Positions 1 to 64,000 of a stretch of 64,000 bases of DNA are shown in pieces. Position numbers and translations under genes: made by a program. Origin of the DNA: Trichosphaerium sp. ATCC 40318 (lineage: Eukaryota; Protista; Tubulinea); contig JALMLS010000225.1 of the NCBI GenBank assembly GCA_038496445.1, forward strand, positions 1 through 64,000, in the 5' to 3' direction. Below the pieces are notes generated by a model, which was given only the letters and a program-made list of their open reading frames with translations, was not told the origin of the DNA and made no database searches. The stretch's first letter is position 1. Each line of letters begins with the position of its first letter.

Positions 1-255
1 GCCATGTTTTAAATATTCGTTTACAACGTACAGCTTTTCTTCGTGTATAGGTATTAATTTTCTTTGCTGTTGATGTCTAATTGAAAAAAATGGCTCTCTA
101 GTCGTTTGAAATATGTCTTGAGTAACCGGTACAGATGGTGCGAACAGCTGGGGCTTAGGTTGAGTCCTTAATGCGCTTGCAATGATACTTTTTGGTGGAG
201 AGTCCCAAATAACGCGCCTATTGGCTTGTGGCGCTATAATAGGTTCTTTTTCCAT
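1..255 (-). CDS. 5' end of hypothetical protein running off the window start
   Basis: ATG at 255 (minus) opens a frame MEKEPIIAPQANRRVIWDSPPKS... with no stop before position 1; lies about 120 nt downstream of the esterase stop. No recognisable domain. Confidence 0.4.
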   Translation of the reverse strand, partial: MEKEPIIAPQANRRVIWDSPPKSIIASALRTQPKPQLFAPSVPVTQDIFQTTREPFFSIRHQQQRKLIPIHEEKLYVVNEYLKHG

Positions 256-376
256 TATACAATTGTGCTAATAGGGTCTTACAGCATCACAAAACAAAAA
301 ATCTTTCTGCGCAACAACTTAAACTAAACATTCGGTTAAGTATTTTATTATATTGATAAACTGCTTTTGTTCTTTT

Positions 377-2613
377 CTACAAGTGAGAGTCTCTGAATAG
401 AGGCGTCCAGTTTTCACAAACATCAAACCGTAATGCGTCTAGTGTTTGCATAGTGACTTTCGAGTCTAGTTGAAGGACATTACGCTCAGCAGCTGAATAT
501 TGTTCCCAAACAACTCCATCAGTTTTAGGTACTCCAGTACTCAAAGAACGCCATAAACTATTCATTGTAGTAGATAGTTTCTCATCCGCTTCAGCAAATG
601 TAACAGTTGTGACTCTATCAACACTTGTCCTGTGAAACACATATGGTACTATCAACAAGTGAGTCACACATGCAAAGAACTAAGAAGAAAAAAAATTGCG
701 TACACTCGCTGGCATGTGTTGCGTTTAGGAAAGCTATTGGAGAAGGTGGTGTACGAGTAAAGTGATAGCGATATACAGGGCTTAACTGGTTTTCAGCAAT
801 TACGTTTGCAACCAAGTGAGCGCCACATGCAATAGCGTAGTCACCAAAGATATCAGCAAAATTTATCCAGTAATCAGTATTGGTCGTGCCAGTCATCAAA
901 GGTTTATACCTAAAAATGACACGTGATTAATAAAGTATAAACAAACAACAAAAATCCTTGCAACAACTTACCACTGCTTAACCTTATCAGCAACACCGTA
1001 TATTGTGCCGAAAGTAGAGTCAATCAGACTGTTGTATTCAATATAATTCATTCCTAGTGGAAGAAGTTACAAAGAGTTAGAAAGAACAATTGACATTACG
1101 CACCTTGTTTTGGTGTGATTTTAAAAGCAATTTCGTAAAGGAATATATTTCCTTCGTCCTTGTTTGTTCCTATTATAAGAGGTACTCTAGAATAATCGCC
1201 CTTCATAAAAGTTTTGAGAGGTTGCTCAGGAAGCAACCAAGTTCCAACAGTTGGTGCCCATAATCCCTATAAATCTTGTCAACACTCTTTTAACAAAGTT
1301 TGTCGTACCACATCATCTTGAAGGGACATAGGATCAACCTTTTGTAGGCACCTGATACCATTAGTACTAATCAAACACGTTGGTATAAACGTACTCGAAT
1401 TGGTTCTGTGGGGAGCCAAAACATAAGTGAAGAGTAGAAAGTGCATCAGCTTGGTCCATCATAACATCATATGGTACCAAATACCACGGTCCAGGACTCT
1501 CTGCGATTACACTTTGATGCGTTAGTATTGAAAAATAGTGTTGGTTCCTTATACCCATTAAATTTTGTTTGCTGGAACAACATATGAAGCATGACACTTG
1601 ATCCACCAGCTGACTCTCCAAAAATAATTGTGCTATCTGGGTCTCCATTAAAGTAGTGGATATTCTCTTCTACCCAACGTAGGGCAAGAATTTGATCCTG
1701 GAGACCAGCATTTGAAGCTCCGATACTATTAGTATAATCGTTGGCAAAGAATCCAAACACGTTTAGGCGATACCTATCAAAAGGAAGTCAGCTCTGTAAT
1801 TTTGATACGATTTCGTAATTTTAATTTAAACGGAGAAATATCACGTGTTGTCAAACGTACTGTATTGTTACGTATATAGCGTTCTCGCGAACTGTTAGTT
1901 CATCTGCGGGAAATTGAGATGACCCACCACCACGTAAGCGCCACCATGTACTAAAAAGGTAAGGATGTGCTGATTAGGCAAAACAGACAAAATAGCTAAG
2001 AATTCTTACTGTAAACAAAAACATCAAATTTCTGGCCTTCTTCAGCGTCTACTGGAGTGAAAATGTTCAAGTATAGGCAATCTTCACTCAGGGTCATGTT
2101 GTGTTTGCGTTGGAAGGAAGGTAGCACTTGTACACACCAATTCTGAAAACTGTAACAACGAGTTATACTATGATGTAGGAAATGCTATGTACATACGTTT
2201 TAGCTGGTCTAGTGAATACCCAGCCATCATGACGCTCAGGAGAGCGAAAACGAAGATTCCCAACAGGTGCCTTTGCAAATGGTATTCCTATAGGTCGTCA
2301 GAGTGGTTGTGTGTATGCGTAGTACCATAAAAACCCCTGAATGCTTTGCCTTCGCTAGTTTGTCCTAAACAATTTCGATAAGAGAGTATTGAATGTTTGA
2401 CGCCAAATTATACGGTATGGGCGGGTATTGAAATCTGTTTGAGTTGAAATTCGAAATACTTTTCTGTTTGGTACAATTTGGTTTAAGCTGCGATTTCGTA
2501 CCTCTGAAGCCTTCTAGAGGACCTGAGTTAGTCCCAACATACAACGGCAAAGTCGCTGGAGTTACAAACTCCAAAAGTAAGCAAAACGCTACCAAGGCGA
2601 TCACTTGTCGCAT
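377..2613 (-). CDS. Secreted type-B carboxylesterase / cholinesterase-like alpha/beta hydrolase (multi-exon)
   Basis: Signal peptide MRQVIALVAFCLLL; GIPFAKAPVGNLRFRSP; SEDCLYLNIF; NAGLQDQILALRWV; nucleophile elbow FGESAGG; GTNKDEG (Glu); ATHASE (His). Confidence 0.92.
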
Positions 2614-2822
2614 GTTGTTGCTTTTTAATACCGTGTGCCTTTGTATTGTTTTGACTCTTTTAGACTGCGATGCTGTCGCCGTTATTGCTTTTGGGCTAGC
2701 TTATTCGTGCTGTACTATACGCCACGTGCTTTTTTGTATCGGAAAACAGGCCTACTTTGCTGTTTTGTTCAAAACAAAAATAAGTTAAATTTCGCAAACT
2801 TGTTTTTCACAACGCTAGAAGC

Positions 2823-4080
2823 ATGTCAACCCAGTGGCTGAACCTAGTGTTGGTATTCCTTCTAGGCATATTTTTGGGGTCGTTAGCAAACAGTGGCCCT
2901 GGACCTAATGATAAATACAACCTTGAAGATGTAGCACCCATGGTAAAGCCTTCAGTAGTAACAGTATTCGTTTGGAGCGTGAATGAGAAACTTATCTCAA
3001 GCGGAAGCGGTTTTTTTGTTCGCCCTGGCCTTGTCGCTACTACTAGACATACATTGGAGAAACCTGATGCGCACTATGTAACAATGGAAACAAACGACGA
3101 TGATGAAAAACAACGAAAGGTTTACATAGCAGATTCTGTAGTAGCAGACGATCGCATAAGCGATTTATTAATTTTGAAGGTGCGTAAATCAAATTAAACT
3201 AAAAGAAAATCTGGGTTCTATTTTACAACGCCGTTTGCGTCTACTAGCATATATAACGCTGTTAGAGGTGTCACAAAAATAATTACTGACCGTTCATACA
3301 ATAGGTTTCACCATCAGAGAACCCAAACCAACAGTTTGTTGTACTGAACGATAATTTCAGTCTCGGCGAAGATATTTTCTCGATAGCGAGCCCACACGGG
3401 TTCATGGGTGTTATTTCAAGAGGTACAATTATTTCCGTTTGTCCCGTACTAACTAGGCTCGCAGGAATAATATCAGGATGGCGTTTCAAGCAAGTGCCAG
3501 ATTTTTGTTACACAATTGATGCTTCAGTATCCTATGGCTCTTCTGGTGCACCTGTATTTAATTACAAGGTACGAAGTCACGAGGTTCCCCGTCGGTTGAC
3601 TCAAAAACCCCAAAAACCAAAAAAAATACGACCACTGTGACATCTCTACAAAACCCGTTTCGACTTTGTTGTATGTTCCCCTAACATTTTATTATAAAGG
3701 GTGAAGCTATTGGTATGATATCTGGATTTATTACAAACCAGGAGGATAGACACGTTAACAATCTAAACTTTGTTATTTCTGCCAGCAGGTATTTTTTTGT
3801 TATGTCTTATTTTATGGTTTTTTCGATTGTGTCTGTAGCCTTTAGGCTACTCCTACCATCTATTGTCTTGTGCCATTATTGGTAGACGTTTAGAGCTAAT
3901 TGAGGGCTTAGAATTGCTCGCGTCATGTCTACAATGGAAGAGGATTTGGATGAATCTGAGAATGAAACATGCTCCAGAATCGCTATTGACCAATGGGTTG
4001 ATTATAATGTACCAAAGAATCTTGGTATTATTGAGCGTATATTCTCTGGTGCGTTTGATGATAATTTATTCACTTTCTAA
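2823..4080 (+). CDS. Trypsin-like (Trypsin_2/HtrA-type) serine protease with N-terminal hydrophobic anchor (multi-exon)
   Basis: VKPSVVTV...SGSGFFV...ATTRH (His), DLLILK (Asp), IDASVSYGSSGAPVFN (Ser), GEAIGMIS...LNFVIS; last exon inferred to end at TAA 4078-4080. Confidence 0.8.
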
Positions 4081-4470
4081 ACTCACAACATACTTCTTTG
4101 AATGAAGCTAACTGTTATTTTTAATTAGGCATGAGAAATCTCACACGTCACGTGTGGGGTGATGTAGGTTCAGATCTTTTTGCACCTGATCCACTTCAAC
4201 AGTTTGGTATCAGTAGGAGTATGTTTCATGATACTGCAATTAATACATTTGCGGATAATTATTCAATCAGGAACTCTGATACTCAAAACGAAAACATTGA
4301 CTTGTGAATTTATGAATAGTACTCTCACTATCTTCGTTGTACATATAAAACCCCTTGTAACACTACCCACGTTATTGTACTCTATCTTGAGTGTTTCTAG
4401 AAGTCTTTCAGACGATTCAGTGTTTTCTTCCGTTGACTTTGTTTGTAACACTCCGGTTTACTATTAAACG

Positions 4471-7065
4471 ATGTTACGCTGCGTTAACAGACTCTCTTGC
4501 GTTAATACGCGCTCGTACGATAACCGTTCTATTAAAACGTTATCGCGCTCTGCCACAACATATGAAAAGCTGTTAGGAGGGCAATCTGAGGTAAGTAGGC
4601 CAATGTTTAACTATTTCAGTTTAACTTATCTACCCAGTTACCCAGACTGCCTCTACCAAAGCTAGAAGATACACTTGAGCGATATCAGCAGTTTGCTAAA
4701 CCGATTTTAAACGATGAAGAGTATACTCAACTTCAAAGTGATATTAAAGACTTCGTCGCCAATGGTACGCTAAATTAAGCATCGGAGAATGCCTAACTTT
4801 AATTTAGGCCAAGATCTCCAAGAAGATTTAGTAACACTCGATAAACAGACCCCACACTCTAGTTGGATACAAGGATTTTGGACTACAATGTATTTAGAGG
4901 ACAGGTAAGAAAAAAACGTTCATGAGTCTTCTTTTCGGTTGGGAAATTTGCCTGTCCCAACGCAAGCTTTATTTACAGCGTAAAAGATGCTTCCTTTGCG
5001 CGTTAAACTATTTTGACATGTTATTTTCTAATTTTGTTTTTAAGATACCAGACGCCTATCTATAGCTCTCCTTTCTTTGTGTTTTCTGAAGACCCTGTTA
5101 CATCGAGTCTTGGTAAAGATCAAGATCCTCAATTACACAGAGCAGCTCGTCTGGCTAAGGCTAGTGCAGACTGGGCTGAGAAATTGTTTAGTGACCAAAT
5201 GCCACGTGAAGTTGTAAAGGTATGGCATCTAAAGTTTATAAAAGTTATGCATGCTGAAGAGGTATTAGGGTACTCCACTGTGTATGTCTCAAGTTCCAAA
5301 AGTGCTTGGGTGTCGTATACCAGGAGCACCACGTGATCAACATATTTCAAACACGTCAACTCATGTGATGGTTTATGTCAGCGGATCACCTTTTTCGGTG
5401 CGTTCAAAAGCGACTTCTAAAAAAGGTAAGGTAGAAACTGAGCGTTTTTTTCTAGCTTCAAATTCTTGATGGCAACTACAAAGCTCGATCTCTTGAAGAT
5501 ATATACAGTGACCTAGCATGGATTAGAACCGAAGGAATACATAAAGCTTCTAGCTTAAATGCTAGGTATGACCCAGGTGTATTATCCGCCCTTCCTCGTG
5601 CGGACTGGGCAAAATATAGGCAATCGTTGCTGACAACAAATAAGGACGTCTTCGACCAGATAGAGGTAACTAACCCGTGTTTTTTTTTCCTTCAAATTTT
5701 CCAGTCTTTGTTTGCTCTTTTTGGTGTCCTTGTTTTTGTTCGGTTTTGTTACTTATGATGTTGTATTTTTAGAGTTCTTTGTTTGGATTATGTCTTGATG
5801 ATACAATGCCTGCTAATAAAGAAGAAGAATCACGTTCATATTTTCATGGAAATGGATATAATAGAAACTTTGATCATACTATTCAATTCATTGTTAACCG
5901 AGATGGATCATCAGGAGTGAATATGGAGCATTCTAGTATAGATGGACATACAGCAATGGGTTTCTCAGAAGCTGCGCATGTAGGCGCTGTAGCCATTGGA
6001 GTAAGTGTTTTGATTTTATTCTTTGTTTTAGTTGTTGCGATACGCTCTGGTCTAACTACGCTCTTAGGGTGTACCCTTGACAGGTAAAATTTCTGGTGAA
6101 GGGTCTTCCACTGCAAATGGATACGATTGGAAGTTAGATGGAGAACAAAAGGCATTTATACATGATGCAAGAGCAGAGTTTTACAAGTTTAGTAGTGGAG
6201 CGAATGCCCGCGTTTTGAACTTTGATGATTTCGGTAAGAAGCATATCACAAAGGAGCTTGGTCTTAGCCCAGACAGTTTTGTGCAAGTACGTTATCTTTT
6301 ATAACTGAATTTTTACTTCAATCTTTATTTTGAGCCTTGTAATGTCGTCAGACGGAGAAACACTCCGTCAAGGCGTTTGCTAGATGTTTCTGTTTTTTTT
6401 TCTGGTTGTTTACTTGTCTTGTTAGGCTGCCATACAGCTTGCTAATTACAGGCTAAGAAATGCTCATGTATCTACTTATGAAAGCAGTATGACAAAGCAT
6501 TTCTTACATGGTCGTACAGAGACTGTAAGATCAGCTACTCCAGAGACAGTAGCTCTTTGTGAACTTTTTGATAAAAAAGGAGTTCCACCACAAGAAATAG
6601 TTGAAGCAATAAAGAAAGGTACGCCTTTCATTATGGAGACTACGCTCAATACCCCTACTGACATTCTTACCTTTCTTAGCTACGATTGCTCACTCTCAAG
6701 TGAACAAATTGACAAAAGAAGGATGTGGTGTTGATCGTCACTTACAAGGTCTTCGTTGGTTAGCATTACAAAGAAGTCAAAGAATAGAAGGATATAAACT
6801 ACCTTCTTTGTTTACATCACCTATATACACAAAATATATGGGTAATATGTTATCTACATCAAACTGTCCTTCTGATGCTGTTGATATCTTCGGATTTGGA
6901 CCTGTAAATGCTGATGGACTTGGTATTGGTTACATGGTTAAGAATGATTCTATTCCTGGTTATATCACTTCTTTTGATGGTGCTTCTGTTGATTGTCATA
7001 GATTTACTGTAGGTTTAAAGAAAGCACTTCAAGATATTTCTTCTGTAATCAAAAACAACAAGTAA
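4471..7065 (+). CDS. Choline/carnitine O-acyltransferase (CPT2/CrAT-like), probably mitochondrial (multi-exon)
   Basis: Arg/Ser-rich transit-like N-terminus; LPRLPLPKLEDTLERY; catalytic EHSSIDG; SPDSFVQ; TYES.MTKHFLHGRTETVRS; GCGVDRHL; LSTS; GFGPVNADGLGIGY. Confidence 0.93.
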
Positions 7066-7140
7066 CATGTTGTGTAAACAGCAAATAAAGTGTATTTCTT
7101 TCATGTAATTTTCGTTTTATGTCAAAGCGAGCCATGTCAC

Positions 7141-7445
7141 TTATGTTTCTTGTAGCAATTCTTCAATCATATCGCTTTTTGTTCCAACCTTGTCCGGTGC
7201 TGTTCTTTCTACATCATGCAGCCACGCTTTTACATTTTCAAAAGAATATTGGTTTGTAGTGTCATACATTACCAAGGCACCGTGAACACGTCGATAGTTA
7301 CCTCTATAATGACCTGTTCTGAATCTTTCTTGACCTAAAACACGTTAAATCAATGCTTTTCAAAAACTGTTCCTTACCTGCGTGTATCCCAAATTAGTAA
7401 TTTAACATGGTTGTCATACGTGGATAGTTTTTGTATTCTACAATA
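7141..7445 (-). pseudogene. Rab/Ras-family small GTPase remnant
   Basis: Minus strand reads VKLLIWDT, then a 1-nt frameshift, an intron, and GQERFRT...VHGALVMYDTTNQYSFENVKAWLHDV...VGTKSD followed by an early stop. No P-loop exon found. Confidence 0.75.
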
Positions 7446-7629
7446 TTGCAAAAAACCAAAAGGTCAGGAGCTTTTTGGACAAACTTTGCTTGCCAACAAA
7501 CAAATTGTAACTGTTGCTTTTTGATACCGTACTTTTTTTCGTTGCAAGAAAAAGGTATGTCACTGAGACTTAACCATACTTAATGACTTGACTTCTAAAA
7601 TTGTATCTCTTAACCAATCGCATCAAATA

Positions 7630-9152
7630 ATGGGTTTACCAGGTGTTTCAGTCGAACAAGTAATCACGTACTATTGTGATAGCCACAAGGAAGAGTTTAG
7701 CAAAATCGTTGTAAAAGAACGTGAAGTGTTCATAAATCAAGTTGAAAGTATCTTAAACGTTGCAAACAAGACACTTTTACAACAATTAGACCACTTTCTC
7801 CTTAAACGCTGTCATACAACCGATGATACAACCAAGCAGCTCGCAATACACTCTAAAGACACAAATTTGGCCAATACGCAAACCTTGGACTCGGACACGA
7901 AGATACCGAAACACAAACAAACAAGACAGTAAGAGAGTCATATTTTTCTTCAAACAGATTCTGTACTAACAATTGGTAATTGAACAGGAAACAACCAAGT
8001 CCATACAAAGTAGAGAACATTCTCAATTTCCCTCCAGAGGTTATATCGACGATTATCCGACATACTGAAGCCAAAACAAGATTCGCTGTTGCTCAGTCAT
8101 GTCATCTAATGGCTGATGTCATCCATCATGTTGTTGGATACAAAAAGGTGTTTGTTTCTTCAATTCCAGATATTCTAAAGATCAGACAGTACAGCGGTGT
8201 GATGAATAACAGCATTATCACAATGAATGTTGAAAACAACACTTTGTTTTCGTTGTTGGCTGGATGTCGATACATTGATACTTCGTTCAAAAGAACCTCA
8301 AAGGAACATAGAAAAAGTGGTGCTATCAATGATAATGATCTGAAAGCACTCTCAGGAGTACACTATATTTGTCTTTATAGCTGCAAACACGTGACAGATG
8401 AAGGTATCAAGTTACTTGCAGGTGTTCATACGATTGATCTGCTTGGAACTTCAGTGACGGATGATGGAATCAAAGCACTTGCAGGTGTTCACACCATTGA
8501 TATTGCATATTGTGCCAATGTGACGGATGAAGGAATCAAGGCATTAAAGGGAGTACATGCCATCAACCTTATTCGTACCTCAGTGACAGATGAAGGTATT
8601 AAAGCACTCGCAGGAGTTCACACCATTCGTCTTAATAGGTGTGCAATATCAGATGATGGTATTTCAGCGTTATCAGGTGTTCACACTATTTTTCTTTATG
8701 AGACTCCAGTTACTGATAAAGGTATCAAAGCACTATCAGGTGTTCATACTATTCATCTTGGAGGTACTTCAGTGACGGATGAAGGTATCAAAGCGCTCAA
8801 AGGAGTTCATACAATCGACCTTTCTCGTACTGTGGTCACTGATGAAGGTATTAAAGCACTTGCAGGTGTCCATGCCATCAATCTTGATAGTACTTCAGTG
8901 ACAGATGAAGGTGTTAGAGCCTTATCAGGTGTCCATACAATTGGCCTTGGTAACTGTGATCAAATTACAGATGAAGCTGTTCGATCATTAAAAGGACTGT
9001 ACGCTGTTTCACAATCTGTTATTAATCATAAGCATCGTGAGTTGGGAGATGCAAAAGGTGTTTATTTGATGAATTATTTTATTGAATATTCTTTGGGACA
9101 GCCAGATCTCACCGTACATAGCAAATTTCATAGGACTGTACGCATTTACTGA
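7630..9152 (+). CDS. F-box-like protein with about 10 22-aa leucine-rich repeats (2 exons: 7630-7928, 7988-9152)
   Basis: Intron 7929-7987 (GTAAGA...TACTAAC...AACAG) joins track ORFs 7588 and 7980 in frame; F-box-like ILNFPPEVISTIIRH; repeat consensus LAGVHxIxLxxTSVTDEGIKA. Confidence 0.85.
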
Positions 9153-9276
9153 ATCAAGGTTACAAGTATCTCTTCCAAAACCCCGTAGAAATATGATAGA
9201 CCTAAAAATCGTATGTAAGCCCAAGACCAAGTAAAATTGTTAACGGTTTTATTTAACCAACTCTACCATATGGCTG

Positions 9277-9575
9277 TTACTTATTTTCTCAGGTAGGTTT
9301 CCATCCATATTTCTTCTTTGCAGGTAGTATTCGTTCCAAGGACCAGCACCACACGAATTGTCCTCAACACGAATTATCGTCAATAAGAAAAACTCCTATA
9401 CTATGAACAAGATACCACCTAATCTCCACTATTGTACTCAAGACACATGAGTTATGTCAAGTGAGTATTGATAAGCAAGCGCCAGGGTAGTGTTGTTTAT
9501 TACTAGCTGTCGCATTTCAAACACGTGTTTGAGAACACAGAGCTGTGTAGCACAAAAAGTTGTTTCGCGGAATCA
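9277..9575 (-). pseudogene. Inverted, internally deleted copy of the 16973-17848 gene (upstream region fused to 3' end)
   Basis: Reverse complement of 9277-9453 matches 17673-17861 (CLEY...RWYLVHS...DNSCGAGPWNEYYL...GWKPT*); reverse complement of 9455-9575 matches about 16790-16950. Confidence 0.85.
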
Positions 9576-9764
9576 GTAAGCCACTGCATTTACAGCGCCC
9601 CACTTGAAGAGTTCCGCAGCCAAATAATCACAAGTGGGTTGACAAGGTGATAACCCAAGTTTCATTTTTGTGTTGTTGCAAGAAACGTCCGTCACTGAGA
9701 CTTAACCATACTTAATGATGACTTGACTTCTAAAATTGTAACTCTTAACCAATCGCATCAAATA

Positions 9765-10739
9765 ATGGGTTTACCAGGTGTTTCACACAAGTCATCACGT
9801 ATTATTGTGATAACCACACAAACCTTGGACTCGGACATGAAGATACCGAAACACAAACAAACAAGACAGTAAGAGAGTCATATTTTTCTTCAAACAGATT
9901 CTGTACTAACAATTGGTAATTGAACAGGAAACAACCAAGTCCATACAAAGTAGAGAACATTCTCAATTTTCCTCCAGAGGTTATAGCCACTATTGTAAGG
10001 TACACAGAAGCGAAGACAAGGTTCGGTATTGCTCAGTCACGTCATCTATTGGCTGATATCATCCATCATGTTGTTGGATACAAAAGGGTTTTTATTTCTT
10101 CAATTCTAGATATTTTAAAGATCAGATAGTACAACGGTGTGATGAATGTTGAAAACAACACTTTATTTTCGTTGTTGGCTGGATGTCGGTACATCAAAAG
10201 AACTTCAAGAGAACATAGAAAAAGTGGTGTTATTAATGATAATGATCTTAAAGCACTTGCTGGTGTGCACTATATTTGTCTTGATCGTTGTAAAAATGTG
10301 ACAGATAAAGGCATAAAGTCACTTGCAGGTGTTCACACAATTGATCTGCTTGGAACTGCAGTGACGGATGATGGAATCAAAGCACTTGCAGGTGTTCACA
10401 CCATTGACGTTTCTCATACTATAGTCACCGATGAAGGTATTAAAGCACTTGCAGGTATCCATGCTATCAACCTTTATTCTACTTCAGTGACAGATGAAGG
10501 TGTTAGAGCATTATCAGGTGTTCACAATTGGTCTTGGTAACTGTGATCAAATTACAGATGAAGCTGTTCAATCATTAAAAGGCCTGTATGCTGTTTTACA
10601 ATCTACTGATAATCCCGAGCGTCGTGAAGCAGGCGATGCGAAAATTGTTTATTTACATATTAATTTTATTGAATATTCTTTGGGACAGCCAGATCCCACT
10701 GTACATAGTGTATTCAATAGCACTGTGCGCATTTACTAA
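9765..10739 (+). pseudogene. Degenerate tandem duplicate of the 7630-9152 F-box/LRR gene
   Basis: Near-identical upstream sequence, intron and exon 2 start; large deletion in exon 1; CAG to TAG at 10127-10129; about 5 repeats instead of about 10; 2-nt frameshift near 10522. Confidence 0.88.
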
Positions 10740-10979
10740 AAACAAAACTTTACTGTTGCTTCCACATTTAGCATCTGTTTGCTTGTCAATAAACATGCTT
10801 TGACTGCTAGTTATGCAACTGTGGTTATCTCTTTCTGGAATATACAGCAACAAATACACTGTGCCAAAATCCACTATATTTTTGCTAAGTGAGCGATTCC
10901 CTTCGGTGGAAGTAACATTCTAAGTGGGAATAAAAGAAAAACTAGAAAATACCCCAGTCATTTATTTGCTGGTTTATTT

Positions 10980-12132
10980 TTAAATAATTTCATCTCCATC
11001 AAGCTTACCATTTACATAATAGGACTCCTCAATTTTATCACGCATGAGCTATGTGATGTTAACCAATTAAAGGTTCTCTACTATCAAAGTTTATACCTAT
11101 TGAGATGGATAGTTAAATAGATATGAACGTCATTGTCAATAACAACGACACTTGGACATTCGATCTTTTGTGGCTCTAGCTAGCCACGACTGATTTTATT
11201 CTAACAAGTGAAATATCAAATGTTTGTCGCTTCTGCCATTTAGTCCTCGATGTTGACCATCTCGTTCAGGATCCAACAGACGCTGGAAACGTTTCTACAT
11301 GTTCATTTAAAACTTTGTTATTTTCAAGAGCTGAAGCTCGTAGTATGCAGTCTGTTTAATTCCGTTGTCTTCCACGCTTGTCGAGGATAGAATAAGTCTG
11401 CTGGGCATAGATGCCTTTTATCACAGTTTTTGTACTATTACGTAAATATGCCTTTAGTGCTAAATGTGTGAAACATTACCAAGGTTTTAACCAGCAATAA
11501 AAGCGTCTCATAACTTAAAGCAGTCAAACCTGCAAGGTGGAAGTACAATTTTGATTTTTTGATATTTGTGGATGTTGGCTTTGAGACGTTTTTACTCACT
11601 CAAGAACCATCATACACTTAAGTTGCTAGATGCTCCATGTATATATATACATGCTATACTTATTTTTTGTACTCACACCCTTAAAAAGACAACGGTACTA
11701 TTATGTCTTTTTTGCAAAACTTCTCGTATAGGCCGTTGAGTTTAGAGCCTTGCATTAGCGCTTTTTTAACAACGTTGTCCTTGCTATTGTATTGTTTACC
11801 TCTTCCAGGACTCTGTGCTGTTTCCAAGTGCCTTGTTTCAACATGTCAACATTAAATCTATCTGTTCTTTTTGACAACAATGGCATTTTTTGATACACTT
11901 CGAAGTCTAAATCCATAATATCGAGCTGTAGCTCGATTGGAAGCTCTACCAAAGTGGGAGCGAATACTGTAATCGAGGAGTGCAATAATCCATGCCTCCA
12001 AACCTCCCGTTTTACTACAATGTAGTGATTGGTTGTAGGATCAATCTGCATCACTCTAAATTGGACCCACTCCCCGTCTTTCCTCAGCTTGTAATCGAAC
12101 CTTGTTGCCATGGCTGCAGCTTTAGACAGCAC
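10980..12132 (-). pseudogene. Decayed F-box-like / MORN-variant repeat gene
   Basis: F-box-like LVELPIELQLDIMDLDFEVYQKMPLLSK then KQGTWK; downstream out-of-frame MORN-like fragments GSKLNGLYEKF (~11720) and KIEESYYVNGKLDGDEII* (10980-11036); same layout as the 61241-62161 gene. Confidence 0.55.
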
Positions 12133-12611
12133 TTGAGAGAAATCTCCGCATCGAAATCGATCATTTTTTGTAGCACGTTTGGTGGAAATCCCATCAACTG
12201 TGGTGCCTGTCGGTGCTCAGTAGTTGCTTTTTTAGCCTATTTACCGTTGATTAGAACAAAACAAACCCGTTTGAAAGCTGAGAGAGTATTTTAGCGTACG
12301 ATAATCCTTTTTGAAGCCATATGTGTTTGCAAGGCGTCTTTGAAGATTTCAAGACGTGTTGCAACAGTAGAAGGTAAAGTAAAATTATGAAACTAATCAA
12401 GCTATCAATCACATTAATTCTTTTAACAATCAGGAACAGCTTTGACTGGTTATTGAAGTCGGCTAGAAATCCGAATCTCTCGAAGACTTCTGTTGTCTTA
12501 CACTCTTTACTCTTTTGGGCTTACGAAAATAAGTCTTTGGCGAAAACATTAACCAAATTCACAAAAAGTCGCTTCCCGCAATTTACTGCGTAGCTTCGTA
12601 CAACACCTACA

Positions 12612-15600
12612 ATGGCGGATGAAAGTACAATAGAGCTTACGGTACGTTGTTTCCGTTTGCCTCCGTTTTTCACCTTATTTGCAATAAGGTTACTATACGT
12701 GAGGCTGAGTCGTTACCAGCGAAGGACTTGAACGGTTACTCTGATCCTTACGTCGTTTGTTACACTACGAATTCGGGAGACAAAGATGCCAAAAAGTCGA
12801 AGAAGTTTAAAACTGAGGTCATTGAGCGTACACTAAGCCCTGTGTGGGATGGTACTAGTGATTAGACTTCTAATTTGTTTAATTAACTTGTTGAGCGTTT
12901 AGGTACAAAAAACAACGTTTACCAAGCGTTCATTACTCCTGTACGTTACTTTTATAGAAAATCAACAAACAGTGTCACACAAACTAACAAAACTAGCTTC
13001 ATACGCTTCATATTCAAATCTACGACAAAGACACGATAGGCTCGGATGAGTATATCGGAGGTACACATAATATAACCTAAATGACAACCTAACTTTCAAA
13101 AAAGGTATCATATGGGAGTACGACGATCTTCTCAAATTGAAAGCTGGTTCACGTTGGTATGCACTTCACGAATGGAAGAAAAAGGCTAAAAAGGTACAAT
13201 ACAACGTCTCTGGTGGGATGGAGTGTTTGAAAGATTCGCTTGCGCTAACAGATGGTAGGGTAGACAACTGGAAGGTAAACTCCGTTTACGTCTTGATGGC
13301 GTCGGCCCAAGAAAGTCAAATTGGGCTGCATCCTCCGTACGATACTCATTACTGTTGTATTCATTATCTTATATCATCTTAGAGCGAACCATTCAGCTTA
13401 GAGCAGGTGTGCAACATTCCTGATATTTGACTTTTTTTGCAATTTAGATGATTTATTTTGACTTTGTTTGTTCTAGCTCGTTGCTACTGGTAAACTAGAC
13501 GTCAATAAAAAGATGGTACAGTTCTTAGCCAGTGATTAAAACTTACTTTACTGTTTTTTTAAGAAACTATCACAAGTGAAGAAGACTTTACAAAGGTTGA
13601 ACTTAAAGATGATTAAAGGCGAATTCAAAGCTCAATTTGAGGTTCCAACAGAATGACAAATGTACCCGTTAATATTACGTATTAGGAAGCTGATACCGAT
13701 GGAAGTGGAGCTTTGGATTTCGGTGAACTTCAAACACTATACAAACGTTTAACTGTAATTTCTTCATTTTTTTGTAAAAGTCTGATTGTGTTACTGTTTA
13801 GGTTCGTGTTGGCATGTCTGCTATCTTTAATAAGTTGACAGGCAAACATGCTGCACTATCTACAAAAGCGTTTTTAGAGTTCTTGGTTAATGAGCAAGGT
13901 GTAAGTCACACGTTTTTTTGAAATGGTGTTTTCGTTTTTTTGACACATTGCAGATGTCAAAAATGACACTTGAAAAAGCAAAAAAGATCGTAAAGAAGTA
14001 TTCAACTGGAACAAGTAAAAGGTACTACTACAAGTATAATAGGAAGCTCTGTATGTTGTTAATATATTGTTAAACTCATAGGCTTTGTGTGGATGGTTTC
14101 CAGGCGTTTATGACTTCAAAGGATAATGACATTCATAAGCCTAAAACAAAGAAATTGCACATGCCAGTATGCTTTCTCTCTGTTTGCTTGTAATTTTTCT
14201 TCTCTTACTTACACAAAAACCAAGATGGACAGGCCAATTAGCGAGTACTGGATCGATTCTTCGCACAATACTTATCTTATTGGACACCAATTGCGTACGT
14301 TTCGCAAAAATAGGCATTCTGTAGACACGCGCTTTAGATGGTAAGAGTTCAACAAAGGCTTATATTAGCGCCCTTTTACGTGGATGTAGATGTGTAGAGT
14401 GTAAGTTTGGTCTTGGTTTGTACCTTAACTTACACTTACACCGTAGTGGATGTTTGGGATGGCGATAAAGAGCCGATGGTAACTCACGGACATACTTTCG
14501 TATCGGATATAAAATTCCGGGATTGTTGCAAAGCTATTTCTGAGAACGCCTTTACTACTTCAGAGTACGTTATTGCGTTTTATGACAACTTGGAAGAATG
14601 ATGTATATAAATTCATTTTCTAAGGTACCCTGTGATTCTATCACTTGAGGTTCATTGTCACGAATCTGGGCAAGAAGATATGGCAAAGATTATGACGTCA
14701 GTTTTCGGCAAGCAGCTTGCTAGTGATTATATCAAGGGTAAGTTCAATATATCAACGGTTAAATGTTTAAGAATAATCTTTGTTCTTCAGATGGTAAAGT
14801 ACCAACACCAGAGAGTTTGAAAAATAAGATTCTCATTAAAGCCAAACGCCCTGACATTCTCAGTGGCACTGATAAAGTACACTGTCTTCATATAACATGC
14901 CTTGCGCTAACCCTTTCTCAAGTTCTTCACCGATATTGATGACTATTCTGGAGATGCAAATGTACGCAGACAGGGCTTTTTTGACCTTTTATAATTTGTA
15001 ACAAGCTTTATCAAGGATGTCCGTCAAAAAGTTGACGACGCAGTTCAAGACATTAAAAATATCCAAAAGCTTATGCCTAAGACAATCAATACTTCTCTAG
15101 GTTCACTAGTGCGAAGTACGTTGTTTTTAGCACATATTTACCCATTTTGTTGTTTTGTAGAGGTTGGCTACTAACACGTTTGCTTCTAGTCCCAGCTGTG
15201 CCTTTCAAGAACTATAAATACTCTGCCAGTGCGTCTAATATTGTATGTTTCTGTACTTATAGTATCCCCTTTTAGAGGAACAAGCTAAGCCGTATATGAT
15301 TACTAGTTTCGCAGAAGGAAAAGCTACCGATATGATTGCACAAAAACAGTTTGTGCCGTAAGTCTTTGTTCTTTAGTTACTTTTTGTTTTCTGTGCTCAG
15401 ACTCGATTTTTAGGTGGTCCCAGACTCAAATGTCTCGTATATATCCTAAAGGCACACGTATTGGAAGCTCTAACTATGGACCAGTTCCATACTGGGCCTC
15501 TGGGTGCCAAATTGTAGCCTTGTATGTCCTCTGTATTATCTTTTTGTACTCATTTTTTATCCAGAAATTATCAAACTTCTAGCCAACCTATGTGGGAAAA

Positions 15601-16454
15601 TGTACGTTAAAACAGCAAGACAAAAAATTAAGCGTAAATACTAAAGAGTCGAACTTAGGAAGGCAGATTCCAAGTGAACAATAGAACAGGGTACGCCTTT
15701 CAGTCTTTTTTTTTCTAAACAGACTCTATTTGCTGATATTCTGTTCAGTTATATTCTCAAACCTAAATTCTTGCTCGATTGTGAAAAACCATTGACACAT
15801 AGATCAATAAAGAGAACAAAGTTACTGAAAGTAACGGTGAGTATCAAGCGTATTCTTTTTTTTAGAATGACCTGTTCTCATTTCTTTCTTGTTTTAGGTT
15901 ATTGATGGTTTTAAGCTTCCAAAGGTTTGTCTCAATATTTTCCTGTTAACTGCGTAACAAAAACTTATTTATAACGACAGGAGCATAGCCAAGTGAACAA
16001 AAGTACACATGTTGTTGATCCGTATGTTCGTGTTGCTGTTTCTGGTCCAAAACACAAATCAGACGACAAAACTGAAGTTATCAGGATGAATGGCTTTAAC
16101 CCTGAAGTACACGCTCATTTCCTTTTGTTCAAAATAAACACCAATATCAATAACAAAATTTTTTAGTGGAACAAGCAGATGACGTTCAAAATCGCTAAAC
16201 AACTGGGTACGTGTTTACATTTTTGTGTCTTTTCTCAACTTGACTTGTTAATTTTATCTGTAGTGCTTAGTATGATCACTTTTTCTGTTTGGGATTCTGA
16301 TAACTACGCTACTGATGACTTACTCGGATATTATTCATTGTCGTGTGATAACCTGAGAACTGGGTATCGTACAATAACACTAAAAGATAGCAAGGGAAAA
16401 TTACTTCCTTCTGCTGTTATCTTTGTGCACATTGAAATCACAGACAGAGCATAG
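12612..16454 (+). CDS. PLC: Phosphoinositide-specific phospholipase C (C2-EF-X-Y-C2), more than 20 short introns
   Basis: N-terminal C2 ([22 protein letters not shown]); EF-hand [12 protein letters not shown]; X box [42 protein letters not shown]; Y box [25 protein letters not shown]; C-terminal C2 ending [10 protein letters not shown]. Confidence 0.95.
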
Positions 16455-16972
16455 TATCCCTCCTAGTTGCTGTTATCTCGCAACTTTCATATTATTGTAA
16501 CCATATAAACTAAGGGTGTGGTAGCTCCGATATTACCATGCCAATGAAGTTACAAAACAGCTAGATTAGTGGTGTACAGTTACTATAAAAAAAAATTTTT
16601 GATTGCTATTTATCAGCCTTAATTTTTCGAAAATCATACCCAAAGCATCGAGTCCATTTTGCGAATTAACATAGTAGGGAAAACTGTTGGCAACAAACTC
16701 GTTATTGCATTGAAATACAGTGTTTAACAACTTGTACAACACAAATATAGTTTTGGCAAGTTTTGTATCAAACCCGAAACAAGGCATCGCTGAGTTCCAC
16801 GAAACAACTTTTTGTGCGGCACAACTACATGGTTAAGAAACCGTCAATACATCTCGTTATTTGTTATACAACAATGTGATAGCTAGTGCTAAACGACACG
16901 AGTCTGGCGCGTGCTTTCAATAAGTTATCCATACTCACATGACTTAAACCAAATAGCAACAGTCAATCAGCA

Positions 16973-17848
16973 ATGGAGCACAACACCGCAAAGCGGACAT
17001 GCCCGTCGATATTGAACACGTCTATGAACAAACAACTCCCAACAGAGATCATAATGTGTATTTTGGAATACAATACCAACAAGGCGTCTATTTATACGTA
17101 TTTAACGCTTTCTAAGCAATACGAACAGTTTATCAAATCACGTGTGCCATATTGGAGACATATGTACATCTCTGTGTACATCGCGGCCTACAACAAGGGT
17201 GGCTACATTTGTAACAATGGTATCTGGGATTTTTTTGAAGACTTTGAAATACTTGGAGATGAGGACGTTTTCAAAGTAGCGGCTACTGGCGAGTACGAGA
17301 TAAGTCCTGATGTGTGTGTGGCTTTAGAGGAAGGACAGCTTTGGATAGAAGGTGATTTAAAGTGCTGGAAGGAAAGATGCGATAATCAGAAGATAGCTAC
17401 GTCACTTGCTGATCATTTGGATGGATATGAATTCCCCTTCTACAACGAGAGTGATGTACCAAAGTTTATGCCATTTTATGTTTGTTTAAAACAGGATGAC
17501 AAGGAAGAACATGCAATGTTGAACATTTTCAAGAGATTCACGTTCGTAGATGATGACGACATAGAGAACTTTAATGAAATAGACTTGAAAACATTCTCAG
17601 AACACGTAGAAAATCCTGAGGTTTTTAAGAGTCTCAAAGAAGTTGTAGAAAAAAAGATGTGGGGATTTGAAAAACTCACCTGTCTTGAGTACGATAGTGC
17701 AGATATTAGGTGGTATCTTGTTCATAGTATATCACCTATATCAAGGGCAGTTATAGGTGTTTTTCTTGTTCAGGACAATTCGTGTGGTGCTGGTCCTTGG
17801 AACGAATACTACCTGCAAAAGAAGAAAAATGGATGGAAGCCTACCTGA
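16973..17848 (+). CDS. Intronless F-box-like protein with uncharacterised acidic C-terminal domain
   Basis: 291-aa uninterrupted ORF; N-terminal KQLPTEIIMCILEY...YLTLSKQY resembles an F-box. Confidence 0.7.
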   Translation: MEHNTAKRTCPSILNTSMNKQLPTEIIMCILEYNTNKASIYTYLTLSKQYEQFIKSRVPYWRHMYISVYIAAYNKGGYICNNGIWDFFEDFEILGDEDVFKVAATGEYEISPDVCVALEEGQLWIEGDLKCWKERCDNQKIATSLADHLDGYEFPFYNESDVPKFMPFYVCLKQDDKEEHAMLNIFKRFTFVDDDDIENFNEIDLKTFSEHVENPEVFKSLKEVVEKKMWGFEKLTCLEYDSADIRWYLVHSISPISRAVIGVFLVQDNSCGAGPWNEYYLQKKKNGWKPT

Positions 17849-18503
17849 GAAAATAACTAACATTGATGTAATAAGAGTCACATGATAGATTAGTTCAATA
17901 AAAACCAACATTTTACTTGTCTTAAGCAAAGAATATACAAATTGTAGATAATTTACAGTTTTGGAAGAGAACTGCAATTATCTGAAGCAAAAACTGACTT
18001 GATAGAGTTTTTTAGGGCTAAATTTGCAAATTGTGTTATGTACTGGATCCTATTGAAAAGCGCGATTTCAGGTTATAAAACGATTTAATGCTCTGAAGAC
18101 TGGGTGGTGGAGTATCACGGATCCGGAAAACGTTCAAATTTCAATATTGAGCTCAGAGCTTAAGTATTCTTTAAGTTCTTAGCTTATGATTGTTTTTTTC
18201 GCTAGAACGATAATTATTTTAAGCCTCCTCCATATAACCAAACGCACCCTGAGTTCGCATTTGCTCCGAGACCGACGATGTATCAATTTACATCAAAAAT
18301 AATATGAATATGGGAATCGCAGAGTTTAAAAGAAGAACATGTGATAAAAAAACTATCAAAAGTACAATCCCATTTTATTCTCAATTTATATGAACAGCAA
18401 CGAAAATAAACAACTATGTCTATCACCTGTTTGTAATCTCGATTCAGTCAAGCACTATGTCTACAGTTTGATCGTCATTAGTATCTGTATAATATGAAGT
18501 TCT

Positions 18504-19637
18504 TTATATATGCACTGTAGTCCCCTTTAAAGTTTCAACCCCTTTTCTTGTAACACGACTATTATATGCGCAAATATTGGATGCACCAGCCAGTGCTGTT
18601 ATGCCTTCATCTGTTACTGAAGTGTTATCGAGGTAAATGGTATGAACTCCAGCAAGCGCTTTAACGCCTACATCTGTTACTGAAGTGTTATTGAGGTAAA
18701 TACTATGAACTCCAGCGAGTGGTATGACACCTTCGTCTGTTATTGAAGTGTTGCCAAGGAAAATAGTATGAACCCCAGCGAGAGCTTTGACACCTTCATC
18801 TGTTACTGAAGTGTTGCCAAGGGAAATAGTATGAACCCCTGCAAGTGCACCAACACCTTCATCAGTTACTAAAGTATTATTGAGGAAAATAGTATGAACA
18901 CCTCTCAGCGCTTTGACACCTTCATCTGTTACTGAAGTATTGCCAAGGGAAATAGTATGAACCCCTGCAAGTGCACCAACACCTTCATCTGTTACTGACG
19001 TATTGTCAAGTATAATAGTATGAACACCTTTCAGCGCTTTGACGCCTTCACCAGTTACTGAAGTGTTGCCAAGGTCGATGGCATGGACACCAGCAAGTGC
19101 TTCAATGCCTTCATCAGTCACTGAAGTGTAGCCAAGGTGAATATCATGAACTCCAGCGAGTACTTTAACACCTTCGTCTGTTACTTGAGTTCTCCAGAGG
19201 CTAATACTATGAACTCCAGCAAGTGCTTTGACACCTTCATCTGTTACTGAAGTGTTGCCAAGGTGAATAGTATGAACCCCAGCGAGAGCTTTGACACCTT
19301 CATCAGTCACTGAAGTGTTGTCAAGGTGAATGGTACAAGCACCAGCAAATTGTTTGATAATATTGTCATCAACACCAAGTGCAAAGGATATTGTTGTATA
19401 TTTCAGAATACCAGGGTGTTTTACAGCTGATTTTGCTTGTCCTAATGTTCTAATCATAATGGCGTGGTATCCAACAACCTCATGAATGACAGAAGCAAGG
19501 AGATGACACGTTTGACAAGCATTAAAGCGTGATTTGGTTGTATGACGCAAAATATGTGCTAATATCTCTGTAGGCAGTCGCAATAAGCTTGTACTGGAGA
19601 TACTATCGATTTTACAACGTTTTGAGGTAGAAAGCAT
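18504..19637 (-). CDS. Intronless F-box-like protein with about 12 22-aa leucine-rich repeats
   Basis: LLRLPTEILAHILRH...CQTCHLLASVI; tandem 66-nt units encoding LAGVHxIxLxNTSVTDEGVKA; paralogous to 7630-9152. Confidence 0.88.
   Translation of the reverse strand: MLSTSKRCKIDSISSTSLLRLPTEILAHILRHTTKSRFNACQTCHLLASVIHEVVGYHAIMIRTLGQAKSAVKHPGILKYTTISFALGVDDNIIKQFAGACTIHLDNTSVTDEGVKALAGVHTIHLGNTSVTDEGVKALAGVHSISLWRTQVTDEGVKVLAGVHDIHLGYTSVTDEGIEALAGVHAIDLGNTSVTGEGVKALKGVHTIILDNTSVTDEGVGALAGVHTISLGNTSVTDEGVKALRGVHTIFLNNTLVTDEGVGALAGVHTISLGNTSVTDEGVKALAGVHTIFLGNTSITDEGVIPLAGVHSIYLNNTSVTDVGVKALAGVHTIYLDNTSVTDEGITALAGASNICAYNSRVTRKGVETLKGTTVHI
18590..19345. repeat. Coding tandem array of 66-nt LRR units
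   Basis: Recurring core ccttcatc(t/a)gttactgaagt every 66 nt. Confidence 0.9.
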
Positions 19638-20235
19638 ACTTGTCTTGTTAGAAGGACTAGTAGTCTAATACAAACAATTTGCGGAAGCGATATTGATTAA
19701 AGATGGTTGACTAAATGAGAAAAAATAGTGTAAACTGTTCACTCAAGGCCAAGTTATCAATTTTACAAGCTATTTATTATTTAAAGTTATTACACAAACG
19801 GGAAGCAAGGTCAAATGCCATGGATAGATGCCATTTGACTGGGTACAAATATACACGACACCAGCGCACTATTATCGTATGTGCACATTAGAGCAAACGT
19901 CATTTTAGAAAGGGAAGAGGAAGTATATTTTGGAGAATTGCAGGTGAGGTAAGCACATACGCACGTGGATTTTACTTCCCACACTTAGCGTTGCTCAATT
20001 CACATCAATCTCGAATACACTAAACAAGCAAGAAATACTTGCTAAATCAAATGGTCAGCTGCTAAAAACCAAGCAACATTCCTACTTCTCAGCTACGTGA
20101 TTATATGGGCTCAAAAGAAAGTACATGAAATACCTTCAAGATGTTGTGTTACGTTATACAACTTAAATTAGTGGTAAAAAGAACAATTAAGAGAAAGTAA
20201 TGTAGCTTGTATTTGATCTGATACAATGTATAAAA

Positions 20236-21503
20236 TTAACGGCGAAGCAATCTAATTCTGTCTTGTTGTTGACCAATTGATCTCTTCCTTTAAAATCACG
20301 TGAGTAAAAAAAAAGTGCACTCCTTTTCATTGTCGTACTTGGTGACACATGGAGTTGAAGGATCAGGTAGATTGTATCCAGGATAAAAGGCACCTTGATG
20401 AGAACCGGGAGACTCAGGGAAGTAATCTCGAGCACCTAATATGTGGTTAAATCAAAACTGTGCGGTTTTTTTTGGTTAATCTTACCTCCCATCAAAGCCA
20501 CAGAAAAAAACCCCATACTATTTTCAACATACAACAAATTTTCATCAATACGATCAATTATTACAGCTGCAGGATTGATTGCACTACCAATATTCGTAAC
20601 TGTGGTGAGGTCTAGCTGACAAGGAGCTGCGCCTAGATCCGCTGTAGGAAATGAAGCGATTCTACCCATCATACTGTCATCCTCATATAAAACATACGAT
20701 GTACCAGGAGCAATCTCAACTAAACAATTCATTGTTAAGGAGGCAAAGGTTTAAGTCAACAAACAAAAAATATACAACTTCATTTACCACTGCTAGGTTG
20801 ACCACCTGTCATTGCACATGAATCAGTAGTAGTAATCATACATGGATCCATTGAAGTATCAATAACGTTGGTGTAAAAGCACTCTCCATCGTAAGTAATA
20901 AAAGTTGTTTCATCGATGAATCCACCAACTGAAGTCAAACCCAGAAGATCACTACGTCTTATTGTGGCCGAACATAATAAAGTATTATCCTGCGATTTTA
21001 CTTGAATTATATCTGCGCTTACGTCTATCAATAGAATGAAAGATCCATCAACAGCAGGAACTGCATAAAAAACCGGTTAGACTAACTAACTAGTACGGTG
21101 AACTACCAGCGCTAACGCCACTTATCAAAGTAGCGTATTATTACCGGAGACCGTTTTGGAAAACAAAGAAACGGTACGGCCTTGGCAAAACTTCGTACAT
21201 AAAAGAGGGAATGAAATGCCAGCATAGGAAAAAGTTACGCCAAAATCTGCATCTACAGAAGAAAATTAGTAGCTATTAATCACGTGCTTGAGATTTTTGC
21301 TTTAGTTAATACTTTATGTTTTGGACAGCCTTATAAATATGAAAAGTAAGTGTACCATTTCCGAACATTGTATCTGTTTCCCTTACATTTACCGCCATTG
21401 CTTGAACATCTGGATAGATATGAGCTACTGGTCTAGTCTGACAGGCAGCTAGGGTGGCTATAAGTGCCAACACAAGTAATCTCGAGTAAAGCAGCTGTGA
21501 CAT
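20236..21503 (-). CDS. Secreted hypothetical protein (multi-exon)
   Basis: Signal peptide MSQLLYSRLLVLALIATLAAC; exons match track ORFs 21306, 20780 and 20436; inferred end ...PCVTKKRSIGQQQDRIRLLRR*. Confidence 0.6.
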
Positions 21504-22083
21504 GGAAGAACTTTGTTTTGCAGTCTCAGACTTCCACTTTTGTTCATTGAATACCGACTTAACAATTGTACTTAATCCACAATGGAAATTTATAGAAACT
21601 TGACATGTCCCGTTATTAATTAGAGTATTCTGTTATCCGTTTCTCTGCAAACTTAAGGGTACCAATACTTGAACGTAATAATAGCATCAATGAGCACTAT
21701 TGACAATGTAGTTTCCAACCAGTCTCGTAAATCTAGAAGAAAAAAAGTCAATTGGTAAAAGTACAATACATCATTTGCAACTGCCACGTAACGCTCAGTT
21801 GAACTTTCAAGTGATCAAAACGACTTGTTAAACAACGTCACCACATCTCAATAATACAGTCGGTTCTGTTGTTGGTGTAGCTTTAGGATACTTCCAAGAA
21901 TCTTTGCTGCGAAAATGTGTTTCACCTTTTTACAAAATTCCCATAGTACACTTGAGCACTTCTTTTTTTCTTATCCATATGCACATCTGACTACAATATT
22001 CTTTCCTTCAAGCCTTTTCTCTTGAAACAACGACTTTAATAAACAAGTATAAATGAATTACAAGGACAGCTCTATTGACTAAA

Positions 22084-25000
22084 TTAAGATGTTGAACTTT
22101 CCCTACTTAGCATCGTCTCGGTTTCTGTTTTCCTGTTCGCATTATTTTGTTCTCTGGCTCTCTCAAGCTCTTGTTTGGTAGCTTCATGTTCGGCTTTTAA
22201 TTTGGCAAGTGCGGTATTTACTTCTTTGAGTTGTTGGGCAGTTTTAGATTGCTGTACACTTGACACACCTGATTTCTTAGATGAGTTATTTGATCTCTTA
22301 CCAGTATGCAGTCTTGTGTTTGAGTTCTTTGAAAGACTCTGTTCTCGTCCTGTAAAGATAATCCACAATTTGGGAACAAACATCATGCCAAGTGTCACTT
22401 TGTACATGGGTTAGTCACGTGACAATAACATTTATTCAATAACAACTTACCGGTAGCTATGAACCATATCCCAAGAGATACAATGATACTTACTGTGTAG
22501 TAAGAGGAAGGTGAAGTGATGACGTATCCACAAATTAATAACAGGATTGTCCAAATTAAGTCGTTGTAAATAACAGCCGCCATCCACCTTGATTCGTTGT
22601 ACAAGCTAGGTACTTTACGAACAGCAAAAGCAAAGTAGCATCCGGTGAGCAACAGAATAGCCTTTTTAAATGTGTTAGGAAGGGCTACAAGATGAATTTA
22701 AAGCTACCTCGTATGCAACTGTTATGATTAGAAATACTTGGCCGTATCTGCTTGAGCATTGACCAAGTTTGTAAATAGTGCTATCTGGATCGTCTTTGAA
22801 TGCAATTTTGTTTCTTGATACGATCGTCCATATTATAAGCAGTATCTGTTTTGAGTGAAAGAGGCAAAAATAGTGTTGATGAAATAAAAGAAAATAGAAT
22901 TAAAGGGATACAAGTTGGATGGCAATTGCTGCTGATGTTACTTGTATGAGCTCTGCAAACGTTATCATTTGAGTAGACAAGTTATCTCGGCTGAATATAC
23001 GCTTTATTCTGTATGTTTTGGCTACCAAAGGTCTAAAAGAAAGCTTCATTAGCTTTGCAACAGAAGACAAATTACATACGCAAGAATTATGACGAATCCC
23101 AGAGCTGGAAGCCATACACGGAGCTCACAAAACGCTATAGATAGCGGTGCAATCCTACTAGAGTTAATTATTGATTCTTAAAAGGACGTGTATACCATGC
23201 AAATGCACCAGCGTAGGAGACAACTACTCCTACTAGAATAACAACCAGAAATTCTCTTGTTGAAGCTCGTAAGATATGTGATGTGTCCCTATTACCAAAA
23301 TGAGCCTGATTGAAGCACGTGACAATAAAAAATACGCACCAATAAAGAAAAACTATCACCGAAATGGCTATAGTGGCAATGATACCAATCACGATTAGTA
23401 CAATGATGACAATTGTCGGTGCATCACCCCATTCACTCCATGCTCTTTCTATTCTAGGAATCTCTACAACTACGACTACCAACTGACCGTCACTATCAAC
23501 AGATGTCTCAAAAGTAACTGTCAAATTCTGGTTGGTAACAACAAAGTTGTTAAGGCTTTTGCCGACAGTAGCAGACGCATTCGCAAATGTCATTATCGAG
23601 TGCAGAGCACCGACTTTCAAAAGCGAAAAATCTTCAATTGAAATGCGAACAACTCCGTCTGTACAGCAGTAGTTAAGTTCTGAGTATTATACTTCTAGTA
23701 CATACCAAAATGCGGATTCGTTATCCAGTGTATGGATGATTCGCCAAGGATAATATCAATCGTGCTGTTGCTGTCAAATGACATTGAATTTTGAATTTCG
23801 ATATCACCCTATTTGTTGTTAAGCTAGGGTTTTGTTCCAAATTGACTTACTGCCACATTGAGAGAGGCGTTGGTAAATATATAAGGAGAATTGGTTCCAT
23901 TAAGAAGTATTGTATCATCTACTATCATCTTAGCTCCATTGCTATGTGTTATTTGTGTGTTCAGTGTTGTAAAGTCATATCGAATAAACCTCTCAAGGTG
24001 CATTATTCCTATAAGATAGTCAAATCGGACGAGGCATCTATTGCTTTGTGTACCTCTGTTTTCAATGCTTAGATTTTCAATAGTTATTTCACCCAGTTTG
24101 ATTGTTGTTTTGGAGTCATTGTCTAATACTAAGTGTGCTTGAGCGCTTTCTTCTGCTCGTTTTGAAACATTTGTTGTTGACTAAAAACAGCTTTAATACT
24201 TATAGAAGCATTGAAATACTCTCAAATACTTACATGTTGTGTTATGGTCCCTTGAGTCAAAAAGAACGTATCTGAGATGACCAAGGATGCTCCTGGATTA
24301 ATGAGTATACTACCGCCTTCCATATTGAGCGCTGGAGTAATGAGAAGGTGCGTGATGTTAACAATAGCATCAGTTGGTACATAGAGCTTCTCGTATTCAT
24401 TTCCTACAAGTGCGTGAGTATAACCACAGGTATTTGACCTAGACTGGTCCAAGTAGTGCTGTAGTACCAAAGTTGCCACTTGGCATAAATCCTTTGAAAT
24501 CGAAGGGTGTAGAATCCGAAAAACTGCAGTCCTTCACTGAAACAAATTCATCTCCAACAATACCTAAAACTTGTCAAAGATGTTTTTCGCTACAATTGAC
24601 GTACAGAACTCGGAATGTGTTTCGAAAGTGCAGTTCTCAATTGTATTTGATTTTAAGAATACACCGCCACCGAATTCTGCTGTATTTCTTTTGAAGGTAG
24701 AATGTTTGATAGGCATAACTGTTCCTAAGTCCAATGCAATACCTCCGCCTGCTACAGCTGTATTTCCATGAAAGGTGCAGTTTTCTACAAATCCATTGTT
24801 GTTAAGACCAACAAATAGCCCTCCACCCTTTAATAGGAAAAAGCGTTAGCTATAACGTGTTCCTTCTAGATTGAAAACCAAAGTATGTTTGCGTACACTA
24901 GCTGAGGCAGTATTGTCATAGAACTCTAGGTTACGAAATATGAGGTTTTCATTCCACTGGTGTACACTAAGACCTCCACCAGACGTAGTGCAGGTGTTAT

Positions 25001-27421
25001 TTTTAAACACACAGTTGTCGACAGTAACGTTGATGTTCAAAGTGGCAATACGGATACCTCCTAAGAAGAAAGAAAAATATAAACACAAAGTTCTACGGTA
25101 GTGTTTCTTAAAATATTCTTACCTGCAAAATCAGAGGCTGTATTATTTTCAAAGTGAATATATCGCATTACTACATTTTCGTTTCGCTCCTGTACGGTAA
25201 TTCCAGTACCGTCATCATTCGCAACATTGTGAAGCATCTTCAAATTCATCATTGTAACGTTGTAGTTTTTTTTCCAAACGTATATCCCAGCACCATCTCC
25301 ATTTACCTGATTACCAACAAATACAGAGTCTCTTATCACCACATCATAGTTATTTTTGAAAAGACAAACTCCAGCTCCTCCAACTTCAGTAACAATATCT
25401 TCAAATAGATTTCTTTGTATCAAAAAATCAGTACATCTTTCGAGGTAGACACCACCTCCCCATATAGTCGAACCTAGCCTAAAACGCAATAATTTAATGA
25501 CCTGAATGCATAGGGTGATTAGTTTGACCTGAATGTGCAATGTTCAATTACACCACCTGAGCTTTCAAAAATCGCAATATGTGCTAAGGTAGAAGTAAGA
25601 ATTAAACAAGAAATCGGTTTAAGTTTTCATTGTACCTCCTCCGTTATCAGCTATCCACGTGTTAGCCCAGTTATCGTCGAAAGATGAATTTTTTATTGTG
25701 ATATCACTGGTAGACTTGACGTAAATCGCTCCACCATAGAGATCAACCTTATTGTTCGTAAAGTTCGAATATTGCACAGTTACATTATTTCCTGAATGAA
25801 TGTATATGCCACCACCAATCTCTCCTGTATGGCCTTCAAAATAAAGATGATCCAATAGAAAGTTGAGGTTATTGTGGATATATAAAGCTCCTTGAATATT
25901 AATATTGCTCCTGTACGACATTAATATTAAACCTTGACAACAATAATTTAAATGTATACTCACCTGAAAGAGCTGCGTTCAACGATACCGCTCGTAAAAC
26001 CTTCAAGATATACAGCTATGTCATAGATTAGATTAAGGTACCCAAATTTTAAAACACTTCGTACTTCCGTCGTAAGGGGTAACGTTTGCCTCAAAGAGAC
26101 TGTTCCGCACGTGTACTGTTGTATCTTCATTTATGTTCGCACTTGCATCTATGAAACAATAAACAATCGCTACAAATTCTCGGAACGTACATATTGCTGA
26201 ACCGTAATTAGCGGATCCTTCTGTAAAGGTGCAGTTGTCAACATTTAAGTCCAAACAGTCTTCGCAATACAAAACACCTTAAATTATCGTTAGTAAGCCT
26301 GACTGTTACAAAAAAGAGGTTCAGTATGTTACCTTTATCTTTGACTGTATTGTTTCGGAAGATACTATTCACGATCATCCCTCGGGACTGCTTCATATGT
26401 ATTACACCGTTACCATCTTTTGACAGAACAGAATTACCAATAAATTGAACACTACAAAGTACTTGTAAGCGGTTAATGAATGTAAACTCAGTACTTTGTT
26501 AAAGTTAGAACGGATCTGTCAAGGTTAATGATACCACCAGTTTCTTCCACTGAAGTTTCGTTTGCAGGGATATCACAGGAGTTATCAACAATCATACAAT
26601 CACTATGTGAAAGGAAATAAGATCACAAAGTACAAACCAAAAAAATCACGTGCGAAAAGGCAACACTGCATCCCTCGTTTGCAAATAGAACAGCAGCTCC
26701 GATATTCTCTACCTATATCGTCAAGGTTAATTAGAAAATAATCCAAACGAACTCCGCACATTAACTGAGCCTGTGGTAGGCTCGGTGTACTAAGAGTTAT
26801 GTAAGTAATATCCTGTGACTCAAATGACGTGTACTTCGAAGGTCGGAAAGTCTCTCGGACATGACGCCCTTGCGAAAGTGATATGTTCGAAAGAAAGGAA
26901 GGTGGGAACGTCAGAAATAATATCGCTGTTTCCACAAAATGGAATAGCAAACATATAATTTTCATTTTCGCCATCGATTATTGTATTGCCATTAGACGCA
27001 CCTACAAGATCCAATTAACGGCCTATTTTTGGCAAAAAAAATTTAGAGGTTTACCTGTTATGGTTATACCATGCAGCGATGAGCTCACAGGCCAGTGAAG
27101 TCGCGTATTCTCCGGACCTGGTAAAATTAGCTTTTATATTCAACGTCCTTTAGAAGCCTACCTCTGTACGTTCCCGAAGCCATTTGTATGGTATCGTTGG
27201 GATTAGAAGCAGTTAAAATAGTATATCTTAAAGAAAGGCACGATTGATTTATATCGGTACAGTCCCCAGTATCAACGCCTTTTGGTTATATTGTCAGCAC
27301 GTGTTTTTTTTGTTTTTCAGTTTTTCGTACCTGTTGTACTTACGAAACGCCGAGTGCCGTAAGTTAGTCTCGATATCGTTATTATTAGCACCAACACTAA
27401 GGAAGATGCTATTGCTTTCAT
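22084..27421 (-). CDS. Class C (family 3, GABA-B/Grl-like) GPCR with a large right-handed beta-helix ectodomain and C-terminal coiled coil (multi-exon)
   Basis: Signal peptide MKAIASSLVLVLIITIS at 27421; PCxSL...TIQMASGTY cap; repeated GG(A/G)IY and FxxN motifs; 7TM_3 motifs ILRASTREFLVVILVG, AKTYRIKRIF, VRKVPSLYNESRWMAAVIYN, MFVPKLW; heptad tail. Confidence 0.82.
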
Positions 27422-27719
27422 TGCGAATATGTTAATTGGGTTTTATTGTTTTCACAACACTCGCGGAGTGATTGACATTCAGGGAACACAAAAATGTGAT
27501 TGAACGGTCTCATAAAAAGGCCGATAGGAGTTTGATACATGCAATTTATAGGTGTACGGTTACTAGAAACACTTATTAATTCGCGATTACTTGTGGAGAT
27601 CAATGACTATCAATACAATCTAAATACAATCGTACACCATTTTAATGAATTCCAAATGAATTTGAATTCATGTGTTGACTTCGTAATTGCTCTTGTTCAC
27701 TATGATGTATTTTTATAAG

Positions 27720-29569
27720 GATGTGCAACTGTGATTAAAGGAGTCAAGACAGCTTCCTTATACTTTGCTCACACACAAGTAGTACGTAATGAAGGTGTGT
27801 CGGCTAATAAAAAACAAAATCTTATGACAAATTTGTAATGTTAGAGTCGCTATGGGACTTGAAAGCTCACTCAAGGTATATCTGCTGGAAGAGGCGGGAG
27901 TATTAGGTGACTCTAGTATAGCCACGTACATATTTTGTGTATTTTAAGAACACTTATGTGAAAGTATTGATAAATTATTTATGAATGCTGCTTGGGTGAA
28001 CCGCACAATAATGGTTGTAAAAAATAACAATTGTCTTTCATAAAAATGATACGTTTCTACGCGTTGTTCGAAGCACAACGTTATACTCAACAGTAGTTCA
28101 CAGACCCACAAGACTCCCGGAAGTTTCTGCAGGGCTTATATTGCACTGAATTTGGTTGTTAGTCAACAAGCACGCGCACTATCACGCTATACGCTTCAGA
28201 AACAACAAAACTGTATTACTACACTCCCATTTCGGTAATTATGAAGTAGCGGACCTATTTACAAACCAATTAGTGTGCACCCTCACGCGACAATCACTAC
28301 TTACGCGATAAATAACGCCATCCAAAATGTGTTCTATCACGTGGAACTAATTGCCAAACTCAGAGGTACTTTTCTTGAGGACATATACAACTGGGGTTAA
28401 CTTGGCGTTACAGTTAGTGACAGAAACCAAATAAAGTTGTTTTTTGTTTCAAATGATATCCGAGACAAAATAGATTTTATACATTGTAAAGAGCAAGCTG
28501 CCCACTCGGCTATAGCACCTGAATATTTACCTTTCGATACTTGCCACTAGGGAACAACAAGTATCGGTTAGCTACACGTGATCTATTATCTTTCAATTAC
28601 AAGGTTAGAGAATACATCTCTGGCGTAAGTAACACGTGCATTCTCTTACTTAATTTAGACAAGCACGTGGAAAAAGACCGAGAAAGAAATTCAAGAGTTT
28701 ATTTTTATTGCATTACAAAGGAACAACATGCGTTCATACTTTACAGCAGTAGTATTGATTTTCTTTGTCTATGGAACCCAATTGGTGTACGCTGAAAGTA
28801 CGTTCCTTGCTACAAAGTCATTGCATGTTGACACAATCTAGTTTCTGAAGGTGATATTGGCACTGCGTTCCTTTACATACTAACAGATGAACCAACATGG
28901 AATAGATTTGAGAATGGATCTTCTAAACACCCAGGCGGACCCCCACAGTTTGCTGTTAGCGATACAGATCCACAAGGAAACGAGATTTTTTACACTTACC
29001 CAAACGTCACGTTGTACGTTCAGTCAGCTCAGTTTTTTTAAAACTAATAATACTAGATTCCTCTTTGATGCTGGCACTGATCACTTTCATTTCAAAATCC
29101 ATCACTCAAACCGCTCTGATAACCCAAGTGTAAGGTTAAAGCTAAGAGCTGAATTTGAAAAGGCAGACACAGGAATAACTAGTACGTATGATCCTATTAG
29201 GGGTCGGACGACGTTGTCATTGATAACTCCATTTATTGAAATTCTGTTTCTAGATTTTGCTGTGGGCTCAGAAAATAGCTGGGGAAGCGTACCTACTAAC
29301 ATCAAGTTTGACTCAACATCTTTCGAGTACATATCATACTTTTTCTTCTTACAAAGAAACTAATGCTTCTTGTTAGGTTTGAGCTTGAGGGAATTCCAGG
29401 CGATTTAGGGCCATCAACTGTTGCTACTATTACTTTTGATGTAGAATCTACACAACCTGTATCTCCTACAGCCCAGCCAATCTCCCCGCCAACATCTTCT
29501 AGTGCTAGTATCAGTTCGAGCCTATTGTGTATCATCTTAGCCTTTATGTACTACGCATCTTCAATGTGA
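27720..29569 (+). CDS. Hypothetical surface protein, possibly GPI-anchored (start uncertain)
   Basis: Spliced exons across about 28450-29569; Ser/Pro/Thr stalk then hydrophobic tail SSASISSSLLCIILAFMYYASSM*. Confidence 0.4.
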
Positions 29570-30012
29570 AGCAAAAATTGTGATACTTGATAATACGGCC
29601 CTGTGAACTTAACGAAATAAAACAAATAATTAGCAATTGAAGACACATCACACATGTTCTATTACATTTCTCTGAATGTAGTGTACACATCTTCGTTTCC
29701 TATATGCTTCGTAATTCTGTCGGTTTGTGCTGTTCAAAATTGTCAACCTTGAGACGGTACCAGTCTTATAATTTGCCCTAAAGTGATAGAGGTCGAAAAA
29801 AAAAAGACTTGTTTTGCTATCAGCTGTGGCTTGCAACAGCCTACGGCGTTTTCATTTTTATAACGGCGGAAGTGTTTGAATACTTGTTGTTGACACTTTA
29901 CGTAGCAGAAAGTCACGTTTTAGTGAGACAGTTTTACGTATGACTTTGACTTAACGCAAAAACTACTTTGCACTTGGAGGTAAAGTGTTTTACAGCGTGG
30001 AATTATAATTCG

Positions 30013-32834
30013 ATGAATCCTACTATTTTGGCGCTTCAGAAGGACTACAAGTACCGCTCATTCTTTAAACTGTTCTCTTTTGCTTAACTTTCGTAAAACA
30101 GTGTCGGGGAGCGTCTTTTGAAGTGTTTGTCGCGAGCTGACAAGATAGGCTGTTTAAATGTACGTTTTTCCTTTACAACCTTCTCACCATACTCTCCTAC
30201 GCGTTTAGATCATTTAACAAGCATTAACGTCAATTAAAGCAATTTATTAACTACCCTACGCTAGGAAGCTATGAACCATCCAGCGACTCACTACTGCCTA
30301 AGTATAAACAAAAAAGAGTACGTAGAGCTTTTTTGGCTCACAGTCACATAAATAGATGAGGTTTTTCAAATAATTTTTTCCAGAAAAGCATACTGTGATT
30401 TTACGTTGGTCTTGCCTGCAGAAATGTCAGTACAAATATTCATTTATACTCAATACTCGTCTAAATCTATGCAAGGTGCGTGTATACCTATAATATAAAG
30501 TGTTAAAGGGCACATAAAAACTCCTTCAGGAACCTCAAGGAGGCATTCTTTCTTCGCAACATTAACTTTTGTTGATTTTTTTTTAGTCTGCAAGCGCTGG
30601 GAGTGGTTCATAAAGACATATGCTAAAATACGTTTACTTAATGATCGGTCAGATCTTACAGAAAAAGGCCCATTATATAGATGTCTAAATGTTAATATAA
30701 TCGACTTTTCATTACACAGTAGCACACATGATATGAATGTAAAGTACGTAAAAAAAATTTTCTGAAACGAAAAACAGTTCATTTATTTTCATGGACAGTA
30801 GTCAACCCTACGCTTCTATTAAGTCTACTACGTTCTTGATATATTCCTATTAACGATTAATACTTCAAAACGAGGATAATTATCAACTCGTAATACCTGT
30901 GACAACTTTTTGTAGTAACTTTGTCGACTTGTCTTATTTTTTTCTGAGGATAGAAAGATGTTGTACATTTTGGATTGTTTACAAAATTGTCCATTAGAAC
31001 TACGCAGAGTTTGCTTCAATTTCGAACTAGAAGAAACCCTAATGGAAATGGTAGTACCAAGTATACCAAAGCCATTTCATCATCAAATAGACGCCTGGAG
31101 AGTACACCCTTTTTTCCTCTTGTTCTGTTTCTCATTTTTTTCCTAAGGTATATATGGACTCCAAATGGTTAGAAAATGCTTCAAATAACCTTCCTGGTCT
31201 TTCTACATTATCTATTCATTGTAGAAAAGGAGACGATACTAAGTTATTGCTCCTTAAGCGATTTACAAAGTTGTGTGACCTAAAAATTGGCTTTAATGAG
31301 AAAGGATTTGCAAAAGAACTCACAGATGCATGTAACAGTTTAAGTAAATTGACATCATTCTCAGCACTCAGCTCAACAGAAAATTGGACAGGTAGTTTTA
31401 AATACATTAAGAGATTAAGAATGGAGTATTGCCACGTTGAAAGCTTATCACGTGTTTTTCCAAACCTCAAGTATTTGGAACTAGCAGATGTATCCGATGA
31501 AGATATTAAAGAGTACGCCAAATACAGACACTTAATTACTCTTTTTGAGGGATTAGATAACACCACAATGTAATCAAACGTAGAGTACTTGGTTATAACC
31601 TAGTGCTTTCGTACACAAGCATGTTGTACCTCACACAACCAGACTATGAAAAATTTAATTTTCTATGGTTGAATGTTATGTAGAAATATCTGTAACTACC
31701 TCCCTCACCTCATTGATTCATTGTGTTTTTTACTATCCTATACCAAGCGACCAACTTAAATCAGTTATACTAATTTTTGGATTGTAGGCTTGATGCTATG
31801 TTGCAAAAAACAGAGATAGAAGGTTTGAGTATTTCTTTTGAAGAAATATCACCAACAATTGTATTTCCTTCTTTATCAAGTTCACTTGTATCTCTATCAA
31901 TTGGTTTGAAAGAAATGAAAGATTTTGATAAACACGTAGAGTATTCTACTCTAGAACGTTGTAACAAGCTAACTTGTTTAATGGTACAAGAGGATGCAGA
32001 CCTCAAGAATGGAGATTATGGTACCTATTTTTACTCATTTTGTTTCTTTTTTATTTAATCGTATTTCATCCTCTCTCGCTTGCACTTTTCTGTGGTTGTT
32101 CTAGATGCTTTTAAAATTAATCATAGTAGATAAACAATGCTCACCAATCATGCTCGTTGATTGACCAGTAAAATCATTGTTGTTTCTTTTTTTTTTGTTT
32201 CTGATTTGTAAGTATAATTCTTTGTTTTTAGGAACATTGTTAGACTCCGTGGCTTGTTTTCCAAACCTCAAAAAACTGTATATAAGTAGCATGGGGCTTA
32301 ATTGTCATTTGCTTGATAAAGTAACAAAGTATGGCGAATCGTTGCTACCTCAAAAAATTCTACTCCTTTTGTTGCAAATTACATTTATCACTCATCATGT
32401 TCTCATCCTTTTGACTTTTTGTGTGAACCTCTGTTGGGTCTTTACTTATATTCTATTTTTTTAGCCTTGAGAACTTGACAGACCTACATGTTGGCGTACG
32501 AGATGAATATTTCAGCAAAGAAATGTTGGATAAATTATCTCTTGTACAAAAGTTTACATGTCTAAAGAACTTGAGTATAACTACATACTGCATGGAGTGG
32601 CTAGAGAAAGATATATTTGACATGTTTCATCCTATGACATCTCTTCGTCTTTTAAGTGTTTACCCTGTAAAGTATGAAGAAAAGGAAGCTGAAGCATGTG
32701 GAGATCTGTTTAAGATTGCTTCTGTTTTTGGAATAGAATGTGAAAGTTTCCCTGTTAGTGGTAATACTGTAAAGTACTGTCATGATCCAAACTGGCTTGA
32801 AGATATCAACGAACCAATTGGAATACAATTGTAA
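30013..32834 (+). CDS. Intron-containing F-box / LRR (FBXL-like) protein
   Basis: CDFTLVLPAEMSVQIFIY F-box at about 30395-30450; LRR strands LPGLSTLSI, FTKLCDLKI, FPNLKYLEL, FPNLKKLYI, FTCLKNLSI. Confidence 0.72.
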
Positions 32835-33245
32835 CTTTTCTAACAAACAAACAATAACACAAACCAACTCTGTATTTTGTAACATGTAAAAAAAACAATA
32901 AAATAGCTAAGATTTGCGCATCGTTTTACCCTGTATAACAGCCAAAGGAAATTGTATGATTTGATCGCTCTTTTCCATAATCCACATTGCAATGACGTTA
33001 GTCTGGTATGATAAAGATCTCAGGCAAAGTATTGTTACAAATAAGAATAACAAAAACAAAGGGGTGACTAAATGTACAAGGTGTATTCAAAAAACATTAA
33101 CAAAAAAGAAAAAAACAACATCTTAGTTGTGCATGTGTACATTCACACTAACACATAAAAATTTCCAAGACGTCTTTGTAAGCATTTCTCTTGTTTCTTT
33201 TTTTTTTTGAAAGTTGGTTCATAATTTTTTTTCTTTTGTTGTTGT

Positions 33246-36200
33246 TTAGACATCGTCGTCATCATCACTGAAATCGATATCAACATCATCATCAAAATCT
33301 TCACCAGTGTCCTCGTCATCAGTCCCACCAAAGTCTTCGTCACCTTCAGAGTCACTACCGTCAAAGAACGCCTCATCATATGTGTCTTCGCCTTCAAGAA
33401 TCAAAATCTTGGCAAGTTCAAGAGGATTCGCTTCGTTCAATTTCTCTTGATCTTTACCGCTTCCCTTCCATTTTCTCACCTTTAAAACATTAGCACCAAA
33501 TACTACAACACCAAAATGACATACCTTTAATGTAGCTAATCTTTCTAGTATACCATCACGTGCCTATTAAAAAAAGGCATTTAGTGGAAGTGTAAAACAA
33601 GAAAAAAAAAACAAAGCTACATACAGATTTATCAGTGTATCTCAAGGCCGCCATATGAGCAAAGAATACAACCATAATAGGTGTGTCCATTACATGGAGC
33701 ATATTACGTATATGGTCATCCACAAGATTAGCCATTTCCCTGATAATCTAAGCAAGTACAATTAATAAACTGAATAAAAAAAAACAAAACAAACAATGCC
33801 ACGTACACCAGGGTCTGATCTCGACTCTATCAAAGACACCATGAGAACTAATTTCTCGTGTGTCGTATATTGCGCTTCTCGCATCATTTCATGCAAGTCC
33901 TCTAGCTCAAATGCCATATCATCCTAAACAAAGGACATAAATACACAATTCAAAGAATCTAAGCTTGCGAACCTTGAGTTGTTGATCTGTTTCTGCAAGT
34001 GTTTGTAGGCTACTTTTGAGTCTTCTACGTAGATCCTATAATAACCCCATAAGCATGTAAAACGTGGAATAAGAGTAAAATCGTACATCAATGGTTGCAG
34101 AGTTTGGAACACCTTCAGCATAACGTTTCTCGATTTTATCGAGTTCACGCTTAATACGTGCTCTCTTCTTGCCATAAAAGACGTCTTCGAACGTCTGGTG
34201 TTGAATAGGACGATCACTAATAAGAAGGTTTTCCTCTGAAAATAAATCATTAGAGCTCTGGAGATAAAGATGGCTCAAAAATACAACATACCAACACATC
34301 CTCTAAAGTACCATTCAAAATCTTTAATTCTCTTATTAAGCTGAGCTTTCTCTCGCAAGAGATTTTCTTTTTCTTGGCTTTCAGCGTATAACTCTTCTTC
34401 AAGAGCAAGAACCTAATAATACCAAATGTTATTACAAGAGGAGAACCAAAAAAAAAGCAAACACGTGCTGATTTTCGCTAAGAAAAAATAACTTACCATA
34501 TCTTTAATAAAATGTGTATCTTGTCGTAGCTTCTCTTTAGCCTCCTGTAACGTTCTTTGAGCATGAAATAGTTTATTCGATAGAATATCATTATGCTCTA
34601 ATATTTGTTTGCGTTCAGCCAACCTATAAAGAAACATTAACGAGAGAATCCAAAAAAGTACAAAAAACCAAAAAAACTTACCTATCAGTTAATTCATCCT
34701 CAACATCCTTAAGAGCCTCTTGGGTAATGTTCAACTCTTGTTGCGTCTATAATACATTCATGAGCTTAACACAATAATAGCCACTTCGTACAATACGCAA
34801 AGTATACTCTGTATCCGCTAGAGACTTTGTAGTAGAATTTCTCTGAGCCTTGGTATTAGTGTGTTCTAAGGAAGAATGTTAATCAAAAGCAAAACGTCTA
34901 GCTAAATGTTACCTTCTCCTCGGGAAGTTAGAAGATTTTGAAGACGTTTTACTTCCTCTTCAGAACGCTTCAATGCAGACATGAGATTAGAACCACGATC
35001 TTGAAGTTTTCCAGCATTCACATTCTGTTTGTTGCTAATATCTTCAGCACGCTTCAATCTCTCTTGTAACTCATTTCTCTCTTGCTCCAAACGTTCCTTA
35101 ACATTAATAGCTTCTTCACTACATCAAAATCAGACCAACAAACGAGATAGCAAACCAAAAAAGTAAAAAATTCAACCAGCTGTCACAGTGCGTACATTTC
35201 TTTTTGAGACATTTTTGCTGTCTTGAGCAGCTGATGAATATCCTTGTAACCCTTCTGTTTAACTTGATCTCTAACTCTCATCCATTCTGGTTTATTAGCA
35301 TCCTCAGGGTTTGCTTGAGCAACAGGACCAGACGATTCTCTGCTAAGAATCTCCACTTTTTTGCTAAAAAGTCGAATTAACTTGACACATTCACTGAATT
35401 AGCCAGCATTAATGGACGTACTTCAACTTCGATAATTTTTCTTTGAGCGTCTTAATAGAGTGATTCGCTTCATTTTCACGGCTAGCAATATCATCTCTAT
35501 CTGTAGTAACAGTGCTAAGTTCTTTACGTATGTTCGCAATTTCAACATCATGCTCCCTTTTCATTTGTTCGATTGTGCTATTAAGCTCAATAAGCTCATC
35601 GCCTTTCTAAAGAACACGTCAACGCCAATTGACCATCAACTGAAATTTCGTCAACGCACCATTGTCAATTCATTTGTTTTGCTCTCACAATTTTGTATAG
35701 CAGCTTCTAACTTGTCTTCAAGCGTATGAACCTCTAAAACACAAACAAAGTAAGCGATCACCCAAAAAAAAAATTGCAAAAAGCACCAAAAGAAAATCTC
35801 ACCTTGTTGTGCTTCTTTAGCTTGCTCATCCTTATTGTTCAATTCAATAGTCAAATCATCCTTTTCTTGTGTGATATGTTCCACTTCACGAGTCAATCGC
35901 TCAATCTCATCAATCTGTTTATCACTAGTAGTTGTTCTCTCATCCTCTAAGTTACGCTCCTTCTCCATACGTTCTTCTTCAGCAACCTCACGTTGTGTTC
36001 TCTCAAGTTGTTGCTTCTCTTCCATGGCTTTAATCGCTTTAACCTTTGCACCATGCTCTGTAAAGAGCCTATCTTTCTCATTACGCTCACGCTGGAACTG
36101 ATCAAGCAAGTCTTCATTCTGACGCCGGAGTTTGGTTACAAGATCACGAAGTTGTGTATCAAGGTTAACAAATTGATCAACTTCCTCCCTTGAAATCCAC

Positions 36201-37403
36201 ATAGAACCACCTTTTGACGATACTTCAATATCACTTTCAGCATCGCTTAAAATCTCTTCGCTACCACTCAACGCCCCACTATCTTCAGCTGGTTTTGGTA
36301 TATCCACTAGAACAGTTAGATAAGTATAACTCATTCTACAGTTTAGACAAATACTAAAGTTACAAATACTCACCATTAGCTGATTTAGTTTGGATTGTTT
36401 TTTTCTTTGGTTTGTCAAACATATCGTCCAATTGGTCACAAGCTTCGTCTAATACTTCTACTGAAGGAGAAGATACAATAGATGTAAGAGAACGAGTACT
36501 AGACATAGAGGTAAGTCCTCGTCTGGAAAAAGAGCCAGTAACAAACTCGCCACCTAACAAAACGGCATTAGACTGCAATACTCTTAAAAAACCTCTAAAA
36601 ATATTCAACGTAAAACGGCGTTAAAAAGAATGCATTCAAGCACTTCTGAGCATTTTTTGTTCAAAAAAAAATACCTCGCTCTCTGACTCTAAGAATGACA
36701 TGCTTCTTTAATCTGAACAAACGATCTAGCTTCTCTCCTATACGTTCCAATAGCTCACTTTCATTGTCAAATGAATCTGTCACTGATAACGACCGGTGTG
36801 TCCGGCCTAAGGACTGTCGCGAACCCGTACTTTCGTTCACTAGCAAAAAAAACAGTCAGTAAATAGCTTGCAACGTTTTAACTAGCGAAAGAACAAGCGT
36901 AGAAACGGAAACAGACATGTTTTATAGATAAAAGAGGTTAAAACACGCACACTTACCATTTCTCTTTCTTATCTGTGGTCCTCCTGCGTTCTGTCTGCTT
37001 TCAGGTGTACTACCGACAGATACAAAATTAAAATCGTCTCTTGGTGAGACTACAGGTATGTTAGTTTATTGCTAAGATTTCAAAGCATAGATTTGCTGTG
37101 TGTCGAAACGGTTAGAGCTGATTTCGCCCACTTCGGGAAAATAACTTGCGATAAAACTATTTAATTGGTTCTTGGTAACGTACGCCCTGGTGTTCTGCGG
37201 CCTTGCACGCGCGATCTTTTGTGTCTTTGTCTCCTCTTAACTGCAAGACGTGCGCTACGGCTGGGATCGTAGTTTACACTACCAGAACGCTAGGATAGAT
37301 TAGAAAACTGTCTGGTGGTAATAAGCCTTACTTTTTGTCTTGCTTTACTCGCTGCTGGTTTAGGAGGTCCAGACGCATTGTGAGAACTATCAGGTGTGCT
37401 CAT
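33246..37403 (-). CDS. Large coiled-coil protein with low-complexity N-terminus and acidic C-terminal tail (multi-exon)
   Basis: ATG 37403 (MSTPDSSHNASGPPK); long E/K/Q/R heptad exons (35651-36439, 34902-35090, 34413-34637); D/E-rich terminus. Confidence 0.7.
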
Positions 37404-37771
37404 TTGATTTAAACTAGCCCAAAGCTACGTTAGTACTACCAGTATTGTTAGCGAGCGCGACAGGTGAATTAGTGATGCGTTTAGATAAAAATGATGGCTG
37501 TGAGCAACGTTACGGCTGATTATACCAAAAGGCGCTAAGCAATAGCAAATCGCTTGTTATGACACAGAATCAAAATATAAAGAGCAGGCATAATTAGACT
37601 TATGTTCTAACGGTAGTTCTTGGTACCTCAGAATGTGTTTGCTATGCGCACCATAGGAGTGTAACGTAACCGCACTACAATTGACTTGACCCAAACAACA
37701 CTGGCACAACTAAAGTGGTAAAAAAATACCTGAAAACGGAATTAGTACAACTGGGCGTATTCTTGCGAGAC

Positions 37772-39219
37772 ATGGAGGGTGTGGCACTTGATAAGAAACA
37801 ATTACCACTGACACTAGATGCCATTGATTATTACCCTGGAGAAGCGTATAAACACTTATTTGCCTGCGCCGCATATCAACTTGAAGAAAGCACACAACAG
37901 AGAAAAGGTTTACTGACTTTTTGGAATACAGCAGAAAATACTCTCGAAAAGGTGCATGAGGTAACGTCTCTACCTGGTATTCTTGATTTGAGTTGGTTAG
38001 CGCGTTTCTTTATTTCAAAATTGTAACTGTCACACAGGCATGATAATTTATTGGCTCTGGCGCTATCTTCTGGAGAAATACGCACGTACAGCGTAGATAA
38101 ATCAGATAAATTTGAACCCAGCGTAAAGCATAACCTAGCTTCCCCGTTTGGCGACGACATGGTATGTATACGCCTGTTACGCATAATCTAACAGTACGCA
38201 GACGCTTTCAGTTGGCTGGAACTCTTTAGGCGGTATTTGTGCGTCTTACCAATCGGGTGGTTTAGCTGCTTGGGATGCCACCATGGAGGTACCATTAGTG
38301 CTATATTTTCACAACAAACCACTAATCATTGCCAGAAATGCGTTTGGAATAAGCCAAAAGCGCATGGCTTCGAAATATGGGCGTCACACTTTGATGCTAC
38401 GGACACAAACATCATATACTCTGGTACGAGGCAGAGGACAACCATTTCTTCTGTTTTTCCTTTTTTTCGACCCAACCACTACGAAACTTTTGCTTCTATC
38501 TCATGGATACGGCCATACAACCATGAAAACTCCGTGTCTCTTTCCGAACCGCGAAGATAAGCATGGTATGGCCCTGCCAGTACTTGGGTCCGTGAGGACC
38601 AGGGAACGTAGGGTGCTGTATTCATTTTGCTTTTTTCTTTTTTATGCTGCGCAAGCTGATGTTCGTTTTTATGTAGGTGCTGATGATTGTCGCTTGAAGT
38701 TATGGGATACTCGAATAGGTGGTACTCCAGTACATGTCTGTAAGCACTATGATGTTGGAGTTACAGCTGTTAATTCTCACGCTGAGCTGCCAAACAGATT
38801 CGTTGTTGGAAGGCAAGTTTTATTTATTACTGTTTTTGTTAACTTGTACAATAGTTACGACCAAACTGTTACTATGTATGATAGAAGAACAATGAAAAAT
38901 CCATTGTCTAGTATTAGCCTAGGTGGCGGTGTTTGGCGTATTAGATGGCGGCCTGGCGCTAGTGTTGGTAAGTACTCGGTAGTAAGAGAAGGTAATAGCT
39001 AATTGATTTTTAGATGCTCTGGAGCTTGGTGTTGCTGCAATGCGTTCTGGGTTCCATGTTATACAACTAAACAAAGATTTGACAACTATAACAAGAAAGG
39101 GTGGATTCAAACATAGCGATTTGGCTTATGGTATTGGATGGGATCCAAATGAATCTAAAACTATTGCTACTTGTTCATTTTATGACAAGACACTTGGTTT
39201 ATGGTCTTGTAAATTTTAA
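37772..39219 (+). CDS. DPH7: Diphthine methyl ester hydrolase (WD40, WDR85)
   Basis: AHGFEIWASHFD...IIYSGADDCRLKLWDTR; HYDVGVT; GSYDQTVTMYDRRTMKNPL; LGGGVWRIRW; AAMRSGF; HSDLAYGIGW; ATCSFYDKTL. Confidence 0.9.
38505..38623 (+). rRNA. 5S rRNA: 5S rRNA gene nested in a DPH7 intron
   Basis: 119 nt; begins GGATACGGCCATAC; helix I GGAUACGGC/GCUGUAUUC; CCGAAC loop; box A-like GAAGATAAGC; loop E AGTA/GGAAC; followed by TTTT terminator. Confidence 0.93.
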
Positions 39220-39770
39220 TCAATACATTTATTTCTTACCATACACGCCAGTATGTTTATTTGAGGGATTCAAATCATCCACACGTAGCAGTTTTTGTGC
39301 TGCACAAATGGGTTGAGTTGGCTACAGCCCATCTTCGATAGAAGGGTACCATTTGAATTATAAAATGGCTGCTATAATGGAAAACAGTATGATATCATTC
39401 AGTTTATGTAACAACGTTTTCATGGCTTTTACCTGAAATAACGCGTTTTGATTTAGCGGCTTAAGCCTGCTTTTTCGGGAAGGGATGTGAACATAGTTAG
39501 CCTTTTGCAACTCTACAAGCTTATATATACCATTAGTGTATCCTTATGGAGTACTTAACATTCGTATAAGAACAGAAAGTCACGTGCTTGCTACAAATCG
39601 GCGTAGCCTTATAAAAAAGTAGAAGCCATGTCGGAGATTACAAGCAAAATAAATTAGTTTTACTGAAACAAAAATGGTGTCATCTTCAATTCAAATCTCA
39701 AGTTCATATTGCTTACTGGTATATAAAAGGGCAACAACCTCTTTGTTGTTTAAAGATTTTCTAGCAAAAG

Positions 39771-39829
39771 TTTTTTTTTGTTTTTTTTTTGTTTTTTTTT
39801 TTGTTTTTTTTTTTTTTTGTTTTTTTTTT
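39771..39829. repeat. Interrupted poly(T)/poly(A) tract of about 59 nt
   Basis: Runs of T separated by single G. Confidence 0.95.
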
Positions 39830-40439
39830 ACATTCTTGGGCTTCCGCCTTCGAATGCCATTTTTGCTAGATCTATGTCATAGCTAGATATCATTATGATA
39901 TTTGATACGCCTGTAGGTGGGTAGTAGAGGTCTTCTACCTGTGGGTCCCAAGTCAGAGCGTATGTGTAGTCTGGATTGGTATTAACCAAGATGCTTTTAG
40001 GGACTGTGACCGTGACTTTAATCACTAATGGTCTGCCCAGGAGAGAATTGTATTTTTTACGAGCGTACTTTCGCACTGCTCGGAGTAGTCTTGACATGTC
40101 AAGCAGAAGTATAGATATTGTAGTTTAGTATTCGTATGCTTCCACTAGATAAAAAATCCATTTTCCTTTTAACCAAGTAATTTCTTGTTGCAAAAAAATT
40201 GTGGTTTTGCCACGGTTTTCGAGAAAACCAGTCCATTGCGTTACATGGTAATAGAAGCATATCAAGTCCAATCGATAGCATATATACGGATTTTGATGCT
40301 GGGTTTTAAGATGTGGAGTTATGAAGTAAATCGGGATTGTAATGTTGAAAAAAAGTGAAATTTGAAAAAGACTTAAAAGCAACTCACAGCGGTTTCTACG
40401 TTCCCGTGTGGTATCTTCCACGCGTATTTTGAGACTCAT
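39828..40439 (-). CDS. Hypothetical protein or disrupted gene
   Basis: ATG 40439 with a TATA-like TTTTAAATATA upstream; plausible GTGAGT...CAG intron; frames do not join cleanly near 40099; no domain recognised. Confidence 0.3.
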
Positions 40440-40527
40440 CTATATTTAAAAGGGATATTAAGTCTAGTACAAAATCTGAAGAACCGAGAATTTGCGTAAT
40501 CAACCTTTATTTATTAGTGGTATGTTA

Positions 40528-42897
40528 TTAATGTAAAGCAAGGTCGTTTTGATCCTTAAAAAGGTCGATCTTTCTGTTGTAGCTTCCCTCATGCGCTTGT
40601 CGCTCAAAACATGCCTCGATTTTATAACGTAAATGAATAATAGCGTTGGTGACGGTTTGAACCAGTTACCTGCCTTTTCGGTCAAAAAAAACGTGATCGT
40701 ACCGTTACCGATTTTCTGTTGACTTTTGCTCTCAAATAAGCTTGTATGTATTATGAGAGTAGTTGTATAACTGCAGTGCCACTGTAACCTTTTTTGGCGC
40801 TCTTTCAGTTCAAAATAGCATTTGCCTTTCTTTTGTAGACTCTAACACATTAGAAAGAGCCACAACGCGTACCTCTTAGATTCAAGACACTTTAAAGCTC
40901 TTTTGAGCTGGTTATGCACCAACAACAGCGATCACAGTTTAAAACTCGTAACCATGACTCACCAGCTTTTTGCGACCCATAGGATACAAGCGCTGTCCGT
41001 GATCTACATGCTGACCGGTTTACGCCTTTGGCAACCGTTCTTATACTGCCTGGAGGATTAATGACCCTCAGTAGACTTTGGTTTGCTCACAATAGATAAT
41101 GCGCATGATCAAATCCTTAAGCCTTATTTCAGATAATGTTGTGCCTTATTAGATACCTGCTTTTGTAGTTGATTCATCAGTAAGGCCTGAAGACATACTG
41201 TCGGATGGGAGCTACATTCGCTAAGAAACAAAAAAGAGGTAAAAATTAGGTATTATTTTTAGTGTTGCACAATCAGGTCACGTTCCAGCGTTATCTCTCC
41301 GTGATCAGTTGTTTCCATCTTAAAAAAAAAGGTACACGTTAGAAACAGGTGACTGTATTAAAGTGTAGCAACCCTGACGGTAGTTTACCAGCTATTGCGT
41401 AGTCCTAAACATGGTTTGAAGGGAGTTTATAAAATATTAGGAAACAAAACCTGCACAAAGACCATGAACCAACAAACAGTAATATTAGGTGCAAAAAAGA
41501 GCTTCATTTAACCGACTGAAGTTAATATCATACAGTCCATATTCTAATTGTTGCGAAGATTAATCCAGCTAGTACTGTCCACTCTATTGCAGTTCCAAGA
41601 AGCGCTATAGTAATGAGTAAGAAATGACTAGAACGAATAAAGGAAGTACCTATGGCGCCTATCATGAGGTTGGCAATTCTTCTTGAAGTGAGAAGCCAAA
41701 AAGTCACTATTGGGAATAATATCGGGCCAAGTGGACAAAGGCAACCAGTCAATAACCTATCAAGAGAATTAATTACGACAGCTAGGAGGATGTTTTTCCT
41801 AACGTACAAAGTTAGTGCGAAAAGAGAAACATGTGATTTATCTATTCTTGTTGAAACGGATGGCTGTAAAAGAGAACTTAGCACTCATTCCAAAAAATAT
41901 TTTGTTTACTTGTATTGTTGCGTATGCTCCAGCATCGTTGGTCTCAACCAATTGGTACATTTCTTCTGGATCTTCAAACGTGTCTTCAGTGCAAGATAGT
42001 ATGAGACATATTAAGAAAACTACGAGAGAACCTGCAGCGGAAGAACCTGAACTTGTTAGGAAGTTATTTAAACATTTAAATAAAATCGGCTTCTTAAGTT
42101 TGCTACTAACCTACGAGTGGAATGCCACGTTGGATATCTACTGCTGGATCCAATTCGTCTTTCATATCGTACTGAAGCATGCGATCAAAGCCTTGGAAAA
42201 CTAGAAGAACATACGCAGTTCTAGAAGTAAAAAGGGTGAAAAACTATTTCAGAACAAAACAAAGTTCAGGAGAAAATGAACCAACTTACGCTACAACAGC
42301 CCAATAAACGATAATGACAAGAGATACGTATACAGATGCACGTCTATCACGAGCGAATAGAATAACGCCAATTCTAAAAAAAACATCAACAAAACTTTTT
42401 TTCTCATGATCACGTGATTTTTTCGTTGTTGCTTACAAGATGATATGGAGTACCGCCATCATAATATACGAAAATATAAGGCCGAATTGACCCATCTTAG
42501 TGAGATTACAATGAACCGCTTTGTGTGGTTCATACATCTTGCAGTTTGGAAATTCGTCATACTCCATTTTATTGCAAGTCCATTCAACTTCATTTACTCC
42601 CTTTGTGCAGTTTTTGTACTCCAGAACGCCTATTTCATAGCGAACGAATCTAAAATTATTTATTTAGTTCATTTACCACGCTTTTGATTGTCCACGTGCG
42701 TAGGACTGTCTCAAAAACTTGAAAATTCGCGAATGACAACCAAAACTCGTTATTTCTCTTTACAACGCGTACCCATCGTCTATAGGTCCTTCTATATGTA
42801 CTAATTCAAGAAATACACTTCCCGCAATCCCTCCAATGATTAAGACGGATAATATAACGACCCACGCCTTCAGCAATCTGCTCAACCAAGGATTCAT
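40528..42897 (-). CDS. Multi-pass membrane protein with claudin/PMP22-like N-terminal half (multi-exon; 3' end uncertain)
   Basis: MNPWLSRLLKAWVVILSVLIIGGIAGSVFL (TM1), Cys-containing loop YEIGVLEYKNC...WTC...C...HC, further TM exons at 42290-42500, 41990-42050 and 41530-41780. Confidence 0.5.
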
Positions 42898-43836
42898 GCG
42901 TATCTCAGTAAACTCTAAATCGTTTGGAGAAAAGTTGGGACCATTTTCAGTTTGCTTCCTTCAATTGACAAAATTGCTTTCAGCGCGAAAGGTACACGTG
43001 CAGCTGATATCACGTAATACGAAGAGCGTAGATTTACGAGAAAGCATACCTGGGCTTAAAAAGAGCAAACGTTATACATGGGAACTAACGAATCAAACAT
43101 CAGCAGTGGGTTATTATCAATATGTAATTACGTGATATTTAGCGGTCTCAACCAGTGCGTAAGCACGCTCAACAAAAATACAAATGCAGTCTTTAAATCC
43201 CTTCTTCAACGAAGCGAATGGTTTAACTGTTCGTACATAATCACGTGCGCTCAGTTCCTATTTACTTTGATAAGTATAGGATTTATTGTTAATTTTGTGT
43301 TAGGATTGGTACTGGTTTTGTGGATGTACTATTTGATGTGCTATCGCTTGGAATCGAAGATGCAGTACAAAACGGAGGTTGGACTAGAAAACTCATTCAA
43401 CAGTAGCAACTTGTAAAACACAATGGTAAATGTAGACATCACCTGTTGTTTCATGCTATGCGATCACTCAGTACATTGTTTGCTAGCATCCAAACCCACG
43501 TACCTTAAAGCACATGTGTCAACACACGCGCCTTTATCAAAAGAAACGTCTTCGTAATGCTTTTACTCTGCCAGTAAATATTTAGTAGTGAGGTGTCCAA
43601 TCATGTAACGATAGTTACTCTTGACAATGTCTTTAAACCTTCATCTGTTATGTTTGCGCTCTAAAGTGGATTTCATACTCACCCAGTACTTCGTACACTC
43701 GTATATTCAAGCATTATTGACAGTACTGGTCTTGACCAGCTTCTGGTGTAGCTGTAAGCTAATGATTACTACAAGCGGCAATCAATAGAGCGCCTCCGGT
43801 TTGTCGTTTTGTCTTATTCAGCAAAAAAAAGAAAAA

Positions 43837-43965
43837 GATGAGTATCGAATTAAAGTGCAATCCTCTACCTCAAAGTGCCCGCTAACTCTAGCAGGCGAAG
43901 AGGTAGAAAGCAGAATTACGTTTCGTCAGGAAATCTAAGGTGACTACACCTCATGGCTCATCGAT
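43837..43965 (-). ncRNA. Unidentified structured small RNA gene, copy 1
   Basis: Stems GAUGAG/CUCAUC, GAGGUGUAGUC/GAUUGCACUUU and UCUACCUC/GAGGUAGA; T-run terminator (A-run 43823-43836 on +); AACCACAA about 60 nt upstream. Confidence 0.7.
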
Positions 43966-44300
43966 ATTGTAGACACATCATACTTGTTTTAAACACAAAG
44001 TATCTGATAAAAAAAAAGATTGTGGTTTGAAAAACAATCAAATTTCTTTTAGTAGGATTAAACAAAGAACGACAACCTATTCCAGTACTTGCAATATAAT
44101 ACACTCATATCAAAAGCACTACATGGTTGTAGGCAACACAAAAGTAGAAAAAATTGATGACGTCAGCAGTCTATACAACAGTTGTCAAATTACTAAAAAC
44201 AGTATTCTGCTTAACCTGCGTATGTACACTTTCTCATAAATAGTGCTCATGTTAGTCCTTGGTAATACTAATCCAACAAATAGAAATTCGAGAGTTTTTC

Positions 44301-44340
44301 AACCACAATCTTTTTATTATCAGATACTTTGTGTTTAAAA
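44301..44340 (+). promoter_or_regulatory. Upstream element AACCACAA (about -60) and TATA-like GTGTTTAAAA (about -25) of the ncRNA gene
   Basis: Both motifs occur at equivalent distances in all three copies (also 43987-44027 and 49034-49072 on the minus strand). Confidence 0.6.
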
Positions 44341-44361
44341 CAAGTATGATGTGTCTACAAT

Positions 44362-44468
44362 ATCGATGAGCCATGAGGTGTAGTCTCCTTGGATTTCCAA
44401 ACGAACCGTGAAATCTGTGTTTCTACCTTAACGTAGAAGGATGAATACTCATTAATTCGATACCCATC
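44362..44468 (+). ncRNA. Unidentified structured small RNA gene, copy 2 (shortened hairpin)
   Basis: Homologous to copy 1 in inverted orientation; GGAUUUC/GAAAUCU and UUCUAC/GUAGAA hairpins; followed by TTTTTCTTTTTTTT. Confidence 0.65.
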
Positions 44469-44662
44469 TTTTTCTTTTTTTTGCCTAGCAAAAAACGTAG
44501 GAAAGACAAACGCTGTAGCGATCAGTTTGAGGTGGACATACTTGTGTCACACGCTTGACGTGCGTCGTTATAACAAATAGCAAGATGCGTCAGTCTTCAC
44601 TGAAACTTAACAGGAAAATACCATATTTTGAAATTATAACATCAAAAAGCGAATAAATCGCC

Positions 44663-47600
44663 ATGAGCACACCTAAGAAGGTTAAAGCGATGCGTCGCCA
44701 GAGGGGAGAGCAGATGGTAACGTAACCTGTTAACACAATTCGTTAAAGTGATCGTAGGTGCTTGAAATCAACGCTATCTTCCCTCAAGTACCTTTATCTC
44801 AAATTATTAAAGCAGGTATGTACAGCAACACGTATATACGCGCATACGCGTCTAGTACCCTCAAAAGCGTTCATCTAAGGGTTAAACTATTATTAACGAA
44901 GTGTAATCCACAACTCTAACCGCTGGCGTAGTGAAAGGTTCAGACCTCAATAAAGAGCGTGCTGTTGCTACATTACTCCAAGACATTGACTCAGACATGG
45001 CAAAAGCGGAGTACGCTCCTAAAACGTTATAAACGAACATAATAACGCAATTACAGCACCACACCACCAAAGGTTACAAAACCTGATCCAAAACCAGTTG
45101 TACCTATCCCTGAGCCAAAAATATCAACGAGAGCGTCTCCAGACGCAACAAGCACCCTGGAGAAGGGTATTAAAAGTGTGGCAGCAATTCTACCTCATGT
45201 TCCAGTTTCCCGAATTATCGAAGCTTGTACGCCCTTGTCAACAACCAATTCTACGAGCTAAAAGGTATTTATTAGTAAAACAAGCTAAAGGAGACTCAGA
45301 ATTAGCAATTTTAAAAATCGTTGAATCTCCTGACTTTGAAGACGCAGATATTGATCCAGAGGAGATCCAATCAGGTACACAATATACTAACACATATACC
45401 CCAAGTTTGTCTTACGCATGTGTTAGCTTCTCCTTCTGAAAGTGAAGAAGAGGTGTACAGTGATGAAGGTTTCTTTGCTAACGAATGGTTCACTGATAAA
45501 CCGCTTCTTGATCTATCACCAGAGTATCAACCGGATCTTTTATCTCTGATGTATCAAGAACAAGCTGATGAAGAATTAGCACGTCAATTACAGGAGGCAG
45601 ATAGTACGTTAAAAACACAAACAAGCGAAAAGCGGTTGTTCATTATCTGAATAACTTTAATTACCAAAACGAAAACTAAACGTTTTCTCTTTGTAGATCG
45701 TGAATATCGTCATGAAACTACACCATTACGTGCTCTTCCATTTTATAATGCTAGACAACGTAAAAGAAATAAAAGGAACAGGTATTATGAGCACAAACAT
45801 TACAGTGCAGGTACGAACAAAAGAGCTCGAAAGTTCTCTTTAATGGGCTTAACAATTTCTAGGTGGTGCTTATTCTAGTGTACCTCGTATTGTAGTTGAC
45901 CCTAACTTGGAGAGGTTCTTAAATGTTCAAGCATATAATAACGCAGCCAAACTCACAAACGCGGTTCCTGGAGGGTACTAATTTGTAGTTTTTTGTTTAT
46001 TATTTTTCTTGCTTTTTTCTCATTTTGCTAAATGTCTTTTTGGTCAGACCAAAGAAGGTTTTTAAACGCCGGCGTATTACCATGGGTAGGCGCTTAAACC
46101 TACTTCAACAAAAACTTGCAAATGAGTGCACTTGTACAAGTGATAATCATAAACATAGCCTAAAGTACGTCGATTGCTAACACGTGTATTTTTAATTATT
46201 TTTAGGCATCCTGGTGAAGGAGATGTTAATTGGTATCAAAATACTTTACAAAAGATTTTGGACGATGCACCTCGTGATGTCATGGATATTGACACTTCTA
46301 ATTGTATGAACATGCAAGCACAAGAGCTTGAGGATCTCGTATCAGTATTCGGTAAAGAGATGACTATTTCACGTTGTTCTCCACCAATCGTTCAGTTCAA
46401 GCTTTTCGTTCATGAAAAGTATATGATCTTCCTTTGTTTTACACTTCCTGTTGATTACCCAAATTCGCCACCACATATCACTATCCGTCGATTTGGTATT
46501 GCTACAGTACCTTCAAATGAAACTATGAATAAGCTCAAAGCATTATTGGATAAGAAAGCAACAGCTGAACCTGGAAAACCAATCATCAAAGAATTGGTTG
46601 GAATTTCAAAGACATTCTTTGTTAAATTTCCAGCTGTCGCTCAAGAAGTCGTGCGTATTATCAATGCTATTCCTCAAACTAACCGCGTATGCTTTAGTAC
46701 GAATTCAAGGTTAATAACATGCCACCTGAGGAAGGTATGGCTATGTCTAGACTGAAGAAATGGCATTTTCTCTTTGACCTTCTTCCACCCACTGATGGTC
46801 ATAATTCCATGATTCAATCTATCGTAGAATGTCGTACAGCTGTAGGACTTGAGGTACGACATTCTTTTCTAACGAACAGATAGTAATAATCCACTGTAGG
46901 AAAGCGATAGCGTTTACTTTGCGATTTTGCGCCAATTCGGTTGGAACAGTAAACAATTCATTGAAGAATACGATTCTTGCAAAAAGAACAAGACTCTTGG
47001 AAAATTTTTGGACGAACTTGGCCTTGTAGTATACTCCAAGGAAAGTCGTAGAGATATTGCTTTATTCTCTGCTCCTTCTACATCTACAGTTGAATGTCCA
47101 AGTTGCCTTGATGATTGTGATCCTAAAGATGTTATTTCTTTGGAGTGTGGACACTCTTACTGTATACCTTGTTGGAAACAGTACCTTAAAGTTGGTATTA
47201 AAGAAGGTATGAGTACATCAAAGTCGTCAAAAACCATCAACTAATCTCTTTGCCAGGAAAAGTTTTGCACTTTTGTCCAGCTTACAAGTGCTCTTGTCAA
47301 TGTTCTTGGCCTGTCATTGCTCGTCTTGCTGAACCTGATGATTGGGCTAAGGTACTAATACTTACGATTCTTTTGAATGCTGTAGAAAAACAGGTTTTAG
47401 CTCACGTGATTGTTTTAGCTCATGAGATATCTGAGAAATGATTGGTGTGAGAGTAATAGATTAAATGCTTTTTGTCCAAGTCAAAAATGTCAACACGTTG
47501 TTACTGCAAAACGATTATACCATGAAGTTGTTTGTAAATGTGGTAACGCATTCTGTATGGCTTGTGGTAATAGAGCGCATTATCCAGCAGACTGCAAGCA

Positions 47601-48699
47601 ATTAGAATGGTGGATACGAAAGAACCAAGAGTAAGTACAAGAAACGGATTATGACTGCGTTTGCCTTGTGGTGACTGATGATATCTTTAGAGAGCGTACT
47701 CATGATGATGAAGATGATGTGAAATCTATTAAATGGCTTCTTAAGTTCACTCAAGATTGTCCTGAGTGTGACTCACCTATTCAGAAAAATGGTGGTTGTA
47801 ATCACATGTCATGCCGTAAATGCAACTATCAGGTATTACACGAACAATTCTTCACGTGGAGTTTTGTTTTCACGTGCTGTTTGTTAATCTTTTTTGATGT
47901 TTTAGTTTTGTTGGATATGCTTGGGTAAATGGACTGGAGGTAGCCACTATAACTGTAAAAACAAGCCTCAAAAGCGAGATCGTATGCTAGAAGAAAGAAA
48001 TGAGCGAGATTTTGATAAACTCAGTTTCCACCAGTATTATCTCCTTTTCTCTAATCTAGCAGATGGTAACGATCCAACTACTATTGGACATGCTATAAAA
48101 ATGGCAAAAACCGTACGATTTCATAGCACTTGACACAAGATCAAGCGAAGACAAAACTTATTTTTCTGCCTTAGAAGAAATTATCAGTTGAAGAAACGCG
48201 TAAGGTTTACGCTGCTGGTATGGATCTTATTATGGTACGTTGTGTTTAGATTATTTATTATGGTTTTTGGATACTTATTTATATGTGTTAGGGAAGGAAT
48301 TTGATGTTGAGTATCTGCATAGCTGGTATGTTTGATCAAAAACTAGGACTTAAGATAAAGCCACTTAAGAAGTTTCTTAAAATTATTGCGAATGATGTAT
48401 CTTTCTTGAGTTCAAGTTTATACGCTCGAAAAAAGTTTTGGAATATCCAAACAGTATCAGGTACGTCATCACACTTCAAATACATAATGCAAACAATGAA
48501 GAACAAAACCCTGACAGTTGTTTTTTTAACTTTTTTTGTTTTCTTACTAATTCTTCTTTCAGCTGGTTCTGGTTCCTTGACTCATGGTATTTCTCTATTC
48601 CATGCAAAATACTCAAACTATAGAAAAGAAAACGAAGAGAAACGTGCTTTTATACTTGAGACTATGGATATGTCCGGTAAAAAGTCTTCTTCAGAGTAA
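44663..48699 (+). CDS. Ariadne-type RBR E3 ubiquitin ligase with N-terminal CUE-like, UIM-like and RWD domains (multi-exon)
   Basis: INAIFPQVPLSQIIKA...ERAVATLL (CUE-like); QEQADEELARQLQE; RWD QAQELEDLVSVF...FTLPVDYPNSPP; RING1 CPSC...CGHSYCIPCW; IBR; RING2 CPECDSPIQKNGGCNHMSCRKC. Confidence 0.9.
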
Positions 48700-48883
48700 A
48701 CTCATTGTCTTAAATCAAATAACAATAAATACAGTTTACCAGCTCGTTTCTTAGCTTAATATCAAGCTGACCAGTATAAGAACATTTCGATAGTTGTATC
48801 AAGAACATACAGGCTACGTGAACTACAAAATACAAAGTTTAATTCAGAATTGAATTTTGGATTAATGGCAACTGTTACAAAAA

Positions 48884-49013
48884 GTGATGAGTATCGAATT
48901 GAAGTGCAATCCTCTACCTCTTAGTACCTTCCAATCCTAGTCAGGTTAGAGGTAGATAGTAGAATTACTTTTTGTCCGGAAATCTTAATGACTACACTTC
49001 GTGGCTCATCGAT
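48884..49013 (-). ncRNA. Unidentified structured small RNA gene, copy 3
   Basis: GAAGUGUAGUC/GAUUGCACUUC (pairing preserved despite changes versus copy 1); UCUACCUC/GAGGUAGA; T5 terminator; same upstream motifs. Confidence 0.7.
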
Positions 49014-49520
49014 AAAGATAGATATCATTGATCTTTTAAACACAAGACAAAGGAAAAAAAAAGCTTGTGGTTTTGAAAATTAAACTAATTTCTACTGTTG
49101 GGTTGGATAAATGATTTACTGTATAGTGTAGCTCAAGATCAAGGTTACAGCTTAACTCTTAATCTTATTCAATTCAGAGAAGATAGCTTGAATAAGGCCA
49201 GTAAACAGCATTGCTTTTGCCATCAGTGAAACAGTGATCGCACAAGAACCTTTAACGCAGATGCTCCGAATACTTATGGAATTAGTTTCACACTATGGCT
49301 CATGGTATGCGATAGCTCATAGCAAAACTCATTGAGAAACTACACTTTTCTTTTTCCTAATACCTCAACAAACTACTTAAACCAACTTGGTGTATTTAGC
49401 AAACGTTGTTAACTAATAAGTTTAATCATTTAATTACTTACAAGATATCCCACGTGATATTCAAGGCTCATTTGGTTCTGTCATTTAAGGTTTTATTTTG
49501 TATTTAATTTGCTTGATGCT

Positions 49521-50972
49521 CTAGTCATTTTCTTCATCTGTTTGGTATTCTTTGAAGCCAAATATCTTCTTACCCAATTCAGTAAGCTCTGGCATTTTGT
49601 GTAGAGGTTGCTCCCAGTTATCACCTCCTCCTGTTGAGTTGCCACTCGGAAACCAATGAGGAAGGGTACCGTTTTCAACGGCTTGTTTAACGTCTTTCCT
49701 ACCTCTAGTATCAGAAAAGTATAACAAGGTTGAAGAAGAAAGGCACCTTTGTTCTACGCGGAATTCATCATCGTCACAAGGAATAAAGTTTATAAAGCAC
49801 TGAAAGCGCCAAGAGTCTGATTGGTTAACTTTAGAAGCATGTGGAAGACGGCTACTCCATATAACCATATCTCCTTTAGACATAGGGACTTCAATCGCTT
49901 TACAACATCAGGTAAAAACAATAAGACTTAAAGGTAAGTTGCTCACCTCTATTAGCGATTGCTTTTGAGTCTGCAAACTGCGTGAAGTTCTCATACCTAT
50001 CTGGAGGATCCATTTGATCTGTGGATGAAAATTCACCTTTCTAGCGATGGCTTGAGATTAAAGAGAATGAAGGTAATTGTACCTCGTATCTTTCTCGGTA
50101 ATCTCGCAGAACATCTAGTTTGTGAAAACCTAATCACGTGATATCAATACTTGTTATGTTAATGGACAATTTTACATACCAGGTATACATGTGAATCCAC
50201 CATGACCTGCTGGGCAGTCAGATAAGCAAACACTGCTTTGAAACTTTTGTTCTGTTATAAACCACAGATTCAAGTCATTGTGAAACTCAAAGTATGCATT
50301 AAGTTCAGGGAAAGTCTTCTTCTAAATAAAATATTAATCACGTGCTAGCAACAGTTAAGTTGCACCTTTTTTTCACCATCCTCCTCAACGTAAACGTATT
50401 GAGGTGGCTTCATTGACATCCAATCAAGAGCAAGAGTCAACTTATGAGTTCTATACAGTTGTGCAAAGACACTGTAAAGCTCAGGTGTTTGTCTTATCTT
50501 ATAGTATGCAGGTAAATGCCATATATCTATAAACCCAACCTTATTACCTTTCCACACCTAGGCTTTCTTTAGCTTGGAAGATCTCAATATTTACTTGGTT
50601 AATTACCTTCTTTGTCCATGTTTTATAATCGTCAGGATCAAGTCCGAGCAGGGAAGCTCTGTCGAAAGCTTGTTTAGTCATTTCGTCACAAAGGGATTCT
50701 TTTACAACTTTTTTAATCACGAGGTATCCATTTTCTAGTATATTTAGGTCGTAACGTGTGGCGGTGACGTACTGTCAAAGAAATCAAGCTGTTCTGGTGT
50801 AAATCTGTACAATTAGTCTAAATATTAGATTGAACGAGTCTTACTTGTATGATAGCGCGTCTGGGTGTGGTTTTAACTGTTTTTCTTCTTCTTCTGTCAA
50901 TCGAAGTGTTTCTTCTCGTTCATGTTTTCGTAAAAAGTCTCTTTCTTGCTGGCTAAGCGATTGATTACCCAT
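49521..50972 (-). CDS. Phytanoyl-CoA dioxygenase (PhyH)-family Fe(II)/2OG oxygenase (multi-exon)
   Basis: ENGYLVIKKVV; HND (HxD); FQSSVCLSDCPAGHGGFTCIPGFH; KGDMVIWSSRLPHAS...WR; N-terminus MGNQSLS. Confidence 0.85.
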
Positions 50973-51798
50973 TGTATATGTTTCGACAAAGTTGTTAATT
51001 CCGGTACGTATTTATGTTAAAGTGTTTCAGAAAAATTCTGAAAACTTTCCATTAAAAGGAACTATTGCAAGGCTCACTTAAGAAGAGCAAAACATACCTT
51101 AAACGCACATCCAATTGGGGCAAATGTAGTAATAATTAGAGCATGTGTTCAAATAGTCAGTTGAAAGAGACATGCAGAGGAAATTAGAATGCAATCAATC
51201 CGTTGTAACTAAAATTGAACTCATACACGATGGGCACCCAGAGTACGTTGTTAATCAAAATAATAGCTAGGTACATTAGCATGTTCATACATGAGGTTCA
51301 TGGAATACGAAGATAATCCTAATTAACTTTAAACTACTTTTTAAATCCTGATTAGTAGCAATTATGTACTACCGAATCTGATGACCAACTTCAACATATC
51401 AGCTGAAAATTGAGATTTGTATTTTCCAGTACTTGCGCGTGTCTTACTGCAGTGATTCAATGTTGCAACTTTTACCCCAAAAACAAACTAAACGAGCCTT
51501 TACCATAAACAACTATCTACTGAGGTATACAGCTAAAACTTGACTGCGAAATCTCCATTTTTCTTTCATCTTTCCAGTCTCAGAAACAAACCGCCTAATA
51601 CCATGTTTAGCAGTTGCCAAGCAAAAAACAAGTATAGGAGCACGTGTCTGAAAAATAAAAGAAAAACTCAAAAAAAATTAATAAGTCTTTATTACATGCC
51701 ACCAATAACAATAAGAATAATCGTTACAGTGTTGAGGTTTTAACTACAAATGCGAATAATACATGAGAGATTAAGAAAAACCAACCACCTCCTCGGTC

Positions 51799-54559
51799 TT
51801 AATGATGAGGTGGTTGTGATTGAGATTCTTCTGGACCATCACGCCTATTCCTATGAAGAAATTCTCTAAAAGTTCTTCGCTCTGTATCACTTTTATCTCT
51901 TTTCTTGTCCTTTCTATTATTCCGTTTTTTGCTCTTCTTGTTTGATTTAGAAGTCTCACTGATTTCTTCACCTAGGATGAAAAAAAACATGTTAATGAAA
52001 TAAACTGAACACGTGACACAAGTTTTGAAGAAAAAAAAAACACGTGTGCACAGAAATAAGTCTTTTTTTTTTCTTCAAAACGTTTTGTGTTGTTATTTCT
52101 TTTCTTACTATCTTCGACATTACCAACAACATCATCGCTACTTCCTTTTCTTTGAGGTGTTAAAAGATCCTTTGAACTATCTCTATCTTCGTGATCACCA
52201 TATGTTTGCTGGAAACTATCCCAATTGCTTTTTCTCTCTGACTAAAAAAAAGGTCAAAAACCAAACATCAAAAAAAGCGTTCCCACAACATGACTCATGC
52301 ATAAAAATACGTGGAGTAAAAACACTGCAAGCAATTACGTCATAAACCCATTCCAACTTGTTGTTGCCCAAAAAATAGCGTGGCAGGTGGTATTGAGATT
52401 CTGGTGTCGGAACGAGTTTTCACCAATTTTTTTGTACGTACATCAACTAAAGCTCTTTCCGATTTCTTTCTAGCTCGCTTCCATCTCTTATTACTGTTTG
52501 ATCCTTCTGATACATCAGAAGAGTCCCTTAGTGATGCGACCTCAACGCCAGGAACATTAGCAACATGTGCAACAGCAACTTTTGTTTTACTAACAGTGTC
52601 CTAATAGTATTTTTTTTAACACAAATCAGAGCCTACCAAGTAACATTTAACATACCGGTGTTGGAGGTTCCATCTTTGGACACCCCGGACATGTGAAATA
52701 CCTTCTATTTGGTCGAACAAATCTCTCAATGAGCGCTGGGCAGTAAATTAATAAATTTGAAGAGAAATCAGCTTTGAAATGACGAAAGGTTGACGTACAT
52801 GTATTCAAACGGCTTTCTACTACATCAGTGATTTTACCTTTCATCACTTTAAGTCCCTTAGGGAACGTCACTTCGAATTTCGTTGTTGGCGCTTCATAAA
52901 ATGATAAAGAAAATCTCTCAGCAGGAAACTGCGGCATTCGAAGCTGACACTTTGCTGAAAATTGCTCTATCGTTATACCAATACGTGCTGGGAATGTCGT
53001 GAGTCCCAAGTTTATTACAGCTTCTAAACATAATGATGCATCACCATCACGATAATCAATCGTAAAATCGAGAATCTGAAAAAATGAGTAAGACACATGA
53101 TTTTGATGAAAAAATGTTAAAATGAGTTTAGACAAATTGAAGGGAACACGTACCATTTCTCCTTCTGATGAAGGTATGATCTTAAAATCACCTACTATAG
53201 GTGGCTTATTACCGAATTTAAGGTTTACTATAACCACATTTGTCTAAAAAATGACGTTAGTCTCAAAACAAAAAAAAAAAAAAAAAAAAAAATTCTGTCA
53301 ACAAAGTGTCATTTCGCTCCAATTTTTGTTTTTGATCACGTACTAATACGCCATCCAAGTGCTTTTCATCTACCTTTTCACCAAGGCGTAGAGCAATATG
53401 ATTAGCTACTTTTTCTACAATGTTTTCTTGATCTCTCAGATTCTTAAAAAATCTACTAATTACGAAATTTAACCATGTGGCGCTTTCTACGGATGGTGGA
53501 TCATATGCAAGACCCGCTGGCATTTTCTAGTATATATTAGACGTTATAATAGAAACGCCAAGAAGACCAAGCGAAATAGATTGGTAAAAAAATGCCAAAA
53601 AAAAAATGCCCAATACTGCCGATGTCTAGTTCATCCTACGTACCATCATAGCAGCCTTAGCTGTAGCTCCTGTGTCAAGTGTACATATTCCGGCTGATAC
53701 CAATGTATGCATCCACCTGTAGAAGCATGAGAGGCGAGATGAGAAAAACAAAAAAAAGAAAACAACTAATTAGTCCGATAAATGATCAGAAAAAAACGCG
53801 TTCATTTAATGTACCTGTTTCTGTCCTTGTCACTGTTAAAGCTAAGATACATGTAATCATGACGATACACGATTTTACGTTTTGGATGCATCAATTCAAA
53901 TGCGTGTTTAATATCATAGCTATACGTGGTATTTGAGCGATGATTATCGATAGCGGGCAAATAAGAGAAATATTTTCACGTACTATTTTTCTTCAACCTG
54001 ACGTATCATAGTGTCTTTGAGGAACACTACACTCTCGTTGGCGTGTATCTAGGTTAATTTTAACTGACATCTAGGAAATTTTGAGCGCACGCCACCCTTT
54101 ACGGCTTTAATAGTGCCGAGTCCTTTTTGGATGTATAGTCGATCACCTAGGACGTAACAATACCGTTTTCTTCGGTATCGTTTCTTTCCACCCAGCTGAA
54201 AATGAACAAATCCAGCCAAATCCTTCGTTTGTTCCAATAACTTAGGCTAATAACAACATTACGGGTATTGTTAAATAAAAAGGACTGCATACGTCAACGT
54301 CTTGTTTGTAAAGGTCTGTATCCTCCTTTGTGGTAACAGCGCCGATATCTTTTTCGTTTTTGAAGGCCGCTTTGAACCGCTTGTAAATATAATACACTAT
54401 ACCGGCTTCAACGCCCAAAGTGAGTACTATGCCGAATAGTATACCCAAAAAGGATGAAAGGGACAAAAAATACTGCGTGAGCCATCTCAAGCTCATACAG
54501 CCTGTGAATACCACCGAAGCGGCAGCTACATAGCGCCAGAGAAAGCTTAGATCGTCCAT
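51799..54559 (-). CDS. TM-PH-SMP (TULIP) lipid-transfer protein, TEX2/Nvj2-like (multi-exon)
   Basis: N-terminal TM hairpin; PH-like AGFVHF...KRYCYVLGDRLYI; SMP signature ESATWLNFVISRFF, LKFGNKPP, DFTIDYRDG, IERFVRPN. Confidence 0.82.
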
Positions 54560-55190
54560 GAATTACCAAAGGCCTGTTGAGCTAGAACGCATGAATAGAA
54601 CGAAAGAAATAGTCAGACTTTTTTTAATGCTCTCAGCACGCTGAAAGCGTACGTATTGGCGCATTTACGCGTCAATGTGTATGTTGTGTCTCATTTCACT
54701 GCAAATAAGGTTAAAATGTCATCTGTATTATTTCAAAAACCGTTAACGTACGCCCCCATGCTGAAGATGTCTATGTCAATTTGCACAACATATATGACGT
54801 TGTACTCTGCTTTTAAGCTGTGTTAACTGAAATATGGAAGCGTAGTTTAACCCAAAGTCATCAGGCTACAACAATCAACGATCTTTCGTGGTATAAAGTA
54901 GTTATAGAGTAAAGTAGTCCGCTACAAAAAATAAAACACCAGCAAGCGTTCGCAAAACTCCTTTATTTGGTTTGACGCTGTTCTGGGCAATCTTTTTCGG
55001 ATATTAGAATGATAGCGTTCCTAGCAATCCCAAAGTTAAAATCACCGTCTAATTGAGATGTCAACGCTTACCATCAATTTTCGTACAATATACGCCCGAC
55101 ATGTATTTGTGAACGTACAACGGAACCTCCTTAAAAATACACCAAGTTTCTTAAACAGAAGTTTTTAAATTCTCCTTTAGTATTGTGGCA

Positions 55191-57446
55191 ATGGCTTGTC
55201 CGTATATCAATTTGAATAAGAGTGTGGACGTCGATGGTACGTTTCATACCCCTACTACCAAAATAATAGCGCGGCTATACTTGGGCGCGCTTAGTACCAA
55301 TAGAAACCTCTGTTGGGACACATTCGTAGCGTTTCCGGGTTGCTGCGTGCAATTTACCTTTCTGTTGTCGCCGGCCTTTAAACTATTGCAAACTCATAGA
55401 ACATACGTAGGTCTATCACCTAATAGCACCATACGCTCGTTGATCAAAAGGATTACAAAGTACCTGCAAATAAAAAACTACTCAGATGTAGTGGATTCAG
55501 TGGTAGCAACTCTTGAAAAGAATTGCTTGTGCAGAATTTGGCACCTGAACCGGTATGACGCGTCGATCCTTTTTTGTCAAAAAACCGCCATTGGCGTTTA
55601 ATATCGCTCGCAAACTAACCTTAAAACAGACTGGATGAACTAGAGCACTTGAGACGCTTGAATTTACCATTACTAATAGAACGTGAGCTTATATTCTGTG
55701 TCAAGACATTAGCAAAGAAACAAGACCCTCAGGATAGTGTCAGGCTATGGGATGAAAGGTATGTAATGATAAATCGCATTAAATAAGAACAGCGAGAAAA
55801 ATATTACTCCGCTCTCTCAAAACTAATTCACAATAGTAGCGTTGCTTCCGGTGGTGAGAGTGAAGAAGTTTTGATTCACGTTACACCCCGACAAAAAGAG
55901 CTTGTACTAAAATGCTGGAAAGTGCTGGTACAACAAAACGAGACGGCTGGTGGAATGACTAAGCTAGCACAATTTACAAAGTAAGTAGTGCTGTAGTGTA
56001 TCTCGAAAGAAAATGGTTTCAAAGGGAACCATACGCCCAAAAAAAACCCACACGTGCACGAAACGTTGTGGATTTTTATTCAGGCTTTTCTTTCCTGTTT
56101 GTTTGATGCTTCGTATTAATTTTGTTTTTCTTTTTTTCAGAAATTTATACAAGACAATGTTTGAGAGAGAACCTATGGTAAAGAGATTATTTGGATCTTG
56201 CGATATACGAGAATTAGCTACGAGTTTCGGCAAAATGATAGGTACGTTTTACTTGTCACATGGTTTGAAAACTTTTTTTTTTTCAATTCACTCCTGATAG
56301 CTTTGTGTATTTACTTATTTTTTTGAATTTAGGCATGTTAATACGTGCTTTGCATGATCCTGAAAAGTTTAAAGAAATTGCTATCGACCTAGGTACGATT
56401 GAATGGCTGTTTTTTATTATTTGTTTTTAGCTCTTCGCTGTACCTCGTTTTTGTGTTTACATTACTAGGTGTACGTCATCAAGTTTACGGTATACAACAG
56501 GAACATTTTGAGTGCATGGCGCTAGCATACAGTACTGCTTTGCAGCAAACTCTTGGCAAATCTATTGCACGTTATTTGTAGTTTTTAAATTTGTTTTGGG
56601 TTTTATTTACGATCGTTATTTTTCTGATGGTTAGCGTAGTGCACAACCGAAGTAAAACATTCATGGGAGGCACTTTTTAAATGGGCGTCTCAAGTAATGT
56701 TAGACGCGATGAAAAAATCTACTGGAGGTATTTAGAGGATCAACATAACGGTTTTTTTCGATTGATTGAAAATAAATTAGGTTTCAGTGGAGACCTTCGG
56801 GTACTTGTATCTGGGCGCTGGAAATCGTACTGGGGACAACTTACAAACTACAGATTGGTTTTTTATAAATCAAAGGCAAGCCAAAGACTCTAAAAATCAC
56901 CAAGAGCATTTCTTTAATACTGTTGGAAAAAAAAACTGACAAAAAACGCGGTTTAGAAAGACGTTGAGACAAAAGTTGAAGTATTAATGAAAAATGTCTC
57001 AGATGTCCTCGAAAATATACCTATAGGTGTTGACACATGTGGTGTACCAAGGTAAATATTCTACTTTTAACGTTAAACTCCAAAAAAATAAGTAAAAACA
57101 AAACCCTATCCTCAACTAAAATCCAAAAAATAGTGAATGGTGTTTCGGCCTTCAAGAGGAGACAAATGATAAAACTATATTATTGAGTGTAAAATCAGAA
57201 GTTATAAAACAAGAGTGGCTAAGAGAAATAGATGTTCGCGTCATCGCGAACCAACGTGCAGCAATGATGGTACACCTAAAAAAAAAACTCCACCCGAACT
57301 ATTGATCTTCCTTTTTTTACTTCATGTCGTTTTCGACTATTCTTACGCTTCTTATTTAGAGCTACTCCGAAGCTGGCTCAAGTGACCTAAGTGGTAAAAA
57401 GAGTAAATTATTAAACAGGTGGTTACGTAGGATGGGTGATTTTTAG
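55191..57446 (+). CDS. Globin-domain plus PH-domain fusion protein (multi-exon)
   Basis: Globin: VTPRQKELVLKCW...LYKTMFEREPMVKRLF...DLGVRHQVYGIQQEHF...VKHSW; PH: GRWKSYWGQLTNYRLVFYKSK...WCFGL...KQEWLREI. Confidence 0.8.
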
Positions 57447-57811
57447 GGGAAAGGTGAATACTGCTAGGCTTGGTTTTGGTGTAAGCTAAACATTCCAGAA
57501 TTTCTATCAATTGATTCCGTAAGAACGCTCCTACAAAAGTTGTAAAATTAAAAATAAAACTGTACAATTATCACGCTCAAAACAAAGAGAAGATTATGAA
57601 TGATGAGTTTGTTCATAGTAATGCATTTATTAAAAATAGGTTGGTACACGTGATGAAATACAAATCACAATAAAAACTAAAAATGCAAAAAAATTAATGG
57701 TTATTTTAACACAGAAGGCAAGAGGTTTGAAAACGAGTCTTGGGAGAGCTTTCAAGAAATACATTGAGCCTAACCCGTGTAGGTCCTTGAGTGTCAATTA
57801 TTAAGTTGTTG

Positions 57812-58690
57812 TCAATTCTCATCATAACGTAGTGATTCTGGTATTAATTCTCCATTGTTGTACCAAACATCATAATGTCCCTCTCGTTTACCATTCACAT
57901 AATGAGAGAGCTCTGCTAATATCCCGTTTTCATGCCAGTTCTTTACCTCTCCTTCCAGTTTATCATTAACATAGTGATAACTTTTAATTAATTGACCCTT
58001 CTCATTCCACTGTCTGTACTCCCCTTCGAGTTTATCGTTCATATAATGGCACTTGATGTAGCACCCTGGCGTGAATTTTACAAGCCATATCTCATGTGTT
58101 CCTTCTTTTTTATCATCGACATAATTACGTATTTCGTGTAACTGTCCATTTCCATACCACTTTTTGTACTCGCCTTGTTTTTTGCCATTGATATGATTAC
58201 ACAGTTCCTCTAACTGTCCGTTTTTATGCCAACTCTTATACTCTCCTTCAGCTTTACCATTCATATACGTAGCTTGACGCAATATACTACCATCAGGTCT
58301 GTATCGCTTGCATTCTCCATGTCTTAAACCATCCTGATACATTATTTTACAATCAACATTGCCATTTTTGTGCCATGATGTAAATAAGCCATGCTCTTTA
58401 CCATCTTTGTTGTAAAACACCGAATACTTTTCACCGCTGTTGTACCACATTTCGCAAGTACCATTATTGCGCCAATGCCTCTTAACTCTTCCATTGTTGT
58501 GCCAGGAGATCCATAGACCCTTTTTACCCATTGTTTCAGTAAAATGTGTGCGTACTGCTACTGTTCGCGACAGAGTGTGCCTATAAACATACTTAAAAGG
58601 GGTCATCGGTATTTAAACGCACAGTTTCGTAAAAGATTCAGCAGTAAACTCGCTAATGTAGCATAGAGTTTCTGTAGGGAGTGAGAGCAT
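57812..58690 (-). pseudogene. Intronless F-box-like / MORN-variant (YwqK-like) repeat gene with an in-frame stop after the F-box
   Basis: ATG 58690 gives MLSLPTETLCYISEF...CV*IPMTPF (TAA 58613-58615), in frame with the 264-aa MORN ORF (GKxEGEYKxWxxNGQL repeats). Confidence 0.75.
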
Positions 58691-59064
58691 GTTACAAGTA
58701 TTATTTTTGCTCGCTCCTAAAAACCTTAATTAACTTATTAAGGAAGGTTTTGCATGACAGTTGTTTAGTCTAACTAGCAAGTAGGCCTCAAAGTGCACTA
58801 ATGCTTATTCAAGTGGTGCTCTGCGTACCCTGCAGAAGTATTAGCCTAAGCTCAAAAGTGCAGCTAGGCCGGTTAGTGAAGAGAACAAATATTCACGTGG
58901 TTTGCTTAGTTGGAAGTAGGCTTTCGGAAATTATAGGCATTAAAGAAACAACACAAATCTTATTCACAATACAAGTGTATTTACTAGCAGTAAAGAAGAC
59001 AAGGAATGCAGAATGATTGGTATTTATTGAAGTAATGTTGCGGGCGAGGGGTACCATTGTGACT

Positions 59065-61000
59065 TTACTTGGCAAACTGCGAGATAATTTCATACAGTGC
59101 GCTAGTTACCTTGCGTATTTCAGACCATTCTTTCTTATTGTCGGATCCAGGTGTGGTGGTCTTTAGTCTAGCTAATAACTTCTTCATTTGCAAGTTGTAG
59201 TTATCGTGAGAAGGGGTGGCGTTGAGGAGTGTTAAGATTTCAGAGCATGTTTTACGAATTAAGTCCCATTCCTTCTTGTTATCGCTTCCTGGTTTGGTGT
59301 TGTTGAATTGCTCTACTATGCTCTTGAACTTGAATTGGTCATTCGTGTTGTCTTCAAGAGAAAGGACACGCTCGCGTATCTAGAGACGAAGAATAAGCAC
59401 AACATCTTGAGCTTGTTTTGCTTTTTTTTTGACATACAGCGTCCCACTCTCGCTTGTTATCACTGCTAGGTTTGATCGTCTTTAAACAATTGAAGAGCTG
59501 ATTGAGACCAAGAACAACACCATCGTTTATCACCAAGTAAACAATAGGGACCTCTGAGGTTGAGTCCGTGATACCACCAAGGTAAGCCGGCATTCCTACA
59601 GTTGAAGACAAAGTGAGACAACAAATAGTATTTGTAACACGTGCAGTGTGCTTGCTTCTATTTTTTCAACCAAGGGCGTACCAGCACATTGAACCTTGAT
59701 TTGGTACATCTTGGCTGTTGCTCCAGGTACAACTGTAACATTGAATGTCTTCTTTTGAAGAACCTAAGCAGTTTCGTTAGTCTTTCTCGCCTATCAACTT
59801 TCCCGTTTTTGGCCAGTACCTCAGTTGTTTGTTCCATAGTAGTCTCGGAAAAGAATCTAGCCATAAACGAAGTATCCACGGAACCTTGATTTGGTGATAT
59901 AGCACTGCCAACAAGAACGCTCGTGGATACAGTGAGAGTGTATTCATTTGAGAAAAGCTGCTTCTTGTATGTCGTTATTTTTTGTTCGTATGTTTCTTCG
60001 TATGTCATATCAGCATCTCCAGGATTTGTGAAGCTGAAGATGAGTTCGTAAGAGTAGGTGCAAAGCATGTTGAGATGACTGAGAGATAATTTTAAAAAAA
60101 AACGTTTTTGTGACCTGTTTGTGAACACGTTTCACTAGCACACAATGGATGCTCTTTCACAATTTGTAAACCTACAATATTTTGCAACAAAGTCTTCCGG
60201 TGACCTGGTCTGCAGAACACTCACATTCCTTTCAATAAAATAAAAAGAATCATATAACCGACATTAACATAATAAATTAACCGACACAACGTAATAAATT
60301 AACCGGCTTCTAAAACATCAAACCAAGGGATTCAATACAACAGTCTTACAATAAGTAATACTAACAATCACAATATCGACTACCTCCCGTGGAGATTCTG
60401 TTTTGAATTCAACGAAAGGATGATTTGGAATGTGTGAAAGAGAGCGAAAAACCTGTAACTGAAAAAAAAACTAAGAAATAGAGACTATTTTAACTAAGAA
60501 AACTGTCAGTCATCAATCTGAAGGTTACAATGCTTATCACTGGAGACGGATACTGGAACCATATTACACCTGGAAAAAGATTCGTAGCTATAATTTCATG
60601 GTGTATCTCAACGGACATTGATCCCGTGCACAGTAGGTATTGCCATTGTTTTGTTTTAACTACAAGTCACGTTGTATAGATTGTAATTGAGTTGTAATAC
60701 GTTGTAGTGATTACCGACACTGTCTTAATACATCAGGTTTAGCATGTGTATTTCATAGCTATTTTACCTTTTTTCAAAGCGTTGAAAGGTATTCTCATCA
60801 AAAATCAACGTTGCTTTCTCTGTTTTTTGTATTGAAATGAAATTGAGTTTACGGAGATTTGATTAGGTATCTCTTTGAAAACTGTTAACAACCATTTATC
60901 ACATGTTAATACCGAGTCTGTAAGGTTCCAAGAGATAACGTATACGAGATTGTCTCACATCATTTTCGAAAGTTATCATGACCTTTTTGCGGATTAGGCT
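59065..61000 (-). CDS. Hypothetical multi-exon protein with three C-terminal P(G/S)SDNK(K/R)EW repeats (start uncertain)
   Basis: Spliced exons give KPSSDNKREWDAIR, KPGSDNKKEWDLIR and TPGSDNKKEWSEIR; upstream exons include track ORF 59658-60128. Confidence 0.5.
60255..60306. repeat. Short tandem repeat of about 22-23 nt (about 2.3 copies), intronic
   Basis: taaccgacattaacataataaat / taaccgacacaacgtaataaat / taaccgg. Confidence 0.6.
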
Positions 61001-61240
61001 ACGTCCTCCAGCCTATCCTTTTCTTTGTTTTGTTACAAAAGCTGGTTTATCACATGCTTCAAAAGGCCATCTCTTTTTGGAAAAAAGGTTTTCAACAGCA
61101 TGCTTGAAGCTTTCAACACTGCTTTATTTACACAACCTATACTGTCCACAGTTGGTGAGAGAAATATATTAACTTACTAAACGTCTAGAGTCATTTTAAT
61201 ACGAGCTCCTGGTCACAAGCTGGCTTGCTTTAAGATCGAT

Positions 61241-62161
61241 TTATTTTGTCGTTATGTCACATACTTTTTTATCATCAACGAACATACACTGTTTGCATAA
61301 AACTCCAGTTTTATCCCACCTTTTGTACTCACCATTTTTCTTATTGTCTATGTACGGGCATTGTAACTTTAATTGTCCATTGTCATACCAAAATGTCTGA
61401 ACTCCGTTTTTCTTACCATCAACATAGTCAGTTATTTCCCAGATTCGTCCATTATGAAACCAGGATTTATCCTCACCAACTTTCTTACCCTCAACATACT
61501 TACACTGTTCCCTGATTTGTCCAGTATTATACCACGCTTTACAGTCACCAGATTTCTTACCATCAACATAGACCTCATGTGAAATCAGTTGTTGTCCTTT
61601 GTAACTCCACCGCTTGCAATCACCATTTTTCTTGTTATTGGCGTACATTGTATAAGAGCTGAGTCGTCCGTCGTGCTCCCAGATTTTTGTTTCACCATTT
61701 TTCTTACCATTTACAAATGTATGTTCAAATTTAAGTTGTCCACTAGGGTACCAGTCTTTGTACTTACCATTTGCCTTACCATCAATATAGTTGCATTGTA
61801 CTCTTAACTTTCCGTTATTGTACCATCCCGTTAATTCGCCGTTCAGCTTGCCATCGTTGTATGTGCAAAACTCCTTGGGCTGTTCATCCATATACCACAA
61901 TTTGAAGTCTCCACTCTTTCTACCATCAACCAAGTTGCATTGTGTTTTGATACAGCCATTTTTGTACCAAGTCTTCCAAATACCATTTCTTCTAAGGTCG
62001 GAATTGTAATGCGTGTTGATTGCAGCTTGTTTCGATACAATATGAAACTTATTAAATATTTCAGCATCAAATGTACACAGGTAGCGTTGAATATCACGTG
62101 GAATATCTATTATCGTGAGTCGTTTAATATTGTCAAGACGTTGATTTGGCGATATTTGCAT
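61241..62161 (-). CDS. Intronless F-box-like / MORN-variant (YwqK-like) repeat protein
   Basis: 306-aa ORF; IIDIPRDIQRYLCTFD...FHIVSK then about 10 24-aa units YxDGKKNGxxKxWYxNGQL. Confidence 0.88.
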   Translation of the reverse strand: MQISPNQRLDNIKRLTIIDIPRDIQRYLCTFDAEIFNKFHIVSKQAAINTHYNSDLRRNGIWKTWYKNGCIKTQCNLVDGRKSGDFKLWYMDEQPKEFCTYNDGKLNGELTGWYNNGKLRVQCNYIDGKANGKYKDWYPSGQLKFEHTFVNGKKNGETKIWEHDGRLSSYTMYANNKKNGDCKRWSYKGQQLISHEVYVDGKKSGDCKAWYNTGQIREQCKYVEGKKVGEDKSWFHNGRIWEITDYVDGKKNGVQTFWYDNGQLKLQCPYIDNKKNGEYKRWDKTGVLCKQCMFVDDKKVCDITTK

Positions 62162-62815
62162 GGTTGATAGCTCTAAATTTACTGGTAATGCGATGAGGTA
62201 GTTATAAATATAATATTTAGTTTGTCAAACAAGCGACGGTAAACAAGTCAAATACAGCGGTATTAATACAAATGATATTGCCACGTGATTAATCCTGGAG
62301 GAGATAAGACCACTTTTGACTGTAAACGAGTCAACGGTTGCAATCTGATGTTTTGATTTGCAAGGAAGAACACGTGGTTATATGGATGTAGTAGGAAATA
62401 TCTAGCGCCGTTTTTGGGACACTATTGTTCTTCGCGAATGTTGAAATTGAATTCGGAATCAATTGAATCATCAAGATGATTGATTTCGTCACAAATCCAT
62501 ATCTGTTACGCTCAGCGATCTAGATACTACCGTTATTTAGTACATCATGTTTTAAAGATTAACGTTGCAGTTTTCGGCGTTACATAGTACGGCTTTGTAC
62601 AAAACACGAAAAATCGTTTTGAACGTTGATGACTTTCCGGCTAACATAAACATAGACTCAAGTAAACAACTAGGCGAAGAGCGTATCAAATATTATTAAC
62701 CAGGTGCGTGTAGGTTTTTCTTTACTTATCTTTTAAAGATTGCTAAATGTAGCAAACTGAAATACGTTCTAATAAAGCGTTGTAGTCACCCTGTAGCGTG
62801 TAATACAGAAATAAG

Positions 62816-64000
62816 ATGGCACAACCTGCACCGCTACCTCCAGAGACTCTAATGGTTGGTCCATACCGCCTAGGGGATACTCTAGGACAAGGAACAAGCG
62901 GTATTGTTAAAATAGCCAAACACGCTGAAACTGGAGAAACAGTGGCTATCAAAATCATAGACAAGTCTATCATTAACCACTACGAAGTGGTTGCAACTCA
63001 ATTAGCACGAGAAATAGCAGTAATGAAATTGTTAAACAAACATCCGAATATAATGCAGCTATACGATGTATACGAGAGTCCACAACACTTGTACGCCGTA
63101 GATACTTTTTTTTTGACAAAAAAGCGTACATTAACATGTACATAGGTTTCTTGTCATAGAATACGTTGGCGGAGGAGAACTATTCGATTGGATTATCGCA
63201 AGAGGCGTTGTCGATCTTGGTGAGGCTAAACGCATATTTAAAATGCTAATATCAGGCCTACACTACTGTCACGCTCATTTTATATGGTACGATTGACACT
63301 ACAGACAGTATTTTGCTGAATACGAACGATTTCGCTTTTATTTATGACGTAACGTTTTTTGACGCGTCCTTTTAGCCACAGAGATCTAAAACCAGAGAAT
63401 TTATTACTCTCATCGGATAAAAAAACACTTAAAATTGCTGATTTTGGTATGGCCAATGTAACCAAAGGTACACCTCTTATACTCCATTATAAGGTGTGAA
63501 AATGCTTCTAATATTTATGCAGATACTCTGTTGCAAACGTCTTGTGGAAGGTACGTCTACACAGCTCGCTCTTTATAGAACTTTGATTGATTTTTAAATT
63601 TATAAATTTTTGTTTTATTTGATTAACTCCTTGTTTTAGTCCTCATTACGTTGCACCGGAAGTTATTGCTTCTACACCTTACTCTGGAGAAAAGGCAGAC
63701 ACTTGGAGTTGTGGCGTAATCCTTTTCGCTATTGTGACGGTACACTGCAGAGAAACAAAAGGTTTTCTTGCTGATGTATTTTTTTTCGAAATAGGGAAGT
63801 TTGCCTTTTAACACAGAAAACCCTGCAGATGTAAAGTTACTCCTTCGTAGAGTAACAAGTGGGATATATAGAATCCCTTCATTTGTACCACCTGTTATAC
63901 AGGATTTGATACGTAAAATGATTGTATTAGATCCTGAAAAGCGTCTTTCAATGGCTCAAATAAAGGTGCGTTTAGAGAAAACAAAATCAATATTTTGTAA
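62816..64000 (+). CDS. CAMK-group Ser/Thr kinase, BRSK/SAD/AMPK-related (partial, multi-exon)
   Basis: [19 protein letters not shown]; VAIKII; [10 protein letters not shown]; [11 protein letters not shown]; IADFG; [13 protein letters not shown]; [10 protein letters not shown]. Confidence 0.92.

Follow-up and report, generated by a model that had tools for sequence, protein, structure and literature searches.

Three paralogous genes clustered within 64 kb of DNA, two of them intact and the third degenerate or divergent, probably encode an undescribed structured RNA of about 125-130 nt, transcribed by RNA polymerase III (Pol III) in a nuclear genome of amoebozoan type. The sequences form a repeat family with motifs at constant positions, stable folds in two copies, a marked strand asymmetry and a non-random pattern of substitution. 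This RNA family, an orphan among those compared, probably serves as a protein-binding scaffold, to judge from its architecture.

The 64-kb stretch that was analysed (the window) is eukaryotic, 38% GC and intron-rich, and the named relatives of its proteins are all from Amoebozoa. The amoebozoan affinity is drawn from an exon of a carnitine acyltransferase, whose named relatives are those of Arcella, Cavostelium and Balamuthia; with these as nearest named proteins, and with this GC content and intron density, the host does not appear to be a dictyostelid. A 5S rRNA gene (38505-38624), about 5 kb from the RNA cluster, is the only Rfam 15 family that passes in the window, and it likewise terminates in a T-run (TTTT).

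Three homologous units and their flanking motifs

The sequence-only reading had proposed three homologous units, and all three were recovered where it placed them by alignments, by a 24-nt 5' motif that occurs exactly 3 times in a motif scan of the window (0.00 expected), and by a covariance model (R1). Run on the window, R1 matched the three known copies only, and neither the motif scan nor R1, with filters on and off, revealed further copies in the 64 kb. The units range from 107 to 130 nt and are placed as follows:

43832-43965, minus strand: copy 1, putative RNA-coding unit (AUCGAUGAG...CUCAUC plus U5); R1 152 bits, MFE -45.0, z -4.78
44362-44473, plus strand: copy 2, putative RNA-coding unit, divergent or degraded variant; R1 104 bits, z -0.39
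48879-49013, minus strand: copy 3, putative RNA-coding unit, 3' end CUCAUC AC U5; R1 150 bits, MFE -37.1, z -3.48

Searches of the available collections found no homologues outside the window, for which the absence of close relatives from those collections may be the sole reason. The similarity between copies 1 and 3 extends from about -100 up to the T-run and ends there, none being found beyond the unit in the boundary comparison, and the flank of copy 3 is otherwise unrelated. Copy 2 shares 94% identity with copy 1 over the promoter and the first 48 nt; the 3' half carries mutations, with a hairpin some 22 nt shorter.

Upstream of each RNA 5' end, the motif scan places AACCACAA at 59-64 nt and the TATA-like TTGTGTTTAAAA (TGTG-TTTAAAA) at about -25 (about -28 to -17), 24-26 bp downstream of AACCACAA, in agreement with the earlier claim of these elements near -60 and -25 in all copies. 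Copies 1 and 3 retain AACCACAA, TTGTGTTTAAAA and the RNA ends, although their promoter spacers are no longer alike. At the other end, a T5 run lies 0-2 nt past CUCAUC/CCCAUC in all three copies, including copy 3. The claim of an upstream promoter and T-run terminator belonging to the units themselves is supported. The flanking features are:

44020-44027, minus strand: AACCACAA of copy 1, DUSE-like, begins 62 nt before the RNA 5' A
44301-44308, plus strand: AACCACAA of copy 2, DUSE-like, begins 61 nt before the RNA 5' A
49065-49072, minus strand: AACCACAA of copy 3, DUSE-like, begins 59 nt before the RNA 5' A
43987-43998, minus strand: TTGTGTTTAAAA of copy 1, TATA-like, -33 to -22
44329-44340, plus strand: TTGTGTTTAAAA of copy 2, TATA-like
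49034-49045, minus strand: TTGTGTTTAAAA of copy 3, TATA-like
44041-44047, minus strand: AGAAATT, conserved upstream motif of copy 1, about -80 (alignment)
44283-44289, plus strand: AGAAATT, equivalent in copy 2 (alignment)
49087-49093, minus strand: AGAAATT, equivalent in copy 3 (alignment)
43823-43836, minus strand: T-run of copy 1 (T5 C T8), directly 3' of the terminal helix, presumed Pol III terminator (read from the sequence)
44469-44482, plus strand: T-run of copy 2 (T5 C T8; read from the sequence)
44158-44165, no strand: TGACGTCA palindrome, midway between copies 1 and 2, near -195 of both; 2 occurrences in 64 kb

Copies 1 and 2 form a divergent pair. The palindrome at their midpoint is possibly a distal element shared by the two, and copy 3 has no TGACGTCA at the corresponding distance.

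The promoter element DUSE ([AT]CCCA[CT]AA; some groups have a variant with two Cs) lies about 60-63 nt upstream of dictyostelid ncRNA genes (PMC7919456, PMC3188802). The position of AACCACAA at about -60 fits it, as does the two-C variant (PMC7919456, PMC3188802), and with amoebozoan protein relatives in the window the analogy drawn by the sequence-only reading is apt. In Dictyostelium, snRNA genes of Pol II and of Pol III alike are preceded by the DUSE (PMC7919456), so it is the T-runs and the TATA-like box that point to Pol III. Driven by an amoebozoan, DUSE-type external promoter with AACCACAA at about -60 and the TATA-like box at about -25, transcription, most likely by Pol III, would begin at the conserved AUCG/GAUGAG and end in the T5 run right after the terminal helix, leaving a 3' oligo-U tail of the kind bound by La protein.

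Predicted fold and pattern of substitution

The thermodynamic consensus fold of the three copies comprises a terminal helix P1 of 6 bp (GAUGAG/CUCAUC), an asymmetric internal loop with CCA(Y) opposite AAUUCGAUA, a P2 helix of 11-12 bp above it, and a hairpin. CCA and AAUUCGAUA show no differences among the three copies. Towards the apex the sequence varies, except that it keeps the base of the long hairpin, UCUACCUC/GAGGUAGA, and a GAUUUCC stretch that is unpaired and conserved in three of three copies. Under this fold 88.9% of cells are paired, compared with 36-50% after sliding the partners. Copy 1, the best-folding of the three, and copy 3, whose P2 is wholly Watson-Crick or wobble paired, fold better than any of 200 shuffles (z -4.78 and -3.48). 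Their reverse strands fold less well (z -3.70 and -1.57), and 4 of the 11 P2 pairs of copy 1 are G.U.

The fold proposed by the sequence-only reading thus stands as a consensus and is significant in copies 1 and 3, but copy 2, in which P1 has an A.C mismatch, P2 has three mismatches and the hairpin is shortened, folds no better than shuffles (z -0.39). Nor is the predicted fold unique: in copy 1 a local hairpin UGAGGUG/CACCUUA, which excludes P2, is calculated to be isoenergetic (-45.0 vs -44.4 kcal/mol), and one C-to-U change in copy 3 suits this competing hairpin and not P2.

What does the divergence between the copies say about selection? Substitutions between copies 1 and 3 fall at 4 of the 65 positions that make up P1, the internal loop, P2 and the hairpin base, but at 21 of the 60 that form the junction and apex (Fisher p=8e-5). 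The earlier description of the stems as covarying was overstated: P1 and P2 carry only two changes, both one-sided and both from G.U to Watson-Crick, the sole double change in the covariation table is owed to copy 2, which aligns poorly, and the covariation score, reached by 148 of 500 shuffles, is not significant because there are only three sequences. The structural selection claimed in that reading is therefore not demonstrable by covariation; it is the placement of substitutions and the stability of the fold that suggest it. It is also conceivable that the ends of the units were kept in part by gene conversion between paralogues rather than by selection.

Known RNA families and other origins

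Rfam 15 models (E<=10), run on 131-147-nt slices of each copy and on the 5.9-kb region, gave only unrelated chance matches with E of 0.2 to 10, and ARAGORN, which would detect a tRNA cloverleaf, found no genes; no known RNA family matches the units. A tRNA-derived SINE would have only an internal promoter, with copies that are dispersed and flanked by target-site duplications; the shared external promoter region of about 100 nt and the presence of only three, clustered copies in the window speak against it. Box C/D snoRNAs have a C box (RUGAUGA) near the 5' end and a D box (CUGA) near the 3' end, brought together by a closed terminal stem. The units have UCGAUGA(G) at the 5' end and UCGA on the 3' side, and a conserved CUGA is absent, CCUGAC occurring in copy 1 only; they were rejected as members of this class.

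It is unlikely, although conceivable, that the units encode a highly diverged form of a known Pol III RNP RNA, either vault RNA (TEP1/MVP) or Y RNA (Ro60), lying beyond the vertebrate- and nematode-centred Rfam models. The 5'/3' panhandle, the conserved internal loop, the variable centre, a length near 125 nt, a U-run at the 3' end and the small cluster of paralogues with its divergent pair would all suit such an RNA. We know of no published amoebozoan vault RNA sequence. The conserved loop AAUUCGAUAC resembles the B box (GGTTCGANNCC), and AATTCGATAC fits the B-box consensus, at 6-7 of 9 specified positions; vault proteins, moreover, occur in Amoebozoa (PMC12547018). However, the B-box G53 position is A here, no convincing A box is recognisable, and neither the Vault nor the Y_RNA covariance model matches at E<=10, even on the 131-147-nt slices. 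For Y RNA and sbRNA, the 5'/3' stem and U tail are present, but the Ro60-binding helix with its bulged C (GGUCCGA.../...UUGACU) is absent on reading in both sequence and bulge. The likeness to Y RNA and sbRNA noted earlier therefore holds for general architecture only. In a Pfam scan of these 64 kb of genome, 0 of 39 ORFs matched the TROVE family.

A snRNA-like RNA transcribed by Pol II, with T-runs that are incidental to an A/T-rich flank and with AGAUUUCC as a non-canonical Sm or Lsm site, is quite unlikely. The use of the DUSE by both polymerases in Dictyostelium and the unpaired, conserved GAUUUCC speak for it. So do resemblances of the 5' part to U2 (AAGUGUAGU, 9 nt in the branch-site region) and to the U1A loop (AUUGCAC), both short enough for chance. 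Spliceosomal snRNAs are defined by invariant boxes specific to each family, such as ACAGAGA or loop 1, and where applicable by an Sm site. Covariance models of U1, U2, U4, U5, U6, U11, U12, U4atac and U6atac gave no matches at E<=10, however, and no canonical Sm site (RAU3-6GR) was found on reading the copies. The T5 run abuts the terminal helix even in copy 3 with its otherwise unrelated flank, and the TATA-like box keeps its distance from the upstream element.

It is very unlikely, in turn, that the units are no RNA genes at all but DNA duplicated locally (either a repeat of foldback or MITE type or a regulatory module), with inverted repeats that only mimic RNA helices. The terminal inverted repeats GATGAG/CTCATC with a sub-terminal 11-mer, and the limitation to three clustered copies, are what such an element would leave. 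The G.U pairs in P2 of copy 1 are possible only as RNA and on one strand only, and count against it, as does the poorer folding of the reverse strand. On one side only, conservation also continues for about 100 nt past the "terminal repeat", in the form of separate motifs with fixed spacing, similarity stops at the unit, and substitutions avoid the helices and the loop. That the cluster consists of pseudogenes decaying from a known RNA gene, such as the 5S rRNA gene 5 kb away, is most improbable: size, terminal helix and T-run are similar and nt 36-78 of copy 2 are about 69% identical to nt 9-52 of the 5S gene in the window (an alignment score reached by 5 of 4000 dinucleotide shuffles), but three unrelated window segments score as high, this borderline local similarity is confined to copy 2, copies 1 and 3 showing none above shuffles, the Rfam model of 5S, a class marked by a three-way junction and conserved loops, is silent on all copies, and decaying pseudogenes would not be expected to conserve a type-3-like upstream promoter once the paralogues have diverged.

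The reading preferred here remains that of an orphan Pol III RNA. Such an RNA would be closed by the 6-bp terminal helix, followed by the asymmetric internal loop, P2 and the variable apex. Y, vault and dictyostelid Class I RNAs are built on this plan: an unpaired, conserved motif adjoins the terminal stem, and the rest of the molecule varies. By this likeness the RNA may be a stable RNP scaffold, and the invariant helix and internal loop its protein-binding platform.

Significance and comparison with known systems

If expressed, the units would add a new small-RNA family in a poorly explored eukaryotic supergroup and would show a DUSE-plus-TATA promoter, so far described from dictyostelids, to be active in a distant amoebozoan. 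The arrangement AACCACAA-N24-26-TTTAAAA-N21-22-RNA would then offer a simple anchor for genome-wide discovery of ncRNA genes in it, and the invariant terminal helix and internal loop a defined bait for a protein partner, with a possible link to vaults, Ro-like quality control or Class I-type regulation. There is a small chance that this is the first Y-, vault- or Class I-type small RNP RNA in a non-dictyostelid amoebozoan, the candidates being the amoebozoan vault or TROVE-bound RNA, as yet unsequenced, or a longer relative of Class I, which to our knowledge is currently thought to be restricted to Dictyostelia. Were the RNP reading true, the DUSE promoter system would predate Dictyostelia and could be used to find ncRNA genes across Amoebozoa.

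The plant-type USE+TATA (type 3) promoters drive snRNA, 7SL, MRP and telomerase RNA genes (PMC12133305). They too have a CCCACA-like element fixed two to three helical turns upstream of TATA and a T-run terminator (PMC12133305); the RNA described here matches none of those they drive and has no telomere-template-like repeat. Y RNAs and nematode sbRNAs have a similar type-3-like Pol III promoter, a 5'/3' stem broken by an internal loop, a GUG/CAC upper stem and an oligo-U tail at the 3' end, and their paralogues likewise lie in clusters that are partly divergent. The present units differ in giving no covariance-model match, in lacking a Ro60-type helix with bulged C, and in an internal loop that is much larger (3-4 x 8-9 nt) and of another sequence. 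From vault RNAs the units differ in their upstream DUSE-plus-TATA promoter, in a B-box match that is only partial, in having no convincing A box and in giving no covariance-model match; the size range, the panhandle, the centre variable among paralogues, the three clustered genes (as at the human vtRNA1 locus) and a B-box-like TTCGA motif near the 3' end are alike.

Dictyostelid Class I RNAs (the DdR-21 family), also DUSE-driven ncRNAs, are 42-65 nt long and carry an 11-nt CCUUACAGCAA motif beside the 5' stem (PMC7919456, PMC3188802). The units, of 107-130 nt and at about 125 nt twice as long, were rejected as members on length and on the absence of CCUUACAGCAA from all copies; they differ further in the additional long helix P2, the long hairpin, the clear TATA-like box and a host of non-dictyostelid appearance. 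What they share with Class I is a CC(C)ACAA-type element, here AACCACAA, about 60 nt upstream of the RNA start (the conserved AUCG), a short 5'/3' terminal stem with a strictly conserved unpaired motif adjoining it, a variable interior, and an organisation in several copies with downstream T-runs.

Copy number and layout of the family

The sequence-only reading proposed three homologous units, and these were borne out by a 24-nt 5' motif, by alignment and by recovery with R1, a covariance model made from the three copies. The motif, ATCGATGAGCCAYGARGTGTAGTC, occurs exactly three times against 0.00 expected:

43942-43965, minus strand: 5' motif of copy 1 (unit 43832-43965)
44362-44385, plus strand: 5' motif of copy 2 (unit 44362-44473)
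48990-49013, minus strand: 5' motif of copy 3 (unit 48879-49013)

R1 scores copies 1, 3 and 2 at 152, 150 and 104 bits, respectively, and, whether its filters are applied or not, finds no further copy in the 64-kb window. Copies 1 and 2 form a divergent pair, with 94% identity between them over the promoter and the first 48 RNA nucleotides; the promoter and 5' half of copy 2 have probably been homogenised with copy 1. Copy 3 is 5 kb off, beyond an RWD-RING-IBR (RNF14-like) gene. In a global alignment of copies 1 and 3 with 300-nt flanks, homology is confined to the interval from about -100 through the T-run, outside which similarity is at background level.

The gene between copies 2 and 3 (44664-48700, plus strand) is a multi-exon RWD plus RING-IBR-RING E3 ligase gene, with GT-AG introns of ~55-90 nt and CTAAT-like branch sites. 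A perfect, CRE-like TGACGTCA palindrome (44158-44165) stands ~2 bp or less from the midpoint of copies 1 and 2, at ~-195 from both RNA starts; it has one other occurrence in the 64 kb, at 14693, and is absent at the matching distance from copy 3. The repeated TAATCACGTG, containing the E-box core CACGTG, is found in intergenic DNA around the RNA cluster (43238-43247, 50131-50140 and 50335-50344). There is also a 31-nt inverted repeat, 84% complementary, whose arms 3 kb apart (40048-40078 and 43153-43183) read CAGTGCG.AAG.ACGCTC..AAAAATACAA on opposite strands.

Probable promoter and terminator, and genomic setting

All three copies carry the elements of a probable promoter and terminator of their own, in agreement with the initial claim. 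The element AACCACAA begins 59-62 nt upstream of the conserved AUCG in each of them, and TTGTGTTTAAAA is likewise present in 3/3, its TTTAAAA lying at ~-28 to -21, 24-26 bp downstream of AACCACAA. The alignment reveals a further conserved AGAAATT at ~-80, and a T5 run starts 0-2 nt past the terminal helix of every copy. Between copies 1 and 3, AACCACAA, TTGTGTTTAAAA, AGAAATT and T5 are retained while the spacers have diverged.

In dictyostelids, the upstream element of ncRNA genes (DUSE) reads [AT]CCCA[CT]AA at ~60-63 nt upstream, contains just two consecutive Cs in several groups, and is used by Pol II as well as Pol III genes (PMC7919456; PMC3188802). AACCACAA is this two-C form, at the correct distance; the analogy drawn at the outset agrees with the dictyostelid data in both form and spacing (PMC7919456; PMC3188802). 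The analogy is made concrete by the amoebozoan protein relatives of the window, which is eukaryotic (GC 34-40%, short GT-AG introns) and contains exons of F-box/LRR, MORN, RBR, carnitine acyltransferase and kinase genes. For the carnitine acyltransferase exon, the nearest organism-named relatives are Arcella intermedia, Cavostelium apophysatum and Balamuthia mandrillaris, all of them Amoebozoa. The best relatives of the F-box/LRR ORF, MMETSP marine-protist transcripts, reach only 47-49% identity, and none were found for the RWD and RING exons of the RNF14-like gene in the protein collections searched; relatives sought in these collections for synteny included no close one, and the window's own ORF has no database record. 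Local clusters of paralogous F-box/LRR_6 proteins, and others of MORN_2-repeat proteins, are also seen (7980-9152, 16973-17848, 18504-19637; 57812-58606, 61241-62161).

Two more pairings of a DUSE-like with a TATA-like element (CCACAA-N-TTWAAA), at 40167-40206 (minus) and 40860-40896 (plus), were rejected as further genes, since no recognisable structured RNA or T-run follows either. The first combines a good AACCACAA with GGTTAAAAGG and lies inside a 104-aa ORF without a Pfam match.

T-run termination of Pol III genes has an example within this genome, as the 5S rRNA gene runs into TTTT immediately past its 3' end, followed by T6 and T6 runs. This stand-alone gene (38505-38624, plus strand, 93.7 bits), 5 kb from the RNA cluster, is the sole Rfam-recognised gene in the window, in which ARAGORN detects no tRNA gene. 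Upstream it shows CAACCAC at ~-33 and ACAACCA at ~-65, with no clean DUSE at -60. A 5S-derived origin of the copies was discarded: the borderline similarity of copy 2 is at chance level and is equalled by unrelated segments of the window. Elsewhere, a 42-nt stretch (21324-21366, plus strand) with 74% identity to nucleotides 5-45 of this 5S may either be an ancient 5S fragment or have arisen by chance.

Predicted fold and constraint

In the RNAalifold consensus of the copies, the terminal helix P1 (GAUGAG/CUCAUC) is followed by an asymmetric internal loop, CCA(Y) opposite AAUUCGAUA, and by a second helix, P2, of 11-12 bp; beyond it are a junction holding an invariant GAUUUCC and a long hairpin that retains its base, UCUACCUC/GAGGUAGA. 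The folds of copies 1 and 3 have z-scores of -4.78 and -3.48 (0/200 dinucleotide shuffles as good), those of their reverse complements being less favourable (-3.70 and -1.57), and 88.9% of cells are paired, a share that drops to 36-50% on sliding the 3' partners. Both this asymmetry between the strands, which depends on G.U pairs, and the upstream conservation, which is one-sided and motif-wise, speak against a foldback or MITE reading.

Are the stems covarying, as had been claimed? This was not demonstrated: the changes seen in P1 and P2 go from G.U to A-U or G-C only, and 148/500 shuffles reach the covariation score. The fold is not unique either. Copy 1 can form a local hairpin (UGAGGUG/CACCUUA) that is incompatible with P2 and isoenergetic with it (-45.0 vs -44.4 kcal/mol); in copy 3 P2 is favoured by 10 kcal/mol. 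A double change from G-C to A-U between these copies suits the local hairpin, not P2.

The real evidence for constraint is the placement of the differences, not covariation. Copies 1 and 3 differ at 4/65 positions in P1, internal loop, P2 and hairpin base vs 21/60 in the junction and the apex, the variable hairpin end (Fisher p=8e-5, from two intact copies), and the internal-loop CCA and AAUUCGAUA are identical in 3/3 copies. Gene conversion could contribute to this pattern.

Copy 2 is a degenerating or divergent paralogue. Its P1 has an A.C mismatch and its P2 three mismatches, and its hairpin, ~22 nt shorter, still pairs (fold z -0.39). In its 3' part (44440-44468), the P2 3' strand GAUUGCACUUU is changed to GAAUACUCAUU, creating a second AUACUCAU, the 3' terminal strand of the family, while the true terminal strand is mismatched (CCCAUC). 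The second AUACUCAU may represent a shifted terminal helix or chance.

Relatives and comparison with known RNAs

An exact-motif scan with GATGAGCCANGANGTGTAGTC gave three metagenome, four prokaryotic-genome and one viral match, numbers at chance level. The metagenome matches were dismissed as unrelated G+C-rich sequence without the 3' motif, and R1 recognised 0/8 of the total. Neither did R1 match the two contigs with the nearest carnitine acyltransferase relatives, and the RNA sequence strings retrieved 0 papers in a literature search. With no relatives in these searches, the family is known solely from the window.

Most likely, the three units are genuine genes encoding an orphan small RNA of ~125 nt, for which we infer expression, polymerase, protein partners and function. 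Transcription would depend on a DUSE-plus-TATA promoter of amoebozoan type and end at a T-run of Pol III type; the RNA would fold into a closed rod, with the invariant terminal helix and internal loop as a candidate protein-binding platform. Although limited to three sequences, the family is a good, testable candidate.

Which known RNA does it resemble? The Rfam check suggested initially, with Rfam 15 on the whole window (gathering threshold) and on the 5.9-kb region and slices of each copy (E<=10), identified no known family for the copies at either level, only unrelated chance matches appearing at E<=10. ARAGORN found no tRNA. On inspection, the sequence lacks the boxes that define snRNAs and C/D snoRNAs, the partner motifs for K-turn and C/D readings of GAUGAG...UCGA, and those defining a U4-like 5' stem-loop, a U2-like branch-site box, a U1A loop or a telomerase template. 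It also lacks the Ro helix with bulged C of Y RNAs and a convincing A box of vault RNA type; the vault RNA B box is resembled just partially by the conserved internal loop. Class I RNAs, a dictyostelid family with DUSE promoters, share the promoter type and a terminal stem with an adjacent conserved motif, but differ in length and in their 11-nt motif (PMC7919456; PMC3188802). The architecture of the RNA works like that of Y, vault and Class I RNAs, but no test assigns it to any of these families.
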